From positions 4,448,001 through 4,512,000 of the forward strand of contig OZ242214.1 in assembly GCA_965206595.1 (NCBI GenBank): DNA of 64,000 nt, given 5' to 3'. The notes under the pieces were generated by a model. The model was not told the DNA's origin, ran no database searches, and saw nothing but the letters and a program-made list of their open reading frames with translations. Within the stretch, counting starts at the first letter, position 1. The number at the start of each line of letters is the position of its first letter. Below are positions 1 through 64,000 of the stretch, piece after piece. The position numbers and the translations under genes are program-made. The stretch is from Candidatus Latescibacterota bacterium (GTDB taxonomy: Bacteria; Latescibacterota; UBA2968; UBA8231).

Positions 1-645
1 CCGCGTCGACGTTCCGGGGAGGGCGCCGGACAGCACGCGGGTGGCCGCCCCCTCGCCAATGCGGCAGGCGGTGCGCAGGCGCTCAAGCTCCTCGGGACCC
101 TTCACCATACGGATGAGAAGGATGAGGTTGGAGCAGTCCCTGATCACCGCCTCCGGCAGGCTCTCGCGGATCCCGGCGAGAGTGGCCGCAGGCAGGCTGC
201 CGCACTCGATGCCGATGCGGCCGTCGGCGAGGCCGCGGTCGGTCAGAGCTTCCGCCAGGGAGCCGACCGCGGTGGCCTCCGGGTCGAGAGCCCGCGCGAA
301 CTCGAGGAAATACTGCTGCCGCTCGTCGAGCGGGAGATCGGCCGGGGCCGGGTCGTCGAAGCCCCCTCCTCCGGCAGAGCGGACCTCACGCACCCAGGAA
401 TCGAGGGAGTTTGCCGCCAGCAGCGGCACCAGGACGAGGGCCGGCTCGCCGTGCCGGGGAAAGAGGGCGAACTGCTGCGTCAGCCCGGTGCCGGCGCCCG
501 GACGGGTCATGTACTCCTTGAACAGCTTGTCGAGCCAGCAGTAGTAGTCGCTGAAGTAGGTGATGTTGGTCGGGCTCGTCGCCACCAGGGCGTCGAGGCC
601 GCAACGGTCCATGTGCTCGATGGCGCGCTCGCGGTTGAACAGCAT
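1..645 (-). CDS. M24-family (Xaa-Pro) peptidase, N-terminal part; runs off window edge
   Basis: Manual translation from ATG at 645: MLFNRERAIEHMDRCGLDALVATSPTNITYFS...IRMVKGPEELERLR, typical creatinase-N/M24 pattern; open to position 1. Confidence 0.75.
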   Translation of the reverse strand, partial: MLFNRERAIEHMDRCGLDALVATSPTNITYFSDYYCWLDKLFKEYMTRPGAGTGLTQQFALFPRHGEPALVLVPLLAANSLDSWVREVRSAGGGGFDDPAPADLPLDERQQYFLEFARALDPEATAVGSLAEALTDRGLADGRIGIECGSLPAATLAGIRESLPEAVIRDCSNLILLIRMVKGPEELERLRTACRIGEGAATRVLSGALPGTSTR

Positions 646-662
646 GAGGTATGTACGAGCTC

Positions 663-1436
663 CTATCTGTAAGGTTCCATCGCTTTGTCCGCCGCGGCCT
701 GCAGCAGGTTGTACTCGCTCTGCCGCGTGCTGCCGAAGATCAGGCAGCCCCGCTTGCGTTCGCGCTCGTACGCCGCCCGGTCCTTCGGCATGATCGCCGG
801 CTCGACCGCCAGGCCGCGGGCGAGTGCGGCGGCGATCACCTTCTCCATGGCGGCGAGCACCTCGGGGTGCTCCCACTGCCCGTGAAGACCCATGGTCGCC
901 GCCAGATCCCCGGGGCCGAAGACGATCCCGTCCACCAGCTCGACCGCGAGGATGCTGTCGATGTTCGCCACCGCCAGGGCCGACTCGATCTTGGGGATCA
1001 CCAGCACCGCTTCGTTGGCCGCCTCGCAGTAGGCTGCTACGTCGCTGCTGTCGTAGCCGGCGTTGGCCCCCAGGGCAAGGCCGCGTTCCCCCGCAGGGGC
1101 GTACTTGCACCAGCGCACCAGCTCTTCCACCTGTTCCGGGGTATCGGCGTGCGACAGCACGATGCCGAGGGCGCCGGCGTCGAGCATGCGCGACACCAGG
1201 GCGCGTTCCGGGGCCACCACCGTCACCCAGGGGGCGAGCCCGTTGTCGCGGGCGATGACCAGGAAGTTGGTGAGGGTCTCCTCGTTGTGGACCACGTGCT
1301 CGGTGTCGACCATGAGGAAGTCGAAACCGGCGCGGGCGGCGATCTTGGCGACCGACGGGCGCAGCGATTCGAAGACGTTGAACCCGGCCGCGGGTTCGCC
1401 CCGTTTCCAGGCCTCTTTTACGGGATTGGCGATCAT
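663..1436 (-). CDS. HpcH/HpaI aldolase/citrate lyase family protein
   Basis: C-terminal part of ORF 663..3164: GFDFLMVDTEH, RMLDAGALGI, KIES, FGPGDL; ATG at 1436 directly follows the iolD stop. Confidence 0.85.
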   Translation of the reverse strand: MIANPVKEAWKRGEPAAGFNVFESLRPSVAKIAARAGFDFLMVDTEHVVHNEETLTNFLVIARDNGLAPWVTVVAPERALVSRMLDAGALGIVLSHADTPEQVEELVRWCKYAPAGERGLALGANAGYDSSDVAAYCEAANEAVLVIPKIESALAVANIDSILAVELVDGIVFGPGDLAATMGLHGQWEHPEVLAAMEKVIAAALARGLAVEPAIMPKDRAAYERERKRGCLIFGSTRQSEYNLLQAAADKAMEPYR

Positions 1437-1438
1437 GG

Positions 1439-3334
1439 TCAGTAGTGGAACCTCTGCTGCCTGCGGCGGTCGCGCTCGTACGCGGCGCGCAGCTCGCGCG
1501 CCTCGGAGTTGGAGCTCACCTCGGCGACCTCGACGTCCCACCACATGCCGGAAGGGGGCGGGAACCGATGCTTCTCGATCTCGGCGGCGATGACGCAGGG
1601 ACGGGTTTCGGCGCGCGCCTCCCTGAGAGCGGCGCGCAGCTCCTCCTCGGTTTCGACGCGCCAGGAGCGCGCCCCCATGCTGGCGCCGTTGCCGGCGAAG
1701 TCGAGGTCGAGGTAGGCGCCGGACAGGCGCCTCGTCTGCGGGTCGCGGGCGCGGAATTCGTTGCCGAAATCCCTCCCCGTGGTCGCCAGCTGCAGCCCCC
1801 TGATGCACTGGTACCCGTGGTTGTTCGAGACGATCACCGTGATCTTCAACCCCTCCTGGACCGCGGTGACGATCTCGGTCGGGGACATCAGGTAGGTGCC
1901 GTCGCCGACGAAGACGAACACCTCTCCCTGCGGCTGCGCCATGCGCACGCCGATGCCGGCGGGGATCTCGTACCCCATGCAGGAGTAGCCGAACTCGAGG
2001 TGGCAGTGCCTGCCGCCGGAGGTATCCCAGAGCTTGTGCAGGTCGCCGGGCTGGTTGCCCGCGGCCGAGATCACTGTGTCCCCCGGCTTCGCCTCCTCGT
2101 TGAGGATGCCGATCAGGTGGCCCTGGCTCATCGCCTCGCCGGGGACCTGGGTGTAGATCTCCTTCTGCTTCTGCTTCCGCCACGTCTCCCTCGCCGTGGC
2201 GATCTCCTCGACGTACGCGGCGTCCGGCCTGACCCCGGCCTCGGCGCAGGCATTCGAAAGGGCGCGCAACGCCTCGCGGACGTCGGCGACGATCGGCAGG
2301 GCTCCCTGCTTGCAGGCGTCGCGCCCGGCGACGTTGATGCCGATGAACTTCACCTGCGGATGGTGGAAGGCGGCCTGCGAACCGGTGGCGAAGTCGCTGA
2401 GGCGGGTGCCGGCGCAGATGACAAGGTCGGACTGGCCGATGATGCGGTACGCCGCGGGGTTGCCGCTGATGCCGAACGAGTGCAGGCAGAGCTCGGATTC
2501 TGCGGCCATGGCGCCGCGGCCGGCCAGGGTCTCCCCGACCGCCATGCCGGTCTGCCCGGCGAACTCCCGCAGTTCCCGGGAAGCGTCGGAGTAGTGGACC
2601 CCGCCCCCGGCGATGATCGCCGGCCGCCTGGCCGCCCTGATCATCTCCACGGCTTCGGCGATTCGCCGCGGCTCCGGGGGCCGGCGGTCGACGCGCCAGG
2701 TGCGCTCCTCGAAGAAGCGGACCGGGTAGTCCCAGGCGTGCGACTGGACGTCCTGGGGCAGCGACAGGGTGACGGCGCCGGTCTCGGCCGGGTCGAGGAG
2801 GACGCGCATCGCCTCGGGAAGCGCGGTCAGCAGCTGCTCGGGCCGCGTGATGCGGTCGAAGAATCGGCTCACCGGCCGGAAGCAGTCGTTGACGCTGACG
2901 TCGGCCGCGGTGGGGTTCTCGAGCTCCTGCAGCACCGTCCCCTGATGGCGGGTGGCGTAGTAGTCCGAGGGCAGCAGCAGCACCGGCAGCCTGTTGATGG
3001 TCGCCGTCGCCGCCCCGGTAACCATGTTGGTGGCCCCCGGACCGATGGATGAGGTGCAGGCCAGGGTCGCCAGGCGCCGGTTGGCCTTGGCGTACCCCGA
3101 CGCCGTGTGCACCATCGACTGCTCGTTGCAGGGCTGGTAGTAGGGCAGTCCGGTGCCGCCGCATTCCTCGAGCGCCTGGCCGAGGCCGGCGACGTTGCCG
3201 TGCCCGAAGATCCCGAACAGGGCCGGGACGAGGCGGCGGCGCTCCCCGTCCCGCTCACTGTACTGGACCTTCAGGTACTCGACGAGCGCCTGCGCCATGG
3301 TCAGGCGTCGGGTCTCGTGACCGTGGATGCTCAT
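1439..3334 (-). CDS. iolD: 3D-(3,5/4)-trihydroxycyclohexane-1,2-dione acylhydrolase (ThDP-dependent)
   Basis: RLTMAQALVEYL, IFGHGNVAGLGQAL, TSSIGPGATNM, HLEFGYSCMGYEI, GDGTYLM motifs; start MSIHG at 3334. Confidence 0.9.
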   Translation of the reverse strand: MSIHGHETRRLTMAQALVEYLKVQYSERDGERRRLVPALFGIFGHGNVAGLGQALEECGGTGLPYYQPCNEQSMVHTASGYAKANRRLATLACTSSIGPGATNMVTGAATATINRLPVLLLPSDYYATRHQGTVLQELENPTAADVSVNDCFRPVSRFFDRITRPEQLLTALPEAMRVLLDPAETGAVTLSLPQDVQSHAWDYPVRFFEERTWRVDRRPPEPRRIAEAVEMIRAARRPAIIAGGGVHYSDASRELREFAGQTGMAVGETLAGRGAMAAESELCLHSFGISGNPAAYRIIGQSDLVICAGTRLSDFATGSQAAFHHPQVKFIGINVAGRDACKQGALPIVADVREALRALSNACAEAGVRPDAAYVEEIATARETWRKQKQKEIYTQVPGEAMSQGHLIGILNEEAKPGDTVISAAGNQPGDLHKLWDTSGGRHCHLEFGYSCMGYEIPAGIGVRMAQPQGEVFVFVGDGTYLMSPTEIVTAVQEGLKITVIVSNNHGYQCIRGLQLATTGRDFGNEFRARDPQTRRLSGAYLDLDFAGNGASMGARSWRVETEEELRAALREARAETRPCVIAAEIEKHRFPPPSGMWWDVEVAEVSSNSEARELRAAYERDRRRQQRFHY

Positions 3335-3343
3335 GGCTTCTCT

Positions 3344-3463
3344 CCGTGCATCAATTTCATAGCTCGCCGTGCTCGCTTGGACTCGCGAACCTGCCGGGTT
3401 CGATGTGACCGCGGGCAACAGCGCGCCGTGCATCAATTCCATGGCCAGCCGTGCTCGCTTGGA
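3344..3463. repeat. Imperfect 38-bp direct repeat pair upstream of iolD
   Basis: CCGTGCATCAATTTCATAGCTCGCCGTGCTCGCTTGGA (3344-3381) vs CCGTGCATCAATTCCATGGCCAGCCGTGCTCGCTTGGA (3426-3463), 4 mismatches. Confidence 0.85.
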
Positions 3464-3510
3464 GCCTGGTCGCTGGCTTGTTGCACCTTCATGCCGATTC
3501 GCTGGCTCGC

Positions 3511-4688
3511 TTATCCGCCGATCCCGCGCACCGGTTCCCAGCTCTCGCTCTCCCAGGAGCGGGCGACGGCGTCCTGAACCTCGGCGACGGCCAGGGCATC
3601 GGCAAAACCCGGCTCCCCCTGACTGCCGGCGGCGATACTGTCGAGGAACTTGCCTGCCTCGATCGCCTTCAGATCGTCGTATCCCAGGCCGAGGGCGGGT
3701 CCCGGGGTGAAGCGCAGGTGGGACGGGTGCTCCGGGCCGCTAACGATGGTGACGAAGCCGTCGTGGCCGCCTTCCTCTTCTGGCAGGTAGACCTGCAGCT
3801 CGTTCATGCGCTCGAAGTCCCAGCGTATCGCCCCCCTGGTCCCGTGCACCTCGAATGCCATCTGGCACTTGAGACCGCTGATGATGCGGTCGACCTCGAA
3901 GCTGCCCTGGCGCCGTTGGCGAACCGCACCAGGGCCCCGGCGTAGTCTTCGTTGGTCACCTTCCCTTTTGGGCCGCCGCTACGCACCGAGAAGTGGGTGC
4001 CTTCGCCGGCCGCGGCCAGCGGCAGCGGGCGCTCGCCGATGAAGGTGGCGCGGTTGCCGACGACGCGGTCGATCGGACCCGCCAGCGAGTGCGCCATGTC
4101 GATGACGTGCGACATCAGGTCCCCGAGGGCGCCGAGGCCGGCGTGCTCCTGCTGGAAACGCCAGGAGAGGACGGCGTCCGGGTTGCTGGCGTAGCCCACG
4201 AGGAAACGGCCGCGGTAGTGGGTGAGGTCGCCGAGCCTGCCGTCGCGGATGAGCCGGCGGGAGTGCTGCACCAGCGGCGCCCAGCGGTAGTTGTAGCCGA
4301 CGAAGGTCAGAACCCCGGCCTCCCTTGCCGCCGCTTCGATGCGGGCCGTCTCCCGGGGACCGCGCCCCACCGGTTTCTCGCAGAAGAGATGCTTGCCGGC
4401 CGCAGCGCAGGCCTCGACGATTTCGAGGTGGCGGTCGTTCGGAGTGGCGATGTTGACGACGGCGACCTCGGGATCGTCGACCACCTCCCGCCAATCCGTG
4501 GTGCTGCCAGCGAAGCCGAAGCGCTGTTGCGCCTCGCGGGCGCGGCTCTCGACATCGTCGGCGCAGACCACCAGCCGGGGTTGGAGCTCGCTGTCCCAGA
4601 AGCGGTCGGCGACGGTGCGGTAGGAGCGGCTGTGGACCTGGCCCATCCACCCCATTCCTATTACCCCGATGCCTGCGGTTCGAGCCAT
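3511..4688 (-). pseudogene. Gfo/Idh/MocA oxidoreductase (inositol dehydrogenase-like), frameshifted near 3905
   Basis: [20 protein letters not shown] in ORF 3804..4694; C-terminus continues in ORF 3511..3861; one extra G in a G-run restores NGARGSFEVDR (could be a sequencing error). Confidence 0.8.
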
Positions 4689-5265
4689 GGTCAAGTCCTT
4701 CGTTGCGAACCGCAGAAGGTATCCGGGCTGCCGGGGCGGGACAAGCGGAGACCGGGCGAATGGCCGGTACTCCGCCGGTGTCGGCTGATCGGGGGGCCAT
4801 CCCGGCTGTGCCAGCTTGACTATTCCCAGTACGGTTGGTAGCGTTAAATGGTTCTGTTCGTTGTGCTTTCCCCCACGTTCTCACCCGTCACCTCCCTTTG
4901 CACCGCTCGTCCATTCCGCACCCAGCAGTTCAGTATCTTCCCGTGCAGGTTCTGTACGGTTAGAGGTCTGGGCACGGAAGCATCGCCAGGCATCGAGCGA
5001 GCTTCATCCGCCAAGCCCTCGCCACGTCACCACCACACAAGCGGCGTTTTGACCAGCGACCATACTGCCGGCATCCGGCCATCGACCTTTCGGCAGCCCT
5101 TGCACCATGTATGACACCGCGGCAGGACGCCGGGTTGCAGGCAGCCGGCCGTTACGGTGTTCGGCAAGGGGAAAGGCCCGCAGCCGCGGGCCTGAAGACC
5201 GCCATCGGCGGCTGCCCCCCGACACTCCAGTTAACAAATACGTCGAATCTGTAACAGGAGGAATC

Positions 5266-7038
5266 ATGCCAATACGGATTTTTGCACTCGCTCTCGCCCT
5301 GATTCTTCACGGGTCGACAGGACCTGGCCTGGCCCAGGACGAAGAGGAACTGCAGAGACTGGTCGAGGAGGGAGAGCTGGAAGAAGCTGAGCTGCAGCAG
5401 CTCCCCGGAACCGAACTGAGGGAGCTGGGGCAGGATCTGGTTTCCGGAAAGATCCGACTGCCCAGCGGGGAGAAAGTGGAAAAGCTGCGTATCAGCCAGG
5501 ACCGCGAAGTCGATCCGGAGACCTATGTCGTCGGCCCCGGCGACGTGATGCAGCTCTACATCTGGGGCGAGTTCGACCTCTCCTACATGCTTCAGGTCGA
5601 CCCCGTCGGCAACGTCATCATTCCCACTGTCGGCGCTTTCGAGGTCTCGGGAATGTTCCTGTCCGAGGTGAAGGAACGGATCCTCGCCACGTCGCGGGGC
5701 AAGTACCCCGGCGTCGACATCACCCTCACCCTGGCGAGCATGCGCTTCTTCACCGCCTACGTCACCGGCGCCGTGCTGCAGGAAGGCAGCTACACCATCC
5801 ACCCGACCACGCGGGTTTCCGACATGATCGAGCGGGCCGGGGGGTTCACCGACGAGCTGAGGGGCACCAGCTTCCAGGACGAGGTGGGCGGCAAGCAGGT
5901 CACCCGCGTGCGCCAGATCATCGAACAGACCACCGGACGGCGCTCGATCAAGCTGATCCATCTGGACGGCAGGGTCGATCTCGTCGATCTCGACATGTTC
6001 CTCTCCACAGGCAAAATCGCGCACAACCCCTACGTGCGCATGGGAGACGTAGTCCACGTCGGCTACCGCGACGCCTCGGTGTTCATCTTCGGCGCCGTCA
6101 ACCTGGAGGGGGAGCAGGAGTTCCGGCCCGGTGACAGGATCGAGGACCTGGTGAACCTCGCCAAGGGGCTGCGTCGGGACGCCCCCCTGGTCAGGGCGGA
6201 GCTGTGGCGCTTCCGCGAAGGCACCGAGGAGGCCGAGGTCATCGAGCTGGGCAGCAACGAGGAGGGGAAAGCGGGGTTCGTGTACGGAGATATTCGCGAC
6301 GTGCCCCTTCAAGCCAACGACATGGTGTTCATCCGCGCGCGGACGCAGTGGCAGCTCATGCCGACGACGATGGTCGTCGGCCAGGTCAAGTACCGGGGCC
6401 GTTACCGCATCTACCCGGGGATCACCCGGATCAAGGACGTGCTGGCGATGGCAGGCGGCCTCACCGATGAGGCCTCGCTGATCGGCGCCAAGGTGATCCG
6501 CACCAAGATGCGCAGCCAGATCGACCCCGAGCTGGATCGGTTGCGCAGCCTGCGGGCGGTGACCGGGCTGGCCGACATGAGCGACGAAGACCGGGCCTAT
6601 CTCAAGACCAAGGGCCGTGAGGAGAAGGGGCGGGCAGCGGTCGATTTCGAGCGCCTGTTCCTGGAAGACGACGAGGAGCAGAACGTCACGCTCGAGGGCG
6701 GCGACGTCATCTACATACCCGCACGACGGCGGACCATCAGCGTCAGCGGGCAGGTCCAGAAGCCGGGCTTGATCGATTTCGAACCGGAGGGCGACGTTCG
6801 CTATTACATGGAAAAGGCCGGTGGCTACACATACGACGCCGACAAGGGAGGTGCCCGTCTGATCCGCGCACGCACCAGTATCCGGGAAGAGCTTAAAAAT
6901 GATCTTCTGGTCGAAGCCGGCGACGAGATCTGGGTACCGCAGAAGAAGCGAGTCAACTACTGGGAATTCACCCAGGCGACCATGCGCACCATAGCCGAGA
7001 CCCTGACCCTGGTGGTCCTGGTCCGGTCATTCAAGTAA
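5266..7038 (+). CDS. Polysaccharide export protein, Poly_export + SLBB repeats (Wza/KpsD-like)
   Basis: AGGAGG RBS before ATG 5266, signal peptide, YVVGPGDVMQLYIWG, repeated V.G.V..PG SLBB motifs. Confidence 0.85.
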   Translation: MPIRIFALALALILHGSTGPGLAQDEEELQRLVEEGELEEAELQQLPGTELRELGQDLVSGKIRLPSGEKVEKLRISQDREVDPETYVVGPGDVMQLYIWGEFDLSYMLQVDPVGNVIIPTVGAFEVSGMFLSEVKERILATSRGKYPGVDITLTLASMRFFTAYVTGAVLQEGSYTIHPTTRVSDMIERAGGFTDELRGTSFQDEVGGKQVTRVRQIIEQTTGRRSIKLIHLDGRVDLVDLDMFLSTGKIAHNPYVRMGDVVHVGYRDASVFIFGAVNLEGEQEFRPGDRIEDLVNLAKGLRRDAPLVRAELWRFREGTEEAEVIELGSNEEGKAGFVYGDIRDVPLQANDMVFIRARTQWQLMPTTMVVGQVKYRGRYRIYPGITRIKDVLAMAGGLTDEASLIGAKVIRTKMRSQIDPELDRLRSLRAVTGLADMSDEDRAYLKTKGREEKGRAAVDFERLFLEDDEEQNVTLEGGDVIYIPARRRTISVSGQVQKPGLIDFEPEGDVRYYMEKAGGYTYDADKGGARLIRARTSIREELKNDLLVEAGDEIWVPQKKRVNYWEFTQATMRTIAETLTLVVLVRSFK

Positions 7039-7083
7039 CCCCGCCTGCCTCCCGGCGTAGATACACACAAGAAAGCACTCGCA

Positions 7084-8271
7084 ATGGAAATAGAAAGAAA
7101 AGACACCGATATACTCGACCTGCTGGCCGCGCTGCACGCCGGCCGGAAAATGATTGTCGGAGGCACCCTGGGTATGTGCGTCCTGGCCGGGACGCTCAGC
7201 TTCCTGGTGCCCAAGGAGTACGAGGCGATTGCGCAGATTCTGCCGCCAAAGGAACAAAAACAGGGGTTCGGCTTTTCCGACCTGCTTTCGGCGCTGCCGA
7301 TCCCGACCTTGCGCCTTGGAGAAAAGGGCACTCCGGCCGACATCTTCATCGCCACGTTGATCAGCCAGAAAACGCGTCGCAATATTGTAGGGGAGTTCGA
7401 CCTTCTGCAGCGCTACGATGCCGAAACCATGACCGATGCGGTCGAGATCCTCGCGGCAAAAACCTCGGTCGACAAGACCGAAGAGGGCACCATCCAGATC
7501 TCGGTGCTCGACCAGGACCCACAGAAGGCCGCCGACATGGCCACCCATTACATCGAGGTACTCGACATAACCAACAAGCAGATCTCCCAGAAGACCGCAT
7601 CCGAGCGCCTCGACTTCATCCGCAAGCTTCTGAAGGAGGAGGACGCCAAGCTCGAGGAGAAGATGGAGCGGCTGGTGGAGTTCCAGTCGGAGTACAACGC
7701 CATCTCCATCGAGGACCAGGCGCGCGCGGTTATCGGGGCCGCGGCGGGGATGCAGACCAAAGCCATGGAGCTGGAGATCGTCCGCCGGGGGTTGATCCTC
7801 TCCGGACTCGACGCCGGACACGACAGGGTGAAAAAACTCCAGCAGGAGATCGCGCTGCGTGAGGAGATGATGGTCACGTTGCGGGACGGGCTCAAGGCCG
7901 ACGGGGACGACCTGCTCCGCAACAAGACGCTGCAGCTGGACGAAAACCTCTTCCTGCCGCTGAAGCAGATCCCGAGGGTCGCCCAGGAGTTCGCGACCCG
8001 GGAAAAGGACGTGCTGGTGCAGAAAGCCCTGCTGCAGCTCCTGCTGCAGCAGGAGGCCGAGGCGCTGATCGAGGCCAAGAACACGACTTCGACGGTGCAG
8101 GTACTCGATCCGGCGGTGCCGCCGGAGATCAAGGCCAGGCCGCGGCGGCTGCTCATCATCCTCATTACCGGAGTGCTCAGCCTCTTCGCCTCACTCAGCT
8201 ATACGCTGGGGATGGTGTACGTGCGCGATATCCAGAAGCGCTGGCGCGAAGAGCGACGGGCAACCGCCTGA
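7084..8271 (+). CDS. Wzz/GNVR-type polysaccharide chain-length determinant
   Basis: Two TM helices flanking a coiled coil; VQVLDPAVPPEIKARPRR motif. Confidence 0.85.
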   Translation: MEIERKDTDILDLLAALHAGRKMIVGGTLGMCVLAGTLSFLVPKEYEAIAQILPPKEQKQGFGFSDLLSALPIPTLRLGEKGTPADIFIATLISQKTRRNIVGEFDLLQRYDAETMTDAVEILAAKTSVDKTEEGTIQISVLDQDPQKAADMATHYIEVLDITNKQISQKTASERLDFIRKLLKEEDAKLEEKMERLVEFQSEYNAISIEDQARAVIGAAAGMQTKAMELEIVRRGLILSGLDAGHDRVKKLQQEIALREEMMVTLRDGLKADGDDLLRNKTLQLDENLFLPLKQIPRVAQEFATREKDVLVQKALLQLLLQQEAEALIEAKNTTSTVQVLDPAVPPEIKARPRRLLIILITGVLSLFASLSYTLGMVYVRDIQKRWREERRATA

Positions 8272-8331
8272 GGATCTGCAACCCGTCCTTGACCGCGCCG
8301 CTCCGCCGCAGAAAGGCTACGCTGCAAGCCT

Positions 8332-9486
8332 TTACGACTGCTCCCTGCCGACCGGCTGCCAGACCCGGTGGCGGCGGCCGCTCAGGAAGTGCAGAAGTCC
8401 CTGCAAAGCACCCCAGTTGGTGGCGCAGAAATAGGCGGGAATGTAGAACAGCCAGGTCCGCCCGAGCCGCTCCGGCAGCGCCATTCCCAGCAGCGCCAAG
8501 CCGTAAAAACCACCCTGCAGGGCCAGCAGGACGCGATAAATCCCACCTTCCTCTGACAGAAGTAGATTCAGGGCGAGTGCGGCCAGAAGAAACACCGGCA
8601 CCAGCCAGCGCAGCAGCTTGTGCGACGCCACCTGAAAGGCGAAAAGGAGATGGGCTGCCGGGTTGAGCACCCCGCGCTGGGTCCAGAGACCGTACAGGGA
8701 CCGCGAGACGATGCGGCGGCGGCGGCGGCGCTCGTCGACGAAGGTGCCTGGGCTGACTTCGGTGGCCACTGCCAGCGGCGCATAAACCACCCGGTAGCCC
8801 TGACGCCAGACGCGGATCGGCATGATGAAGTCGCTGATGATGTCGCTGTCCAGCACCTCGAAGCAGCCGCGCCGTAGGGCGTAAATCGCCCCGTTGGCCC
8901 CCAGGGCGGAGCTGAGCATGCTCTCCCTGAGCTTGAGGAACTGCTCGTAGCGCCAGTAGACCCCCTCCCCCTTGCCCGCCCCTCCCTCTCCGGGGTTGGC
9001 GTATTGCAGCTCGCCGCAGACACACCCGACCCCGGGGTCGGCGAACGGGGCCAGGAGCTGCTTGAGGGCGTCGGGAGCGTACATGCTGTTGGCGTCCGAA
9101 AACACCAGGTAATCCCCCCGCGCAAGCTCCACCCCCGCGTTCTGCGCGGCGGTCTTGCCGCTGCGCTCCTGCATCCTGTAAAGGCGCACCCCGCGCTCGG
9201 CGAATTCGGAGGCGATGCGGTCCGTGCCGTCGGTGGAGGCGTCCGAGACCACGACGACGTCCAGCTTGTCCGCAGGGTAGTCGATGTCCAGGGTATTTTC
9301 CAGCTTGGCTCGCAGCACTGTCTCTTCATTGTAGGCGGCGATGACGATCGCCACCCCGGGCCACTCCTCCGGCGGGGCGTACCCCGGAGCTCGGCGCCCC
9401 ACCGTCAGGAGGTAGAGCAGGACGGGGTAGATCAGGTAGGTGTGGGCGACGAGAACCACGGCCGCCCAGAAAGCCACTACGAGCAT
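8332..9486 (-). CDS. Glycosyltransferase family 2
   Basis: IAAYNEE, SDASTDGT, FSDAN, GANGAIYA, RRRRI motifs. Confidence 0.9.
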   Translation of the reverse strand: MLVVAFWAAVVLVAHTYLIYPVLLYLLTVGRRAPGYAPPEEWPGVAIVIAAYNEETVLRAKLENTLDIDYPADKLDVVVVSDASTDGTDRIASEFAERGVRLYRMQERSGKTAAQNAGVELARGDYLVFSDANSMYAPDALKQLLAPFADPGVGCVCGELQYANPGEGGAGKGEGVYWRYEQFLKLRESMLSSALGANGAIYALRRGCFEVLDSDIISDFIMPIRVWRQGYRVVYAPLAVATEVSPGTFVDERRRRRRIVSRSLYGLWTQRGVLNPAAHLLFAFQVASHKLLRWLVPVFLLAALALNLLLSEEGGIYRVLLALQGGFYGLALLGMALPERLGRTWLFYIPAYFCATNWGALQGLLHFLSGRRHRVWQPVGREQS

Positions 9487-9647
9487 CCAGGTTGCAGGAG
9501 TGAGGGGGAAAAACAAGGTCGGGGGGGGTATCCATCCTATTATCTTTGCCGACTGCAGTTATCGCAACCGTTCGGTTTCCCTGCCAATGGTCCAGGGAGC
9601 TATGGTAGAAGAGCAGGAAACCGAACGGCAAATCCTGGCGGATCCTC

Positions 9648-10763
9648 ATGCCAAGCGTCGTTCACCTGACCACCGTTCACGACCCTTTCGACAGCCGCGT
9701 CTTCCACCGGGAGTGCAAAACTCTGACCGAGGCCGGTTACGACGTCGTGCTGTTGGCCCCCGGAGGGGCCAACTCCATTGTCGACGGCATTGAGGTAGGG
9801 GGGCTGCCCCGATGCGACAACCGCATCCTGCGCATGAGCCTGGGGGTCGGGCGCACCCTCCTCAAGGCCCTGGAAAAGCGAGCCGACCTTTATCACTTCC
9901 ACGACCCGGAGCTGATCCCCGCCGGCCTGCTGTTGCGGCTTCTGGGCAAGCGCGTGATCTACGACATCCACGAGGACAACCGCACCGCGCTCGCGGAGCG
10001 GGAGTACCTTCCCTCCCCGCTACGGGCCCTGGCAGCCAGGCTCCTCTCCTGGGTCGAAGAGAGCAGCAGCCGTCACTTCCACCTCGTCCTGGCCGAGCGC
10101 TATTACGCCGAGCGCTTCCCTCGAGGCGAAACGATCCTCAACTACGCCCGCTTCCCCGTTCTGCAAGAAGACCGGCTGGAGGCTCGTCCCCGGGCCGATC
10201 ATCCGCGGCTCATATACACCGGGAACGTCAAACCCTACCGCGGGGCCCACCGCCACGCCGAGCTCCTGCAGCATCTGCCCGAGGCGGAGCTGCTCCTGGT
10301 CGGCCGCTGCGACCCGGAGTTGGCGGCCGAGCTGCAGGCCGGGTCCGACCGGAAGCGCCTCCACTTCGAAGGGGTGGGCGCCTACGTCCCCCACCAGCGT
10401 ATTGTCTCGCACTACCTCCGCGAGTGCTGGACCGCCGGTCTCGCCCTGTTTCCCCCGAGCCGGCACACCCGGCGCAAGGAGCTGACCAAGATCTTCGAGT
10501 ACATGGCTTTCGGCATTCCCGTGCTCTGCGCCGACTTCCCCAACCTGCGCGAGATCGTGGAAGGGGCCGAATGCGGAATCTGCGTCGATCCTGAAAACGG
10601 AGTGGCTGCCGCGGAGGCGGTGCGCTATTTGTGGGAACATCCGGAGGCGGCAAGGCGGATGGGAGAAAATGGACGGGAGGCGGCGCGGACGACGTACAAC
10701 TGGGACACTCAGGCGGACAAGCTGCTGCGCCTTTACGATACCATCCTGAATCCCAATCCCTAA
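9648..10763 (+). CDS. Glycosyltransferase family 4
   Basis: HLTTVHDPFDSRVF, YHFHDPEL, KIFEYMAFGIPV. Confidence 0.9.
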   Translation: MPSVVHLTTVHDPFDSRVFHRECKTLTEAGYDVVLLAPGGANSIVDGIEVGGLPRCDNRILRMSLGVGRTLLKALEKRADLYHFHDPELIPAGLLLRLLGKRVIYDIHEDNRTALAEREYLPSPLRALAARLLSWVEESSSRHFHLVLAERYYAERFPRGETILNYARFPVLQEDRLEARPRADHPRLIYTGNVKPYRGAHRHAELLQHLPEAELLLVGRCDPELAAELQAGSDRKRLHFEGVGAYVPHQRIVSHYLRECWTAGLALFPPSRHTRRKELTKIFEYMAFGIPVLCADFPNLREIVEGAECGICVDPENGVAAAEAVRYLWEHPEAARRMGENGREAARTTYNWDTQADKLLRLYDTILNPNP

Positions 10764-11099
10764 TGAGGCTGAATACAGGGTGCTGCGCCGTTTGCGCTGC
10801 CATTCCGTTTTCAGACTGTATTGACTTACTTTGGAGGAAGGGCGGTGAAAAACCAAGCGGGTAAAACATGCAACGATGGAGCAACCTTCTATGCGGTACG
10901 CGGTACCGTTTGACCAACCATCTGCCGAAACCCCCGGGCTGAGGACGCTGGAAGTACAGGCGGAGAATAGCTCCGTTGGTCGATCACCGGATGGCTCACC
11001 GGCGCTGACCTTTCTGGAACGGCCGGGCCCCCCTTTGATTTTTTCGAAAGTTTCTCCTGGCGGTTGATTCATGCACTGCTGATTCCGGCTTTCTGACAG

Positions 11100-13031
11100 A
11101 TGACATCCTTTCATCTCAAATCCCTGCTCATCGGCTTCTTTACACTGGGACTGATCGCTTGGTTTGCAGGCGTCCCGCTCCTGGAAAACCTGGTAGATTC
11201 GGCATACAAGGGAGATTCGCTGGATTACCTGGACAGATTGCTCGCCAAGGACCGGCAGAAAGACCCCCAGAACCGAACGCTATCCTACTACCAGGAACGT
11301 GGGATCCATACCTTTGAACGCCTCATCTTACTCTACTTCGCCGCTTGGTGTCTTGCGACCTTGGCCCTTTTCCGCGGCCGCCGACACCTGGCCTCCTTCT
11401 ATGCTGCTGCTACCTCTCCAATAAATCTTGCAGTCTTCCGCATTTTCCTGTTTGCCCAGTTGCTCGTATTCGGCCCGAAACTCGCCATTGAATTGAGCCA
11501 CCTGCCCGAAGCCGCCTTGGTTCCCCCTCCGGGATGGGGTTGGCTCCTTAGCTTCCTGCCGCCCAAGCCCTATCTGGTCGAAGGGCTGTTCAGGTTGTTT
11601 CAGCTATGTTGTATAGCGGGACTTTTAGGGATTTTCACCCGCACAGCTGCCGTCGGAGCCTCGATTATTGGCCTATATGTTTTGGGGGTTCCCCAATTTT
11701 TCGGGAAAATAGACCATTATCATTTCATGTGGTGGTTCACAGTCCTTCTGGCAGCCAGTCCTTCCGGACATGCCCTGTCAGTAGACGCAGCCCGCAGGAC
11801 CATGTCACCCGAAAACACCCCTGCACCGGGCTGGGAAGTATGCACTGCCTCTACGATTTGCCTGGTTGTTGATCGGCTTGATCTATTTTTTTCCGGGATT
11901 CTGGAAATTCGTTCTTTCGGGTACGGACTGGGCTTTGAGTGACAACCTCAGGTTCAAGATGTACGCAAAATGGTTTGAATTGGGAGGCTGGGAACCATTT
12001 TTTCGCCTGGATAAGTTCCCCTCAGGGCCACTTTACAGAAGCGGCGGAATTCTCACCATGGTACTCGAAACCCCGCGCTGTACAGAAGCGGCGGAATTCT
12101 CACCATGGTACTCGAAATGGGTTTCATCTTTGCCATGTTCTGGCGCCCAACCCGCATCGCTTATATACTGGGAGGATTAACATTTCACCTTAATAACAGT
12201 CTATTTCTTAATATACATTTCACCCATTTGATGGTTGCTTATGTGGTTTTTATAGATTGGCATAGTCTCCTTGGACGATCAAAACAGCACCTTTTCAAAA
12301 AACATGCGATCCTGTTCTACACACCCGACACGCCAGGGCAACGGTGGGCTGCCTTGGCTCGATCACTGGATTTCTTTGGTGCCGTCGACTATACCGCCGA
12401 GGAAAAGTCGGGCCCGACAATTCGCCTTTCACTAAACGGCGAACCTGCAGAAGGGATGGCTTTTTGGACCCTTTTCATTTCGCGGGTGCCGCTGATCCTG
12501 TTAGCCCTCCCTTTCCTGATAGTCCTGAACCGGAACTCCTCATTCCAAACCAACACCAAAACAACCCTTCCCCCGGTTTCGTCACGGCCGGTGACCCAGG
12601 CAGGTGTCCTTCTGTTAATCGCCAACAGTTTTTGCGGCTTCGCATTGATCGATTCCTGGCCTTTTGCCGTATACCCCACCTTCGCTTCGATAGATAAGCC
12701 GCAAGCGCCCTCAATGATCCTTATTGCCACCGACGCCAAAGAACACCCCCTTGCCCAAACTGTTCCTATGAAAAACGATCATTTCACAAGCTCTTTTGGC
12801 AGTCCTGCTCGGCTCCGTGCATATCTCAATCTGCTCCTGTCCCAGGATCCCAAACAGAACATCGATCGTTTCAAGGCATTATGGCTATTGTGGCAGCAGA
12901 CTGACGAAAACCTGGAAGGCGCCGTTGCGGTCAATTTCCACCGGGCAATGTTTTCTACAATCCCCGAAGACCAGTACCGGGTATATCGAAATCGCCGCTT
13001 GCTCTTCAGCCTGGCCGTCGGTGATGGTTGA
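11100..13031 (+). pseudogene. HTTM-like integral membrane protein split over three frames
   Basis: ORFs 11100..11942, 11866..12180 and 12105..13031 read as one hydrophobic protein (GKIDHYHF, LIYFFPGFWK, WPFAVYPTF); lower GC; frameshift near 11835 and a 37-bp duplication. Confidence 0.6.
12034..12117. repeat. Exact 37-bp direct duplication with 10-bp spacer
   Basis: TACAGAAGCGGCGGAATTCTCACCATGGTACTCGAAA at 12034-12070 and 12081-12117. Confidence 0.9.
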
Positions 13032-13172
13032 AACTGCCGGACCGCGGGGATCCGGGGGCAGGGACGGGGTGATTTGCACGCAGGGCCGGTCCTGCTTCAT
13101 CGGATTTTTCCGGTGGGTCAGAAATCAACCGAGATCGCCCTTGCTCTCTTCCTACATCTTCTACCTGATCTA

Positions 13173-14569
13173 GGCTATATCCGGGTTTTTCAAAGAGCAA
13201 TTTATAGCGTTTACAGAGAGAGATATTGAGTGATTCATACTGTAAGGAATCGGGCCGGAATCTGCGCAGGGATATCGAGGTCTCCGACGCACAGGTAGAT
13301 GAGGTCGGCAAAGGCATCGAGCGTTTTAAATCCACTGGCTCGATTCTTGACCATGCGGATGATGCGATTGAGCCCTTCGGCGGCGGCCTTGGTCAGGTGC
13401 GTATCGACGAAGGCCGTGATCCCGGCGGCATGCTTGCGCACCGCATTGACGAACCTGCGCAAGGGCTCCAGGCGGCTGTGCAGGGCCGCCTTCGTCCACT
13501 CCTTGAGGAAGCGTTCGGCGGCCCAGCGCGCCTGGTAGCGCCAGAAGTGCTCGAACTCGTCCTTCAGGGGTCAGGCGCGGTAGATGCGGCGGTTGGTCTT
13601 CTCCAGGGTTTTGAGCGTGCGCCGGTCCTTGCGCGAGCGCTGGGCGGAGTGATGCAGCAGCACCCAGCGCAGCCCCTTGAGCAGCTTGCGGTCCTCGCCG
13701 CAGGCTTGCCGCCACTGTTCCTTGCGCACCTCGTCGACGGCTTCGTTGAGGGCCTTGACGACGTGGAATCGGTCCAGGACGAGTTGGGCGTTGGGACCAT
13801 GCTGCCGGATGGCGCCGATGAAGGTCTCGCTCAGATCGCAGCAGACCCAGCGGATACGAGCCTTCTGGAAGGCGCTCAGCCGGTCCCGGAAGAACGCGTC
13901 GATGGTCTCCCGTGCCTTGTCCTTGCCGACCCGGACGACACAGGAACGTTCCAGGTCATAGACCAGGGTGGCGTATTTGTGGCACCTGGCGTAGGAGACC
14001 TCGTCGATACCGAGGGGTCTTCAGCCCGCGGATGCGGTGCCCAGTACGCCGATGCGCGATGAGCCGATGCAACTGGCAGTACTTCAGCAGCAGATATTCG
14101 AAGCGGTAGCTGACCCGGGCCGAGGGAGCCGCCCAGGGCACCTTCTCGACGTGCCGGCCGTGGGTCGGACAGCGGATCTCTCGAGGGGTGTGGTGCAACC
14201 AGAGGGTACGGCCGCAAACGCGGACATCGCGCCAGCGGCGGGGCTCCATGACCCGTACGATCTTGCTCCGGCGCCCACACTGAGGACACCGGCACCCGTT
14301 CTTGTGGGGCTTCACCGAGACCACGACGGCCGCTTCCTGCCCGCATCCTTCGAACCACACGTCGACAGCGCGAAATCCCTTGAATTGGAACAGCTTGGAG
14401 AGGAACTTCATAGCGGTCATAGGTCGCCTTCCCTTTCCTGGGGAGTGCTTGATGGGGATACACCAAGCACAGGGAACGACCTATGGCCTTGTCATGTACT
14501 CAGATGGACAGCGAGGGCTCAGGTACTTTCCGTACTTACGTTTCGGCGTTGAAAAACCCGGATAGACCC
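13173..14569 (-). mobile_element. ISL3-family insertion sequence (decayed transposase)
   Basis: Terminal IRs GGCTATATCCGGGTTTTTCAA (13173-) and TTGAAAAACCCGGATAGACCC (-14569), 19/21 match; 8-bp target duplication CTGATCTA at 13165-13172 and 14570-14577. Confidence 0.9.
13235..14420 (-). pseudogene. ISL3 transposase, multiple frameshifts
   Basis: Zinc finger CRCPQCG...IRCPTHG...VPWA in ORF 13956..14420; C-terminal AAAEGLNRIIRMVKNRASGF in ORF 13235..13462. Confidence 0.85.
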
Positions 14570-14731
14570 CTGATCTACCTGTCTGGTGAATTTCCTGCAA
14601 AGCGGGCTCCCGGTACAATCCCCCCCGGGGAGATTCCAGTAGTTCTCCCGCTGTAACTTTGAGCATGCCCGGTTTTCCGATTCAAGCCGGGTTGATCCCT
14701 TCCTCTGTTTGACCGCGCACTTGGCCAGGCA

Positions 14732-15901
14732 TCAGGCATTCGCGGCGGCGAGCACCTCCCCGTATAGCGCGTGGATCCGTGCCGCTACTTTCCGGTAGTC
14801 GTAGCGCTCCTCCGCCTGCCTTCGTATCGCCTCCCGGTCATAGGCTTCGTACCCGTCCACGACTTCAAGAATGCCCTCAGCCAGGTCTTCCCCGTCTCCA
14901 ACTGCGACCAGACGCCCTGTCGAATCGTCCACCATCTCCTCCGGACCGCCACAGCGCGTGGCCACCACCGGCAGGCCGCAGGCCATCGCCTCGATCAACA
15001 CGATTCCGAAGCTGTCGTAGAAACTGGGCAGGACCACGAGGTCGGACTCGGCCATGTGGCGCGGCATTTCCTCCGGGGGCACCGCATCCCTGAACTCCAC
15101 GCAATCCGACAGTCCCAGGGCCGCGACCTGGGGCAGGAACGGCTCGGACGTCCCGGTGGCCGGGTGGCCCCCGATCAGGACAAGCGAAACATCCGAACGC
15201 CGCCGCCGCAGTCTCGCAAGCGCCTCCAGGAGGACACGCAATCCCTTTTCCTCGACGAACCGCCCCACGTAGAGCAGGCGCCATCCCCCTTCCCCGGGCG
15301 GCCGGGATACGGCTCTCGAAAAGAGGCTGCAGTCAACGCCATTGGGTATCCAGCGCACCTTTCCGGGACTCACCCCGAGCTTCAGGACCTCATTGCGTAG
15401 ATCCCGGCTCACGGCAACGACGGCATCCGCTCTTTCCAGGGCTTCAATGGTCAACTGCCGCCACCGGGGATCGAGACTGGGCAGTCCCTTGACATCGAAA
15501 CCGTGGACGGTGACCACCACCGGCTTGCCGTTACGAACTCCGTATTCGACGGCAGCCAGACCGTCCGGATAGGCGCAGTGGGCGTGCACAAGATCCGGAA
15601 CCGCAATATCGCAGCGTTCCAAGGCACCCAGGTGGAAACGCCATTGTCTGGTGAACAGGATGCGGCGCGGCAGCGCAAGACGCCGGGGGTGGTATATCCG
15701 CAGTCCGTCCACCACCTCGACGCGCGGGACACGCCGGTAAGCGCTCCAGCGCCCGAAGCCGGGACATGGAAACCAGGGAACGGGTGCTACCACCTCGAGC
15801 GAGCAATGCTCCTTAAGGAAACGCAACTGGTTGTGGACGAAGGTTCCGCTCGCCCGGGCGTAGCTGTTGGGATAGAGGTGGGACAGGACCAGGACCCTCA
15901 C
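14732..15901 (-). CDS. Glycosyltransferase family 4 (TuaC-like)
   Basis: GTG at 15901 with GAGGAG RBS; HAHCAYPDG, DSFGIVLIEAMACGLPVVAT. Confidence 0.85.
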   Translation of the reverse strand: MRVLVLSHLYPNSYARASGTFVHNQLRFLKEHCSLEVVAPVPWFPCPGFGRWSAYRRVPRVEVVDGLRIYHPRRLALPRRILFTRQWRFHLGALERCDIAVPDLVHAHCAYPDGLAAVEYGVRNGKPVVVTVHGFDVKGLPSLDPRWRQLTIEALERADAVVAVSRDLRNEVLKLGVSPGKVRWIPNGVDCSLFSRAVSRPPGEGGWRLLYVGRFVEEKGLRVLLEALARLRRRRSDVSLVLIGGHPATGTSEPFLPQVAALGLSDCVEFRDAVPPEEMPRHMAESDLVVLPSFYDSFGIVLIEAMACGLPVVATRCGGPEEMVDDSTGRLVAVGDGEDLAEGILEVVDGYEAYDREAIRRQAEERYDYRKVAARIHALYGEVLAAANA

Positions 15902-16010
15902 GTCAGCTCCTCGCGTTCTTCCCATTCCGGCACTGCGAAGATTGTTACCGGGAGCAAGCCTTTCGGCTCGGACCGGCCGAAACCGAGAAAGACGCGAAGC
16001 GCCGGGGCCT

Positions 16011-17474
16011 TCACGCCGAGGGGGAATCCGGCTCCGTACGCGAATCCGCCTCCAGGCGCTGCACAGCAAACATCATGCCGATACAGAACCAGAACATGTT
16101 GTTGGGCAGATCGCCGTTGAAGGACTGGTTGACTTGGAAGGCTGCAAAGGTGGCGATCAGGCCGATCGTCACGGCGCGGAAATAGGGGTCTTGCATCTGC
16201 CGGAAGCGTGTCAGGCTCAAAAAGAACGTCCGCCCTACGAACCACAGAAACACGGCGAAACCGACGATGCCCAGCTCGCCCAGGACCGTGGTGATGACCG
16301 TGTGGGCTTCGTTGACGTGACTCCAGTGAGGGTACCCGGGGGGGGCGTACTGGGAAAACACATAGGGGAATGCCCGCCAACCGATACCGAGGATCGGATG
16401 GTCGAAGAACATGCCCAGGGAGGCCATGATCAGGTAGATGCGCGCCGTGCTCGAAGTGCGGCCGATGGAGCCGAACTGGTCGATCAGGGTGAAGATGGAT
16501 ATGAAGCGCTCGAAGATGTACTCGGCAAACGGCACGAACTGCTTCAGCCCCAGGACCAGCAGGATGGACGCGAACATCAGAATGAACAGATAGCGCAGCT
16601 TGCGGCTGAGCCAGAGGATGACCATCACCCCCAGCATCGTCGCCACCCAGCTGGAACGGCTGAACGAGGCCAGCAGCCCGGCGACGCCGATGAGGACCGA
16701 CAGCGCGAACAGCATCCGCTGCCAAAGAGGCTGGCGGAAGTTGAGCAGAACGGCCAACAGTGGCAGCATCCCGCTCAACAGGAACATGGCGAAGATGTTG
16801 GGATTGTGGAACGTTCCCGTCGCCCTCGGCACGTTGCCGCCCAACGCGGTGATGACCTTGACCGGAAGGTGGAACTGGCCGGTGACGACCTGGTAGGTTC
16901 CCATCACCGCACCGGCGACGGTGCAGACGACCATCGACCACAGCACCAGCGACACCGCCCCCCTGGAGTCGATGATGACCTGGACCATGTAGGCGAATAG
17001 ACCCAGGGCACAGAGCCGGAAGAAGCTGACCGTCGCCTCGGGCTGGTTGGGCGAATAGGTCAGCGACACGGCGATACAGCCCAGGAACAGAATCAGCGGG
17101 GCCTTGATCTCGAAATCGGGAAAACGGGTGCGTCTCTGCACGCAGATCTGGGCGGCGAGTGCGAGGATCAGCAGCCCGAGAGTCAGGTGGAAACCTGTAA
17201 GGTGAAAGACACCCTTGACCTTGCCCGCTTCGGTCAACAGCCGCCCGGTGCTGTCCAGGCCGGAGGTCAGGATTATGAGCGGGATGATGATCCAGGGCCT
17301 CAGCAGGGCCCCGGCCGCGTAGAGCACGGCGCACAGTAAGCCGATCAGGAAGAAGGGCAGCAGTTCGCTGACGAAGATGCTGCCGGCTGCCACCACGGCC
17401 TGGAATACCAGGAAGACGGCAAACCAGCGGCGGTCGAAGAGGTCGCTCAGGTTTCTCTCAGCCAGGATGGTCAT
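16011..17474 (-). CDS. O-antigen ligase/polymerase (Wzy_C) family membrane protein
   Basis: Many TMs; RATGTFHNPN, SFSRSSW, HPILGIG, AHTVITTVLGELGIVG. Confidence 0.85.
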   Translation of the reverse strand: MTILAERNLSDLFDRRWFAVFLVFQAVVAAGSIFVSELLPFFLIGLLCAVLYAAGALLRPWIIIPLIILTSGLDSTGRLLTEAGKVKGVFHLTGFHLTLGLLILALAAQICVQRRTRFPDFEIKAPLILFLGCIAVSLTYSPNQPEATVSFFRLCALGLFAYMVQVIIDSRGAVSLVLWSMVVCTVAGAVMGTYQVVTGQFHLPVKVITALGGNVPRATGTFHNPNIFAMFLLSGMLPLLAVLLNFRQPLWQRMLFALSVLIGVAGLLASFSRSSWVATMLGVMVILWLSRKLRYLFILMFASILLVLGLKQFVPFAEYIFERFISIFTLIDQFGSIGRTSSTARIYLIMASLGMFFDHPILGIGWRAFPYVFSQYAPPGYPHWSHVNEAHTVITTVLGELGIVGFAVFLWFVGRTFFLSLTRFRQMQDPYFRAVTIGLIATFAAFQVNQSFNGDLPNNMFWFCIGMMFAVQRLEADSRTEPDSPSA

Positions 17475-17515
17475 GATTCCGAATCAGCCGCGCAGGACGA
17501 TTGGCTTCAATAATT

Positions 17516-18739
17516 TCAGCCACGCAGGAAGGCACCCCAGCCCACTCCCTCGCCGCGCAGGTAGCGCCCCACCACCAGGATCGCCCACGCCGTGTAGGCG
17601 ATCGATTTCGACCAGGCAGCCCCCAGCAGGCCCCAGCCGGGGATGAGCCAGAAACCGAGACCGATGTTGAGGAGAAAGGCCGCCGCCGCCGCCCACAGGG
17701 TGACCGCCGGATACCCCTGCCCTGCCAGCTTGGTGTTGCAGACCGAACCGAGTCCGAGGAAAACGAGCCCCGGAAGCATCCACGCAAGGGGCAGAAAGGC
17801 TTCGGGATAAGATGGGAACAACCAGCCGATCAGCGGCCTGCCCGCCACGAGCAGCACCGAGGCGGCAGCCAGTGAAAAGAGCAATATGCCCCGGGCGACC
17901 CGCAGGCTCAACTGCCCGTCCTCGCCGCGCACCACCTTGGCCAGCAGCACGGCACCGGCCACATCGGGAACCCGCTGCATCATCTCGGCGAAGTTGAGGG
18001 CCACCCGGTAGCTGCCAACCGAGGCCTCGCCGAGAAAGTGCTCGATGAGGAACACGTCCCCGCGAAGAAGCAGGAGGACCAGCACCACCGAGACGGCGCC
18101 GCGCCCTCCCACGGCAAGCGTCCGCCGCAGGAGCCGCCGGTCGCCCCAGGTGAAACCGCCGGCGCTTCCTAGCACGGCAAAGGAGGCCAGGCCCGCCAAG
18201 CCCGCGGCGCCCGCGTAAAAAAGGAGCGCGGTCTGCAGGCTCAGCTCCCCCGCGGACAGGAGCACGGCGTTGCCTCCGAGATAGGCGGCGATGAAGACAA
18301 CCGGAACCACCGCGTACGGACGGATGCGGTCCATTCCCAGCAGCACCGCCTGCCCGGCGCGCTGCAGGACGACGAGCGCCGGCAGCGCCGCCAGAAGCGG
18401 CCACCAGGAGAGTGCTTCCGGCCCCAGAAACCGGGATGCGGTCCCGGCCCCCAGCCAGGCAATCCCCAGGCCCGCGGCGAACAGCGCCAGGAAACAGAGC
18501 AGCGCGTTGTCGCGCGCCGCGGCGCCGGCATCCTCCCGCCCCACCACGTAGGTGGTCCCGCGGCGCAGCCACTCCCCCAGAAGGGTGGCGGCGATCATCG
18601 AGGTGGTGGTCCACAGGGCCAGCTGCCCGTACCCCGCCTTGCCGAGGTGGTTGGCCAACAGCCAGTGGTTGACCATTCCAAGGGCGAAGACGATTCCGGT
18701 AGAAATCCCGTTCAGGGAAAACCCGCGAATGAAGTTCAT
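17516..18739 (-). CDS. Wzx-like oligosaccharide flippase
   Basis: About 12 TMs; RGDVFLIEHFLGEASVGSYRVA; polysaccharide locus context. Confidence 0.8.
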   Translation of the reverse strand: MNFIRGFSLNGISTGIVFALGMVNHWLLANHLGKAGYGQLALWTTTSMIAATLLGEWLRRGTTYVVGREDAGAAARDNALLCFLALFAAGLGIAWLGAGTASRFLGPEALSWWPLLAALPALVVLQRAGQAVLLGMDRIRPYAVVPVVFIAAYLGGNAVLLSAGELSLQTALLFYAGAAGLAGLASFAVLGSAGGFTWGDRRLLRRTLAVGGRGAVSVVLVLLLLRGDVFLIEHFLGEASVGSYRVALNFAEMMQRVPDVAGAVLLAKVVRGEDGQLSLRVARGILLFSLAAASVLLVAGRPLIGWLFPSYPEAFLPLAWMLPGLVFLGLGSVCNTKLAGQGYPAVTLWAAAAAFLLNIGLGFWLIPGWGLLGAAWSKSIAYTAWAILVVGRYLRGEGVGWGAFLRG

Positions 18740-18955
18740 CCGTCAATGAAGCGGGAAACCCCTTCGCGCCCGGAGGCTCCCGGCGCCTGAGACCGCTTTA
18801 TCGAGGGCATCGGGGGTCCGGTTCGCCCCGATGCCTGCCGGGTTCCCTGGCCTGGCGATCTCTCTCGGGTCCACTTGTCGGACGGGGTCGGATGCGCCCC
18901 CGCAGCCGGGTCCGCGGAGAGGGCCGGGTTTCCACCCCTTACAGGAAGGCCCCAC

Positions 18956-19750
18956 TCACGCCTCCACCCCCTGGACCTTTCCGGGTTCCAGCCCCATCGA
19001 CTGGTGCTGCCGGCGCGCCGAATCGAGGTAGCGCTGGTGGGCCTCCTCGTCGAGGCGGCAGCTGTCGCCGTACATCACCATGGCGAAGGCCCGGCGGGAA
19101 CGCGTCGCCGACCTGTTCGGGTCGGCCCGGTGGATGATCTCGCAGTGGTGCACCGCGGCATCCCCGGGGCGCAAGCGGATGGCGACCTCCCGCGCTTCGT
19201 CCTCCGGCCCGAAGTCGGAGATCCCCTGGGAGAATCCGAGCACGCTGGTCGCCGCGTGCGGCCGCAGGCCGCGCTTGTGCGCCCCGGCGACGTAGCGCAG
19301 ACAGCCGTTCTCCTCGTCGACCGGGTCCAGCGCCAGCCAGATGGTCGCCGCGTTGGCCGGTTTCAGGTTGAAGTAGTAGTTGTCCTGGTGCGGAGGCGTG
19401 GGATGCAGTGTGTTCGGCGGCTTGTTGAACCACTCCGGCTCCTTGGCCTCGGCCGGCTCGCCGAGCAGGTCCTCGGCCAGCCTCATCCAGCGCGGATGCC
19501 TGGCGTATTCGGCGAAGAACGGATCGTTGCCCATGTGCTGCATCTGCTTCAGGGTCTCGGGGCGGCTGCGGTCCTGGTAGAAGGCGTCCGAGTCCGACAG
19601 GGTCGGCACGACGTCGCGGATGTAGCGGTCGAGGTTCTCCTGCAGCTCGGCGAACTCCTCCCCGGTGAGAAACTCAGGCACCACCGCGTAGCCGTCGCGG
19701 TCGAAGCCGGGTTTGTGAGGGGCGAATGTTTCGGTGATCGTGTCGGTCAT
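18956..19750 (-). CDS. Phytanoyl-CoA dioxygenase (PhyH) family protein
   Basis: FDRDGYAVVPEFL, TPPHQDNYY (HxD), WLALDPVDEENGCL, HHCEIIHR. Confidence 0.9.
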   Translation of the reverse strand: MTDTITETFAPHKPGFDRDGYAVVPEFLTGEEFAELQENLDRYIRDVVPTLSDSDAFYQDRSRPETLKQMQHMGNDPFFAEYARHPRWMRLAEDLLGEPAEAKEPEWFNKPPNTLHPTPPHQDNYYFNLKPANAATIWLALDPVDEENGCLRYVAGAHKRGLRPHAATSVLGFSQGISDFGPEDEAREVAIRLRPGDAAVHHCEIIHRADPNRSATRSRRAFAMVMYGDSCRLDEEAHQRYLDSARRQHQSMGLEPGKVQGVEA

Positions 19751-19918
19751 CGCTCTCTTCTCCATTTGGTGAAGACATGTAAATATAACTGCCGGCCGCA
19801 GATGGAGCCGGCCGCCCCGGGCATGTCCGACGCGGCCGGGCATCCCCGGGGCCCGGGATATCCCGCTGCAACTGGCACGCCAGCAGAGCGACCCTATCTG
19901 CCAGCTCCCGGGCGGCCG

Positions 19919-22147
19919 TCAGCCCGCCTCGAACCTGCGCAGGACGTTGCCGGTGATGCGGGAGACGTTGTTGTCGTAGCCGTTGTGGGAAAGGCTGCCG
20001 CACCAGCTGATCGAGCCGACGGAGAAGACCGCCCCGCCCTTGGGACCCTCGTAGTAGACCATGTCGGCGCGCACGAGCGGGTTGCCGCTTCCACCGGTCG
20101 GCGGGCCGGAGGCTTTCTGGTCTTCGATCGCCAGCTGGTAGTCGTCGGAATGGCCCCATGAGGAGGCGAGCAGGAGGGCGTGGGCCGGGGTTCCGAGGCC
20201 GTGGTCCATGCGGTCGATCTCGAAGCCGGCGGCGCCGTGCCCGTACACCAGCGAGGGAAAGTCCCCGACCAGCTCGTCCTCCCCGATCCCCTCGAAAATG
20301 AATGCCGCGCGCTCGTCGAAGCTGCCGGGCTGGCGGCGGTAGGGCCGGTTCTCGCCGCTGCCCATCGCCACGAAGCCGACCCCCACGGTCTTCTGGGGCG
20401 CGCGGTTGCGCAGCCGCCACAGGCCGCCCAGCTCGCCGGTGGTGCTGTGGTGGTACTCTCCCGGCAGGGCCTCCCAGGCGCGCGTGCCTCCCCAGCGCCT
20501 GACCTCGATGACGCGCGGGCGCTCCGGGTCGAAGGAGGTGACCCAGTAGAGGCCGTTGCCGCCGAGGTACATCAGCCGTCCCCCATCCGCCTGGTACGAC
20601 TGCATGCCGTCGAGCATCTGCAGGGTCCAGTACTCCGGATGGGTGCCGGTGACGACGACGCGGTACGGCGCCAGCAGCTCCGCTCCTTCGAGGTGGAGGT
20701 CGTCGTCGCTGATCACGTCGTACCCGAACCCCTGGGCGTCCATCCAGTCGAGCAGGTGGAAGTCGGCATTCAGCCCGTGGGGCCAGCCCGCGGCCAGCGA
20801 CAGCGCCGCGTTCCGGTACCCGGGCTTCATGTTCAGGATCGGCCGCAGGCGGGAGGAGTAGCAGACCCCGGAGCCGTCGCTGTGCATGTCGTAGAGGCTC
20901 ATCAGGTTGTGGTCGCGCATGTACTGGTCGCGGCGGCCGACCGGCCCGCTGTCGCGGCGGCCCAGCTCGACCCGCATCGGGTCGTTGTACTGCTGGTTGG
21001 CGTAGGCGAGGTAGGTGACCGATGGGGCGAGAAAGGCGATGCGGGACTGCGGCCGACCGCGGGCTGGCCTCGCCGCGAAAGGGACGAAATCCTCCTCCCC
21101 GCCGGACCTCAGCCTCGCCGCGTAGATGCCGCTGGCCAGCCCCTCGGGAACCTGCCACGCGAAGCCGGTCTCCCACCCCGCATCCTCGAGGTCGTCGTCG
21201 TGAAAGTGGATGGCTCCGTACTCGGAGGGCCTCGCCCTGAAATCGGCCTCGCGGCCGCTCCAGTTGCGGCCCGCCGCGGCGCGCATCGGCAGGTTGACGG
21301 CGCGTCCGTGAAGGCCCTGGGGTGAGGTGTCGGTCACCTGCGACGACGAGATGTCAAGGGAGAAATCCCAGCTCGCGACGAGGTCCTCTGCCGCGACGGA
21401 GTCTTCTCCCCTGCGCAGCTGATCGATCTCTTCGGCGGACAGCGCACGTCCGTACAACCGGGGGCTGTCGATCCTGCCGTTGTAATGGGCCGTAGCGACA
21501 GGCTCGCCTTCCCCGGTGCACCGCCAGTACGCCGCCATCAGGAAATCGCAGGAGCTGGTCCCGGCCACCCCAGGCCCGACGGTTTTCGCGACCGACAGCG
21601 AAGGATCTCCGAGCGGCCAGCCGACCACCGGCTCCTGGTACAGGCAGGCCTCGCCGGTGGCGGGGTCCCAGGTTGCCGCAACCGAGTACCAGTGCGATGC
21701 CCCAAGGCCGGCGTTAATGCGGATTCTTTCGATCCGCTCCTTGCCTGAGCCGAGCCAGAGCGCCAGACAGCCGTCTTCGTCGAGTACGAGGGCAAAGCCG
21801 GATTGCTCCTGGTCGCACCATTTCGTCAGCAGGCCCTGGACCCCCTTTTCGGGGGTGGTCGGGAAAACCCAGGCGTGCAGGGTGAAGCCGTCGCTGCCGT
21901 CGAGACAGGAGTCGTGGGGCACTGCCACCGACGAGCCGGTGCGAATCGGCTGCGGCCGGCCCGGGTACTCGCCGGCGACGTCGGAGTCGACGGCATCGAA
22001 CCGGAAGCCCGGGCCCGCGGGGTTCTCGTCGAGGTGGCGCAGGCGGACGATGTCGCCGCGGTAGGTGGGGGACTCGCTGCTGACCATGAAGCGGACGGTC
22101 TCCCCCGGGGCGGCGCTGAAGCGGTCGCTGTACCCGACGAGCTTCAT
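19919..22147 (-). CDS. N,N-dimethylformamidase large-subunit family protein with LamG-like domain
   Basis: TYLAYAN, SLYDMHSDGSG, GTHPEYWT, YLGGNGLYW, GGAVFSVGSISWCGSL. Confidence 0.85.
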   Translation of the reverse strand: MKLVGYSDRFSAAPGETVRFMVSSESPTYRGDIVRLRHLDENPAGPGFRFDAVDSDVAGEYPGRPQPIRTGSSVAVPHDSCLDGSDGFTLHAWVFPTTPEKGVQGLLTKWCDQEQSGFALVLDEDGCLALWLGSGKERIERIRINAGLGASHWYSVAATWDPATGEACLYQEPVVGWPLGDPSLSVAKTVGPGVAGTSSCDFLMAAYWRCTGEGEPVATAHYNGRIDSPRLYGRALSAEEIDQLRRGEDSVAAEDLVASWDFSLDISSSQVTDTSPQGLHGRAVNLPMRAAAGRNWSGREADFRARPSEYGAIHFHDDDLEDAGWETGFAWQVPEGLASGIYAARLRSGGEEDFVPFAARPARGRPQSRIAFLAPSVTYLAYANQQYNDPMRVELGRRDSGPVGRRDQYMRDHNLMSLYDMHSDGSGVCYSSRLRPILNMKPGYRNAALSLAAGWPHGLNADFHLLDWMDAQGFGYDVISDDDLHLEGAELLAPYRVVVTGTHPEYWTLQMLDGMQSYQADGGRLMYLGGNGLYWVTSFDPERPRVIEVRRWGGTRAWEALPGEYHHSTTGELGGLWRLRNRAPQKTVGVGFVAMGSGENRPYRRQPGSFDERAAFIFEGIGEDELVGDFPSLVYGHGAAGFEIDRMDHGLGTPAHALLLASSWGHSDDYQLAIEDQKASGPPTGGSGNPLVRADMVYYEGPKGGAVFSVGSISWCGSLSHNGYDNNVSRITGNVLRRFEAG

Positions 22148-22238
22148 GTTCTTGCAGTGGCCAGGAATACCTGCGATCGAGCCGGGAGAGGCCGGTTACT
22201 CCAGGGCCTCGAGCCCGCGGCGGTCGCAGGGGTGCGAA

Positions 22239-23036
22239 TCAATCGGCGGGGCTTCGGTCCAGGGTCTCCAGCCAGCGGTAGCCGTAGTCCGGAACGCCCG
22301 GGGACGGGGCGGTAACGCCGCTGGCGAACATGTCGAAGCGTTCGACTCGCAGACGGTAACTGTACCCGTGCCATGGCTGGAAACCGACGATCTCGCTGCG
22401 AAACGCCTCCCCATTGACCACGTTGCAGTACACCTGGTTGTCGCCTCTGCCGCACTCGATCCGGTGCGGGGCCACGGTTATCTCCTCTTCGGTTCCGGCC
22501 GCTTCGGTCTTCGAGTCGACCGCATTCAATACGTACCTGCCGTCGCTGTACTTGTTGACGTCGAGGGTATAGTGGAACCCGGCCTCGAACTCGAAGCCGG
22601 TGACTATGTCGGTGTACGGGGCCCCGTCAACGAGCAGACAGAAGTCGTCGAGCTGCGAGCATTTCACCCGCGCCGGTCCCAGGGACAAGGTCGCCGGAGT
22701 GGATTCGGCCGGGGTCTTCTCCAGCTGTTCCAGCAGGCGATATGCGTATCGGCCGGCATCCTGCGGCGGCTCCTCTCCATTCCAGGGATCGTACTTCCCG
22801 ATTCGCAGACGGTAGTCGTAGCCGGCCTCGAACTCGAAGCCCTCGATCGCATCGTAGAACAGGAAGCCGTCAACCACCATACAGGACCGTTCGGCCACGC
22901 CGTAGCACCTGGCCAGGGTCGGGCGGACGGTTACTTCACTTGTCTCGATATACTTCTCCTCGGAATCCACCGGTCTATCGCAGGCGGCAAGAACCATTCC
23001 TGACAGGACGGGGAGAATGGAAAGCCTGACTTGCAT
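22239..23036 (-). CDS. Lipoprotein with three DUF4377-like repeats
   Basis: Lipobox VLAAC; repeats C..V.G....I.GF.F..GY.Y.L.V. Confidence 0.7.
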   Translation of the reverse strand: MQVRLSILPVLSGMVLAACDRPVDSEEKYIETSEVTVRPTLARCYGVAERSCMVVDGFLFYDAIEGFEFEAGYDYRLRIGKYDPWNGEEPPQDAGRYAYRLLEQLEKTPAESTPATLSLGPARVKCSQLDDFCLLVDGAPYTDIVTGFEFEAGFHYTLDVNKYSDGRYVLNAVDSKTEAAGTEEEITVAPHRIECGRGDNQVYCNVVNGEAFRSEIVGFQPWHGYSYRLRVERFDMFASGVTAPSPGVPDYGYRWLETLDRSPAD

Positions 23037-23471
23037 TGATTCACCTCTTCCTTTCCGACCGCGGTTCCAGGGGTAGAGACAGGATGAGCACACTAGGCAC
23101 AAGGCCACGCTGGGGGCGGACTACGACTTCGCCGGGTGGGGGGCTGGCAGCAGGGGGCAGGGTGCGCTACACCGGCGCATTCCCCATGAGCTCAGGGGTA
23201 TTCGTGGGCGAGGCTGGATTCCTATTCGGGTGCTGGATCTCAACATGGCCTGCCAGTTGCCCATGGAGCAGGATCTGGTGCTGCGGGTCGAAGGCGAGCA
23301 ACCTGCTGGGCAGGGACTTCCAGGCGTTCGTCGGCGCCCCTGCGGTGGGGCGGCTGGTCTTCGCTCAGCTGGGGTGCCGGTTCTGAAGCGGCCATGAGAC
23401 TTCATATTTATCAAATATTTTCCTGGGACACGACTGACTTGACGAAGTCACTATCTGAAATATGACCGAGA

Positions 23472-24788
23472 TCACGAGTCAGCGTACCGATCCAGCTGCC
23501 AGCGCTCCGCCCGGACCGCGTCGAGCCTCACCTTGACCCGCACCTCCTCGGCATCGTAGCGGCGTTCGAGGACCTCCCCCTGGTCGAACAGCTGCGACAG
23601 AAGCCGCCCCTCCCGTTGGGGGATCCGCAGGTCGAGGGTGACCTCCCGCTCTTCGCAATAGAAGCGGATCTTCTCCTTCAGGAGGTCGAGCCCTTCGCCG
23701 CTGAGCGCCGATACCGCGACCTTGCCGGGCTCCGACAGCAGCGAGCGGGCGTAGAGATCCCCCTCTTCCTCCATCCGGTCGAGCTTGTTGTGCACCTCGA
23801 TCACCGGGTTGTCCGCGGCGCCCAGCGTCGACAGGACTTCGGCGACCGTGGCGGCGTGCCCCCGCCAGTGGGGGTGGCTGGCGTCGATGACGTGCAGCAA
23901 CAGGTCGGCCTGCGCCGCTTCTTCCAGCGTTGCCCGGAAGGAGGCGACGAGGTGATGCGGCAGGCGCCTTATGAAGCCGACCGTGTCGGTAAGCAGGATC
24001 TTCCGGTTGCCCTCGAGCTCGACGGAGCGCGTCGTCGAGTCCAGGGTGGCGAAGAGCTGGTCCTCCACGAGCACGTCGGCCCCCGACAGCGCCCTCATCA
24101 AGGTCGACTTGCCGGCGTTGGTGTAGCCGACCAGGGCCACCCGGAACTCCTCGCGCCGCCCCTTGCGGCTGGTCTCGAACTGGCTGTCGATGCGGTCCAG
24201 CTCGCGGGTCAGCGCCCCGATGCGGCGGCGGATCATGCGTCGGTCTGTCTCGAGCTGCGTTTCCCCCGGGCCGCGCACCCCGGCCGCTCCCATGCCGCGG
24301 ATGGCGCCGCCTCCGGCCTGCCGGGAGAGGTGGGTCCACTGCCGGGTCAGGCGCGGCAACAGATAGTTGAGCTGGGCGAGCTCGACCTGGACCTGCGAGG
24401 TCCGCGTGCGCGCGTGGCGGGAGAAGATGTCGAGGATGATGGCGCTGCGGTCGAGGATCCGCAGGTCGGTGAGTTTCTCGAGGTTGCGCATCTGCGCAGG
24501 GGTGAGATCGCAGTCGAAGACGATCATGGCCGCCCCTGCTGCCGCGGCCCTGGATTTGAGCTCTTCCGCCTTGCCCTTGCCTATGTAGTAGCGGGGCTCG
24601 ATGCGCGGGCGCGCCTGGGTGACGAGGCCGGCCACCGCAATCGTCGCCGTCGTGACCAGACGCGAGAGCTCGTCGAGCGAATCCTCGGTTTCCCCGCGCG
24701 GCGTGTCAGAGAGGGATAGGCCGACGAGGAGGGCGGACTCGGGCGAACGTCCAGTGGATTCCTGCGGCTGTGGGGATGTCGCTTCCAG
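23472..24788 (-). CDS. hflX: GTPase HflX (probable CTG start at 24788)
   Basis: GKGKAEEL, GPGETQLETDRR, GYTNAGKSTL, DTVGFI; frame stays open upstream of 24635 through ALLVGL...DSLDELSRL. Confidence 0.92.
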   Translation of the reverse strand: MEATSPQPQESTGRSPESALLVGLSLSDTPRGETEDSLDELSRLVTTATIAVAGLVTQARPRIEPRYYIGKGKAEELKSRAAAAGAAMIVFDCDLTPAQMRNLEKLTDLRILDRSAIILDIFSRHARTRTSQVQVELAQLNYLLPRLTRQWTHLSRQAGGGAIRGMGAAGVRGPGETQLETDRRMIRRRIGALTRELDRIDSQFETSRKGRREEFRVALVGYTNAGKSTLMRALSGADVLVEDQLFATLDSTTRSVELEGNRKILLTDTVGFIRRLPHHLVASFRATLEEAAQADLLLHVIDASHPHWRGHAATVAEVLSTLGAADNPVIEVHNKLDRMEEEGDLYARSLLSEPGKVAVSALSGEGLDLLKEKIRFYCEEREVTLDLRIPQREGRLLSQLFDQGEVLERRYDAEEVRVKVRLDAVRAERWQLDRYADS

Positions 24789-24813
24789 AGCGTCTCCTTC
24801 GAGGCTTCGCCGA

Positions 24814-24889
24814 ATTGTATACCGCCTACTGCAACGAAGTCAACCAGAAACCCATTTGCCTTGACACTCGAAAATCCAGCCTCTACCCT
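24814..24889. promoter_or_regulatory. Divergent sigma70-like promoters (hflX on -, tauD-like/glnD on +)
   Basis: Minus strand TTGACT-18-TACAAT (24843..24814); plus strand TTGACA(24861)-17-TACCCT(24884). Confidence 0.5.
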
Positions 24890-24925
24890 CGATCAAAGGA
24901 TGGAAAATGAAGATGGAACCCACCT

Positions 24926-25765
24926 TTGATTTCTGCCTTTGAGATAAACCCGCGCGGCGCCAGCCTGGCGGTCCTGCCCACCGGAGGCGCCCTCGGCGCC
25001 GAGATCGCCGGATGCGACCTCTCGGTGCCGCTGACGCCCGCCCAGGTCGTCCAAGTGCGCCGCGCCCTGCTCGACCACGGCGTCGTCTTCTTTCGCCGGC
25101 AGCAGCTCCGCGACGAGGACATGGTGCGCTTCACCGCCTGTTTCGGCAAACCGGTGCCCCACGTCCGCAAGCAGCGCCCGCGGCGGGTCAAGGAGATCTT
25201 CCTCATATCCAACATCAGGGAGAACGGCGAGCCGATCGGGGAACTGGGTGACGAGCTGATTCCCCTCCACTCGGACCTCTCCTACCTCCAGCGGCCAGGC
25301 ACCCTCTCTGTGCTCTACGCGCTGGAGATACCTTCGACCGGCGGCCAGACCCAGTGGTGCAACTGCACCGCGGCCTACGAGGAGCTCGACGGCGCCATGA
25401 AGGCCCGCCTGAAAGGGATGCGTGCCGTGCACCGCCACTACGTCGAAGCGCAGAATCCCCCCGAGCACGTCGCCCACCCGATCGTGCGCACCCACCCGGA
25501 GACCGGGCGGCGCTCGCTCTACGTCGGCCCGCACCTGACGCGGTACGTCGTCGGCCTCGGGAGGCAGGAGAGCGACTCCCTGCTCGCCGAGCTCTACGCC
25601 CATCTCGAGCAGCCCCGGTTCGTCTGGACCCACGAGTGGCAGGTCGGCGACGTCGTCCTCTTCGACAACCGCCCGACCTTGCACCGGCGTCTCCCCTTTC
25701 CCCCGGACCAGCGCCGCCTGATGAAGCGCACCCAGGTCTTCAACGACGAGATACCGATGGAGTAG
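24926..25765 (+). CDS. TauD/TfdA family dioxygenase
   Basis: LGAEIAGCDL, HSDLSY, HPIVRTHPETGR, FDNRPTLHRR; start uncertain. Confidence 0.88.
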   Translation: MISAFEINPRGASLAVLPTGGALGAEIAGCDLSVPLTPAQVVQVRRALLDHGVVFFRRQQLRDEDMVRFTACFGKPVPHVRKQRPRRVKEIFLISNIRENGEPIGELGDELIPLHSDLSYLQRPGTLSVLYALEIPSTGGQTQWCNCTAAYEELDGAMKARLKGMRAVHRHYVEAQNPPEHVAHPIVRTHPETGRRSLYVGPHLTRYVVGLGRQESDSLLAELYAHLEQPRFVWTHEWQVGDVVLFDNRPTLHRRLPFPPDQRRLMKRTQVFNDEIPME

Positions 25766-25798
25766 CCCCCGCGGCTGCCCTCGACCAGAGCGATTGAA

Positions 25799-28546
25799 AT
25801 GAAAGAGACGGAACTGTCCGAACTCGAACGGGAGCTGCAGGAAGCCCGCGCTCGCGGCAGCGCCCTGGAGGCGCGCCGGGAGTTCCGCACAACCCGGATC
25901 GAGCAGATTGGGGAACGCCACCTGCGAGGGGAGGGAGGCCTGGCAATCGCCCGCGCCATCACCGACGTAACCGACGCCATCGTCCTCGACGCGTACCGGG
26001 AGGCGACGGTCGCCGCCGCCGATTCGGCGCCGGCCCACGCCCTTGTGGCCCTGGGAGGGTACGGCCGCCGGGAGATGTCCCCCTTTTCCGACGTCGACCT
26101 GCTGTTCCTGTTCGACAAGGAGAAGGACAAGAGCGCCGGGCTGATCTCCGGGGTCCTCCATCCCCTGTGGGATGTCGGCTTCGACATCGGCCACGGCAGC
26201 CGCACGATTGCCGAGTCGGTGCGCATGACCCGCGACGACGTCGAGTCCTGCACCGCCATGCTGGACGGGCGCTTCCTCGCCGGGGACGGCGAGCTGTTCG
26301 ACAGGTTCCGGAAGCGGCTGTTCGCGGGTCTGCCGAAGAAGACGGTGAACAGGCTCGCGGCGCTGCGGCGCTCCCGCAAGGACCGCTCCGGCCGGGTGCA
26401 GGTGCTCGAGCCGAACGTCAAGGAAAGCGCCGGCGGCCTGCGCGAGATCCACCTGCTCGAGTGGGCCCTGAAGGCGCGCGGAGGTCCGGATCTCGCCAAG
26501 GTGTTGCCGCGCTTCCTCGACGCCGAGGACGTCGAGACCCTGGCCGCGGGGCGCGACTTCCTGTGGCGTGTACGCCACCAGCTGCACTTCGCGATGGGGC
26601 GCAAGCACGACGTCCTCGATCACGAGCACAAGACCGCGATCGCCGCGGCCCTGGGGTACGACGACCGCGCCGTCGGCGGGGAGGAGCGGGCAGGAGAGCC
26701 CGCCCAGGCAGGCGGCAACGGCGACCCCCGGCACCGGGTCGGGGCCGCGGACCGGCTCGGGGAGGACCGCGGGCTCGAGCTGGCCTCCGAGCATTTCATG
26801 CGCGACTACTACCTGCACGCCCGCGGCGTCTTCCACCTGGTAGAGCTCGGTTTCGAGCGCGTCGTCGACAAGCCGCGGCGGCGCAGCCGCCGCCTGCTGC
26901 TCGAGGATGGGGTGGTCGCGGTCGACGGAGAAATATCGTTGCCGGACGGCGAAGCCTACTTCCGCGAGGATCCGTTGCGGCTGCTGCGGATATTCGCCCT
27001 CGCGCAGAGCAGGAACATGCGTCTCGGCGAGCAGGCGCAGCGCTGCCTCCTGCAGGCCCTCGACCTGATCGACGACGACTTCCGGCACAGCCCCGACGCG
27101 AAGGCGATTTTCTCGGCCGTAATCCGCCGCAAGCAGCGAGTCGCCGCGACCATGAGGTCTATGCACGAGCTCGGGGTGCTGGGAGCCTACCTGCCGGAGT
27201 TCGGCTCGCTCACCTGCCTCGTCCAGTACGACATCTTCCACCTCTACACCGTCGACGAGCACACCCTGGTCGCCCTGGAGAACCTCGAGACCCTGTCGAA
27301 GCGGGGGGAAGGCTCGAGCCTGAAGCGGGTCCACGGCGCCCTCGAGCGCCGCGACCTGCTGGTGCTCGGCCTCCTCCTGCACGATGTCGGCAAGTCGCGG
27401 CGGCAGGAGCACATCTCCTGCGGCGTCGAGATGACGACGGAGCTCCTCGAGCGCCTGCAGCTACCCGAGGCGGACCGCCGCTTCGTCCTCTTCCTGGTCG
27501 AGCACCACCAGGAGATGGTCCTGATCTCGCAGCGGCGAGACCTCGACGACAACCGCATGATCGCCGAGTTCGCCGGCAGGTTCGCCAACCCCGACTGGCT
27601 GCACGCCCTCTATCTGCTCTCCTACGCCGACCTGTCCGCGGTCGCCAGCGACGCCTGGAACGACTGGCACGGCGCCCTGCTCTGGGAGCTCTACCGCAAG
27701 ACCCTGGAGCAGCTCGAGTCGGGGCTGAAGACCCTGGAGGACCGGCAGTACACCCGCCAGGCCCTCGACCGCCATCTCAAGGAGATCGCCGGCTCCTGGC
27801 CCGCCTCGAAGGTCAAGGCCTTCCAGGCCCACGTCGAAGCGCTCCCGGGCCGCTACCTGTCCGCCTACGGCCGCGACGAGATCGAGCGCCACCTCGCCGC
27901 GATCGACGCCTTCCTCGCGGCCGAGCAGAAACAGGGGATCGCCGCCGGCTTCGTCGACCACCCCAGCCACACCGAGGTCCTGGTCTGCGCCCGCGACCAG
28001 CCCCACCTGCTGGCGAAGATCTGCGGGGTCCTGTCCGTCCACGACATCGACATCCTCCGCGCCGGGGTTAACACCCGCGACGACGGCATCGCCGTCGACG
28101 TCTTCCAGGTGACCGACGTCGACGGCACGGCGCAACTGCCGGAGTGGAAGCGGGAGCGGGTGCGCGCGCAGCTGCAGGAGGTGATCGCCGGCATCAGCGA
28201 GGTCGAGGACCTGTTCCTGCAGTACAGCGAGAACTGGCTCCGCCGCCGCCGCAACCTCCCGGTGCGCACCCCGGTGGTCGAGTTCGAGAATCAGGTCTCC
28301 GAGGAGTTCACCGTCGTCGACACCGACGTTCAGAACGGCGTCGGAGTGCTCCACGCCATCACCAGCCTGCTGGCGGAGTTCGATCTCAGCGTCCGCACCG
28401 CCATCATCACCACGGTCGCCGACCGCGCCAGGGACGCTTTCTACGTCGCCGACGGCAAGGGCCAGAAGATCGTCAGCTACCAGCTGATGGAGAACATTCG
28501 CGAGCGCCTTCTCGACACCCTCGGGGCGGGGCCCCAACCGGCCTGA
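25799..28546 (+). CDS. glnD: [Protein-PII] uridylyltransferase
   Basis: ALGGYGRREMSPFSDVDLL, EPNVKESAGGLR, HLYTVDEHTL, LLHDVGK, C-terminal ACT domains. Confidence 0.93.
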   Translation: MKETELSELERELQEARARGSALEARREFRTTRIEQIGERHLRGEGGLAIARAITDVTDAIVLDAYREATVAAADSAPAHALVALGGYGRREMSPFSDVDLLFLFDKEKDKSAGLISGVLHPLWDVGFDIGHGSRTIAESVRMTRDDVESCTAMLDGRFLAGDGELFDRFRKRLFAGLPKKTVNRLAALRRSRKDRSGRVQVLEPNVKESAGGLREIHLLEWALKARGGPDLAKVLPRFLDAEDVETLAAGRDFLWRVRHQLHFAMGRKHDVLDHEHKTAIAAALGYDDRAVGGEERAGEPAQAGGNGDPRHRVGAADRLGEDRGLELASEHFMRDYYLHARGVFHLVELGFERVVDKPRRRSRRLLLEDGVVAVDGEISLPDGEAYFREDPLRLLRIFALAQSRNMRLGEQAQRCLLQALDLIDDDFRHSPDAKAIFSAVIRRKQRVAATMRSMHELGVLGAYLPEFGSLTCLVQYDIFHLYTVDEHTLVALENLETLSKRGEGSSLKRVHGALERRDLLVLGLLLHDVGKSRRQEHISCGVEMTTELLERLQLPEADRRFVLFLVEHHQEMVLISQRRDLDDNRMIAEFAGRFANPDWLHALYLLSYADLSAVASDAWNDWHGALLWELYRKTLEQLESGLKTLEDRQYTRQALDRHLKEIAGSWPASKVKAFQAHVEALPGRYLSAYGRDEIERHLAAIDAFLAAEQKQGIAAGFVDHPSHTEVLVCARDQPHLLAKICGVLSVHDIDILRAGVNTRDDGIAVDVFQVTDVDGTAQLPEWKRERVRAQLQEVIAGISEVEDLFLQYSENWLRRRRNLPVRTPVVEFENQVSEEFTVVDTDVQNGVGVLHAITSLLAEFDLSVRTAIITTVADRARDAFYVADGKGQKIVSYQLMENIRERLLDTLGAGPQPA

Positions 28547-28556
28547 GCCGTCGACG

Positions 28557-28862
28557 ATGACACGGGAGGAGACCCCAAAGCCGGAAGGCTGGGACCCGGT
28601 GTTCCTGCACTCCCGCCGCGAGTCCCTGGTGATCTTCGCGGTCTGGCTCGCGGCGCTGGCCTGGGCGGTTCCCTTCTGCTACCTGACCGGGTACCGCGCC
28701 GCAGGTGCGCCGGCCACGGTGCTCGGCATTCCCTCCTGGGCCTTCTGGGGCATCGCCACGCCCTGGATCCTCGCCAACGTCTTCACCGTCTGGTTCTGCT
28801 TCCGGTTCATGGAGGACGACCCGCTCGAAGCGTCCGCAGCCGACCCGGAGCAGGGGAGTTGA
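28557..28862 (+). CDS. DUF997/YhdT-like small membrane protein
   Basis: Two TMs, GIPSWAFWG; coupled to the downstream symporter as yhdT-panF is. Confidence 0.7.
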   Translation: MTREETPKPEGWDPVFLHSRRESLVIFAVWLAALAWAVPFCYLTGYRAAGAPATVLGIPSWAFWGIATPWILANVFTVWFCFRFMEDDPLEASAADPEQGS

Positions 28863-30757
28863 CCGGCGGCGGCGGTTCCAACGCCGCCCTGTGGACGTTC
28901 CTCGTCTACATCGGCGGCGTCCTCTTCCTGGCGGCGCTGGCCAACCGCCTGCTCAGGAATCGCAGCTTCCTCGGCGAGTACTTCCTGGGCAGCCGCAGCC
29001 TCGGAGTCTGGGCCTTCGCCCTGACCTTCGCGGCGACCAGCGCCTCGGGGGGCAGCTTCACCGGGTTCCCATCGAAGATCTACACCCACGGCTGGATCCT
29101 GGCGCTGTGGATCGGCAGCTACATGGTGGTGCCGATCTGCATGATGGGCCTGATCGGCAAGCGCCTGAACCAGGTGGCCCGGATCTCGGGGGCCATCACC
29201 GTCCCCGACGTCTTCCGCGACCGCTTCGCCAGCCCCGGCTTCGGCCTGCTGGCCACCGCCCTCATCGTCTTCTTCATGGCCTTCAACCTGATCGCCCAGT
29301 TCAAGGCCGGGAGCCTGATTCTCCAGACCCTGCTCGCCGACGTCCCGGCCTTTCAGGACTTCGCCCGGAGCGCGGCGCCCGCGGCCAGTGCCTGGGGCGG
29401 CTCCGTCGATCCGGGATACCTGGTCTGCCTCGCCGCCTTCGGCCTCGTCGTCATCCTCTACACCACGTACGGCGGCTTTCACGCCGTCGTCTGGACCGAC
29501 GTGCTGCAGGGAGGGGCGATGGTGCTGGGGGTCCTCATCATGCTGCCGCTGACTCTCGGCGAGGTCGGCGGGCTGCGGCAGGCGACGCGGGAGTTGGCGA
29601 AGATGACGCCGCCGCGCATCGGCACCGGCACCCTGGAGCTGCCCGAGTCGCGGCAGGCCGCCCGCATCCCCTCCGGCCACTGGATCTACAGGGAGCAAGA
29701 AGCCGGCAGGGCGGAGCTGTTCCGCGTCACCCGGGCGGTCGACGCCGCCCCGGGAGAGCCGGTCGAAGTGAACCTGCTCGAGGTGACCGCCCCCGAAGAG
29801 ATCGCCCGCGTCCGTGCCGATCTCGGCCTCGCGGAAAGCGACCTCCGACTAAGCAACCTCGAGCTCGAGCCTTACGCCCATGGCGCCGGGCAGCCGGGAG
29901 TCTACGTCTCCGGACCGGGTCCGAGCCGCAGCTCTGCCGACGGTTTTCTGCCGCTGAGCCTCGCCTTCTCCTTCTTCTTCATGTGGGCGATCGCCGGCAC
30001 CGGGCAGCCGGCCCACTACGTCCGGCTGATGGCCTTCCGCAGCTCGCGGACGCTGATGCGCTCCATAGTCACCGTCGCCTTCTACTACTCGATGATCTAT
30101 TTCCCGCTGGTCATCATCTTCTGCTGCGCCCGCATCCTGCTGCCGGGGATGGAGACCGAGTCGGACCGCATCATGCCCGCGGTCGCCATCTACCTGACCG
30201 AGAACGCCGGCGTCGCCTGGCTCGGCGGCCTGCTGGTCGCGGCCCCGTTCGCCGCGGTGATGTCGACGGTCGACAGCTTCCTGCTGATGATCTCCTCCGC
30301 CCTGGTGCGGGACGTGTACCAGCGCAACGTCAACCCCGGGGTCGGGCAGCGCCGCATCCGGGCCCTCAGCCACCTCGTCACCCTGCTGGTCGGAGTCGCG
30401 GCGATGGCCGGCGCCGTCGATCCGCCGCAGTTCCTGCAGGACATCATCGTCTACACCGGCAGCGGGCTGGCCGCCTGCTTTCTCGGGCCGACCGTGTTCG
30501 CCCTCTACTGGCCGCGCGCCAACGTCTGGGGGTGCGCCGCGGGCATGGCGGCCGGGTTCGCCGCGCACCTGGCGATGTATGCAGGCGGCATTTTCGTCAA
30601 CGGCAGCTTCTTTCACCCGGTCCGTATATTCAACCTCGATCCGATCCTCGCCGGCCTCGCCGTTTCCTTCGCCGGCACCTGGCTCGTCGCGCGCGCGACG
30701 AGCCAGGTGCCGGACGAAATCACCGAAACCTACTTCCGCACGGGAGGACGACAGTGA
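28859..30757 (+). CDS. Sodium:solute symporter (PanF-like)
   Basis: EYFLGSRSLG, SASGGSFTGFP, GGFHAVVWTD, AAVMSTVDSFLL. Confidence 0.88.
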   Translation: MTGGGGSNAALWTFLVYIGGVLFLAALANRLLRNRSFLGEYFLGSRSLGVWAFALTFAATSASGGSFTGFPSKIYTHGWILALWIGSYMVVPICMMGLIGKRLNQVARISGAITVPDVFRDRFASPGFGLLATALIVFFMAFNLIAQFKAGSLILQTLLADVPAFQDFARSAAPAASAWGGSVDPGYLVCLAAFGLVVILYTTYGGFHAVVWTDVLQGGAMVLGVLIMLPLTLGEVGGLRQATRELAKMTPPRIGTGTLELPESRQAARIPSGHWIYREQEAGRAELFRVTRAVDAAPGEPVEVNLLEVTAPEEIARVRADLGLAESDLRLSNLELEPYAHGAGQPGVYVSGPGPSRSSADGFLPLSLAFSFFFMWAIAGTGQPAHYVRLMAFRSSRTLMRSIVTVAFYYSMIYFPLVIIFCCARILLPGMETESDRIMPAVAIYLTENAGVAWLGGLLVAAPFAAVMSTVDSFLLMISSALVRDVYQRNVNPGVGQRRIRALSHLVTLLVGVAAMAGAVDPPQFLQDIIVYTGSGLAACFLGPTVFALYWPRANVWGCAAGMAAGFAAHLAMYAGGIFVNGSFFHPVRIFNLDPILAGLAVSFAGTWLVARATSQVPDEITETYFRTGGRQ

Positions 30758-32400
30758 ACGGCAACCGCGCAATCGCAAAAATCCTCAGGGCCGAGGGGGT
30801 CGACTGGGCCGCCGCCTTCCCGGAACAGCCACTGATCGATGCGCTCGTCGAGGAGGAGATCCGGCCGATCATCTGCCGCCACGAGCGCACCGGCGTCAAC
30901 ATGGCGGACGGGTACAGCCGCACCCTGAACCAGTCCCGCTTCGGCGTCTTCACCATGCAGACGGGACCGGGCGCGGAGAACGCGCTGGGGGGCGTCGCCC
31001 AGGCCTTCGCCGATTCGATCCCGATCCTGCTGCTGCCGGGGGGGCAGTCGCGGCAGCGGACCCAGGTGCACCCCCACTTCGAGTCGGTGGAGAACTACCG
31101 TCTGATCACCAAGTGGTCGGCCGAAATCAACCTCGTAACCCGGGTTCCCGAGCTGATGCGCCGCGCCTTCACGCTGCTGAAGAACGGCCGCCCGGGCCCC
31201 GTGCTGCTGGAGATCCTGCGCGACGTCGGCCTCGAGGAGTTCCCGGGCGAGCTCGAGTACACCCCGGTCGCGAGGCTGAGGTCGGCCGCGGCCTCCGAGG
31301 ACGTGCGCGACCTGGTCGCCGCCCTTGCGAAGGCGGAACGGCCGATGATCGTCGCCGGGCACGGCGTGCTCTGGGCCGAGGCCAGCGGGGAGCTGGCGCG
31401 CTTCGCCGAGCTGGCCGCGGTGCCGGTGATGACGACGCTGGCCGGAAAGAGCGGCTTTCCCGAGGACCATCCCCTGTCGCTGGGGTACTACGGCAGCTCC
31501 GGAACCGACATGGCCGGCCGCTTTCTCACCAACGCCGACTTCATCCTCGGGGTCGGCACCAGCTTCACTCCCGCCAATCTCAACGCGGCGATTCCCGACG
31601 GGCCGGTGCTGGCGCAGATCACCAACTGCCTCGAGGACGTCAACAAGTACCACGCCGTCAGCTACGGCGCCGTGGGGGACGCCCGGCTGGTTCTGAGGCA
31701 GGCGATCGAGGAGGCGAAACGGCAGTTCGGAGAGCAGGGGCGGGATTCCTCCGGAGTCGCCGGGGAGATCGCCCGCATTCAGGCGGGCTTCATGGCGGAA
31801 TGGAAACCGCGCCTGACCTCGAGCGAGGTGCCGGTCAGCCCCTACCGCGTCTTCACCGAGATCGCGTCGGCGGTCGACGTCGCCGATACCATCATCACCC
31901 ACGACTCCGGGTTTCCCCGAGATCAGCTCGCCCCCTTCTGGCAGTCGACGACGCCGCGTAGCTACATGGGCTGGGGCAAGTCGACGCAGCTCGGGTACGG
32001 CCTCGGCCTCGCCCTCGGGGCCAAGCTCGCGGCCCCGGACAAGCAGGTCGTCAACGTCATGGGGGACGCCGCCTTCGGCATGGCGGGCTTCGACATCGAG
32101 ACCGCGGCGCGCGCCAAGATACCGATCCTCACGGTGGTTCTGAACAACGGCGTGATGACCCACTACCACGAGCACATGCCGCTGGCGACGGAACGCTGGG
32201 GCAGCAACCGGCTGGGGGGAGACTACGCCGGGGTCGGCGCCGCGCTCGGGGCGTACGCGGAACGGGTCGACGACCCGGATGAGGTCGGCGCCGCCCTGCG
32301 CCGGGGGATCGCCGCAAACCGCGAGGGCAGGCCCGCGGTGATCGAGGTTATGACGAAGGAGGAAGAGGAGATCCCGATGTCGCTCCCGAGATCGGGCTGA
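30754..32400 (+). CDS. Thiamine pyrophosphate-requiring enzyme (acetolactate synthase-like)
   Basis: GTG 30754 overlaps the previous stop; RHERTGVNMADGYSR, GDAAFGM...VLNN. Confidence 0.88.
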   Translation: MNGNRAIAKILRAEGVDWAAAFPEQPLIDALVEEEIRPIICRHERTGVNMADGYSRTLNQSRFGVFTMQTGPGAENALGGVAQAFADSIPILLLPGGQSRQRTQVHPHFESVENYRLITKWSAEINLVTRVPELMRRAFTLLKNGRPGPVLLEILRDVGLEEFPGELEYTPVARLRSAAASEDVRDLVAALAKAERPMIVAGHGVLWAEASGELARFAELAAVPVMTTLAGKSGFPEDHPLSLGYYGSSGTDMAGRFLTNADFILGVGTSFTPANLNAAIPDGPVLAQITNCLEDVNKYHAVSYGAVGDARLVLRQAIEEAKRQFGEQGRDSSGVAGEIARIQAGFMAEWKPRLTSSEVPVSPYRVFTEIASAVDVADTIITHDSGFPRDQLAPFWQSTTPRSYMGWGKSTQLGYGLGLALGAKLAAPDKQVVNVMGDAAFGMAGFDIETAARAKIPILTVVLNNGVMTHYHEHMPLATERWGSNRLGGDYAGVGAALGAYAERVDDPDEVGAALRRGIAANREGRPAVIEVMTKEEEEIPMSLPRSG

Positions 32401-32532
32401 GCACGGTGGCGGGGGGCGCCGCGGAAGCGACGGCATGAGCGACCATTTCTGGATGGCGGCGGAAGACTTCCCCCGAGCGGTCTTCATGGCGGTGGCCCGG
32501 CGTTTCAGGAAACGGAACAGGGCGCAGACGGT

Positions 32533-33429
32533 TTGACAGCAATCCGTTCGAGCGACCGCTACCGGATGACCGCGGAGGAGAAGTACTACTTCGACCTGCG
32601 GGGGTACCTCGTGGTGCGGGATGTCCTTACCGCCGCGGAAACAGCCGAGTGCAACGCCGCCATCGACCGCTTCGCCGGGGAGATAAAGCAGCGCTCCCTC
32701 GAGGGAGGCGGCCTCGCCCGCGGCTCGCAGGCGCTTCGGGGGAACAGCGGGAGGCGCGAGCTCACCGGAATGCTCGGGTGGCCGGCGCCTTGGCGCGAGC
32801 CGTTCCGCAGGCTGCTCGTCCATCCCGTGGTGGTGTCGCGGCTGAACGAGATCAGCGGCCGCGGCTTCCGCCTCGACCACGGACCCACCCTGATCGCCGC
32901 CGCCCCCGGCACCGAGGGACACGCCCTCCACGGCGCCGGGGAACCGTTCGCCCCGGCGACCTGGTATCACCACCAGAACGGCCGCATCCACTGCCGCGGC
33001 GTCACCGTCGCCTGGCAGCTCACCGACGTCGAGGCCGGCGACGGTGGTTTCGCCATCGTCCCGGGAAGCCACAAGTCGCGCGAGCCCACCCCCGCGGAGG
33101 TGCGCTCCGCAGAGGACGACATGGGGCTGATCGCGCAGCCGCAGATGCGGGCCGGGGACGTGCTCTTCTTCGCCGAGACCGCAACCCACGGCACCCTGCC
33201 CTGGCGCGGCGCCGGAGAGCGGCGGTCCGTCCTCTACAAGTACGCCTCCCGGGGAGCGGCGCGCAGCGTCGGGCGATTCTTCACGCCCCGCGACCGCTAC
33301 GGCGGGTGGACGGAGGAGCTGACCCCCGAGCAGCAGGCGGTGCTGTACGGCCCCGGCGTCCACACCGGCGGGAAGCTGCCGATCCTCGAATCGGACGGAC
33401 GAACGGTTTCCGTCTCCGGGCGCAGGTGA
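32533..33429 (+). CDS. PhyH-family dioxygenase
   Basis: YFDLRGYLVV, LHGA, GGFAIVPGSHKS, THGTLPW. Confidence 0.85.
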   Translation: MTAIRSSDRYRMTAEEKYYFDLRGYLVVRDVLTAAETAECNAAIDRFAGEIKQRSLEGGGLARGSQALRGNSGRRELTGMLGWPAPWREPFRRLLVHPVVVSRLNEISGRGFRLDHGPTLIAAAPGTEGHALHGAGEPFAPATWYHHQNGRIHCRGVTVAWQLTDVEAGDGGFAIVPGSHKSREPTPAEVRSAEDDMGLIAQPQMRAGDVLFFAETATHGTLPWRGAGERRSVLYKYASRGAARSVGRFFTPRDRYGGWTEELTPEQQAVLYGPGVHTGGKLPILESDGRTVSVSGRR

Positions 33430-33602
33430 GGCCGTGTCCTGGCTCGCCCATATTCCGCCGCGGCAGGGGGCCGCATCCCGGGCAGGTCCATTTGCCGCGA
33501 ACAATTGCGGTTCAGTCCAGGAAACTTCACTTGCGTGCGGTTCCTCTCCTCGATTCCTGACCAGCCCAACTGCGGCAATCCTTTCCCGCACAGGAGCCAG
33601 GC

Positions 33603-34484
33603 ATGGATGACAGGGAGCGGTATTACTGGGACCTGACGGGGTACCTGATCGTCAAGGGAGTCCTCGGTCCGGAGGAGCTGCAAAGGGCCAACGAGGCGGT
33701 CGATTACTGTCTTCAACACCACGTCTTCGATCCGGTGATGGATTCCGCCCGCCAGTCGCGGGCCCTGGGCGGTTCGCAGCGGCGGGCAATCCAGACCGAC
33801 ATGGTCCTGCTGACCCTGGAGAAACCGCACTGCGATCCGTTCCGTGAGATGCTCGCCCACCCGCAGGTCGTCGCCCGGCTCAACGTCATGTGCGAGCCCG
33901 GGTTCCGGTTCGATCACGGCCCCCACTTCATCGGCGGCGTCCGGGGAACGGAGGGCTTGGTGATGCACGGGGCCGGCGAACCCCACCGGCCGTTCGTCGG
34001 CTACCACCACCAGGGCGGCGAGTTCCACTGCCAGGGGGTGACCGTCTCTTGGTGCCTGGCCGATGCGCGCGCCGGCGACGGCGGCTTCGCCTGCGTTCCC
34101 GGCAGCCACAAATCGCGCGAGCCGATGCCGCCGGGAGTGCGGTCGTGCGACGCCGACATGGGCGTCGTCGAGCAGCCGGTGGTCGAAGCGGGGGACGTGC
34201 TGTTCTTCATGGACGGCGCCCAGACCCACGGCACCCTGCGGTGGAACGCCGACCACGAGCGGCGCTCCATCCTGTTCAAGTACGCCGGCCGCACCGCCTC
34301 CCGGGGAGGGGCCTCGCGGGAGGTGTCCCGGCCCGAGCGCTACTGGCCCGCGGAGATCGTCGGCGGCATGAGCGATGAGCAGCGGGCGGTGATGTTCGGG
34401 CCCTGCTCCGCCCCGGGGACGGACGAGGTGTTTCTGCGGGTGGATGAGGACGGCACGGTCCGCGTCGACAGGAAGGACGGTTAG
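33603..34484 (+). CDS. PhyH-family dioxygenase (tandem paralogue)
   Basis: WDLTGYLIV, MHGA, GGFACVPGSHKS, THGTLRW. Confidence 0.85.
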   Translation: MDDRERYYWDLTGYLIVKGVLGPEELQRANEAVDYCLQHHVFDPVMDSARQSRALGGSQRRAIQTDMVLLTLEKPHCDPFREMLAHPQVVARLNVMCEPGFRFDHGPHFIGGVRGTEGLVMHGAGEPHRPFVGYHHQGGEFHCQGVTVSWCLADARAGDGGFACVPGSHKSREPMPPGVRSCDADMGVVEQPVVEAGDVLFFMDGAQTHGTLRWNADHERRSILFKYAGRTASRGGASREVSRPERYWPAEIVGGMSDEQRAVMFGPCSAPGTDEVFLRVDEDGTVRVDRKDG

Positions 34485-34488
34485 CCGG

Positions 34489-35370
34489 TCAGGACCCGGC
34501 GGGGCCCAAAAGCGTGTCGAGTGGGCTCTCGATACGCACCAGGTCCTTCCGCTGCACGTGGGTGTAGATCTCCGTCGTTTTCGAGCTCCTGTGTCCGAGG
34601 AGCTCCTGGATGTAGCGCAGATCGGTCCCCCCTTCGAGCAGGTGCGTCGCAAAGCTGTGTCTCAGGGTGTGCACGGTCACCCGCTTGCGAATTCCCGCGG
34701 CGGCGACCGCACGGGAGAACACCTTCTGCACCGACCGTTCGGTGAGATGCCGTCCTTCCCGGGCTCCGGGAAACAGCCACGTCGACGGCCGGTAAGCCTT
34801 CCAGTAGGACCGAAGATCCTCGAGAATCGCCCTGGGCAGCAGGGTGTAGCGATCCTTGCGCCCCTTGCCCTGCTGCACGCGGATCAACATGCGATCGCTG
34901 TCGATGTCGCTCACCTTGAGACGCACGACCTCCCCCACACGCAGCCCCCCGGCATACACCAGGGCCAGGATGACCCGGTGCTTGGGATTCCGAAGGGAAT
35001 CGAGCAGTCGCAGCATTTCCCGCTGGCTGAGGATTTCGGGAAGCTGGCGACCGCCACGCGGCCTGCGCAGACCCTCCAGGGAGGCGGGCTGCTTAAGGAC
35101 TTCCCCGTAGAGGAAGCTGAGAGCACTGTATAAAATGTTGAAGGCGGAGCGGCTCACCCCGCGGTCGAGGAACCATTCGAGGTGGGACCGCACCTCGTCA
35201 TGCCGTTCCCCCCGGTAGTCCCGTTTCCACTGAAGGAATCGCCGGCAGTAGCCCATGTACGACTTCTGCGTTTTCCTCGCGTACCCCCTCAGCTTCAGCT
35301 CGGACTCGACCCGGTTCAGGATGGCGACCTCTTCGTCGGTCAGGTCTGGATGTCTCCGATAGCGCCGCAT
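34489..35370 (-). CDS. Tyrosine recombinase (integron-integrase-like, N-terminal SAM-like domain) lacking the IntI insertion
   Basis: LKLRGYARKTQKSY, YAGGLRVGE, GKGRKDR, HTLRHSFATHLLE, LLGH, TEIYTHV; only RPST between YWKAY and WLFP. Confidence 0.9.
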   Translation of the reverse strand: MRRYRRHPDLTDEEVAILNRVESELKLRGYARKTQKSYMGYCRRFLQWKRDYRGERHDEVRSHLEWFLDRGVSRSAFNILYSALSFLYGEVLKQPASLEGLRRPRGGRQLPEILSQREMLRLLDSLRNPKHRVILALVYAGGLRVGEVVRLKVSDIDSDRMLIRVQQGKGRKDRYTLLPRAILEDLRSYWKAYRPSTWLFPGAREGRHLTERSVQKVFSRAVAAAGIRKRVTVHTLRHSFATHLLEGGTDLRYIQELLGHRSSKTTEIYTHVQRKDLVRIESPLDTLLGPAGS

Positions 35371-35505
35371 GGGCCCGGTTACTCCAAGGCAAAGGTTTGG
35401 CCCTGCCGTAGAGAAAGCCGTGCCAGTCCGACACGGAAACCGGAAATCGTCCTATCTGTCGCAACCGCAATGAGTCACGTCGGATATCCCGAATCGGGAA
35501 AATAG

Positions 35506-35534
35506 TTGCAACTGTTCATCCCGAAACGTACCAT
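35506..35534 (+). promoter_or_regulatory. Candidate cassette promoter (Pc-like)
   Basis: TTGCAA(35506)-17-TACCAT(35529) pointing into the array. Confidence 0.5.
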
Positions 35535-35565
35535 CGTATCAGATAAGTAACACCCGGAGGCCATT

Positions 35566-35600
35566 ATCCGAACCATTTGTTCGGATTCAATCAGTTATGC
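35566..35600 (+). other. attI-like primary recombination site
   Basis: Inverted repeat ATCCGAAC-CATTT-GTTCGGAT (35566-35586), then G|TTATGC (35594); its downstream sequence is complementary to the end of cassette 1. Confidence 0.7.
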
Positions 35601-35652
35601 GAATTTGCGCTCAGGGTTGACGTAAAGAAATCAAACGAAAGATAGCTACGCC

Positions 35653-36519
35653 TTGAAAGTGACGTTTCTCGGAACATCATCCGCTCCGTCGATGCCTATA
35701 CCGTTTTGCGTTTGTCAGGCGTGCTCAAACGCAAGGCGAGTTGGTGGAAAGAACCTTCGCAGGCGATCGTCCATCACAATCAACGACGAAGTGCTTGTGG
35801 ATATTGGCCCAGACATAGCGACCGCGTCATTCGATTACGACGTTTCGTTGACCGGAATCAGCGTCTGCCTATTGACTCATGCCCACGAGGACCACTTTGA
35901 TGCCGAGTTCATCATATCAAGACACGATGAATACGCAACTATCGTCGCACAGGACATGCTCCTTGCGGGTTCAATCGACGCGCTGAGGTCTATTGACACG
36001 ATTCTAGGCAGAAGGTGCTCGTACGGAAGCATCTTCGATCAAGAAACACAACGTGCCCTGAAGGTTAATCTGTTGACCGTCGAGCCATTCGAGACTCAAG
36101 TTGTCGGTGATTACCGTTTCACAGGATATCCCGCGAGTCACGGCACCGAGAAGGGATGCCTGCTTTACTCAATCGAGCAAGGTCAGCACGCTATATTTTA
36201 TGGTACTGATACATCGATTCTGTCGGAGAGAGTTTGGGAGCATCTTCTGCGCCAAGGCACGCAGTTCGACTTGCTCGTGCTCGATCACACGTACGGCATC
36301 GGTTTCGATGCTAGTCCGGCAGATCATCTGGCATCCGTTGATGTAATAGGCCACGTCGATCGCTTTCGGCGAAACGGTCTTCTTAAGGACAACGCGAAGG
36401 CATACGCGACTCACATTTCGCACGAAGGTTACATGGAGCATGACGAACTCGACGAGTATGCCGAAGCGCACGGTTACAGAGTCGCGTTTGACGGATTGGC
36501 GCTATCATTCAGTGTTTGA
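35653..36519 (+). CDS. Cassette 1: MBL-fold metallo-hydrolase (PhnP-like)
   Basis: FLGTSSA, CVCQAC, THAHEDH, YGTDT, THISH. Confidence 0.85.
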   Translation: MKVTFLGTSSAPSMPIPFCVCQACSNARRVGGKNLRRRSSITINDEVLVDIGPDIATASFDYDVSLTGISVCLLTHAHEDHFDAEFIISRHDEYATIVAQDMLLAGSIDALRSIDTILGRRCSYGSIFDQETQRALKVNLLTVEPFETQVVGDYRFTGYPASHGTEKGCLLYSIEQGQHAIFYGTDTSILSERVWEHLLRQGTQFDLLVLDHTYGIGFDASPADHLASVDVIGHVDRFRRNGLLKDNAKAYATHISHEGYMEHDELDEYAEAHGYRVAFDGLALSFSV

Positions 36520-36541
36520 ACAAGACACGAGCGCAAAACTC

Positions 36542-36632
36542 GCATAACAGCACGGTGTTGCGCGGCGGCGCATTCGCGCCTTGGCCTTCGGCAACCCACT
36601 TCGTGGGTTCGCAAACCGGCAGAACGTTAAGC
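36542..36632 (+). repeat. attC-like site 1 (type A)
   Basis: GCATAAC...CGGTGTTGCG/CGCAAACCG stem, internal hairpins...GTTAAGC. Confidence 0.8.
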
Positions 36633-36972
36633 GAAGGCCAAGAGAATTTGATTGTTTTTGTGGAGTATAGATCATGATAGGGAGTGGGAGGGATCGGTAC
36701 TATCCGACCCAGGTCGGCGCTGTTTGAAGAGATGGGCAGCTCGTCGTTTGTGGATTTCCCCACCCCGTCCGGCGCGCTAATACCGCTTGGGCGTTGCGTT
36801 TTACCTGGTTCAGGAAAAAGACGAGATCAATGGGCAGTTGGAGATCAGGACCTGCGGATTGGGAGACCGACGAAAGATGGAGGGCTGAGCAAGGGCGCCG
36901 GACGGCCTCTCCACCGCCCAAGCCCGAGAGTTTTCTCCCATCGTGGTCGGGCAGAGCAGGCCCTCGCTTAAC
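36627..36972 (+). ncRNA. Cassette 2: ORF-less structured element (candidate ncRNA)
   Basis: No credible ORF; paralogous to cassette 3; 11-bp helix 36765-36775/36895-36905. Confidence 0.5.
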
Positions 36973-37050
36973 ACCTGTGTCCCCGGCTCCGGGCCCTGGG
37001 GGCCCCTCGCGCAACCGCTTCGCGGTTCGGGGGCACGGAAGACGTTAAGC
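36966..37050 (+). repeat. attC-like site 2 (type B)
   Basis: GCTTAAC...CTGTGTCCCCG/CGGGGGCACGG, AACCGC-TTC-GCGGTT...GTTAAGC. Confidence 0.82.
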
Positions 37051-37381
37051 GAAGGCAAACGAAGTTTTAAGGATTGTGTGGAGTATAGATCATGATAGGG
37101 TGTCGGAAAGGTCGGTGGTATCCATCGAATGTGGCGCAATTTGCGAGGTGGGCACCTCGTCGCGAGGGACTATCCCCACCCCGTCTGGCGCGCTGTTACC
37201 GACCGTGCGTTGCGTGCCGGTTACGAGATAAAAGCCCATCGGTCGAGATCTCGGAAGCTGGCTCACGATTTAGAGTTGGAATGGAGATGGCTCAGGGAGA
37301 AGGGCGCCAGACGGCCTCTCCACCTCCCAAGCCTGAGAGGTCTTTCTCTTCGTGGTCGATGTGTGCAGGCCCTCGCCTAAC
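37045..37381 (+). ncRNA. Cassette 3: ORF-less structured element (candidate ncRNA)
   Basis: Paralogue of cassette 2; helix 37181-37191/37304-37314 carries a compensatory change. Confidence 0.5.
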
Positions 37382-37458
37382 ACCTGTTCCCCCGGCTCCG
37401 GGCCCTGCGGGCCCTTCGCGCAACCGCTTCGCGGTTCGTGGGCACCAAGACGATATAT
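37375..37458 (+). repeat. attC-like site 3 (type B, core mutated to GATATAT)
   Basis: GCCTAAC...GGGCCC-TGC-GGGCCC, AACCGC-TTC-GCGGTT...GAC GATATAT. Confidence 0.78.
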
Positions 37459-37550
37459 GACATGGGTTGTCACAGTACCAGTGAAATTCGACAGAGGCAA
37501 AGCTGGCACGGTTGAAATCATGAGCCTGCAGGCGCTGGAGAAAAACTGAC

Positions 37551-38042
37551 GTGGATCGCGTAGCCGTATTCGCAGATGTACAGAATGTTTACTACACAGT
37601 TAAGCAGCAACATAATTGCCATTTCGACTATGGTTCTTTCCTCAGGGAGGCGACAGCCGGCCGGAAACTGGTGAAGGCAGGAGCCTATGCTATTGACAAA
37701 GGCGACAGAAAGCAGGCCCAATTTCAGCAAATTCTGAAACGGCTCGGTTTTGAGGTAAAGCTCGCGCCTTATATTCAGAGAGCTGACGGCTCAGCCAAAG
37801 GGGACTGGGACGTGGGCATTACGGTCGATATGTTGGAGTACGCAGATCGCGTGGATGTCGCTGTCCTGGCTTCAGGTGACGGAGACTACGCGCCTGCAAT
37901 TGACAAGCTAATCAAGGAATCCAAGGTATCCGTCGAGGTGTACGGTGTCCCAGGACTAACTGCTAGTCGTCTAATCGAATCGTCGACGCGATTTGTGCCA
38001 ATTCAAGGAGATCTGTTGCTGCCTATTCCCACCACGTGGTGA
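37551..38042 (+). CDS. Cassette 4: NYN domain (LabA/DUF88) protein
   Basis: VFADVQNVYY, KGDWDVGITVD, LASGDGDY. Confidence 0.88.
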   Translation: MDRVAVFADVQNVYYTVKQQHNCHFDYGSFLREATAGRKLVKAGAYAIDKGDRKQAQFQQILKRLGFEVKLAPYIQRADGSAKGDWDVGITVDMLEYADRVDVAVLASGDGDYAPAIDKLIKESKVSVEVYGVPGLTASRLIESSTRFVPIQGDLLLPIPTTW

Positions 38043-38140
38043 CGTGGAAGCGACACTGTTGCAAAGCCATGCACGCTAACGCACTCTCGCGTCGCTACCT
38101 CTCTGCGTTGATCAGCCTTGGAGCAATCATACCCACGTCA

Positions 38141-38161
38141 TATATACGGAAGACGTTACCT
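38141..38161 (+). repeat. Collapsed attC-like site 4 (internal hairpin missing)
   Basis: TATATAC-GGAAGAC-GTTACCT; flanks are complementary to neighbouring cassette ends. Confidence 0.65.
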
Positions 38162-38190
38162 GCCATGGCAGTGCCCAGAAGGAGAGACAC

Positions 38191-39323
38191 ATGAAGGCCC
38201 TGACATCCATTATCGCCGCCTCAATCCTTCTCCTCTCGCCCATCCTCGCCCACGAACGAGAAGAACCCCCGGAGGGAGCCGTGGCCCGAACCGTCCTGCC
38301 AGACGCCAAGATGCCGATCATGAACGAGCACTCCCGTTCCACCCTTGTCTGCGCGATGTACGCCCTGCTGCCGGCTCTCGGGCAACAGGGCTGGTCGATC
38401 CCTCGACTGGAAGCGCTGACGGGATACGCCTTCTACTTTCAGATGCGGGAGGGCGGCGAGTCGGTCTTCGACGACGATCTCGATTGGGGCCTGGCCATGC
38501 ACGTCCTCGACATCTTTGGTCAAGCGAAAGTCTATGATGCGGACAAGAACTCGGACGTTGATCTCCCTGCGCTCAAGGCCGAAGCGCGAGACGCAGTCGT
38601 CGCCAGCCTGGAGAACGGACTTCCCAGCCTCGTCTGGGCGCCACTGAGCCTGGAGCAGAGGGGCAAGGTCCATTTCGCATGCTGGGGCCTCATCGTCGGC
38701 TACAACGCGGCAGACGAAACATACTTGATCCGCCAACCGGCCGAGAAGCTCGACTACCCGGTCCGCTTTGACGCCATCGGGTTCGCCGATCCGAGAGATT
38801 GGTTCCGCGTCGGCACCTTCAAGCCGAAAGAACTTGACGACAACGCTCTGCACCTCACCTCACTCCGCAATGCCGTCGCCTTCGCGAACGGCACTCGCTA
38901 CGACAACCCCCCAGGTCCGTCGAGGCCGCCCTCGTGCATCCCCCGAAAAACCCCTATGGATTCGCCGCCTACGAGCTCTGGCAGGAAGCGTTCGAATCTG
39001 ACGTAAATCTGAACGCCACGTTCTTCCACACAGAAACCCTGAAACCGCGTAGAGAGGCCGCGGCCGCCTACCTGCGGGAGCTCACCCATGTCTATCCGGC
39101 CGCCGCCAATCCGCTGGAAGCAGCAGCCGTTCACTATGATCGAGAGGTCGAATCCATCACCGCAATCTTCGACCTGTGCGTTGCCGCCACCAAGCACGAG
39201 CCCAAGGCCTTCACCCCCGACCAGCGCGCCGAAACCCGCTCCCTCATCGCCCAGCCGTTGAAGGCCGACCGGGCCGCCGTGGCGCAGATCGAGGCCGCGC
39301 TCAAGATTCTGGAGACGCCGTGA
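38191..39323 (+). pseudogene. Cassette 5: secreted hypothetical protein, frameshifted near 38940
   Basis: AGGAG RBS, signal peptide; ORFs 38191..39006 and 38934..39323 join at C/A homopolymers. Confidence 0.65.
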
Positions 39324-39407
39324 GGCAGGCTCAGCGTGCTCTTGACCGGGGCCCATCGTGAGGGGGGAGTACGCTGTTTCTTTGCCGATTCTCAAACTGC
39401 CACAGGC

Positions 39408-39490
39408 AGGTAACACGTCCGTGCCCGGCTTCGGGCTTACGCCCTTCGCGCAACCGCTTTCGCGGTTCGGGCACGGCGAAAACGTTATGT
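39408..39490 (+). repeat. attC-like site 5 (type B)
   Basis: AGGTAAC, perfect CCGTGCCCG/CGGGCACGG stem, two inner hairpins, GTTATGT. Confidence 0.82.
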
Positions 39491-39538
39491 GACATGGAAT
39501 AACTACCCCTAGATGAAATTTTCGCTCTACGAGCTATA

Positions 39539-40345
39539 ATGACAGAAGCAAAAGTTCTCTCACAAGATGACCTCGACCACTTCGAGACACATGGCTACAT
39601 CATTTTTCGCGGCGCATTTGATCCAGATGACTGCCGGCAGATGGAGGACATTGTCTGGCGTTGGTTGGAACGGCATGGTATCATGCGGAACGACCCCAGC
39701 ACCTGGGATCGGAATCAGGCAGGTGGGCTAAGCCGGACGGTTCGATCTACCCGTGTATTTCGCGATGCAGTATCAGAGCAGTTCGTATCGGCGATCGATC
39801 AGCTGTTGGGAACAGGTAGTTGGGAGAAACCCCGAGATTGGGGCAGTTTTGTGTTCTCGTTCCCCGAAGCCCTCGATGAACAGTGGAATGTCGCTAGCGG
39901 GAATTGGCACTGGCGCAACTCGGGTCTCCGCAACGTGGATAAGCTTGATGGGCTTTTCAATTTCTCGTTCATAACCGAGGTTCAATCTCACGGCGGTGGA
40001 ACGCACATAGCCGACGGGAGTCATCACCTGATAAGGCACTTCTACCGCACGCAAGAGAGCCTGTTTTCCCGGAACGACAGGATAGTCAAGAAGAGGTTCT
40101 TTAGTACTCATCCATGGCTCAGGGAACTGACGCAGGCAAGCGAGAATTCCATCACTCGCGTCAGACGGTTTAGGGATCAAACGACTGATGTTAATGGATT
40201 CCCCGTCCGCATCATTGAGTTGACCGGGAAGCCTGGTGACGCCATGATCGGCCATCCACTCCTGATGCACTGTCGGTCAACGAACTGTGCTGACGTGCCG
40301 AGGTTCATGAGGGCCTGTGAAATACACACGACCGCTGACAAATAG
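39539..40345 (+). CDS. Cassette 6: PhyH-family dioxygenase-like protein
   Basis: HFETHGYIIFRGAF, GGGTHIADGSH, GKPGDAMIGHPLLMH. Confidence 0.8.
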   Translation: MTEAKVLSQDDLDHFETHGYIIFRGAFDPDDCRQMEDIVWRWLERHGIMRNDPSTWDRNQAGGLSRTVRSTRVFRDAVSEQFVSAIDQLLGTGSWEKPRDWGSFVFSFPEALDEQWNVASGNWHWRNSGLRNVDKLDGLFNFSFITEVQSHGGGTHIADGSHHLIRHFYRTQESLFSRNDRIVKKRFFSTHPWLRELTQASENSITRVRRFRDQTTDVNGFPVRIIELTGKPGDAMIGHPLLMHCRSTNCADVPRFMRACEIHTTADK

Positions 40346-40377
40346 TTTGGAACCAATCTTCCATTCGGGACCACGTC

Positions 40378-40398
40378 ACATAACGAAGAACGTTTATA
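40378..40398 (+). repeat. Collapsed attC-like site 6
   Basis: ACATAAC-GAAGAAC-GTTTATA. Confidence 0.65.
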
Positions 40399-40454
40399 CG
40401 AACTGAGAAAACCAATCATCGTGAATCCGAGGCGAATCAGACAAGGCTTTACGA

Positions 40455-41174
40455 ATGATCCTTGAAGCATTGAATGATCTTTTCACATCAGAATTGCTGG
40501 CTGCCCACCCTGAAGAATGGGGCGTGACCGATCATTGTGATCCGCCTTCCAGCGTAGGGTACGCGACCACGATTACTCCGAGGGCTATTTCGACGGCACT
40601 CGACCGTGGTGCCGACGTAATTGTCACGCATCATGACGCCTGGGATTTCATGTATGAACAAAGAGAGCAGGTATACGATCTCTTACGCGACAACAGCCTG
40701 ACCCATGTATGGGCCCACTTGCCGTTGGACCAGTCCGACTTTGGCACATCGGCTACGCTTCTCTCGAAAATTGGCTGCGTGGAGGTCTGCAAGCCATCGA
40801 AAGGTGAAGTACGCATTGGTGAACTGGATGAATCAACTGACTTCGAGGCGATCCGTTTGAAGCTCGATTCCCTATTGCAGGAACAACCACGTAGCCTCCA
40901 TGATTGGGGTCGAGCCATCCGCAGAATAGGCTGCGTGACTGGGGCGGGCGTCTACACGAGTTACCTCAAGGATGCGATGCCCCATGATATTGACCTTTAT
41001 CTGACAGGAGAGACTAACCTTTACTTATTGGAGTATGCCGTCCACCTTGGACTCAGCGCCCTGGTTTACTCCCACAACTATACCGAGTTGCCAGGAGTCC
41101 ATATGTTCGCAGAGCGTTTTTGCCAAGCTCTTCAACTCGAGATGAAGGGACACCTCGGTGACTCTCACTTCTGA
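40455..41174 (+). CDS. Cassette 7: Nif3-like dinuclear metal centre protein
   Basis: VTHHD, AHLPLD, VTGAG, LYLTGE, HNYTE. Confidence 0.85.
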   Translation: MILEALNDLFTSELLAAHPEEWGVTDHCDPPSSVGYATTITPRAISTALDRGADVIVTHHDAWDFMYEQREQVYDLLRDNSLTHVWAHLPLDQSDFGTSATLLSKIGCVEVCKPSKGEVRIGELDESTDFEAIRLKLDSLLQEQPRSLHDWGRAIRRIGCVTGAGVYTSYLKDAMPHDIDLYLTGETNLYLLEYAVHLGLSALVYSHNYTELPGVHMFAERFCQALQLEMKGHLGDSHF

Positions 41175-41195
41175 TTCGGTAAAGCGACTCAATTC

Positions 41196-41287
41196 GTATA
41201 ACACCGCGGCGTTGCGCTGCGTCGCTGTTGCTCCTTGGCCTCCGGCAATCTGGCAACGCCAGATTCACAAACCGTGAAACGTTATAT
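41196..41287 (+). repeat. attC-like site 7 (type A)
   Basis: GTATAAC...CGGCGTTGCG...CCTTGGCCTCCGGCAA...TTCACAAACCG...GTTATAT; similar to site 1. Confidence 0.78.
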
Positions 41288-41299
41288 GAAATATCTGAA

Positions 41300-42061
41300 A
41301 TGAGAAAAGAAGAATCAATTGACGGAGACTATCTGGCCCCAGCGAAATACGACAAATACTACGACGCGTAGGCTACGCTTCCAGAACGGTTTCTGGCTGA
41401 CCTCGCCTCTCGCGGAAGGGTCCTTGAACTGGAATTTGGAACTGGCCGGATAGCAATTCCCCTGGCGGAGAACGGCCTTGAGGTGACCGGGATCGATTAT
41501 TCCGAGCCGATGGTAAGCCTTGCCAGATCAAAGGCCGAAGACAGACAGGTGAGGGTCGACTGGATCCGCGACGATATACGCTGCTTTGACACCGGTAAGC
41601 GATATGGGTCGATCTTGCTACTGCACAACGCATTATGGCACCTGCACAACCTTTCCGATTTCGAAGAGTGCATTCGCTGTGTGAAGCGTCATCTCCTTCC
41701 GGGTGGTTTCTTCATTTTGGACGTCTTTGTCCCTGGGGTGGAGATCCTCAATCGCGACCCAGGCATTCGGTACCCATTCTCTCGCTACACGGACGATGAC
41801 ACGGGACAAGAAGTGCAGGTTACTCAGTCCTACAGGTATGAAGCAGACACCGAGATCGCGCGCATGGTGCACTACAGAAAGGACTCTGATGAGATCGTTG
41901 GGGGTCTGAATCTCCGGATGTATTTCCCGAAGGAACTGGATGCCTTGCTGAAGTACAACGGGATAAGGATCAAGGAGAAATTCGGGAGCTGGGACCGTGA
42001 CCCCTTTGGGCCGGACTCCAGGCATCAGCTTTGTTTCTGCACCACCATGGAGGACGGCTGA
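41300..42061 (+). pseudogene. Cassette 8: class I SAM-dependent methyltransferase with in-frame TAG at codon 24
   Basis: ATG 41300 is in frame with ORF 41483; TAG 41369-41371 precedes motif I VLELEFGTGRIAIPLA. Confidence 0.75.
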
Positions 42062-42334
42062 GCAGCCGGAATCGCATATCGGATATCACTCCAATTCACC
42101 CGGCGTCCGCCGCTCCCCTGAGGCTGTGCCCACCCCGCATGCGCGAGACCGGAATTGTGAGAAAGTCTGGGGACCTTAGGATGAATTGGTCGCGAGATAC
42201 AGGAGATGATACAGGCATGTCCAACCTGAAGGACGGGACCTTCGACAAGCGCGTCGATTACGACCCGGATAGCAATGTTCCTGTCCTGTCCCCGGCATAC
42301 GCAGTGGACTTCGAAGAATTTCGAGAGGTAGGTG

Positions 42335-42870
42335 ATGAAATCTGAATACGTGATGGCGTTGATTTTCGAATTCTGGGCCTTCTGTTGGGACTTCAAGCAG
42401 TAGCCTTCATCCCGGGCATAATGTTGGCGACTTCAGAGCCGTTTTTCGGGGGTTCGCCAACATGGCCGCTCGTGATGCCTCAAGTGCTCGTATGGGTGCT
42501 GTGTCTGCCAGTAGCTTTCGTGTTGTTTCGCTACGAACGATGGCTTGCCAACCTCGTTGTGGCTGAAGACGAGCATCTGGAACTGGCGGGAGTGGCCGTA
42601 GAGACCGCCGATACCCTACCGGTTTTTCGTTTGCTCTTGCGCGTTGTTGGCGCATTCGTTGTTGCCTGGTCGGTGCCCGAGTTGGCCGGTCATGGTTTCG
42701 CCCACGTGATGCTGTACCAGATGAGCGGCCCGCAAATCTGGACTCAGATCGCCCCGGGCGTTGTGAAGCTGGCTATAGGCGTATATCTGCTCAAAGGTGG
42801 GACACACCTTGTACGCTTCGCGTACGGCTCCCAGCCCATATCCGATTACCCAGGAAATGACGAAACCTGA
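42335..42870 (+). pseudogene. Hypothetical membrane protein, 5' frameshift
   Basis: ATG 42335 out of frame with hydrophobic ORF 42385..42870. Confidence 0.5.
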
Positions 42871-43005
42871 TTACATGCCAGTCTGGAAAGGCATAAGAAA
42901 GTCGTTTCCGTGAGGAGGTCATTTGTCGTGTAACAGCGCCATTCCGGATGGAGCTTTCACCTTCGCCAGAATGCTTCTTAAGTTCGGGAAACCGGCCGAC
43001 TTGCT

Positions 43006-43362
43006 GTGAGAAGTGCAAGATCAGATCGATCAGAATCGAGGACTCCCGATGAATGGCAGGACAGGTACGTATTTGACACCCAAGGTTACGTGGTGCTTCC
43101 CGACATCCTCACTCATTCCGAGGTTGAGCGCCTCGTCGACGCCTTCCCGAGGGATGACAAAGGCCAGGTCATGCTCGAAGCTCCTGACGACAACTCACAT
43201 CATGACAACAGCATCCAGGGAAGGGTGCTCGATCATCGAGCTCTGATTGAGGCCAGCGTCACCGGCTACCTGGGACGCAGCTGCATGAAGCATCCTGCCG
43301 CCTGGGACATCGGTTCCGTCGGTAGCCTGGGGCCCATCAGGATCGCCCTGATAGGGCACTGA
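43006..43362 (+). pseudogene. PhyH-family N-terminal fragment
   Basis: RYVFDTQGYVVLPDILT, then truncated. Confidence 0.5.
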
Positions 43363-43432
43363 TTCTCACCGAATCCGACCGGTATGTCCTCAAGGCAGTA
43401 GGCGATTTGATTGGAAAAAGGGGGCCCTCGAT

Positions 43433-44176
43433 ATGCCAGGTTTCATGTCATGGAAGGAAATGAACTGGCTTCTGCCTGACTTTAATGAGACCGGGTTGAT
43501 CTACCACGGAAGTCAGCCTGAAAATCTGGCTTCTATCTTCCAGAATGGCCTGATTCCCCAATACAATAGTCCCAGAGATGGGCACGAAACAATCTACAAT
43601 GCACACTACCGGTACCGGCCCAAGTCCATTCCAGACTGGGTGGATCCGAGACGATGTATTTTTGGTTACATGAACCGGGCCAGGCAAGGAGGCTGGGGCG
43701 GCATTGTGGATGGAATAGTCAATGGTGTAACCATTGGCATTAAAGCAGCAGATCATATCACTGAGCGGACCTGGACAGCCTGCGTCCGGTTTTCAGATAT
43801 GGTGGACTGCCCGGAGGAGGCAGGGTACTTCGATACGGAGGAGAGAAAAGCCTTTTTCAAGGACAGAATGGAACCGGTTTCGTGTAAAGCATACTGGGAG
43901 ACCAGCCTCTCATTTCACGATAACTTGAAGATTCGCCTGGATCATTTGCTCCCGATGCAGGGAAATCATGAGCTATTGATTTGTTCGGAGATTGATCCTG
44001 GGTTACTAAATCTTCGAGGGTTCAGAGTGCGGGGGGCAAATGGAACACGCGAGGTTGTCAGCAATGACCTGTCCGAGGTGTTTCTGAATGCCGAAGAAAA
44101 GCTTCGGAACAACATGCCAATTGTGGGGGAACTGAAGGCCGTCAGCGAATTCTGCGGCCGTTCGGCCAGCGCCTGA
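43433..44176 (+). CDS. Hypothetical protein
   Basis: 247-aa ORF; YHGS...SIFQNGL weakly recalls ADP-ribosyltransferase/DarT-like N-termini. Confidence 0.65.
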   Translation: MPGFMSWKEMNWLLPDFNETGLIYHGSQPENLASIFQNGLIPQYNSPRDGHETIYNAHYRYRPKSIPDWVDPRRCIFGYMNRARQGGWGGIVDGIVNGVTIGIKAADHITERTWTACVRFSDMVDCPEEAGYFDTEERKAFFKDRMEPVSCKAYWETSLSFHDNLKIRLDHLLPMQGNHELLICSEIDPGLLNLRGFRVRGANGTREVVSNDLSEVFLNAEEKLRNNMPIVGELKAVSEFCGRSASA

Positions 44177-44365
44177 CAACAACGGTTTCCCTTTGAACTG
44201 CGGCGGTATTTGCACGGCCGGGCTCAAAGGTGCGTAACAACCCGGGGAGACCAGAGCCTGGTGACCGCACCCTGAAAGAATGCGGGCAGCTGTGGCGGCC
44301 ATGAAAAACGCAGGTGGGTATTGGCTTGGAGCTGAACCCAACAACGCCAACGAGGAGTCCCGAGA

Positions 44366-44707
44366 ATGAAAGAGATTGCGCCCACACTTCCGGTATCCGA
44401 TGTCCAGAAAGCTGTCGAGTTCTATCGGGGCAAGTTGGCGTTCAGTGTCGGTTTCCAGAATCATCCCGTCTTTGCTTTGGTTCGGCGCGGCGCTGTCAGT
44501 ATCGGTTTGCAGCTTGCTTCGCAGCGACGGCCAGCCGGGACAGGAAGTTGCTACATCTGGGTGGATGATGTCAGGGAAATTTATAATGAGTTGTCCGGAA
44601 GAGGAGTTGAATTCGCAGATGACATCGCGTTTCGCGATGAATATGAAATGACCGACTTCGTCCTCCATGATCCGGATGGGAACCACATCGGGATTGGCGG
44701 AAACTGA
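44366..44707 (+). CDS. VOC/glyoxalase/bleomycin-resistance family protein
   Basis: LPVSDVQKAVEFY, FVLHDPDGNHI. Confidence 0.85.
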   Translation: MKEIAPTLPVSDVQKAVEFYRGKLAFSVGFQNHPVFALVRRGAVSIGLQLASQRRPAGTGSCYIWVDDVREIYNELSGRGVEFADDIAFRDEYEMTDFVLHDPDGNHIGIGGN

Positions 44708-44807
44708 GGGGGTCATGAATGCGAATCTGGCAGGTTCCATCGCCCTGACTCCACCTCTAAGGCCAATGGGGGTAAAAAGCGGACGTTCTTAGTGGAAGCT
44801 CGATTCC

Positions 44808-45593
44808 ATGGAACTGACCAGAGATGACATTGAAGCGGGCTTTCGTAATCTCGGCCTGAAGGAAGGCGAAACAGTTGAAGTTCATAGCTCATTGAGCAGC
44901 TTGCGCAATGTGCAAGGGGGAGCTGAAACTGTCGTGGATGCCTTGATGAGTGTCGTGGGCGAAAGTGGAGCGTTGGTGATGTCCAACTATCCGCTCACCC
45001 CCCCGATCCCCTTGACTTCCGAGGAGAAATCCAAAGGAATAGGTTGGAAACTCAGAATTCTGACCGAGGACTCAGACGAAAGGACGGTGACCGGCGCCAT
45101 TTCCGACGAGTTTCGCTTCAGAGCTGATGTTGTATGCGGTTCTGGGACCCGTCGTGTCTGTGCCTGGGGCCGGGATGCGGATTTGCACGCCAAGGGATAT
45201 CGACACTTGCTCGAAGTCGATGGGCTGGTTCTTCTCCTTGGTGTAGACATAGATCGATGTTCAAGCATGCATCTCGCCGACGGAGTGAAGGTTACCAAGG
45301 AGGCCAGGGAGCGGATGAATGCAATATGGCCTGATCCAGGGTGCAAAATCACGGACGAAGTCAGGCGGGAATATCCTTCAGATATAATCATTGGCCCCAG
45401 GGAAGGGACATCTGGAAATCCTTGGGAAAATGCCAGACAGGAAGCTGAAAGACGAGGATTGATAAGGAGAGGTAAGGTCGGTCAAGCAGACTGCTTGCTA
45501 TTCAGGGCGAGGGATCTAGTCGGTCTGATTGAGAAAGTTCGTAAATCTGGGCCTTTCAAAGACGCATTGCAGAACATTTTTGACGAGGAATAA
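44808..45593 (+). CDS. AAC(3)/YokD family N-acetyltransferase
   Basis: VHSSLSSL..V.GGAETVVDAL, GAISDEFR, LLLGVDIDRCSSMHLA. Confidence 0.8.
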   Translation: MELTRDDIEAGFRNLGLKEGETVEVHSSLSSLRNVQGGAETVVDALMSVVGESGALVMSNYPLTPPIPLTSEEKSKGIGWKLRILTEDSDERTVTGAISDEFRFRADVVCGSGTRRVCAWGRDADLHAKGYRHLLEVDGLVLLLGVDIDRCSSMHLADGVKVTKEARERMNAIWPDPGCKITDEVRREYPSDIIIGPREGTSGNPWENARQEAERRGLIRRGKVGQADCLLFRARDLVGLIEKVRKSGPFKDALQNIFDEE

Positions 45594-45672
45594 GGATGGC
45601 GCTGATAGCTCAGCGCGGAGAAAGCAGGGCAAAGGTCCAAGACGAACCGCGGCGGACCTGGCCGGAATGACT

Positions 45673-47034
45673 ATGCAATACTTCCAACCTGGCGGCGACT
45701 TCTTCGTCGGCGACTGCATGCCCTTTTACCACGATGGTGTCTTCCGGCTCTTCTACCTTCTGGACGAGGGCCACCACGGAGCACTCGGCGGGTTGGGAGG
45801 CCATCAGTGGGCACAGGCAAGCACGACGGACCTCCTTCACTGGGAACACCATCCGCTCGCCATCCCGATCACCGAGGAGCGTGAAGGTTCCATCTGCACC
45901 GGTTCGGTGTTCTTCCACGAAGGGACATACTACGGTTTCTACGCGACGCGCATGCGCGACAGGACGCAGCATCTGAGTCTTGCGACCAGTCACGAGGGCG
46001 TCCACTTCCAGAAGACCGAACCCAATCCGTTCGCTTCGCCGCCTCCTGGCTACGACCCGGTCCATTACCGTGACCCGTTCGTCTTCCAGGATCGCGGTGA
46101 AGGACTCTTCCACATGCTCGTTACGGCGTGCCTGGAAGACTGGCCCATCGGCGACCGCGGCGGGTGCCTTGCCCACCTGGTTTCCGCAGACTTGAAACAC
46201 TGGGAGAACAGAAAGCCGTTTATCGTGCCGGGTCTGCCGGGGGCGCCCGAATGTCCGGATTATTTCTTCTGGAATGGCTGGTACTATCTCGTATTCAGCA
46301 ACCGCGGGGTCGCCCGCTACAGAATGTCGCGAGAGCCCTTCGGACCCTGGCTTCGGCCGCAGGTCGACGCCCTTGACGGAGCTGCTGCACGGGTAATGAA
46401 GACTGCGCCATTCGGGGACGGCAGGCGCCTTGGTGTTGCCTGGATCGGCACACGCGAGAACAACCGGGACGATGGACCGTTTCAGTGGGGGGGCAACGCC
46501 GTATTCCGAGAACTGATCCAACATGACGACGGCACTCTTGGTGCGAAGTTTCCGGAGGAACTGACCCCTGGCGGTGACCCGCTGTCCGCTCTGCACCTGT
46601 CCGCGCTCGATGCCGATACGAGAGTTGAGGGACGCAGTGTCCACGCAGCAGCTCGGCAAGGCCTGGCAGCGGCCGGCTGTTCCGGCATTCCACGCAATGC
46701 GCGACTGGCAATCCGTGTCCTTCCTCAGCCAGGCTCCCTGGGTTTCGGGCTTCGCCTCCGGGCTGGTGAGACATTCGACTCAGGATGCGACCTGGACTTC
46801 TCACCCTATGACCGGGTCGCCAGGCTGCACGATCAGTGGATATATGGTGTCGATGGACTGGATCGCCCCTTCTCCCTGGAGATAGTTCTCAGGGACGACA
46901 TCATTGACGTTTGCATCGACGGCCGCAGGACGCTTATCGATCGATGTCCGGAAAGGCGGGGCGACCGGATGCTGCTGTATGCGCAGGATTCGGGGGTCAC
47001 GTTTGAGGTTGCCGAGATCGCTGCTCTGCCGTAG
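45673..47034 (+). CDS. Glycoside hydrolase family 32-like
   Basis: GDCMPFY, ICTGSV, YRDPFV, ECPDYF. Confidence 0.82.
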   Translation: MQYFQPGGDFFVGDCMPFYHDGVFRLFYLLDEGHHGALGGLGGHQWAQASTTDLLHWEHHPLAIPITEEREGSICTGSVFFHEGTYYGFYATRMRDRTQHLSLATSHEGVHFQKTEPNPFASPPPGYDPVHYRDPFVFQDRGEGLFHMLVTACLEDWPIGDRGGCLAHLVSADLKHWENRKPFIVPGLPGAPECPDYFFWNGWYYLVFSNRGVARYRMSREPFGPWLRPQVDALDGAAARVMKTAPFGDGRRLGVAWIGTRENNRDDGPFQWGGNAVFRELIQHDDGTLGAKFPEELTPGGDPLSALHLSALDADTRVEGRSVHAAARQGLAAAGCSGIPRNARLAIRVLPQPGSLGFGLRLRAGETFDSGCDLDFSPYDRVARLHDQWIYGVDGLDRPFSLEIVLRDDIIDVCIDGRRTLIDRCPERRGDRMLLYAQDSGVTFEVAEIAALP

Positions 47035-47149
47035 CGCAGAGAGAATTGCGGGCCACACCACCCGCCACCAATCCCCAACACCCGGGGAACAGAAGCTGGG
47101 GTTCACAAACAGACAGCCCGTTAGGCGCCAGTCGAGGAAACTCCCGAAC

Positions 47150-47764
47150 GTGAAACGGACGGCCACCAAAATCCCACTCAGGGTGCAGACAACGCGGTTG
47201 GAAACCTTCAACCGCGAACGTCACGCCTGGCCGGTCTCCCTGCGCCGGAAGTGCTCGGCGGATTCGGGGCGAACCTGGGTCTTCACGGATGGTGGCGGTG
47301 ATGGGCGGTTCGGGGCTGTCGTTGTGCGTCCGGGAATCGAAGAACACCGGATGGCGGGACGCCGCGGATCACGGACCAACAGCGTGGTTGCCGAACTCGA
47401 TGGGGTCGTGTTGGGTCTGGAGAATTGCCGACTGGGTGAGAGAATCACGATCGTGTCCGACTATCTGTGGACAGCATACTATATCAACGGCTGGCGCCGC
47501 GTACACCATCCTCGGCTTCGTGAAGGAGTTGTACATGCGAGGAGGCGTCTGGAAAAGCTGCGGGGCGCCGTGTTCGTGCATTACGCGCTGGAAACCGGGG
47601 GCGAATGTGCCTTCAGACGATGGAACGCTGTCGCTCATGACCTGTGTCAAAAGGACATGGTCGGGACCAACTCGCGTACTCCTTGGGACCAGACCAAAGC
47701 GTTGGACATTGTTTCGGAATATCCCCTGAATAGACGGGGACATACCGCATTGTCCCCGGTATAG
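47150..47764 (+). CDS. RNase HI-like protein
   Basis: VFTDG, TNSVVAEL, IVSDY, WNAVAHDL; follows GTTAGGC core at 47120; start uncertain. Confidence 0.6.
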   Translation: MKRTATKIPLRVQTTRLETFNRERHAWPVSLRRKCSADSGRTWVFTDGGGDGRFGAVVVRPGIEEHRMAGRRGSRTNSVVAELDGVVLGLENCRLGERITIVSDYLWTAYYINGWRRVHHPRLREGVVHARRRLEKLRGAVFVHYALETGGECAFRRWNAVAHDLCQKDMVGTNSRTPWDQTKALDIVSEYPLNRRGHTALSPV

Positions 47765-47797
47765 GCAGACACGTCACCTAAAAAGGAAACGCGCAAA

Positions 47798-48565
47798 ATG
47801 GGACACTGCTGGACGCTTGCCCTTGAACAGCAAACGGACCTGACCTCATCCCACGGCTCGGTTTCCGAGTTGGCGGCAGCAGTACGCCGAGGCGCGGATC
47901 TCCGGCTTTACATGACCACGGATCGGTACGAGGAAACCCTCTACTTCCAGCAGACTTATGCCGGTGAGAATGGCGCGTTCGCAGGGCTGATGAGCCACCA
48001 CCACAGCTACGTGCACCGCGGCCAGGACATAGAGCAACCATACATCAGCATCTTCAAATACGACGACTCCGGGAGCTTCTCCCACGTGAAGTGGATGTCG
48101 GGTGATGTGCGCATGGATGAGAGCCAGGCCTATTCGTACGGGATATATCGGTGGTTTATCTGCGACCGCTGGCGAACCGTCTACGAGCACGATGCCGATG
48201 GCAGTCCCGTGCGCGGAAATCTGGAGGAACTGAAAGAGCATGTCCGGCTGGGGCACTCGGTTCAGGTAGGAGTCCGCCAACTGTTCGGTTTGGCCGAGGA
48301 TACCACTGCCGGGCCATCGCACATCTCGTTTGTCACCACGATGCAGCCGCTCATCCGGGATGCCCATGTGCAGTCCAACTGCGACCTCGTTGCGATAGGC
48401 GCCCCGAAATGGCCGTGCACCTGGCGCGACGGCCTCCATGTGGCAGTGATGCTCCCCTCCACGTCCGGTGAGATTCTTTGCTTCCTTGCCGAACCGGGGA
48501 ATCTCCCGTTTAGACGGGTCATGCGCCGGCGCCCCATGCAGTGGATGGTGGCGGAGATGGAGTGA
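47798..48565 (+). CDS. Hypothetical protein
   Basis: 255-aa ORF with AAGGA RBS. Confidence 0.7.
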   Translation: MGHCWTLALEQQTDLTSSHGSVSELAAAVRRGADLRLYMTTDRYEETLYFQQTYAGENGAFAGLMSHHHSYVHRGQDIEQPYISIFKYDDSGSFSHVKWMSGDVRMDESQAYSYGIYRWFICDRWRTVYEHDADGSPVRGNLEELKEHVRLGHSVQVGVRQLFGLAEDTTAGPSHISFVTTMQPLIRDAHVQSNCDLVAIGAPKWPCTWRDGLHVAVMLPSTSGEILCFLAEPGNLPFRRVMRRRPMQWMVAEME

Positions 48566-48645
48566 ACGCGCGAACCGTTGAATGAACCGCCAAACCCGGA
48601 ATGGGGAACAGGAAAGCGTTGCCGCCGGGAAACCAACCGAGGAAT

Positions 48646-49094
48646 ATGCCAGGAAAACCGATCCAGGTGCTTGTGATTCCATTCCGCATGGGATCTGAGC
48701 CGGAGTTTGCGGTTTTTCACCGTTCCGACGAGGAGATGTGGCAATTCATTGCCGGCGGCGTTGAGGACCGGGAAGACGCAATGCGGGCCGCCCGGCGGGA
48801 GGCGGAAGAAGAGGCGTCCATCCCGAGTGATTTGCCGTTTGTGCGGCTGGATTCGGTTGCTTCCGTTCCCAGGACAGCATTTGAAGAGACGGAGCACTGG
48901 CCGGAAAATCTGCTCTTGTACCCGAGTATTCGTTCGCTGTCGATGTCGGCGACCGAGAGCTGGTGCTATCCTTCGAACACGACGAGGTGAGGTGGGTGCC
49001 TTACGACAAAGCCCGGTGCCTCCATACATGGAACAGCAATCGGGTGGCGCTCTGGGAGCTCAATGAAATGAAAGCCTGCCGCAGACAACAGTGA
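48646..49094 (+). pseudogene. NUDIX pyrophosphatase (NudB-like), frameshifted near 48915
   Basis: WQFIAGGVEDREDAMRAARREAEEE; alternative frame continues PEYSFAV...EHDEVRW...SNRVALWEL. Confidence 0.75.
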
Positions 49095-49239
49095 GGTCTT
49101 CCAGAACTTTTCTGTAGTCTTCCGGGTTCGTAATTCCACAAATAAATCGCTATTCGCCTTGACGCTGATCAGGAGGTCCGAGGGCAGTTTCATTGTTTGG
49201 GGATAATTGGTCCAAACCTTGAGACAGGGAGAAAAGGAA

Positions 49240-49800
49240 TTGTTCGCAAAACTCTTCGTCGTATGCCTCATTGTTGTCGGTTCATGTTTCGGAGTCCAGG
49301 CTGAGCGTCCGGCGGGAATGGTGCTCTATTTCAAGTCCGGAGACGAGGTATTCCTGCTTCTCGCGGATCACCGGGAAAAGGACAGAGGTTGGGCCGGTTA
49401 CGGAGGCGGTCCGGATGAGGGGGAGAGCCAGGCTGAAACGGCGGCGAGAGAAGCGGAGGAAGAGACGAGAGGCTACTTTCTGCGGGATGATCTGCTCGAC
49501 ATGATCAAGGGACAGGAGTCAGTGATAGACAATGGCTTTGCCTTGTACTTCGCGGAAGTCCCCTTTGTTCCCGCACAACTTGTGACCAACAATCCACTTC
49601 CCAGCGACGATGAATCCTACGTTGAAAGAGGTCCGTATGAGGGAACGATCGGAGGCGCCTGTAAAGCGTCTTCTCGACCCACTCGCCATCCAGCAAAAGG
49701 GCATACCTGTCCGGAAAACTCAAGTTTTCCTCGCCGGAAAAAAATTGGCCCCTGCATTACGCGCAGGCGCGAAGACCTGACTTTGGATGTGTTGCGTAAC
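49240..49800 (+). pseudogene. NUDIX-domain protein, 3' end disrupted
   Basis: GGGPDEGESQAETAAREAEEETRG Nudix box; the downstream ORF runs antisense into nadE. Confidence 0.6.
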
Positions 49801-49898
49801 GAAGGGGCCGTTCTTTTATGCTTGTTCATAACGGCATATCCGGTAGTGCGGTTCGTCAAGCAACTATCTCCAATGCGATATAAACGTTTCCTATTCCC

Positions 49899-51833
49899 TC
49901 ACGGCCCCCAGGGCAGGCGCACCACCTGCTCCCGGAGCTCGGCGCAGGCCCGCGGCCGATACGCCGGCCACTGCGTCTCGCGCAGGTCGAAGCCGAAGGC
50001 CCGTTTGCTCAGCACGATCAACGGCGGCGCCTGGATCCTCTTGAAGAAGCTCGAGCGCAGCTGGCGCTCGACCCAGTCGAGATCCTCCAACCAGGCGGCG
50101 GCATCGGCGAAATGGGCACTGAAGGCGTCCCGGTCCCCCCACTGCAGCCGCTCGAGCAGCTCCCCCCGCAGGTACCAGCGCATCAGGTCGGCCGGGTGGC
50201 GCCGGTACTCGATCAGCTGCCGCAGGACGGCGTCGTGGTACCCGTACTTGATCGGGTCCCCCATTCCGCGGGTGACATCCTGCTCTGGAGACAGCTCGGC
50301 GCTCGGCACCGTCGCCATGCTCAGCAGGTTCTCCGGGATCACCTCGCGTCCGTAGACGACGTCGTTGAGGTACCTGCCGAGGGCGAACACCTGCACCTTG
50401 TAAAGATCGCCGAGAGGCGAAACAGCGCCGTCGAGGTCGCCGTAGAGGGTGGTGTACCCGAGGGCGAGCTCGGTTTTGTTGCCGTTGTTGGTGAAGATGA
50501 ACCCGTGCTTGGCGGCGATGCCTGCGAGGAGGTCGGAGAAGCGGATGCGAGCCTGGATGTTCTCGTCGACGAGGCGGTCGTAGCGCCCCTGCGAACGCGG
50601 GAATGCGATCCCCTCGATGCGGCCGGCGACCTGCCGGTACAGGTCCTCGATCGGACAACTGAGATAGTCGACCTGCAGGCGCTCGCACAGCAGGCGGGCG
50701 TTGTCCTGGGTGACGCCGGCATTGTGGCGGGTCGGCATGTTGACAGCGAAGACGCGGTCGGCCCCGAAGGTCAGTTCGAGCAGGCAGGCGACCACGCTCG
50801 AATCGATGCCGCCGCTGACCCCGACGAGAAAGCGGTTCTCGCCGCCGCGCACGTGGTCGAGGTGCCGCAGCCCGGTGCGGATGGCGCAGTACACCGACTC
50901 GACCTCCTCCTCCTCCGGCGCCCCTTCCGGGGCCGGCGGGCCGGACGCTTCCCCGGCCGGGTTAAGCACCAGGAGCTCTTCCTTCCAGGGGCGCGCCCGG
51001 CGCCTGACGCTGCCGTCGCTTCCATAGAAGGTCGAATCGCCGTCGAAGACGATGATGTTCTTGCCGTTGTTCTGGGCGCCTACCTGGTTGACGTAAAAGA
51101 AGGGAAGCGGCGAGCGCTCGAGGATGTCGCGCACGACGCGGTTGCGCTTGTCGTTCTTGCGCCAGGTCCACGGGGAGGAGGAGAGGTTGAAAACCGCCTG
51201 CGCCTCCCGTCCTCGGTAGGCGGCGAGAGTGTCGAGGATGTCGCCGTCGCAGCTGTAGTCCTGGCACCAGATGTCCTCGCACAGCTGCACGCCGAAACGG
51301 AAGCGCCTTCCGTCGCCCTGCGCCACCTCGAACGGAACCATCCAGTCGTAGACCGATCGCCCGGCTTCGGCGGCGAGCTTGCGCAGCGAGTAGAAGTGCC
51401 GGTCGTCGTCGAAGAAGCGGTAGTTGGGATGCAGCGTCTTCGGCTGTACCCCGGGCGGCAATCCATCCGGCAGGCCGGGGCGGACGACGTACTCGCCGTC
51501 GCTGCAGACGTACACGGCGTTGTACTTGCGCATGCGGCCATCTTCCCCGATGCGCCCGCGGTCGATGGCGACGTTGCCGAAGAGGACGGTGATCCCCTCG
51601 CTGGCGCGGCGGATGTCCTCGCTGTACCCGGCGAAGTCGGCGACCAACTCGTCCACCTCCCAGAGATCGCCGACGATGTAGCCGCTGACGCAGAGCTCGG
51701 AAAAGACCACCACCTCCGCTCCCCGGCGGCGCGCCTCGCCGATGAAGCGCAGCATCGACTCGACGTTGAGGTCGGGGCGGCCCGGTTTCACCTCCATCTG
51801 CACCAGGCCGATCCGCGGCAGAGCTTCGGTCAT
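49899..51833 (-). CDS. nadE: Glutamine-dependent NAD+ synthetase
   Basis: Nitrilase domain (FSEL, LCEDIW) plus SGGIDS, ENIQARIR, NKTELALGYTTLYGD, PSAEL. Confidence 0.93.
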   Translation of the reverse strand: MTEALPRIGLVQMEVKPGRPDLNVESMLRFIGEARRRGAEVVVFSELCVSGYIVGDLWEVDELVADFAGYSEDIRRASEGITVLFGNVAIDRGRIGEDGRMRKYNAVYVCSDGEYVVRPGLPDGLPPGVQPKTLHPNYRFFDDDRHFYSLRKLAAEAGRSVYDWMVPFEVAQGDGRRFRFGVQLCEDIWCQDYSCDGDILDTLAAYRGREAQAVFNLSSSPWTWRKNDKRNRVVRDILERSPLPFFYVNQVGAQNNGKNIIVFDGDSTFYGSDGSVRRRARPWKEELLVLNPAGEASGPPAPEGAPEEEEVESVYCAIRTGLRHLDHVRGGENRFLVGVSGGIDSSVVACLLELTFGADRVFAVNMPTRHNAGVTQDNARLLCERLQVDYLSCPIEDLYRQVAGRIEGIAFPRSQGRYDRLVDENIQARIRFSDLLAGIAAKHGFIFTNNGNKTELALGYTTLYGDLDGAVSPLGDLYKVQVFALGRYLNDVVYGREVIPENLLSMATVPSAELSPEQDVTRGMGDPIKYGYHDAVLRQLIEYRRHPADLMRWYLRGELLERLQWGDRDAFSAHFADAAAWLEDLDWVERQLRSSFFKRIQAPPLIVLSKRAFGFDLRETQWPAYRPRACAELREQVVRLPWGP

Positions 51834-51993
51834 TCAGAGTCCCCGCTCAGCGCCGGGTCGCAAGGGAAAGGGGCGGAAAGAGGCCGCGCCTGCAGGAGGA
51901 GGTGGCCCCCCCGGGACGCGACCCGCCCGAGAGCGCGCCGGTCATAAGGAAGAATCCGGAAAATCCGGGCTGCCGAGGCTTTCTGGAGGACCG

Positions 51994-53151
51994 CTAAAGG
52001 GCCGCTGCCCGCGCCCGCGTAGAAGCGCTCTCAGGTCGGCGCGACGCCTCGCGAATGCACTCGCACAGCAGCGGAATGCCTTCGCGGATTTCCGCCCTGG
52101 AGGTGTAGCCGAAAGCGAGACGGATGTTGGGCACCTCGACGTTGCGCACGTGGAAGCCGGCCCCGGCGGCGTAGCGCACTCCCCGTTCCGCGGCGAGATC
52201 TTCGAGCTTTCTCAGATCGACCCCTTCGGGAAGCGTCACCCAGACGAACAGCCCCCCGACCGGACGCGACCAGGTGCAGATGTCGCCGACGCCGCGCTCG
52301 AGCTCCTCGAACAGGGCCTCGCGCTTCTCCTTCAGGGCGGCGTTGGTGCGCGCGCAGTGATCCCACAGTCTGCCGCGGAAGTACTCGGCGAGGATGGCGG
52401 CGGCCAGCAGGCTGTTGCCGCCGTCGTAGCGGCGGTCGAGAATGCGCCCGAGCAGCGGGGGCGGCGCCATGAAGTAGCCGAGGCGGACGCCGGGGCCGAA
52501 AATCTTCGACAGCGAGCAGATGTAGACCTGGTTGGGGCCGTTGTCGAGGGCGTACAGGGACGGCTCCTTCTCCCCCTCGAAATGGACGTCGGCGTAACAG
52601 TTGTCCTCGACGACGATGCAGTCGAAACGCCGCGCCACTTCGAGGAGCTCGAGGCGGCGGGCACGCGGCATCACCGAGCCGGTCGGGTTCTGGTAGGTGG
52701 CGAGGGTGTAGATGAACCGCGGCGGGGTCCCCTGATCGTGGAGGCGCAGGAGGGTCTCATCGAGAGCGTCGACGCGCATGCCGTGGTCGTCGAGCGGCAC
52801 CCCCACCATCTCGATGCCGAGTCTGCGGTACGCGGCTATGGTTCCGCTGTAGGTCAGTTCCTCGGTGACGACGATGTCCTCCTTCCCTTTCATCAGGGCC
52901 TCCGCCACCAGGGTCACCGCCTGCATCGAGCCGTTGGTGAGGGCGATGCTGTCAGGCGAAACCTCGATTCCCTCGCGGTCCGATTCCCTCCGGGCCATGA
53001 CCTCCCGCAGCCCTGCGTGACCGAGGTCTCCCGGGTAGCGGACGAAGGCTTCGCCGACCGACGGGATCGCCGCGGCGGCCGCCCGGGCCAGCGCCTCGAC
53101 CGGGAACGTCGCCGGATTAGTGCAGCCACTGGCGAATTCGTACTCATGCAT
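51994..53151 (-). CDS. PLP-dependent aminotransferase class I/II
   Basis: YQNPTG, EDNCY, SLSKIFGPGVRLG. Confidence 0.88.
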   Translation of the reverse strand: MHEYEFASGCTNPATFPVEALARAAAAAIPSVGEAFVRYPGDLGHAGLREVMARRESDREGIEVSPDSIALTNGSMQAVTLVAEALMKGKEDIVVTEELTYSGTIAAYRRLGIEMVGVPLDDHGMRVDALDETLLRLHDQGTPPRFIYTLATYQNPTGSVMPRARRLELLEVARRFDCIVVEDNCYADVHFEGEKEPSLYALDNGPNQVYICSLSKIFGPGVRLGYFMAPPPLLGRILDRRYDGGNSLLAAAILAEYFRGRLWDHCARTNAALKEKREALFEELERGVGDICTWSRPVGGLFVWVTLPEGVDLRKLEDLAAERGVRYAAGAGFHVRNVEVPNIRLAFGYTSRAEIREGIPLLCECIREASRRPESASTRARAAAL

Positions 53152-53167
53152 CTTGTCTCCTTCTCCT

Positions 53168-54205
53168 TTATACGGGAACGCGCTTCAATCCCGGATTTTC
53201 CGTAATCCCCGGCCCGCGGCCGAGCTTGGCGACCGGAAGGCCGTCCACCTCCTTGAGGTCCATGGTGAAGTCGACGGCCGGAGCGGCGCTGATGGCGCTG
53301 CCGACCCCGAAGGCGTCGACAGGTGCCCCCGCCTCGACGAAATATCGGATGCGCTCCGCGTCGATGCCGCCCGAGGCGACGATTCTGACGTGCCGGTGCC
53401 CCGCCGCGTCCAGCCGCCGGCGGGTCTCGGCGACCAGCTCCGCGGTGACCCCGCCCCTTTCGCTCGCGGTATCGAGGCGCACCCCCCAGAGCCGCTCTTT
53501 CAGAGCCCCGGCGACCCGCACGCTCTCCTCGGGTTCGGGGAGGAAGGTGTCGACGAGGGCGATGCGCTCGACGTCCGCCTCGATCACCCGGTCGAACATC
53601 CGCGTCGCCTCCAGGGTGTCGCCGACGACGAGGATCAAGGCGTGCGGCAGGGTACCGCTCGGCTTCCTGCCCGCCAGCCGTCCACCGGCCGTGGTCGCGC
53701 AACCGCTGCAGCCGCCTACGCAGGCGGCGTACTCCATGCGGCTGCTGACGTCGGGATGCAGGTGGCGGGCCCCGAAGCTGATCACCGGGATGCCCTCCGC
53801 GGCCTCGACGCATGCAGCGGCCGCGGTCGCCCAGCCGGTGCCGCTGCTGAGCATGCCGAGCAGAGCGGTTTCGTAGAGACAGAACCGGCGGTACGGGGCG
53901 CGCACCCGGAGAACCACCTCCTTCGGCTCGAAACAGCTGCCCTCCTCCAGGCTCCAGACCTCCCCTTCCCCGGCCAGGGCCTCGCGTAGCAGGGCGTGCG
54001 CCTCGCGCATGCCGCACAGCAGGGCGCACCGGCGGGCGAACACTTCCGCCGCCACCACGGGATCGAGCCCTTCGGCGTCGAGGATACGCGCGGTGCGCCG
54101 GAAGTAGACGTCGGCGTTCTCCCCCTCCAGCGTCGCCGCGCTCGGTGCGAACAGTTGCTCCGGGACCGGCTGCACGTGTTCAGACGCGATTAGTGACCCG
54201 GGCAC
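53168..54205 (-). CDS. pncB: Nicotinate phosphoribosyltransferase
   Basis: ADVYF, SFGARH, GTLPHAL, GVRLDT, ASGG, FGVG; true start may be GTG 54175. Confidence 0.85.
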   Translation of the reverse strand: MPGSLIASEHVQPVPEQLFAPSAATLEGENADVYFRRTARILDAEGLDPVVAAEVFARRCALLCGMREAHALLREALAGEGEVWSLEEGSCFEPKEVVLRVRAPYRRFCLYETALLGMLSSGTGWATAAAACVEAAEGIPVISFGARHLHPDVSSRMEYAACVGGCSGCATTAGGRLAGRKPSGTLPHALILVVGDTLEATRMFDRVIEADVERIALVDTFLPEPEESVRVAGALKERLWGVRLDTASERGGVTAELVAETRRRLDAAGHRHVRIVASGGIDAERIRYFVEAGAPVDAFGVGSAISAAPAVDFTMDLKEVDGLPVAKLGRGPGITENPGLKRVPV

Positions 54206-54710
54206 CGAGGATCCTCTCCATGTGCCCGAGGGCCCACTCGTGCTGCCCCGGGTCGAAGCTCGCGACGCAGTCCGCCGGAACCTCCACCTTGTAGTCGCGG
54301 TTGCGCAGTCCGGAAACGGTGTGCAGCACGCAGATGTCGGTGCAGTCCCCCACGACGACCACCTCCTCCGGCTGCAGTTCCTGCAGCTGCACCGCCAGGT
54401 CGGTCTCGAAGAAAGCGGAGTAGCGGCGCTTGCGGACGATGCGGGCCCCCGCTGCGAGGTCGGCCAGCTCGGGGATGATCTCCTCCTCGCCGGAACCCTC
54501 GACGCAATGCGGGGGAAACATCTCGAACTCGGCGTCGTCTGGCGCGTGCGTGTCCTGGGTGAAGAAGACCGCAGCCCCGGCGGCTTTTTCCCGCTCGACG
54601 CGGGTGCGCAGGGGGGCGATGATCTCGCGGGCGCCGTCGCCGCAGTAGAGCATGCCGCCGGGTGTCATGAAGCCGTTCTGCATGTCGACCACGATCACTG
54701 CTCTGGCCAT
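54180..54710 (-). CDS. pncA: Nicotinamidase/isochorismatase family cysteine hydrolase
   Basis: VVDMQNGF, DTH, FPPHC, KRRYSAF, GDCTDICV; adjacent to pncB. Confidence 0.8.
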   Translation of the reverse strand: MARAVIVVDMQNGFMTPGGMLYCGDGAREIIAPLRTRVEREKAAGAAVFFTQDTHAPDDAEFEMFPPHCVEGSGEEEIIPELADLAAGARIVRKRRYSAFFETDLAVQLQELQPEEVVVVGDCTDICVLHTVSGLRNRDYKVEVPADCVASFDPGQHEWALGHMERILGARVTNRV

Positions 54711-54788
54711 TTTGCCCACCTCCGTGAGATCGGTGACTGGCCGGACTATCAGCGAGAATATACGGGCCCCGGGGCGTCGAGACCCGGG

Positions 54789-56778
54789 TCACCCATGCAG
54801 AATCGCGTGACCCTTGCCGAAAAACCAGGCCAGATCGATCCCGTACGAAATGCCGACGCCCAGGTAGAAGCCGACGATCAGGCCGATGAAGAAGGGGCGC
54901 AGGTCCCGGTACAGGGTGATCCCCCCCGTTCTCATGACGACCACCTTGCAAGCCCAGGCGATGAACACCGCGGTCCAGATCAGCCGCATGTTCCAGAGCG
55001 AGGCCATGGTCAGGCCGATCGGGTGCAGCGGCCACCAGGAAAACCGGTACTGGCAGACGGACAGGACCGAGTACACCAGGGCTCCGCCCCCGAACAGGGA
55101 GAGCTTGGTCCAGTCCGTGGTCTCCGGGTCGCCGAGACGGCGCGTCACCTCGTCGAAGGCGCGGCCCCCTGCCCCTGCCCCGGGGTCGAAGAACCAGGAG
55201 CGGAAGTTGCCGGCCCCGTGCTTAGCAGATGACCAGCAGGAAGTAGATGCTGACAGCGAACCCGACGGCGACGGCGATGGCGATGGCGATGGCCAGCCGC
55301 CTCTGGTGGCGTCCGAGCTCGTTGAGACGGGCCCCGTGGGCGGCCGCGGTCATGAAGATCGACTGGATGTCGCTGGCCCAGGAGTACGACAGGGCGATCC
55401 CGACCAGGGCGTGCGGATTGACGTCGGTCCCCGTGATCGCCGTGGTCAGCGCCTGGGGACTGAAGGTCGCGGTGATGTAGAGCACCCCCGACTGGATCGC
55501 CAGACGGGTCAGGCCGACGTAGACGATCATCACCGAGGCCAGCAGCAGCACCGCGATGTAGAGATCGATCCCCGATTTCCAGAACCAGGCGAGGATGTAC
55601 ACGGCCGCGGCGATGCCCCCGATCACGGCGAGGCGGTAGGAGCACATCTCCCGGGAGTCGTCGAGCTCGCCGGTGCGCCGGAAGACCGAGCGCAGCACCG
55701 AGCGCAGGTGACTGCGCGCCATCCAGAAGCTCCAGCTCCAGACCACCATCGCGGCGAAGGCGCCGCCGCACTGCCAGGACAGGGCCTGTGTCGGGCTGTA
55801 GATGTATGCGTCCGGGGTGACCGTCAGCCCCGCCCAGTTGGCGACCGCGGCCTCGGCGGTCAGCAGGAGATAGAAGAACCAGACACTGAACGAAATCGGC
55901 GTGGCGATCAGGTAGACGAAGCCGACGACCGGGAAGTACATGCGCAGGAGGATGTCCGGCGCCCCGGGAAACAGCGAGAAGGAGATGCCGCGGTGGACGT
56001 CGAGCTGCGGGAATCCGGGATGCCAGAAGCTGATGGCGTTGAAGAGGATGACCCCCAGCGGCACGGCGCAGCCGATCCAGAAGGCGCGTGAGTTGAGGAT
56101 GGGGGGCAGGCTGCTGCCCGGCTGGTCCTCGGCGAGCAGGCGCGGAACCTCGGTTACGGGAAACACCAGGCGCTCGTTGTCCACCCACTGCCGGCGCAGG
56201 ACGACGACGACGCAGAAGCTGAGGAAGTAGACGGCGAAGATGATGCTCAGCCACCATGCCAGCGGTCCCAGCCAGGCATCGAACGGCACCGGCATGCCGC
56301 GCGGGGAGCCCTCGTAGAAGTAGCGCATGGCGTCGTTGTCCGGGCTGGGGATGATCCACTCCGGCAGGTACGGCTGCAGGTACACCGCCCATTGGTTCTC
56401 CGGGGTGGCCCCGTAATACGGCTTGGAGGGAATCGACAGCAGGGTTCCGACGATGAAAATCGGGATGCCGCTGGTGACCAAGCCCATGGTGACGATGGTG
56501 ATCAGCTCCGGCGTCTGCAGGGCCCAGGAGCGTTTCAGCTTCTTGACGAGGCCGTTGGCCAGGACGATGGCGATGAAGGAGAAGCCGACGCTTACCGGGA
56601 AGAACGACCAGGTGACCTCCGAAGAGCCGACCATCCAGATGGAAGTGGGGGCGCCTATGCAGATGAGGAGCACGACGCAGAGCCCGAGAATTGCGGAGCG
56701 GAGCGTCAGGCCGGAACGGAGACTGGGCGATGCTGCCGGCGCGGCCGTGTCTGTCGATGAGGAGGAAACCGATTCCAT
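54789..56778 (-). pseudogene. DUF6785/DUF6784-like multi-TM protein, frameshift near 55222
   Basis: RRQWVDNERLVFP in ORF 55222..56964; WWPLHPIG...PFFIGLIVG in ORF 54789..55148. Confidence 0.7.
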
Positions 56779-57131
56779 TGGACGTGAGCACTTCCCGGGG
56801 AAGCGGGGTACCAAAGCCATACCCGGGGTTGTCCGCAAATGGGCGAAGCCGTGGAGGATACCCGGGCAATGGGGATGTCGAGGGCTTGCGCCGGCACAGG
56901 GGTGCGTCAGGACGAGTCGGGCTGGAACCCGAGATCGCCAGGCCTGCCCCGGACTCGAGCGCAATCGCTGGCCAGCAGATAGCGTCGGGTCGAATTCTCC
57001 GGTCTCGCCGTCTGCGGCCGGGCCCCGCGTCCGGCGGAACCGCCCCCCTTGTGATCCCCCGGCAAAGTGGCATCATAGTAGCCGAGAAGGATGACGCGCA
57101 CCCAACGCCTGGTTGCAGAAGGAGATTCCCC

Positions 57132-58136
57132 GTGAAAATCACCGCGGTGGAGCTGTACGAAGTCGAGATTCCTCCGATCCCGCCGATCGCCCGCTATTTT
57201 CCCAAGATCTACGACATCACCCTCTGCCGCGTGCGGACGGACGAGGGCCTGGAGGGTTGGGGGGAGTTCCAGGGGAAAAAGCCTGCTGGTCAAGAGCAGG
57301 CCGAGGCTCTCGTGGGCAAGGATCCGCTGGCCCTGGATCCGCACGGCCGTGCGGACGCCTTCACCTGCGCGCTGCTCGACATTGCGGGGCAGGCCTGGGG
57401 CATTCCGCTGCACCGCTTCTTCGGGGCGCAGGTGCGCGACAAGGTGCCGGTTTCGTACTGGTCGTGCCCCATGGCGCCGGAAGAGACCGCGGCCGAGGCG
57501 GAAACAGGGGCCAGGCTGGGCTTCAGGAACCACAAGCTCAAGGCGCGCTCGTGGAATGTCGTCGAGACGGTGCGGCTGATGAAGGAAGCGGCGGGGGCAG
57601 ACTACACGGTCGGCATCGATCCCAATACCGAATTCGCCCTGCTGCCCGGGGCCGCGCGCCTGGCGAGCGAATTGGAACCTTTCGGCACGGTATCGGTATT
57701 TGAAGATCCCATGCTGAAGAACAACCTCGAATGGTACCGCATCCTGCGCGAGAAGACCCACATTCCCATCGCCCTGCACCTGGGATCGCCGCCCGACGTG
57801 CTGGCAGCGCTGAAGGCGGAGTGCATCGACTACGTCAACCTGAGCGGCCCGGCGCTGCAGGTGCGACAGGCCGCGGCGCTCGCTGAGGCTGCGAACGTGC
57901 CCTGCTGGATCCAGATGGGAGGGTTGTGCACCGGGGTGATGGCCGCCTACTCGGTGCATCTGCAGGCGACGCTGTCCAACGCCACGCTGCCCTGCGACGA
58001 GCTGCCCTTTACGCGGGAAGCCGATGTATTGGCAGAGGGGCTGGCGCTCGAGAAGGGGCACTTCACCGTGCCCGCAGGGCCGGGCCTGGGAATCAAAGTG
58101 GATATGGAGGTTGTCGAGCGCTACCGAGTCGGCTGA
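57132..58136 (+). CDS. Mandelate racemase/muconate lactonizing enzyme family
   Basis: GTG after AGGAG; KLK, IDPN, EDP, GPGLGI. Confidence 0.85.
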   Translation: MKITAVELYEVEIPPIPPIARYFPKIYDITLCRVRTDEGLEGWGEFQGKKPAGQEQAEALVGKDPLALDPHGRADAFTCALLDIAGQAWGIPLHRFFGAQVRDKVPVSYWSCPMAPEETAAEAETGARLGFRNHKLKARSWNVVETVRLMKEAAGADYTVGIDPNTEFALLPGAARLASELEPFGTVSVFEDPMLKNNLEWYRILREKTHIPIALHLGSPPDVLAALKAECIDYVNLSGPALQVRQAAALAEAANVPCWIQMGGLCTGVMAAYSVHLQATLSNATLPCDELPFTREADVLAEGLALEKGHFTVPAGPGLGIKVDMEVVERYRVG

Positions 58137-58165
58137 AAGAAGGTAGCAGAACTGGAGTAGGAAAC

Positions 58166-58657
58166 GTGGGCTTCAAAGGCTTCGAACTGCCCCATCAAAA
58201 TCCATGCTTTTTCTGTGAGGTGGTTCGCAATGGGCAACCTCATGACTTCGTCTGCGAAACAGACACCTTGCTCGTCCGGGTGAACGGCCGTCAATTCCTG
58301 GAGGGGCAGTGCGTGGTGATCCCGAGGAGACATGCAGCAACCGTATTCGACATTACAGACGCGGAACTCGTTGCCATCGCACAAACCAGCCGGTGTGTGG
58401 GCAAAGCAATTGCGAAGGCTGTCGGCGCCGATGGGTTGTTGATTTACCAGAACAACGGCGTTGCCAGCGGACAGGAGGTGCCTCACTACCACCTGCACGT
58501 GGTGCCCCAGTGGAAGGCTGACAGTCCTGTCGGGAAGTTTCCTCCCCACATAGCGCGAGCAGAGAACCTGGGATTCGAAAAGGTCCGACCCATTATCTTG
58601 AACACCGGCCAGATCCGCGAGATGTCAGCCCGGATCCGATCGCATCTGGAAATCTGA
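58166..58657 (+). CDS. HIT family protein
   Basis: CFFC, GQEVPHYHLHVVP. Confidence 0.88.
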   Translation: MGFKGFELPHQNPCFFCEVVRNGQPHDFVCETDTLLVRVNGRQFLEGQCVVIPRRHAATVFDITDAELVAIAQTSRCVGKAIAKAVGADGLLIYQNNGVASGQEVPHYHLHVVPQWKADSPVGKFPPHIARAENLGFEKVRPIILNTGQIREMSARIRSHLEI

Positions 58658-58854
58658 TTTTCGGTTTTGCACACGACAAACGCCGACCCCCAACCCAAGT
58701 CTGCCCGAGAGGCCCGGACCCTTCAGGAGATAGCTTCTTGTGTGCTTTGGCTCCGTGAAAGTCTGGGTCCTGGAAACCAATCAAAGGGCCAGAACCTCCT
58801 AAGAGAAATGAGTATTTCACAACTTTCACAAAAACATCCTGACAGGGAGATACC

Positions 58855-59454
58855 ATGCGCGTGGCAATAATCGGCGCGGACCGCCCCTGGGGAGCGCTGC
58901 TGGCGGCGGACTTGGGCACCGGCTTTGAATCAGTGGCCATCGGCGCAGCAGACACCAGCGACCTTGCCGACTACCGGCAGGTCGACCTGCTCCAGCGGGA
59001 GGCGGTAGACGCGGCGCTGGCAGGCGTAGAGGCCATCGTTCACGCGGCAGGCGGCGATCCGGCCGGCGGCGACGAACAGGCCCTGCTCGACACGGCGGCG
59101 CGGGGTACCTACGTGGCGCTGACCGCGGCCTGTGCCGCCGGTATTGAGAAAGCAGTGCTGCTGAGCTGTCTCGATCTGGTGCGGGACTACCCGGAGGAAT
59201 ACCTGGTCGATCCGCAGTGGAACTCCCTGCCGCGGGCCGAGGCCGTGGCGCTGGCACCGCTCATGGCCGAATTGGTCGGCCGCGAAATCGCGCGCACCGG
59301 AAAGATCGAGGTGCGCTGTCTGCGCCTCGGCAAGCTGGATGCCGAGACCACGGCCGGCGACGCCACGGCAGCCGTGCGCCAGGCCCTTGTTGGCGAGCGC
59401 GAAGGGCACCACTGGTCGCTGACCTACGTAGCGTCGAGAGGGCGCTTCGCCTGA
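58855..59454 (+). CDS. NAD(P)-binding epimerase-like protein
   Basis: Degenerate Rossmann N-terminus; GVEAIVHAA. Confidence 0.65.
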   Translation: MRVAIIGADRPWGALLAADLGTGFESVAIGAADTSDLADYRQVDLLQREAVDAALAGVEAIVHAAGGDPAGGDEQALLDTAARGTYVALTAACAAGIEKAVLLSCLDLVRDYPEEYLVDPQWNSLPRAEAVALAPLMAELVGREIARTGKIEVRCLRLGKLDAETTAGDATAAVRQALVGEREGHHWSLTYVASRGRFA

Positions 59455-59464
59455 AGGGACATTC

Positions 59465-60262
59465 ATGGCAACGGTGAACGAAGGAAAAGTGGTGTTGTTC
59501 GGGGCCGGCGGCCCGGTCGGCGCGTCGGCGATCTCCGCGCTCAAAGCCCACTACAGGTTGCGGGTTACCGATCTCCGGCCGATGACGGAAGTCGCGGCCG
59601 CGCCGCCGCAGAATCCCAGCGCGCCGATCCCGGAACTGTTGGGACCGCCGCACGAAAACCGGGCCGTCGATATCACCGATTACGCCCAGGTGCTGGCCGC
59701 CTGCGACGGCATGGACGCGGCGATCAATGTGTCCGTCGTCCGGCCGCATCCGGTGCTGGCCTTCCAGGTCAACATGGTCGGAGCCTACAACGTCGCCAAA
59801 GCCTGCGTCGCCTGCGGGATTAAAAGGCTGATCCACACCGGGCCTTTTCACACTTCCCTCGGCCACAATGCCGACTACTGGAACGATTTCCAGGTGGAAG
59901 CCGACATCCCGCTCCATCCAGGGGACGACCTCTACGCGCTGAGCAAGTATCTCGGGGGGAACATCACGCGCGTCTTTGCCGAGCGCCAAGGCCTGGAAGT
60001 GCTCTCCTTCGTCTATACCCATTTCCGCCCACGGGAAGTGCTGCCCGAAGAACAAGGTCGCGGCGTGCATCCGTACACGACCTCGTGGGAGGACACCGGG
60101 GAGGCGTTCCTGTACGGGTTGCGGGCCCCGGAGATGCCGTCGACGTACGAGAATTTCTTCATCTGCGCGCGCCTGCCGCACGACAAGTACCGGCCCGACA
60201 AGGCCAGACGGCTTCTGGGATGGGAAGCCGGCGACAGGTTCGAGGCTCTGTACCGGCGATGA
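59465..60262 (+). CDS. NAD-dependent epimerase/dehydratase (uronate dehydrogenase-like)
   Basis: GAGGPVG, VNMVGAYNV, YALSK. Confidence 0.8.
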   Translation: MATVNEGKVVLFGAGGPVGASAISALKAHYRLRVTDLRPMTEVAAAPPQNPSAPIPELLGPPHENRAVDITDYAQVLAACDGMDAAINVSVVRPHPVLAFQVNMVGAYNVAKACVACGIKRLIHTGPFHTSLGHNADYWNDFQVEADIPLHPGDDLYALSKYLGGNITRVFAERQGLEVLSFVYTHFRPREVLPEEQGRGVHPYTTSWEDTGEAFLYGLRAPEMPSTYENFFICARLPHDKYRPDKARRLLGWEAGDRFEALYRR

Positions 60263-60429
60263 TGTTTGGATACCGGCGCCTGCCGGCATAAATCAGCGTA
60301 CGAACGCGGGCGCCCAGGCACTGTATCTGGAAGAAGCTCCCTGCGATGTGCCGGGTCTGACGCCTCCCGCCGAAAACCCCTTCCGGCATTCCCTGAGGTA
60401 GAGCAGCCGCCGCGTCTGCACTCCTCCGG

Positions 60430-62171
60430 GGTATTGGTGGTGCTGTTGAAGGGATTGGGGGCATTGGGCTTCAGGCCGCTGACAAGCGGCTCTTCCGGCG
60501 CCGCAGCTCGCTTGGCCGCGGGCTGGCGTTCGGCCGCCAATACCCGCATCCCGCCGCCCAGGGTCAGCTCGAGCACATGGCGCCTTCCGCGGTTGAGGGG
60601 GATGCTGTGCCACTGCCCCACGACATCGCCCTCCGCGGTGCGGGCCCGGGCCTGGAAATAGCCGCTGACCAGGTTCGCACCGGTTATGGTCAGGGACACC
60701 CGGCCAGCGGCATCGGTAACGCCGCTCCAGGCGTAGTCGCGCGGACGCCCGGCGATGGCGCGGGAAAACTCGACGGTCAGGCCCTCGACGGAATCGCCGA
60801 GAACGGTGGCTTCCACTCCTGTGAAGACGGGGTCGGTCACCGCAATCGTTGCGGCAGCGAGTTCCTCGCCATCGTGAAGGGCCGTCACGACGATCGTCTC
60901 GCCCGGTTCGTTCAAGGCGTCGCCAGAGACCGTGAGGGTCAACTGCGTCGAGCCGACCGTGGCCTCGGCAGGTATTGTGATGCTCATCTCCCCGCTCACG
61001 CTGTAGTCGTCGCCGGCGGCCGTGCCCGACAGGGACAGAGGGATCATCGTCGACACCGGCAAAATCTCGCTGGTCTGGGTAGCCGTCGCGGTCACGGTCT
61101 GAGCGCCGCCGCCTTCGGTCAGCGACTCAGGATCGACCGACAGGGTGATTTCCGGTACGTGGTCGGACAAATCGAAGTAGATCCCGGCGCCGAAAACAAT
61201 CTCGCGACAAAGGATTCGGCGTAACTCAACTTGGGCGAGCCGATGTCTTCGTCCCCCGTCAACACGGGATCGTCGTAGTGGTACTCGACAAAGCCGCCCC
61301 CCGCTTGGGCCGCTTCAATCAGGAGCTGGACGAACCTGACCCCGTTTACATCCTCCAGATCCAGCTGATTCCGGGCTTCGAGCGAACGATCGGCTCCGTG
61401 AAAAACCACGTCTCCGTTGGTGTTGTAGATGAAGAGGTAGATATGTTCATGCCGCCAATCTCCCCCTTCTGCTCTGAAGGCGTTCAGGATCTCCGAATAG
61501 CGGCCGGTTCCATGTTCCCGCAACGCGGTGACATAGCCCCCGACCGCCCCCCTTACGAAAGCCTTGAGGGATTCGCGGTCGGTAACGTCGGCGGCCGTCA
61601 CCTCCGGATGGGGAATGAGCGAGTCGTCGTGCCCTGGCGGTTCGATACCCGATACATTCTGAAAAAAGCCACCTATGAGAATGATCGTGTTTCCGTATCC
61701 CCTGCCGACGAAGCTGGTAGCGTAGGCTATCTTGGCGGTGTCTTGGTCGCCTTTCTGCGCCGGGGCGTCCCAGAAGGACTCGACGTGGCCACCGCCCATT
61801 TCCGCAGCCGCGATGAGGTCCTGAACAACCGCATACCCACGGTCGTCTGCGAGCGCGGAAAGGTCCTTTCCTCCCGCATCCTCATCGCCGGCGTGAAACA
61901 GAACGGTCCCTTCCTGGCTCAATAGAATGAGATACGTGTTGCCGTGCTTCCAGTCTCCTTCTACCGCAGTACTGGCGAGAAACGGTGCCAGCAGTTGGCC
62001 CCGACGCGTTAATGGCCTCTATGCGTTCTTTCGCACCTTCCACGAAGTCTTGCAGTGTTTCCGCATCCACCACCTCGCCAGCGGTTGTCTCCGGCGATTG
62101 GGCCCGGCGGGATGCGCGGCGGGGAAGAGGCTGGCCAGCCCCATAATGAGTACTGCGGTCCGATGCTTCAC
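60430..62171 (-). pseudogene. Secreted Cache-domain/Ig-like protein with truncated FlgD/T9SS-like tail, several frameshifts
   Basis: AGGAGG+GTG 62171; DLEDVNGVRFV...GGGFVEY..PKLSYA (Cache); ends in PNAPNPFNSTT. Confidence 0.65.
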
Positions 62172-62243
62172 AGCGGCCTCCTCCTTTTTGAGATGTTGAA
62201 GGATACTTGGAAAAAAATACCGCGGACTCGGCTCCTCCGGACG

Positions 62244-62791
62244 TCACACGAAACCCGCTGCCTCCGGATCGATGATGTCGCTCCAGCCGTAGGACACCTC
62301 CACGAGGTCAACTCCGCCGATGGCGATCGTCTTCCGCCCGATCGGCTCAGCTCCAAGCGATTCGTAGAACCTGCAGGCGGGATGGTTGTCCTTCAGCACC
62401 CACACCAACATCGAAGCGATTCCGTCCGCGGCAAGCCGGTGGGCAACAGCTTCCACAAGACGACGACCGACACCTTGCCGCTGATACTCGTCCAGGAGGT
62501 AGATGGCGTAGAGTTCCCCTTGGTAGTTCGGATTGCCTTCCCGCTCCGGACCTCCTCCCGCGAACCCGACGATTCCGCCTGCGCCGGTCTCCGCAACCAG
62601 GTTGTGCCGAGCCTGGCCTTTTGTGAGTATCTCCTTCCACCTCGATTCCCTCTCCCCGTACGAGAGGCTATCCAGGTGCCCGGCCGGCACGATGCCTGGA
62701 GGACGGCATATGCCGTCCTCCAGGCATCGACGTGAACCCTCGCCATGGGACCGGCGTCTGCCGGGTTGGCCCCCCTGATTCGTACCTCCAT
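62244..62791 (-). pseudogene. GNAT acetyltransferase frameshifted by an 8-nt palindrome-forming insertion
   Basis: MEVRIRGANPADA...VDAWRTAYA then IVPAGHL...ELYAIYL...QRQGVG...FYESLG in another frame. Confidence 0.8.
62690..62729. repeat. Perfect 40-bp palindrome
   Basis: CGATGCCTGGAGGACGGCAT|ATGCCGTCCTCCAGGCATCG. Confidence 0.95.
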
Positions 62792-63270
62792 ACTTTTATC
62801 CATGTGCCGGGGCATACTACCAAGCCCCTTGAAGAGGAAACCCAAGACCCATCGAAACGACCACACCGGACACGAAAGGTCGGGTACAATACCGCAACTT
62901 TCTTCATAACGGCATTCCGCGTGTGTGAAGCGGATGATCTGCTAGACGACATTACCGCCTTGAGGAACCGAATGTCGGAGGACGGCTATCTCCTGCTCCG
63001 GCGTACCCATTCAGTCCCCTGGCTGATGGGACCGGGGGGTGTGGGCAGCTTATCCTGCTGAACGACGGAGTGGATCGGGAGCAAGCGAGGGAACCGGCTG
63101 CTTCCGCACGGCGGCGGTGGCGGGTTATCATGAAGGAGGGCCACACGATGGCCGCACCGGACAGAATCCACAGACACGGGGAACTACGGGATAGCGGCTG
63201 CGTACACCGCGGCAGGTGCCGCGCGCTAGCTGCAAATCCCGTTCCCACCCTTTTGGACCTGGAGCGCTTG

Positions 63271-64000
63271 ATGTCCTCCGTCTTCGCAGCTATCTGGGTG
63301 AAGAGGTCGGTTGCAGCCGCAGCGGCGGTCGGAAGCCTGGGCATGGGCCCGGCATGGGGTCAAACCGCTACGGTACGGGACAATCAACTCCTCGTGGACA
63401 GGCAGTCACACTGGGAGGAATGGCAATTCCCGCCGGGAACGGTCGAAGTCGAAGGGGGCGCGGTCAGACCCCATTTCGTCAGCAAGAACATCGACGCCAC
63501 CGGGGATATCGTCGCCCATCTGAAGCGGAATCCGGGAAACAAGGATCCCGAGGATGTGACCCTTCTCGACGTGATCGACGCCGGTGTCAACAAGGGGGAT
63601 GTCGCCAACCTGTTCGACGACGACGAAAGCACCTACTGGGAGCCGGGGATCGGCATCCCCCTGGGGGAGTGGTGGTTTGAGGTCGACCTCGGCAGGCTCG
63701 TTTCGGCCAGGCGCATCGTGTTGAAATTCGCCGCGGAAGGGGAGGGAGATCCGTTTCTCCAGTTTGCGGTGCTCACCTCGGACGGCAGGGAAAGAATCAA
63801 GGGAGTATACGGCTTCCACCGGGCATTCCAGACCAGGCATGACAACAAGGAGCAGCGGGTTTTCGATATCGAGCTGCAGCCCACGCGCACCAACGTCGAG
63901 AGAGATTTCACGGGCGACATGGTCCGCATCGTGCAGGTGGTTGTGACCGCCAGCGATGGCGAACGGGGCGAACGGGTCACCGCGGAGGAACACTCGCTGC
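63271..64000 (+). CDS. Large secreted protein with discoidin-like domain, runs off window edge
   Basis: Manual translation: signal peptide MSSVFAAIW...AWG, then LFDDDESTYWEP...WWFEVDLGRLVSARRIVLKF. Confidence 0.7.
   Translation, partial: MSSVFAAIWVKRSVAAAAAVGSLGMGPAWGQTATVRDNQLLVDRQSHWEEWQFPPGTVEVEGGAVRPHFVSKNIDATGDIVAHLKRNPGNKDPEDVTLLDVIDAGVNKGDVANLFDDDESTYWEPGIGIPLGEWWFEVDLGRLVSARRIVLKFAAEGEGDPFLQFAVLTSDGRERIKGVYGFHRAFQTRHDNKEQRVFDIELQPTRTNVERDFTGDMVRIVQVVVTASDGERGERVTAEEHSL

Follow-up and report, generated by a model that had tools for sequence, protein, structure and literature searches.

An integron-like cassette array headed by a tyrosine recombinase without the IntI insertion in a Latescibacterota genome

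The closest described systems are the sedentary chromosomal integrons, such as that of Vibrio cholerae. They combine a divergent integrase gene, an adjacent attI, and co-oriented, mostly single-gene cassettes; their hairpin attC sites have AAC/GTT cores, a G|TT crossover, and a chimeric make-up. The attCs are alike within a lineage, and the integrase gene is often decayed. We describe a locus sharing these features, with the crossover deduced by comparison, in a 64,000-nt stretch of a Candidatus Latescibacterota genome (the whole stretch analysed, hereafter the window). Unlike in those integrons, the recombinase has no I2 insertion, scores below the TIGR02249 cut-off, and falls outside the canonical IntI group; in an alignment fitted to the predicted structure, conserved extrahelical bases are missing from the attC L stem and the R-L loop is asymmetric. 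We consider it likely that the locus is a sedentary chromosomal integron run by an integrase of an I2-less, IntI-like tyrosine recombinase lineage.

In passages of three papers (PMC7790495, PMC9024848, PMC9668308), the I2 domain is the feature that defines the integrase and accounts for single-strand recombination. According to a passage of PMC7790495, Messier and Roy (2001) found that IntI1 loses its activity when the extra domain is deleted. Our literature search found no published description of an I2-less integron system. To our knowledge, integron detection tools require the I2 domain, and standard tools would probably report the window array as CALIN-like, with attC sites and no IntI. 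Unlike a CALIN, this array is headed by a conserved, selected recombinase and attI. In the relevant part of Cury et al. 2016 (PMC4889954), only 21 recombinases neighbour attC sites in IntI-less genomes, and the four that are phylogenetically intermediate have fewer than three attC each, versus up to 17 sites within 18 kb of one orthologue here.

The recombinase and its affinities

The recombinase gene, P0001, lies at 34489–35370 on the minus strand as an intact 293-aa ORF and is a single copy in the genome. Its protein comprises the PF00589 and PF13495 domains and the full catalytic set (R, K, HxxR, H/W, and Y, with H234xxR237). In a 52-sequence alignment that includes P0001, R144, K169, R237, H260, and Y269 were invariant, and H234 was nearly so. 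Purifying selection on the gene is strong, with a dN/dS of 0.07–0.12 against three intact orthologues (four intact genes in all).

The top family model for P0001 was TIGR02249 (integron integrase), which it matched at 223.6 bits, below the 265-bit cut-off. The alignment fell into two stretches and skipped profile positions 180–234; the score stays under the cut-off because about 41 residues, the IntI-specific I2 region, are absent. The cut-offs of PRK15417 (151.1 bits against 435), TIGR02224 for XerC (175.0 against 335), and TIGR02225 for XerD (175.1 against 330) were not reached, and the XerA-type model NF040815 fell just short (212.1 against 220). The KDR-to-HxLRH interval measures 59 aa, versus 99–117 aa in 15 canonical IntIs. 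The closest solved relative in sequence and fold is VchIntIA (2a3v); at the IntI insertion, P0001 has 18 aa versus 60 aa in VchIntIA, and in the P0001 structure model helix 180–193 is followed by helix 211–225, with no additional helix in between. Elsewhere in the 7.05-Mb single-contig genome (G000), no canonical IntI exceeded the cut-off, and a separate Xer-like gene was found.

An earlier sequence-only reading had described an intact recombinase with the R, K, HxxR, H, and Y residues and without the IntI insertion. Both descriptions stand, and the stretch it quoted for the short interval, LRSYWKAYRPSTWLFP, is present in the protein. Two outcomes that it named as contrary, a protein scoring as a canonical IntI and a separate true IntI in the genome, did not occur.

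P0001 is like XerC, XerD, and XerA in fold, length, the lack of I2, and an N-terminal SAM-like domain. Unlike them, it scores far below the XerC/XerD cut-offs, is encoded by an accessory gene, and is tied to cassette arrays rather than to dif. A contig search with general patterns, which yielded relatives at 33–56% identity and no close ones among the matches listed, supplied the canonical IntIs and the I2-less outgroups. In a careful tree on 65 rows, P0001 grouped with other I2-less recombinases, outside the canonical IntIs. Secondary I2 loss within the sampled canonical IntIs is not supported, since these are monophyletic (support 100/99). A sister relationship between the canonical IntIs and the P0001 clade is compatible with the tree (AU p 0.41). 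Self-BLAST of distant I2-less loci returned dispersed repeats in L056, L092, L053, L063, L098, and L121; because three canonical-IntI controls (L118, L127, and L129) gave none, the method is not sensitive enough for conclusions about the wider family.

The attI region, cassettes, and attC sites

The divergent intergenic region with attI occupies 35371–35594 (plus strand), and the crossover is predicted between G35594 and T35595. The attI palindrome, ATCCGAAC-N5-GTTCGGAT at 35566–35586, is an inverted repeat of 8 bp whose arms flank a 5-nt spacer; it is 98% paired, shows compensatory changes in two of its eight pairs, and ends 8 nt from the predicted crossover. Seven genomes have conserved sequence between the start codon and CAG|TT and unrelated sequence past the attI G|TT, which agrees with the earlier claim of an attI-like site divergent from the recombinase. 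Scans of the attI region for a Pc promoter gave only weak sigma-70-like matches, this consensus possibly not being that of the host, and scans for a terminator gave only weak consensus matches.

The anatomy of the locus and its cassette logic were demonstrated within the window and by comparison. Seven co-oriented units (plus strand) bounded by TAAC...GTT fill 35595–41281, five with a full attC and two with an internally deleted one. Cassette 1 (35595–36626) has a metallo-beta-lactamase-fold ORF (35653–36519) and attC1 at 36536–36636. Cassette 2 (36627–37044) contains a 95-aa ORF (36684–36971) with no family match and attC2 (36960–37054). Its paralogue, cassette 3 (37045–37452), contains an ORF at 37092–37460 and attC3 (37369–37462); the paralogy appears as matches D1–D3, with 77–87% identity and a spacing of 409–418 nt. 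Cassette 4 (37453–38155) has a NYN-domain ORF (37551–38042), starts with ATATATG, the first T being replaced by A, and ends in an attC reduced to R''-GGAAGAC-R' (38131–38160). Cassette 5 (38156–39484; attC5 39402–39494) has no family match, a negative GC skew, and an ambiguous coding strand. Cassette 6 (39485–40392) has a weak PhyH-like ORF (39539–40345) and an attC reduced to R''-GAAGAAC-R' (40371–40398). Cassette 7 (40393–41281), common to G001, carries a NIF3/DUF34-family ORF (40455–41174) and attC7 (41190–41291). The two R''-7 nt-R' junctions were considered as a new minimal site type and rejected as deletion derivatives: the related genome G001 holds cassette 4 first at attI (99.3% identity) with a full attC, and the G002 copy of cassette 6 also has a full attC.

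The pairing of cassette ends with their own starts was measured over 52 units, using the 8 nt before the R'' AAC. On average, 5.44 of 8 nt paired, against 3.79 with the start of the next unit and 3.73 with random starts; own-start pairing was higher than next-start pairing in 38 units, equal in nine, and lower in five. By this measure, the cassettes are circularly permuted units, each start pairing with its own 3' end.

The five full-length attC sites measure 93–102 nt each. Three folded clearly better than shuffled sequences (z −3.6, −3.6, and −2.9), and the others gave −0.8 and −1.1. The core junctions are GTTATGC at 35594, GTTACCT at 38155, GTTATGT at 39484, and GTTATAT at 41281. Over 70 sites of the window's attC type, TAAC/GTTA is the sole fixed part (66–70 of 70 sites). 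In an alignment fitted to the model's predicted structure, pairing covers 81.5% of cells and compensatory changes occur in 21 of the 28 pairs, values that none of 500 shuffles reached. In this same structure-fitted alignment, the L-stem bulge columns are empty in 69 of the 70 sites, conserved extrahelical bases in the L stem are absent over all 70, and the R-L internal loop is asymmetric, with 4 nt versus 7 nt, the longer side being the L'-R' arm; bulges are scattered when sites are folded singly. In a relative, the canonical-IntI-linked array L145 was screened for extrahelical bases, and the one site that passed the filter is anecdotal. An Rfam scan of 30000–55000 gave no matches and is uninformative, as Rfam has no attC family.

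The low-GC tail at 41282–49850 (plus strand; end approximate) holds co-oriented unrelated genes and no detectable attC. These include a methyltransferase fragment, a glyoxalase, an AAC(3)-family acetyltransferase (44808–45593), a GH32 protein, two NUDIX proteins, and several unknowns. A covariance model of the window's sites, run with filters off, found no attC beyond 41291, and the hairpin-bounded array is therefore 35595–41281 only. The tail is 93–97% identical to G001. The gene at 47798–48565 recurs in the array tail of G012, and in other sequencing runs an R''-like TCTAACA comes after it. The tail probably consists of fossil cassettes.

Several claims of the sequence-only reading bear on this array. 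A lower-GC region is present, the GC content falling from 0.64–0.73 at 28000–35000 to 0.49–0.63 at 35500–49999 and rising again after 50000. The quoted cores that break GTTRRRY are all real junctions, and their departures are minor. TAAC...GTT hairpins do bound units at the five full sites, three of which clearly beat shuffles, and the other two junctions are remnants. The description of 34489–49850 holds for its first 6.8 kb; the hairpin-bounded array, claimed to 49850, covers 35595–41281 and was not found beyond 41291.

Linkage and turnover among relatives

Orthologues of P0001 occur in eight related genomes at 74–97% identity, and the clade gene is accessory, present in nine of 61 relatives. 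In seven of the eight orthologue genomes, the gene or its remnant adjoins attC sites of this type and is likewise divergent from them; the eighth copy is at a contig end. All eight long loci around an orthologue or remnant (seven genomes, five genus codes, two family codes) carry 2–17 attC each (E ≤ 1e-5) on the divergent side, and a model-free self-BLAST recovered attC clusters in 6/6 long orthologue loci tested. The recombinase-attI-array linkage is conserved, and the expectation that homologues consistently flank arrays held.

Cassettes turn over at the exact crossover, both between genomes and between samples; a genome of the same genus, like contigs of other sequencing runs, has a different first cassette there. 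In G001, the gene and attI are 96.7% identical to those of the window, cassettes 1–3 are absent, and other cassettes replace 5–6; in G002, cassettes 5 and 6 stand at separate array positions. Sequencing runs were compared as contigs, not reads. In contigs of runs X13 and X14, a cassette-3-like unit follows the recombinase and attI, and in run X15 one contig joins attI to cassette 4 and one spans exactly 35594–36558 (cassette 1). Joints with fewer than 30 nt on one side, such as 36618->39410 and 35553->40394, and uncovered parts were excluded as evidence. These sequence comparisons support recombination at G|TT.

The relatives also hold a second I2-less subclade, 50–64% identical to P0001, whose genes precede, in the same orientation, cassettes that end in the same attC type. 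It is in this respect like the 'inverted-integrase' integrons described in part of PMC4889954, whose integrase is co-oriented with the cassettes, e.g. in Treponema; the published inverted integrases carry the IntI domain, whereas this subclade does not. An IS91-type reading of these co-oriented homologues was rejected; the cargo ORFs that separate gene from attC are unrelated, and a Mutator-family transposase is present at one locus.

Competing explanations and wider meaning

The proposal of a non-canonical integron class or a convergent cassette-capture system, made in the first reading, is supported, and no contrary outcome open to testing was observed. In the mechanism that we propose, the I2-less enzyme would be expressed divergently from the array and would insert circular cassettes at attI, with crossover after G35594, and cassettes would be excised between attC sites at G|TT. 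Both steps would leave chimeric attCs, the 3' end of each cassette pairing with the first bases of that same cassette. The attCs are structure-defined hairpins with fixed TAAC/GTTA cores and a covarying 9-bp L stem, and an asymmetric 4-nt/7-nt internal loop would replace the extrahelical bases near L''; such a loop would fit an enzyme without the I2 docking helix. We infer that P0001 is the catalyst of cassette movement, that the reacting form of attC is a folded single strand, and that the harmful second strand exchange is avoided in a manner independent of I2. Array decay in the window, with two deleted attCs and an 8.5-kb attC-free tail, counts against this explanation.

The main alternative is a relic array: a canonical I2-bearing IntI, since lost or acting in trans from a transient element, would have assembled the cassettes, and the I2-less enzyme would be a bystander or a replacement that serves another role. 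Canonical IntIs do occur in 11 of the 61 related genomes. All 11, however, lack the clade gene; no canonical IntI exceeded the cut-off in the eight relatives with an orthologue, nor was one present in any of the nine clade-gene genomes, and six canonical-IntI loci of relatives had no window-type attC. G023 and G010 hold a canonical IntI and window-type attCs, not side by side, so that action in trans on such sites is conceivable. Of the nine clade genes, five are disrupted: G004 has a stop, G001 and G012 have frameshifts, G002 has lost an internal segment, and the G013 copy is split at a contig end. Arrays therefore persist without an intact copy. Against the relic reading stand the strong purifying selection on the gene and the same gene-attI-array layout in seven genomes of five genus codes, whose homology stops at the crossover. 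The literature favours a relic where passages report I2 as essential in IntI1 (PMC7790495) and treat recombinases without intI_Cterm near attC as not IntI (Cury et al. 2016, PMC4889954). A relic would nevertheless have to accommodate near-identical recombinase-attI units with different first cassettes and a second I2-less subclade that likewise adjoins such cassettes, and we judge it unlikely. An Xer-like enzyme acting on double-stranded short palindromes (resolution, inversion, or integration of another element), for which the attC hairpins would be irrelevant, is suggested by the length and architecture of P0001, its near-miss to NF040815, the attI inverted repeat, and two short junctions that resemble classical core sites with arms around a 7-nt spacer, but it is very improbable, as those junctions derive by deletion from full attCs, the crossover lies outside the palindrome, the XerC/XerD models reach about 175 bits against about 330, a separate Xer-like gene exists, and array linkage and full-hairpin covariation are left unexplained.

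If a conserved, selected, I2-less recombinase does head large attC arrays in genomes without a canonical IntI, as the preferred integron reading holds, then censuses of integrons have gaps and the integrase of some 'CALIN' elements has been overlooked. The origin of IntI from Xer-like ancestors would gain a natural intermediate or an alternative, and the apparent co-variation between lacking I2 and lacking extrahelical bases would offer a concrete structural hypothesis. We regard as evenly balanced the broader proposition that I2 is not needed for integron-type recombination, that the system may represent the pre-I2 ancestral state, and that I2-demanding detectors would miss the class. The interest lies in the platform, the cargo being ordinary accessory genes.

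The named matches of the flanking NAD synthase are MAG proteins of Latescibacterota or Gemmatimonadota, at 67–73% identity.

The recombinase and its missing segment

The window holds a genuine platform of the integron type that has partly decayed in this genome (G000). At its head is a conserved IntI-like recombinase lacking I2, the additional helix region specific to IntI, and this protein is most likely the integrase of the platform. The gene, at 34489-35370 on the minus strand, is a stop-free ORF translated into 293 aa (P0001). The protein combines a catalytic domain of the phage-integrase family (PF00589, 141.8 bits) with a SAM-like domain at its N terminus (PF13495), as expected of the intact recombinase claimed by the sequence-only reading. 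The top NCBIfam model was the integron integrase TIGR02249, at 223.6 bits (cut-off 265); a canonical IntI score, named beforehand as refuting, was thus not obtained. The XerA-type model gave 212.1 bits (cut-off 220), and the XerC and XerD models gave about 175 bits (cut-offs of about 330).

The absence of the IntI insertion was borne out by two comparisons. In homologues extracted from 143 loci, the distance between the KDR strand and the HxLRH motif was 59 aa in P0001 and its orthologues, 56-68 aa in other intact insertion-less relatives and 65 aa in the relatives' Xer proteins, versus 99-117 aa in 15 canonical IntIs, which bear an AL.RKYP-like motif. The closest solved structure by sequence was VchIntIA (2a3v); P0001 residues 21-187 aligned with 9-178 and residues 206-285 with 239-318, leaving 18 residues opposite 60. 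In the genome-level search, P0001 likewise matched TIGR02249 in two stretches (profile positions 1-179 and 235-315 of 315). In the AlphaFold model (pLDDT 84.7, alignment of 52 rows), the helices at 180-193 and 211-225 are separated by nothing but short strands, and the top fold match of the model was 2a3v (TM 0.67).

A quick tree of 116 rows, with four broken copies excluded, recovered the canonical IntIs as monophyletic (100) and placed the window clade (99), which comprises P0001 and its orthologues, within a 33-row I2-less clade (98). Because a constrained search beat the likelihood of this free tree, a careful tree, rooted on Xer, was built on 65 of the 116 rows. Support was 100/99 for the canonical IntIs, 100/99 for the window clade and 100/97 for the window clade with three metagenome proteins. 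A sister relationship between the canonical IntIs and the I2-less rows as a whole was weakly supported (71/83), and the AU test did not reject a single clade of canonical IntIs and the window clade (p 0.41). From these trees, with the canonical IntI clade at 100/99, P0001 is therefore ruled out as a recent deletion derivative of the sampled canonical IntIs, and parsimony would favor one gain of I2. The 33-row clade also includes two tandem I2-less recombinase genes on an Undinarchaeales MAG contig (L054), where a crude method detected no repeat array.

Full-text searches, judged mainly by titles and the first lines of abstracts, listed no description of an I2-less recombinase heading attC arrays. 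Cury et al. 2016 (PMC4889954) studied attC-adjacent recombinases without intI_Cterm and judged them not to be IntI.

attC sites and cassettes of the window

GC content was 0.64-0.73 up to 35000, 0.49-0.63 over 35500-49999 and 0.65-0.72 beyond, in agreement with the claimed lower-GC array. TAAC...GTT sites were present in the intergenic stretches, and repeat finding revealed the integron signature, in which the first bases of a unit form an inverted repeat with its own last bases (I25, 36626/36959; I18, 37453/38131; I22, 39483/40371). When GTT-starts were matched with complementary AAC-ends (10 or more of 12 positions), a raw count of 33 pairs was obtained in 33000-53000. Five were successive unit boundaries (35594/36548, 36626/36972, 37044/37381, 38155/39414 and 39484/40384), and the remaining pairs were scattered.

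The consensus fold predicted from the five aligned full attC sites contains 28 pairs, 13 with compensatory changes, and the bottom-strand folds gave z = -3.58, -3.61, -0.77, -2.88 and -1.08. The covariance model built from these sites (R1), run over 33000-52000 with filters off, recovered exactly the five full sites; the sole further match at E<1 was the reverse strand of attC2 (E 0.016), and no attC was detected in the tail, the low-GC stretch from 41282. Hence, of the hairpin-bounded array proposed for 34489-49850, seven cassettes stood, up to G41281, and the tail did not. The attI site, within the divergent intergenic region 35371-35594, has its crossover at G35594, and cassettes 1-7 end at G36626, G37044, G37452, G38155, G39484, G40392 and G41281. 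The tail runs to ~49850 and is succeeded there by a high-GC gene for NAD synthase.

The cassettes carry unrelated accessory genes (metallo-beta-lactamase-fold, two paralogous small proteins, NYN, PhyH-like and NIF3), and the tail carries a methyltransferase fragment, a glyoxalase, an AAC(3)-family acetyltransferase, GH32, NUDIX and unknowns. The putative metallo-beta-lactamase-fold ORF lies in cassette 1 (35653-36519; PF12706, 45 bits), and the predicted aminoglycoside 3-N-acetyltransferase family ORF lies in the tail (44808-45593; PF02522, 101 bits). Cassettes 2 and 3 (36627-37452) are tandem paralogues with blocks 77-87% identical, both beginning with GTTAAGC, and would have arisen by duplication of one cassette or by separate capture of two related ones.

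Two attCs have shrunk to R''-7 nt-R' (38131-38160 and 40371-40398). Since full attCs are kept on the copies of cassette 4 in G001 and cassette 6 in G002, two related genomes, these short junctions are internal hairpin deletions, possibly produced by slippage across the stem.

Elsewhere in G000, we observed eight more attC sites of the same type at four or five places remote from recombinase copies, in CALIN-like clusters (C1:2573-4268, 110115-110697, 3352434-3363601 and 5957183).

Linkage of the recombinase with arrays in related genomes

A protein search of the 61 related genomes, including G000, identified orthologues at 74-97% identity in G001, G002, G004, G012, G013, G016, G020 and G056; G020 has a further, partial copy. 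The gene is intact in four genomes (G000, G020, G016 and G056) and broken or partial in five (G004, G012, G001, G002 and G013). Between pairs of the four intact genes, dN/dS was 0.07-0.12 (dS 0.39-1.8), and the metagenome protein collection holds many more full-length members at 76-94% identity.

In the roughly 20 kb flanking each orthologue on its divergent side, R1 sites were found in 8/8 long loci, every time in the strand orientation that a divergent array predicts, and the linkage between homologues and arrays was thereby upheld for the orthologues. At E<=1e-5, the window has five sites, the two G020 loci five (L035) and three (L041, second copy), G004 17 (L036), G016 two (L037), G056 10 (L038), G012 10 (L039), G001 three (L040) and G002 three (L047). 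Model-free self-BLAST found site clusters in 6/6 loci tested (L035-L040), mostly at the R1 coordinates. Genome-wide, R1 matched 25/61 genomes at E<=1e-4, with counts of 9-50 in 7/8 relatives carrying an orthologue; G013, 84% complete and with the gene at a contig end, had none.

A separate canonical IntI could instead account for the array. In the single 7.05-Mb contig of G000, no TIGR02249 match exceeded the cut-off, the only other match being a weak one to a Xer-like gene; another true IntI in the genome, also named in advance as refuting, was not found. Canonical IntIs above the cut-off occurred in 11/61 genomes, none of which carries a P0001 orthologue, and six loci adjoining canonical IntIs of relatives (L142, L143, L144, L145, L146 and L148) had 0 R1 sites. 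G023 (39 R1 sites) and G010 (12) have a canonical IntI elsewhere in the same genome, which counts against the I2-less recombinase as the integrase.

Beside the canonical IntI of L145 (G021), seven dispersed array-side repeats resemble another attC type; a single foldable site there has three single-base bulges in the R''-L'' arm, unlike window-clade sites.

No R1 sites were found in seven loci on the divergent side of more distant homologues (50-64% identity). A second I2-less subclade, at this identity to P0001, sits upstream of cassettes that end in the same attC type, and shares their orientation (L136 in G010, L137 in G012 C1, L138 in G052, L139 in G023 C2 and L141 in G059). Between the gene and the attC there is in each case an unrelated ORF (APH-like, GNAT, unknown, beta-propeller). 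In L139 the gene is truncated, and 12 sites at E<=1e-5 (15 at E<=0.1) lie behind it. These five loci contain no IS91 transposase.

Cassette logic was assessed in 52 units between successive R1 sites, using the 8 nt before the R'' AAC. Mean pairing was 5.44/8 with the own start, 3.79 with the next unit's start and 3.73 with random starts; the own start scored higher than the next in 38 units, tied in nine and scored lower in five. Low own-start values fell mostly at long spacings, where an attC site was probably missed.

Across an alignment of 70 sites, 81.5% of cells were paired and 21/28 pairs had changed on both sides; 0/500 shuffles reached the observed values, and slid controls were 33-36% paired. 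Pairing at the outer R-box positions was limited to roughly half of the sites, which is the expectation for chimeric sites. The R''-L'' spacer is 4 nt in 62/70 sites and the L'-R' spacer 7 nt in 59/70. The L stem forms nine continuous pairs, with bulge columns empty in 69/70 sites. Two studies (PMC5027507, PMC7790495) locate the extrahelical bases near L'', docked there by I2. The apparent joint absence of I2 and extrahelical bases, in an alignment fitted to the predicted structure, is suggestive.

The attI site and cassette turnover

A seven-genome alignment outward from the start codon was conserved to CAG|TT and unrelated beyond. The attI palindrome (35566-35586; 8 bp around a 5-nt spacer) stops 8 nt short of the crossover. 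In it, 98% of cells were paired and 2/8 pairs had compensatory changes (5 cells); its paired share and covariation score were reached in 1/500 shuffles, in a small set of related sequences. Pairing was kept through compensatory changes in four variants across the seven genomes. The palindrome may serve to bind a recombinase dimer, or it may fold as part of attI or of the cassette leader.

G001, a congener of G000, is 96.7% identical to it across the gene and attI. There, attI is joined straight to window cassette 4 (37452-38145, 99.3%), including the odd ATATATG start; cassettes 1-3 are absent, different cassettes replace 5-6, and 40382-49637 is in common with the window. In G002, cassettes 5 and 6 occupy separate places in the array. 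The block limits agree with the predicted cassette limits.

Contigs of public runs from other studies, which show presence only, point the same way. In both X13 and X14, a 1.5-kb contig leads from the recombinase (34642) as far as 35603 and continues with a cassette-3-like unit and then cassette 4. In X15, attI (35590) is joined to 37452, and further contigs of this run cover exactly 35594-36558, 37452-38145 and 39452-40384.

At 47798-48565, in the tail, a 255-aa ORF without a family match had a summed contig depth 5-20 times that of its neighbors in all four runs compared. The X13 and X14 contigs have TCTAACA (R''-like) after this gene, where the window has its own sequence, and a 91% identical copy lies in the G012 array tail. 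It looks like a widespread cassette gene, fossilized in the window.

Follow-up and report, generated by a model that had tools for sequence, protein, structure and literature searches.

What does an integron cassette carry when it carries no gene? The question is raised by two adjacent cassettes of about 0.41 kb that stand close behind the integrase gene of an integron-like array in a Latescibacterota genome. An initial annotation of this locus described them as paralogous, ORF-less and mobile, and proposed that their structure, as RNA or folded single-stranded DNA, is under selection. We examined the array, the relatives of the two cassettes, their coding capacity and their proposed helices within a 64,000-nt stretch of DNA (the window), which sits in a single-contig genome of 7.05 Mb (G000). 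Two relatives recur throughout: G001, of the same genus, and G019, of the same family and another genus.

The integron array and its gene-less cassettes

An intI-like gene and an attI-like region adjoin the array (Table 1), though the top NCBIfam match of the gene, integron integrase TIGR02249, scores 223.6 bits, under the cut-off of 265, and falls in two stretches. The attI-like region is 80% identical to L010 7443-7536 in G001, where a copy of the cassette family joins at the same point. We defined an integron cassette by an attC site with an inverse core RYYYAAC and a core GTTRRRY, joined between G and TT. Cassettes 2 and 3 both have such sites, and each begins with TTAAGC, the G of a GTTAAGC core standing just before it; on its right side cassette 3 has a non-canonical junction, with ATATAT and not TT following the G. 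The attC stem of cassette 2 reaches into the cassette's first 13 nt. Beyond the NYN cassette that follows, the array holds at least two more cassettes, with attC sites at 39411-39490 and 41196-41287.

Table 1. Features of the array and of cassettes 2 and 3, in window coordinates
Feature	Positions	Strand	Remarks
intI-like tyrosine recombinase, 293 aa	34489-35370	-	Heads the array; Pfam Phage_integrase (2.4e-41) and SAM-like N domain
attI-like region	35511-35603	+	Cassette 1 joined after G35594, between CAATCAG and TT
Cassette 1	35595-36626	+	MBL-fold hydrolase gene at 35653-36519, Pfam Lactamase_B_2 (1.1e-11)
attC of cassette 1	36542-36632	+	attC scan; type differs from the family's attC
Cassette 2 (418 nt), gene-less family member, subtype A	36627-37044	+	DNA comparison
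5' block	36659-36682	+	GGAG, 8-nt spacer, ATG (36674-36676); same letters in cassette 3
5' arm of 11-bp inverted repeat, cassette 2	36765-36775	+	CCGTCCGGCGC
3' arm (36895-36905) and most conserved interior block, cassette 2	36892-36930	+	Arm GCGCCGGACGG, block GGGCGCCGGACGGCCTCTCCACCGCCCAAGCCCGAGAG; kept in all five genomic copies, G019 included
attC of cassette 2	36966-37050	+	R'' GCTTAAC, R' GTTAAGC
Cassette 3 (408 nt), gene-less family member, subtype B	37045-37452	+	122-codon stop-free frame from ATG at 37092
5' arm, cassette 3	37181-37191	+	CCGTCTGGCGC (C to T)
3' arm, cassette 3	37304-37314	+	GCGCCAGACGG (G to A)
attC of cassette 3	37375-37452	+	GCCTAAC...G, ending at G37452; 89.9% identical to attC of cassette 2
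Next cassette	37453-38155	+	Context; 30-aa ORF at 37457-37549, then NYN-domain gene at 37551-38042 (Pfam NYN 8.7e-37)

All coordinates and strings of the initial annotation proved correct when we read the letters of the window again. These include the 24-mer that is identical in the two cassettes (36659-36682 and 37077-37100) and an 11-bp inverted repeat that differs between them by one compensatory change, CCGTCCGGCGC/GCGCCGGACGG against CCGTCTGGCGC/GCGCCAGACGG. The two interiors are 69.2% identical over 318 nt, and the gaps in their alignment measure 1, 1, 4, 2 and 1 nt, none of them a multiple of three. Across 36589-38200 the window agrees letter for letter with a 2033-nt contig of run X1; the indels between the cassettes are therefore not errors of this assembly, although X1 may have come from the very sample behind the window's genome.

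The family to which the two cassettes belong is small. Five genomic copies are present in three Latescibacterota genomes, two each in G000 and G001 and one in G019, and no other copy of either interior was found in the window's genome. A DNA search of 101 relatives produced two further copies, both in G001. The first, G001_a, is the first cassette of its array and lies directly at the attI-like site. The second, G001_b (L010 8874-9338), is third in the G001 array, has the same NYN cassette after it and is the closest relative of cassette 2, with 88% identity. The DNA search also returned short matches of 20-38 nt (E 0.004-0.01) in G027, G035, G051, G052 and G093, which we treated as chance.

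A sequence-only profile (HMM) built from the four interiors, R1, was searched against 76 family genomes and a sample of 151 genomes from the phylum. This yielded one further, diverged copy, that of G019 (E 1.4e-5, an HMM-only match), and the real matches of the profile came from the same three genomes in both sets. Matches of R1 in G053 and G113 fall, by our reading, in a coding gene resembling coproporphyrinogen oxidase (hemF) and were set aside as chance, and weak profile matches with E of 0.02-0.7 were not counted as copies. The G019 copy is also a cassette, with an attC upstream and an attC of its own that is very like that of cassette 2, and it lies between DUF4440 and DUF6933 genes. When a degenerate pattern of the most conserved block was scanned over one genome per GTDB species, a set that may omit the window's genome, only G001 and G019 matched. 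The same kind of scan in metagenomes gave three loci with 22-nt matches in unrelated, apparently protein-coding sequence with dissimilar flanks, which we likewise regard as chance.

Further relatives came from protein data. Five ENA ORFs (P0001-P0005) on three contigs came out of 5.8 billion protein clusters when the query was the translation of cassette 3 in the ATG frame and, in a second round, one of the matches. Two of these, P0001 and P0003, resemble cassette 3 (subtype B), and the other three, P0002, P0004 and P0005, resemble cassette 2 (subtype A). P0002, P0003 and P0005 share one 7701-nt contig, on which P0005 runs through attC into the start of another copy, giving at least three copies there. 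A search for shorter ORF relatives found none.

The copies occupy different places in different genomes, namely first at attI, second or third, and what follows them downstream is the NYN cassette in two cases and otherwise a GNAT gene, a DUF6933 gene or a further copy. In runs X4 and X6, contigs connect attI directly with 37452; in both runs there are also contigs that lead from the attC of cassette 1 to 38153, leaving out the two copies. These core-site joints indicate that near-identical strains differ in the presence of cassettes 2 and 3, which is direct evidence that the cassettes are mobile; they have moved as units and are present or absent at exact junctions. Contig depth is raised over 36622-36997, which shows that there are additional variants. 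Three other readings of the locus were rejected. Neighbours vary, and there are strains with the NYN cassette directly at attI, which argues against an obligate functional link to that cassette. The stretch beside the 5' arm has the same orientation in all copies, which speaks against an invertible segment. A MITE with terminal repeats does not suit an interior that varies more than its arms, and a target duplication was absent on inspection.

Open frames and coding capacity

Whether the cassettes are gene-less depends on how their open frames are read. The initial annotation held that neither has a credible ORF, and this has to be divided: ORFs of 95 and 122 aa do exist, the longer one starting at the conserved ATG, but neither is conserved as a protein. 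From the conserved start, cassette 3 has 122 stop-free codons, G001_a 123 and G019 146. In the same frame, cassette 2 has a single TGA in 125 codons (codon 18), and G001_b has three stops. Zero stops in the start-codon frame, the state of three of the five genomic copies, occurred in 2.7-8.2% of 2000 shuffles per copy. A stop-free frame in three of five copies is unexpected for plain non-coding DNA, and we offer no explanation for it.

The most direct reading of an open frame is a gene, here one for a small protein of about 120 aa with many Arg, Pro and Gly residues, which would be either decayed or evolving fast. Besides the SD-ATG start context and the open frames themselves, this reading can draw on LVARDFP in G001 against LVARDYP in cassette 3, where by our reading five of seven differences are at third positions, and on the period of 3 in the variable sites of CCACCNCCC. 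We nevertheless consider such a gene very improbable, as no conservation is consistent with one frame. Copies read the conserved blocks in different frames, and a per-block amino-acid conservation score, corrected for nucleotide changes, reached a maximum z of 2.52 and favoured no consistent frame. Between cassettes 2 and 3, each of the six frames gives 3-8 synonymous to 44-50 non-synonymous codon differences. Between the full-length ORFs of G001_a and G019, likeness is confined to the 16 residues encoded by attC, and those of cassette 3 and G019 show no likeness.

Composition and database matches point the same way. GC by codon position is flat, at 0.53-0.69, in every frame of all five copies, with GC2 at 0.54-0.69 in all frames; all five neighbouring cassette genes have the dip at the second position that is usual in genes, with GC2 at 0.39-0.46. 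Neither the 95-aa nor the 122-aa ORF matched a Pfam family. The only relatives among the 5.8 billion clusters are the five ENA ORFs, which hop frames relative to cassette 3 and are translations of the same cassette DNA. A selenocysteine reading of the in-frame TGA of cassette 2 was also rejected, as the TGA of G001_b is at another codon. The initial annotation had named a conserved small ORF with codon-type substitutions as the finding that would count against it; we looked for one and saw none in any frame. We conclude that the family of cassettes 2 and 3 is non-coding. With the attC bounds and the exact junctions, these coding tests bear out the earlier description of paralogous, mobile, non-coding cassettes at promoter-proximal array positions.

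An open frame could also matter without its product. In class 1 integrons, short attI1 ORFs and translation through attC affect the expression of downstream cassettes. By analogy, the SD-ATG and the stop-free frame may be kept so that ribosomes cross the cassette and its attC hairpin to the next start, the peptide being irrelevant. Such a translated leader would account for the missing amino-acid conservation and the flat codon composition together. GGAG, an 8-nt spacer and ATG lie in a 24-nt block with no difference between copies that share only 69% identity, and three of the five copies remain without stops despite their differing middle frames. The stops of these frames lie at the end of the cassette: in cassette 3 the TGA shares letters with the start ATG of the following ORF (ATGA, 37457-37460), and in G001_a the TAG falls in the core site, 6 nt before the listed GTG start of the next cassette.

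Other copies fit a translated leader poorly. Cassette 2 is interrupted at codon 18 and G001_b three times, and the frames of P0001, P0003 and P0004 end ahead of the hairpin, at the TAA in the R'' box. The 5' block is not kept in G019, which by our reading has a GTG at the equivalent place, without an evident SD. The protein database holds only those ORFs that are open, an ascertainment bias, and the conserved interior blocks and the inverted repeat are left unexplained. On balance we consider a translated leader distinctly unlikely. A related proposal is a mobile 'expression adaptor', a gene-less cassette selected for being translated, with ribosomes carried through the attC hairpin to a downstream start and C-rich 3' blocks, able to pair with the SD/AUG block, gating translation. 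This we regard as quite improbable.

Inverted repeat, proposed helices and conserved blocks

The initial annotation held that structure is under selection. In full form, this claim makes the cassette, or its product, a structured ncRNA on the + strand, which the 11-bp helix and a 5'-3' pairing over the SD/AUG block would close, with the fold as the selected trait. A number of features are consistent with this. A perfect inverted repeat of at least 11 bp is rare, occurring in 7 of 1000 and 5 of 1000 dinucleotide shuffles of the two interiors and in 90 of 3000 GC-matched 320-nt windows of the same genome; the repeat is unusual, not extreme. It is kept in four of the five copies with one matched change from C-G to U-A, and the G-U pairs of the second pairing are possible on the + strand only. 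Conserved blocks alternate with diverged, indel-rich stretches, and the cassettes lie sense to the integron promoter. There is also a precedent for an ORF-less cassette that yields an sRNA, sRNA-Xcc1 (as cited in the part of Tansirichaiya et al. 2019, Sci Rep 9:8388, PMC6557892, considered here).

The covariation itself is slight. In the five-copy alignment, nine of the 11 pairs of the helix are invariant and one end pair is broken in G019. At the pair that varies, three copies have C-G, cassette 3 has U-A and G019 has G.A, and a second arm-like motif in G019 gives C.A at this position. Judged from the codons of P0001-P0004, subtype B would be T/A throughout and subtype A C/G throughout; the change tracks the subtypes, and the compensatory double change therefore amounts to one event. 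This is one event among 25 proposed pairs in five sequences from three lineages, a set of low power. The covariation score of both proposed helices taken jointly was matched by 42 of 500 shuffles. As for the second helix (36670-84 with 36935-48), which had been described as retained in the second copy, its eight outer pairs are indeed unchanged there, but the inner GGGAG/CTCCC is only partly kept. Those outer pairs are invariant in the four close copies and lost in G019.

Folding measures gave little that would distinguish the cassettes from shuffled sequence. Minimum free energies were no more stable than those of shuffles on either strand, with z of +0.97 in cassette 2, -0.67 in cassette 3 and +2.14 in G019 on the + strand, and of -0.40 and -0.43 on the - strand. 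For the 11-bp helix, ensemble probabilities in the five copies were 0.68, 0.72, 0.45, 0 and 0, the zeros belonging to G001_a and G019. A covariance model built on the central 200 columns with an RNAalifold structure scored G019 at 20.2 bits, compared with 22.0 bits for a sequence-only model of the same columns, and it reached 20.2 bits by way of the second arm-like motif with most of the interior deleted. Structure thus adds nothing for the sole divergent homologue. An RNAalifold analysis with G019 added was left out because the MAFFT alignment misplaces the 5' arm of G019.

Searches for the marks of an RNA gene were negative in the regions covered. Rfam 15, a check suggested by the initial annotation, gave zero matches at E<=1 over 33000-48000 on both strands. 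A consensus scan placed three promoter-like sites in 35300-38300 and none in 36627-37452, for sigma-70-type sites only, which may not suit this phylum; neither a sigma-70-like promoter nor an intrinsic terminator was found inside the cassettes. The best antisense match in a search for trans targets, 18 nt (E 0.006), is inside the coding region of an unrelated gene and makes no case for a target. Contigs of RNA run X20 comprise 203 nt on the NYN gene (37564-37766) and short pieces elsewhere, none of them on 36627-37452; as contigs cannot prove absence, they are uninformative on the cassettes either way. Given the single event, the mismatch of G019 at the covarying pair, the shuffles, the folding energies and the model scores, the claim of selected structure is not supported, in a comparison that has little power with effectively three lineages. 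We consider a selected RNA fold unlikely.

The interiors are not featureless, however. Although most of the G019 copy can hardly be aligned, certain stretches are still common to all five copies: a 38-nt 3'-arm block (GGGCGCCRGACGGCC.C.CC.CC.CCC.AGCC), the 5' arm region, a GAGATGG block and the attC. Cassettes elsewhere in the genome with the same type of attC are without these blocks, so the blocks are not an extension of attC. Interior blocks shared by two genera suggest some constraint, though not specifically that of an RNA fold.

One candidate for such a constraint is a DNA-level element, with the arm motif CCGTCNGGCG as a repeated protein-binding motif, direct and inverted, or with the blocks as promoter or regulatory DNA. 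In G019 the motif occurs three times, twice in direct and once in inverted orientation, and its central letter is G, C or T. Such a set fits a repeated, degenerate sequence motif at least as well as a helix, if not better. Promoter activity has been demonstrated by experiment in Treponema-type ORF-less cassettes, as described in the part of PMC6557892 considered here. On the other hand, the motif is not enriched in the window, with five matches against 2.58 expected, four of the five being the arms themselves. No sigma-70-like promoter lies in the cassettes, although the phylum's own promoters may differ, and the cassettes are GC-rich (0.61-0.66). No candidate binding protein is linked to them, and the neighbouring cassettes differ in every genome. 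We give a DNA-level element only a small chance.

Relation to known gene-less cassettes

Gene-less cassettes that multiply within an array have been described before. In the parts of Boucher et al. (2006, BMC Evol Biol 6:3, PMC1382264) considered here, the non-coding cassettes of Vibrio chromosomal integrons tend to be paralogous within an array and to have close homologues only in related species. Such cassettes are a sizeable part of chromosomal integron arrays, with non-coding cassettes as a whole at 6-49% in Vibrio arrays. Their conservation suggests purifying selection and is without a synonymous-site pattern, and the authors proposed that they are selfish elements or have promoter or RNA functions useful to the integron. 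Like these, the cassettes studied here are attC-bounded and gene-less, with several paralogues per array and homologues in relatives only, the genomic copies having been found in just three genomes of one family. They are likewise conserved over their whole length without a synonymous-site pattern, as indicated by the codon counts, the GC content and the indels that are not multiples of three.

There are also differences from the Vibrio cassettes as described in those parts of the paper. The Latescibacterota family has no sequence similarity to them and is GC-rich (0.61-0.66), and the 11-bp internal inverted repeat and the SD-ATG block are specific to it. The Vibrio cassettes were defined by having no ORF above 150 bp, whereas the ORFs of 95-146 aa found here, open but unconserved, exceed that length.

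Two other comparisons draw on the part of PMC6557892 considered here. In oral metagenomes, where 13 of 63 cassettes are non-coding, some ORF-less cassettes have promoter activity. Those cassettes resemble ours in being gene-less and, in some cases, first beside attI, and they are thought to modulate neighbouring cassettes; ours differ in having no promoter-like site in a scan for sigma-70-type sites and no sequence relation to them. The second is sRNA-Xcc1, a trans-acting sRNA from a Xanthomonas ORF-less integron cassette, as cited there. It is the kind of element that the initial annotation proposed; for cassettes 2 and 3 the comparison rests on sequence, with no Rfam match and no case for a target. 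In the literature that we searched, supplementary files lying outside its scope, we found neither a description of this family nor anything joining integrons with Latescibacterota.

On our best reading, the family belongs to the known class of paralogous non-coding integron cassettes (Boucher et al. 2006), of which it would be a new member, restricted to one lineage and standing in a new phylum. Cassettes 2 and 3 would then represent the two subtypes, A and B, of a small set of cassettes without a gene, maintained by recombination and having at most an undefined role in cis, an account to which we give about an even chance. Integrase-mediated recombination at attC would move, duplicate and lose the cassettes, which presumably encode no protein. 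They might persist either as selfish passengers with an efficient attC or through an action in cis of their sense-strand sequence. Such a role would be exerted on the cassette transcript from the integron promoter, with the SD-ATG block, the C-rich 3' block and the 11-bp repeat as candidate parts.

Some observations sit uneasily with persistence by recombination. A purely selfish element is not expected to keep interior blocks across genera, independent mutation would be unlikely to yield an 11-bp repeat with a matched double change, and a stop-free start frame in three of five copies is not expected of plain non-coding DNA. The family extends non-coding cassettes to the integrons of a poorly studied phylum, adding one more family and not a new principle. 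It is also a compact case, with about 410 nt, two subtypes, conserved blocks, a start signal and a stop-free frame, for separating selfish, RNA, promoter and translation-coupling ideas. The Latescibacterota lineage that hosts these cassettes appears to be sponge-associated.

Junction and attC of the NYN cassette

No triplet of attC sites is more conserved than GTT/AAC. At the NYN cassette, which follows cassette 3, the left joint reads G-ATATAT rather than G-TT, and in the same-genus relative G001 the attC of this cassette starts ATATATC rather than RYYYAAC, so that GAT/ATC stands in place of GTT/AAC. The same G-ATATAT joint nonetheless turns up again in G001 and in contigs from two other sequencing runs (X4 and X6), in which the cassette immediately adjoins attI. 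The attC of this cassette is shortened to about 22 nt in the window genome, with a tail identical to the cas-type attC end, and is a hybrid or truncated site.

Coordinates of the features discussed (window positions unless a locus or genome is named)
Feature	Position	Strand	Remark
intI-like integrase	34489-35370	-	293 aa, short
NYN cassette, left joint	37452-37462; G001 L010 9330-9345
30-aa ORF	37457-37549		upstream of NYN-domain ORF
NYN-domain ORF	start 37551		GTG start; ORF pair spans 37457-38042
NYN-cassette attC, window genome	region 38135-38160
NYN-cassette attC, G001	L010 10018-10115
Stretch up to the end of the attI-like region, G001	L010 1-7536
Sites within the cassette copy, G019	L017 1604-1613, 1679-1691, 1752-1762		copy has extra length and second arm motif
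attC-like sites beyond window, G000	about 2.6 kb; 110.1-110.7 kb; 3.347-3.364 Mb; 5.957 Mb

Genes of the NYN cassette

The 30-aa ORF, for which no family was found in Pfam, is separated from the NYN-domain ORF by the spacing TGA-C-GTG. Together the two ORFs resemble a small module of two genes, which might be of toxin-antitoxin type. A 203-nt contig from an RNA library labelled sponge metagenome corresponds to 37564-37766 with one difference.

Integrase, attI and further attC-like sites

The integrase of the window scored under the integron-integrase cut-off, with its match split over two stretches, and may be without part of the IntI-specific insert. In G001 the attI-like region (93 nt) is retained, as is a long array, but tblastn across its whole 19-kb locus found no intI homologue. 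Outside the window, G000 (the window genome) carries more sites that resemble attC, again of these two types, which suggest other cassette clusters.

Pairing and length variation in the gene-less cassettes

Within the attC of cassette 1, 36580-36590 (CTTGGCCTTCG) is an 11-nt perfect complement of 36632-36642 (CGAAGGCCAAG) at the start of cassette 2. This start therefore has two possible pairing partners: the attC upstream of it and the inverse core of its own cassette. The copy in G019, a same-family relative of another genus, is ~60 nt longer than other family copies and contains the arm motif (an arm of the 11-bp inverted repeat) a second time, as a direct repeat.
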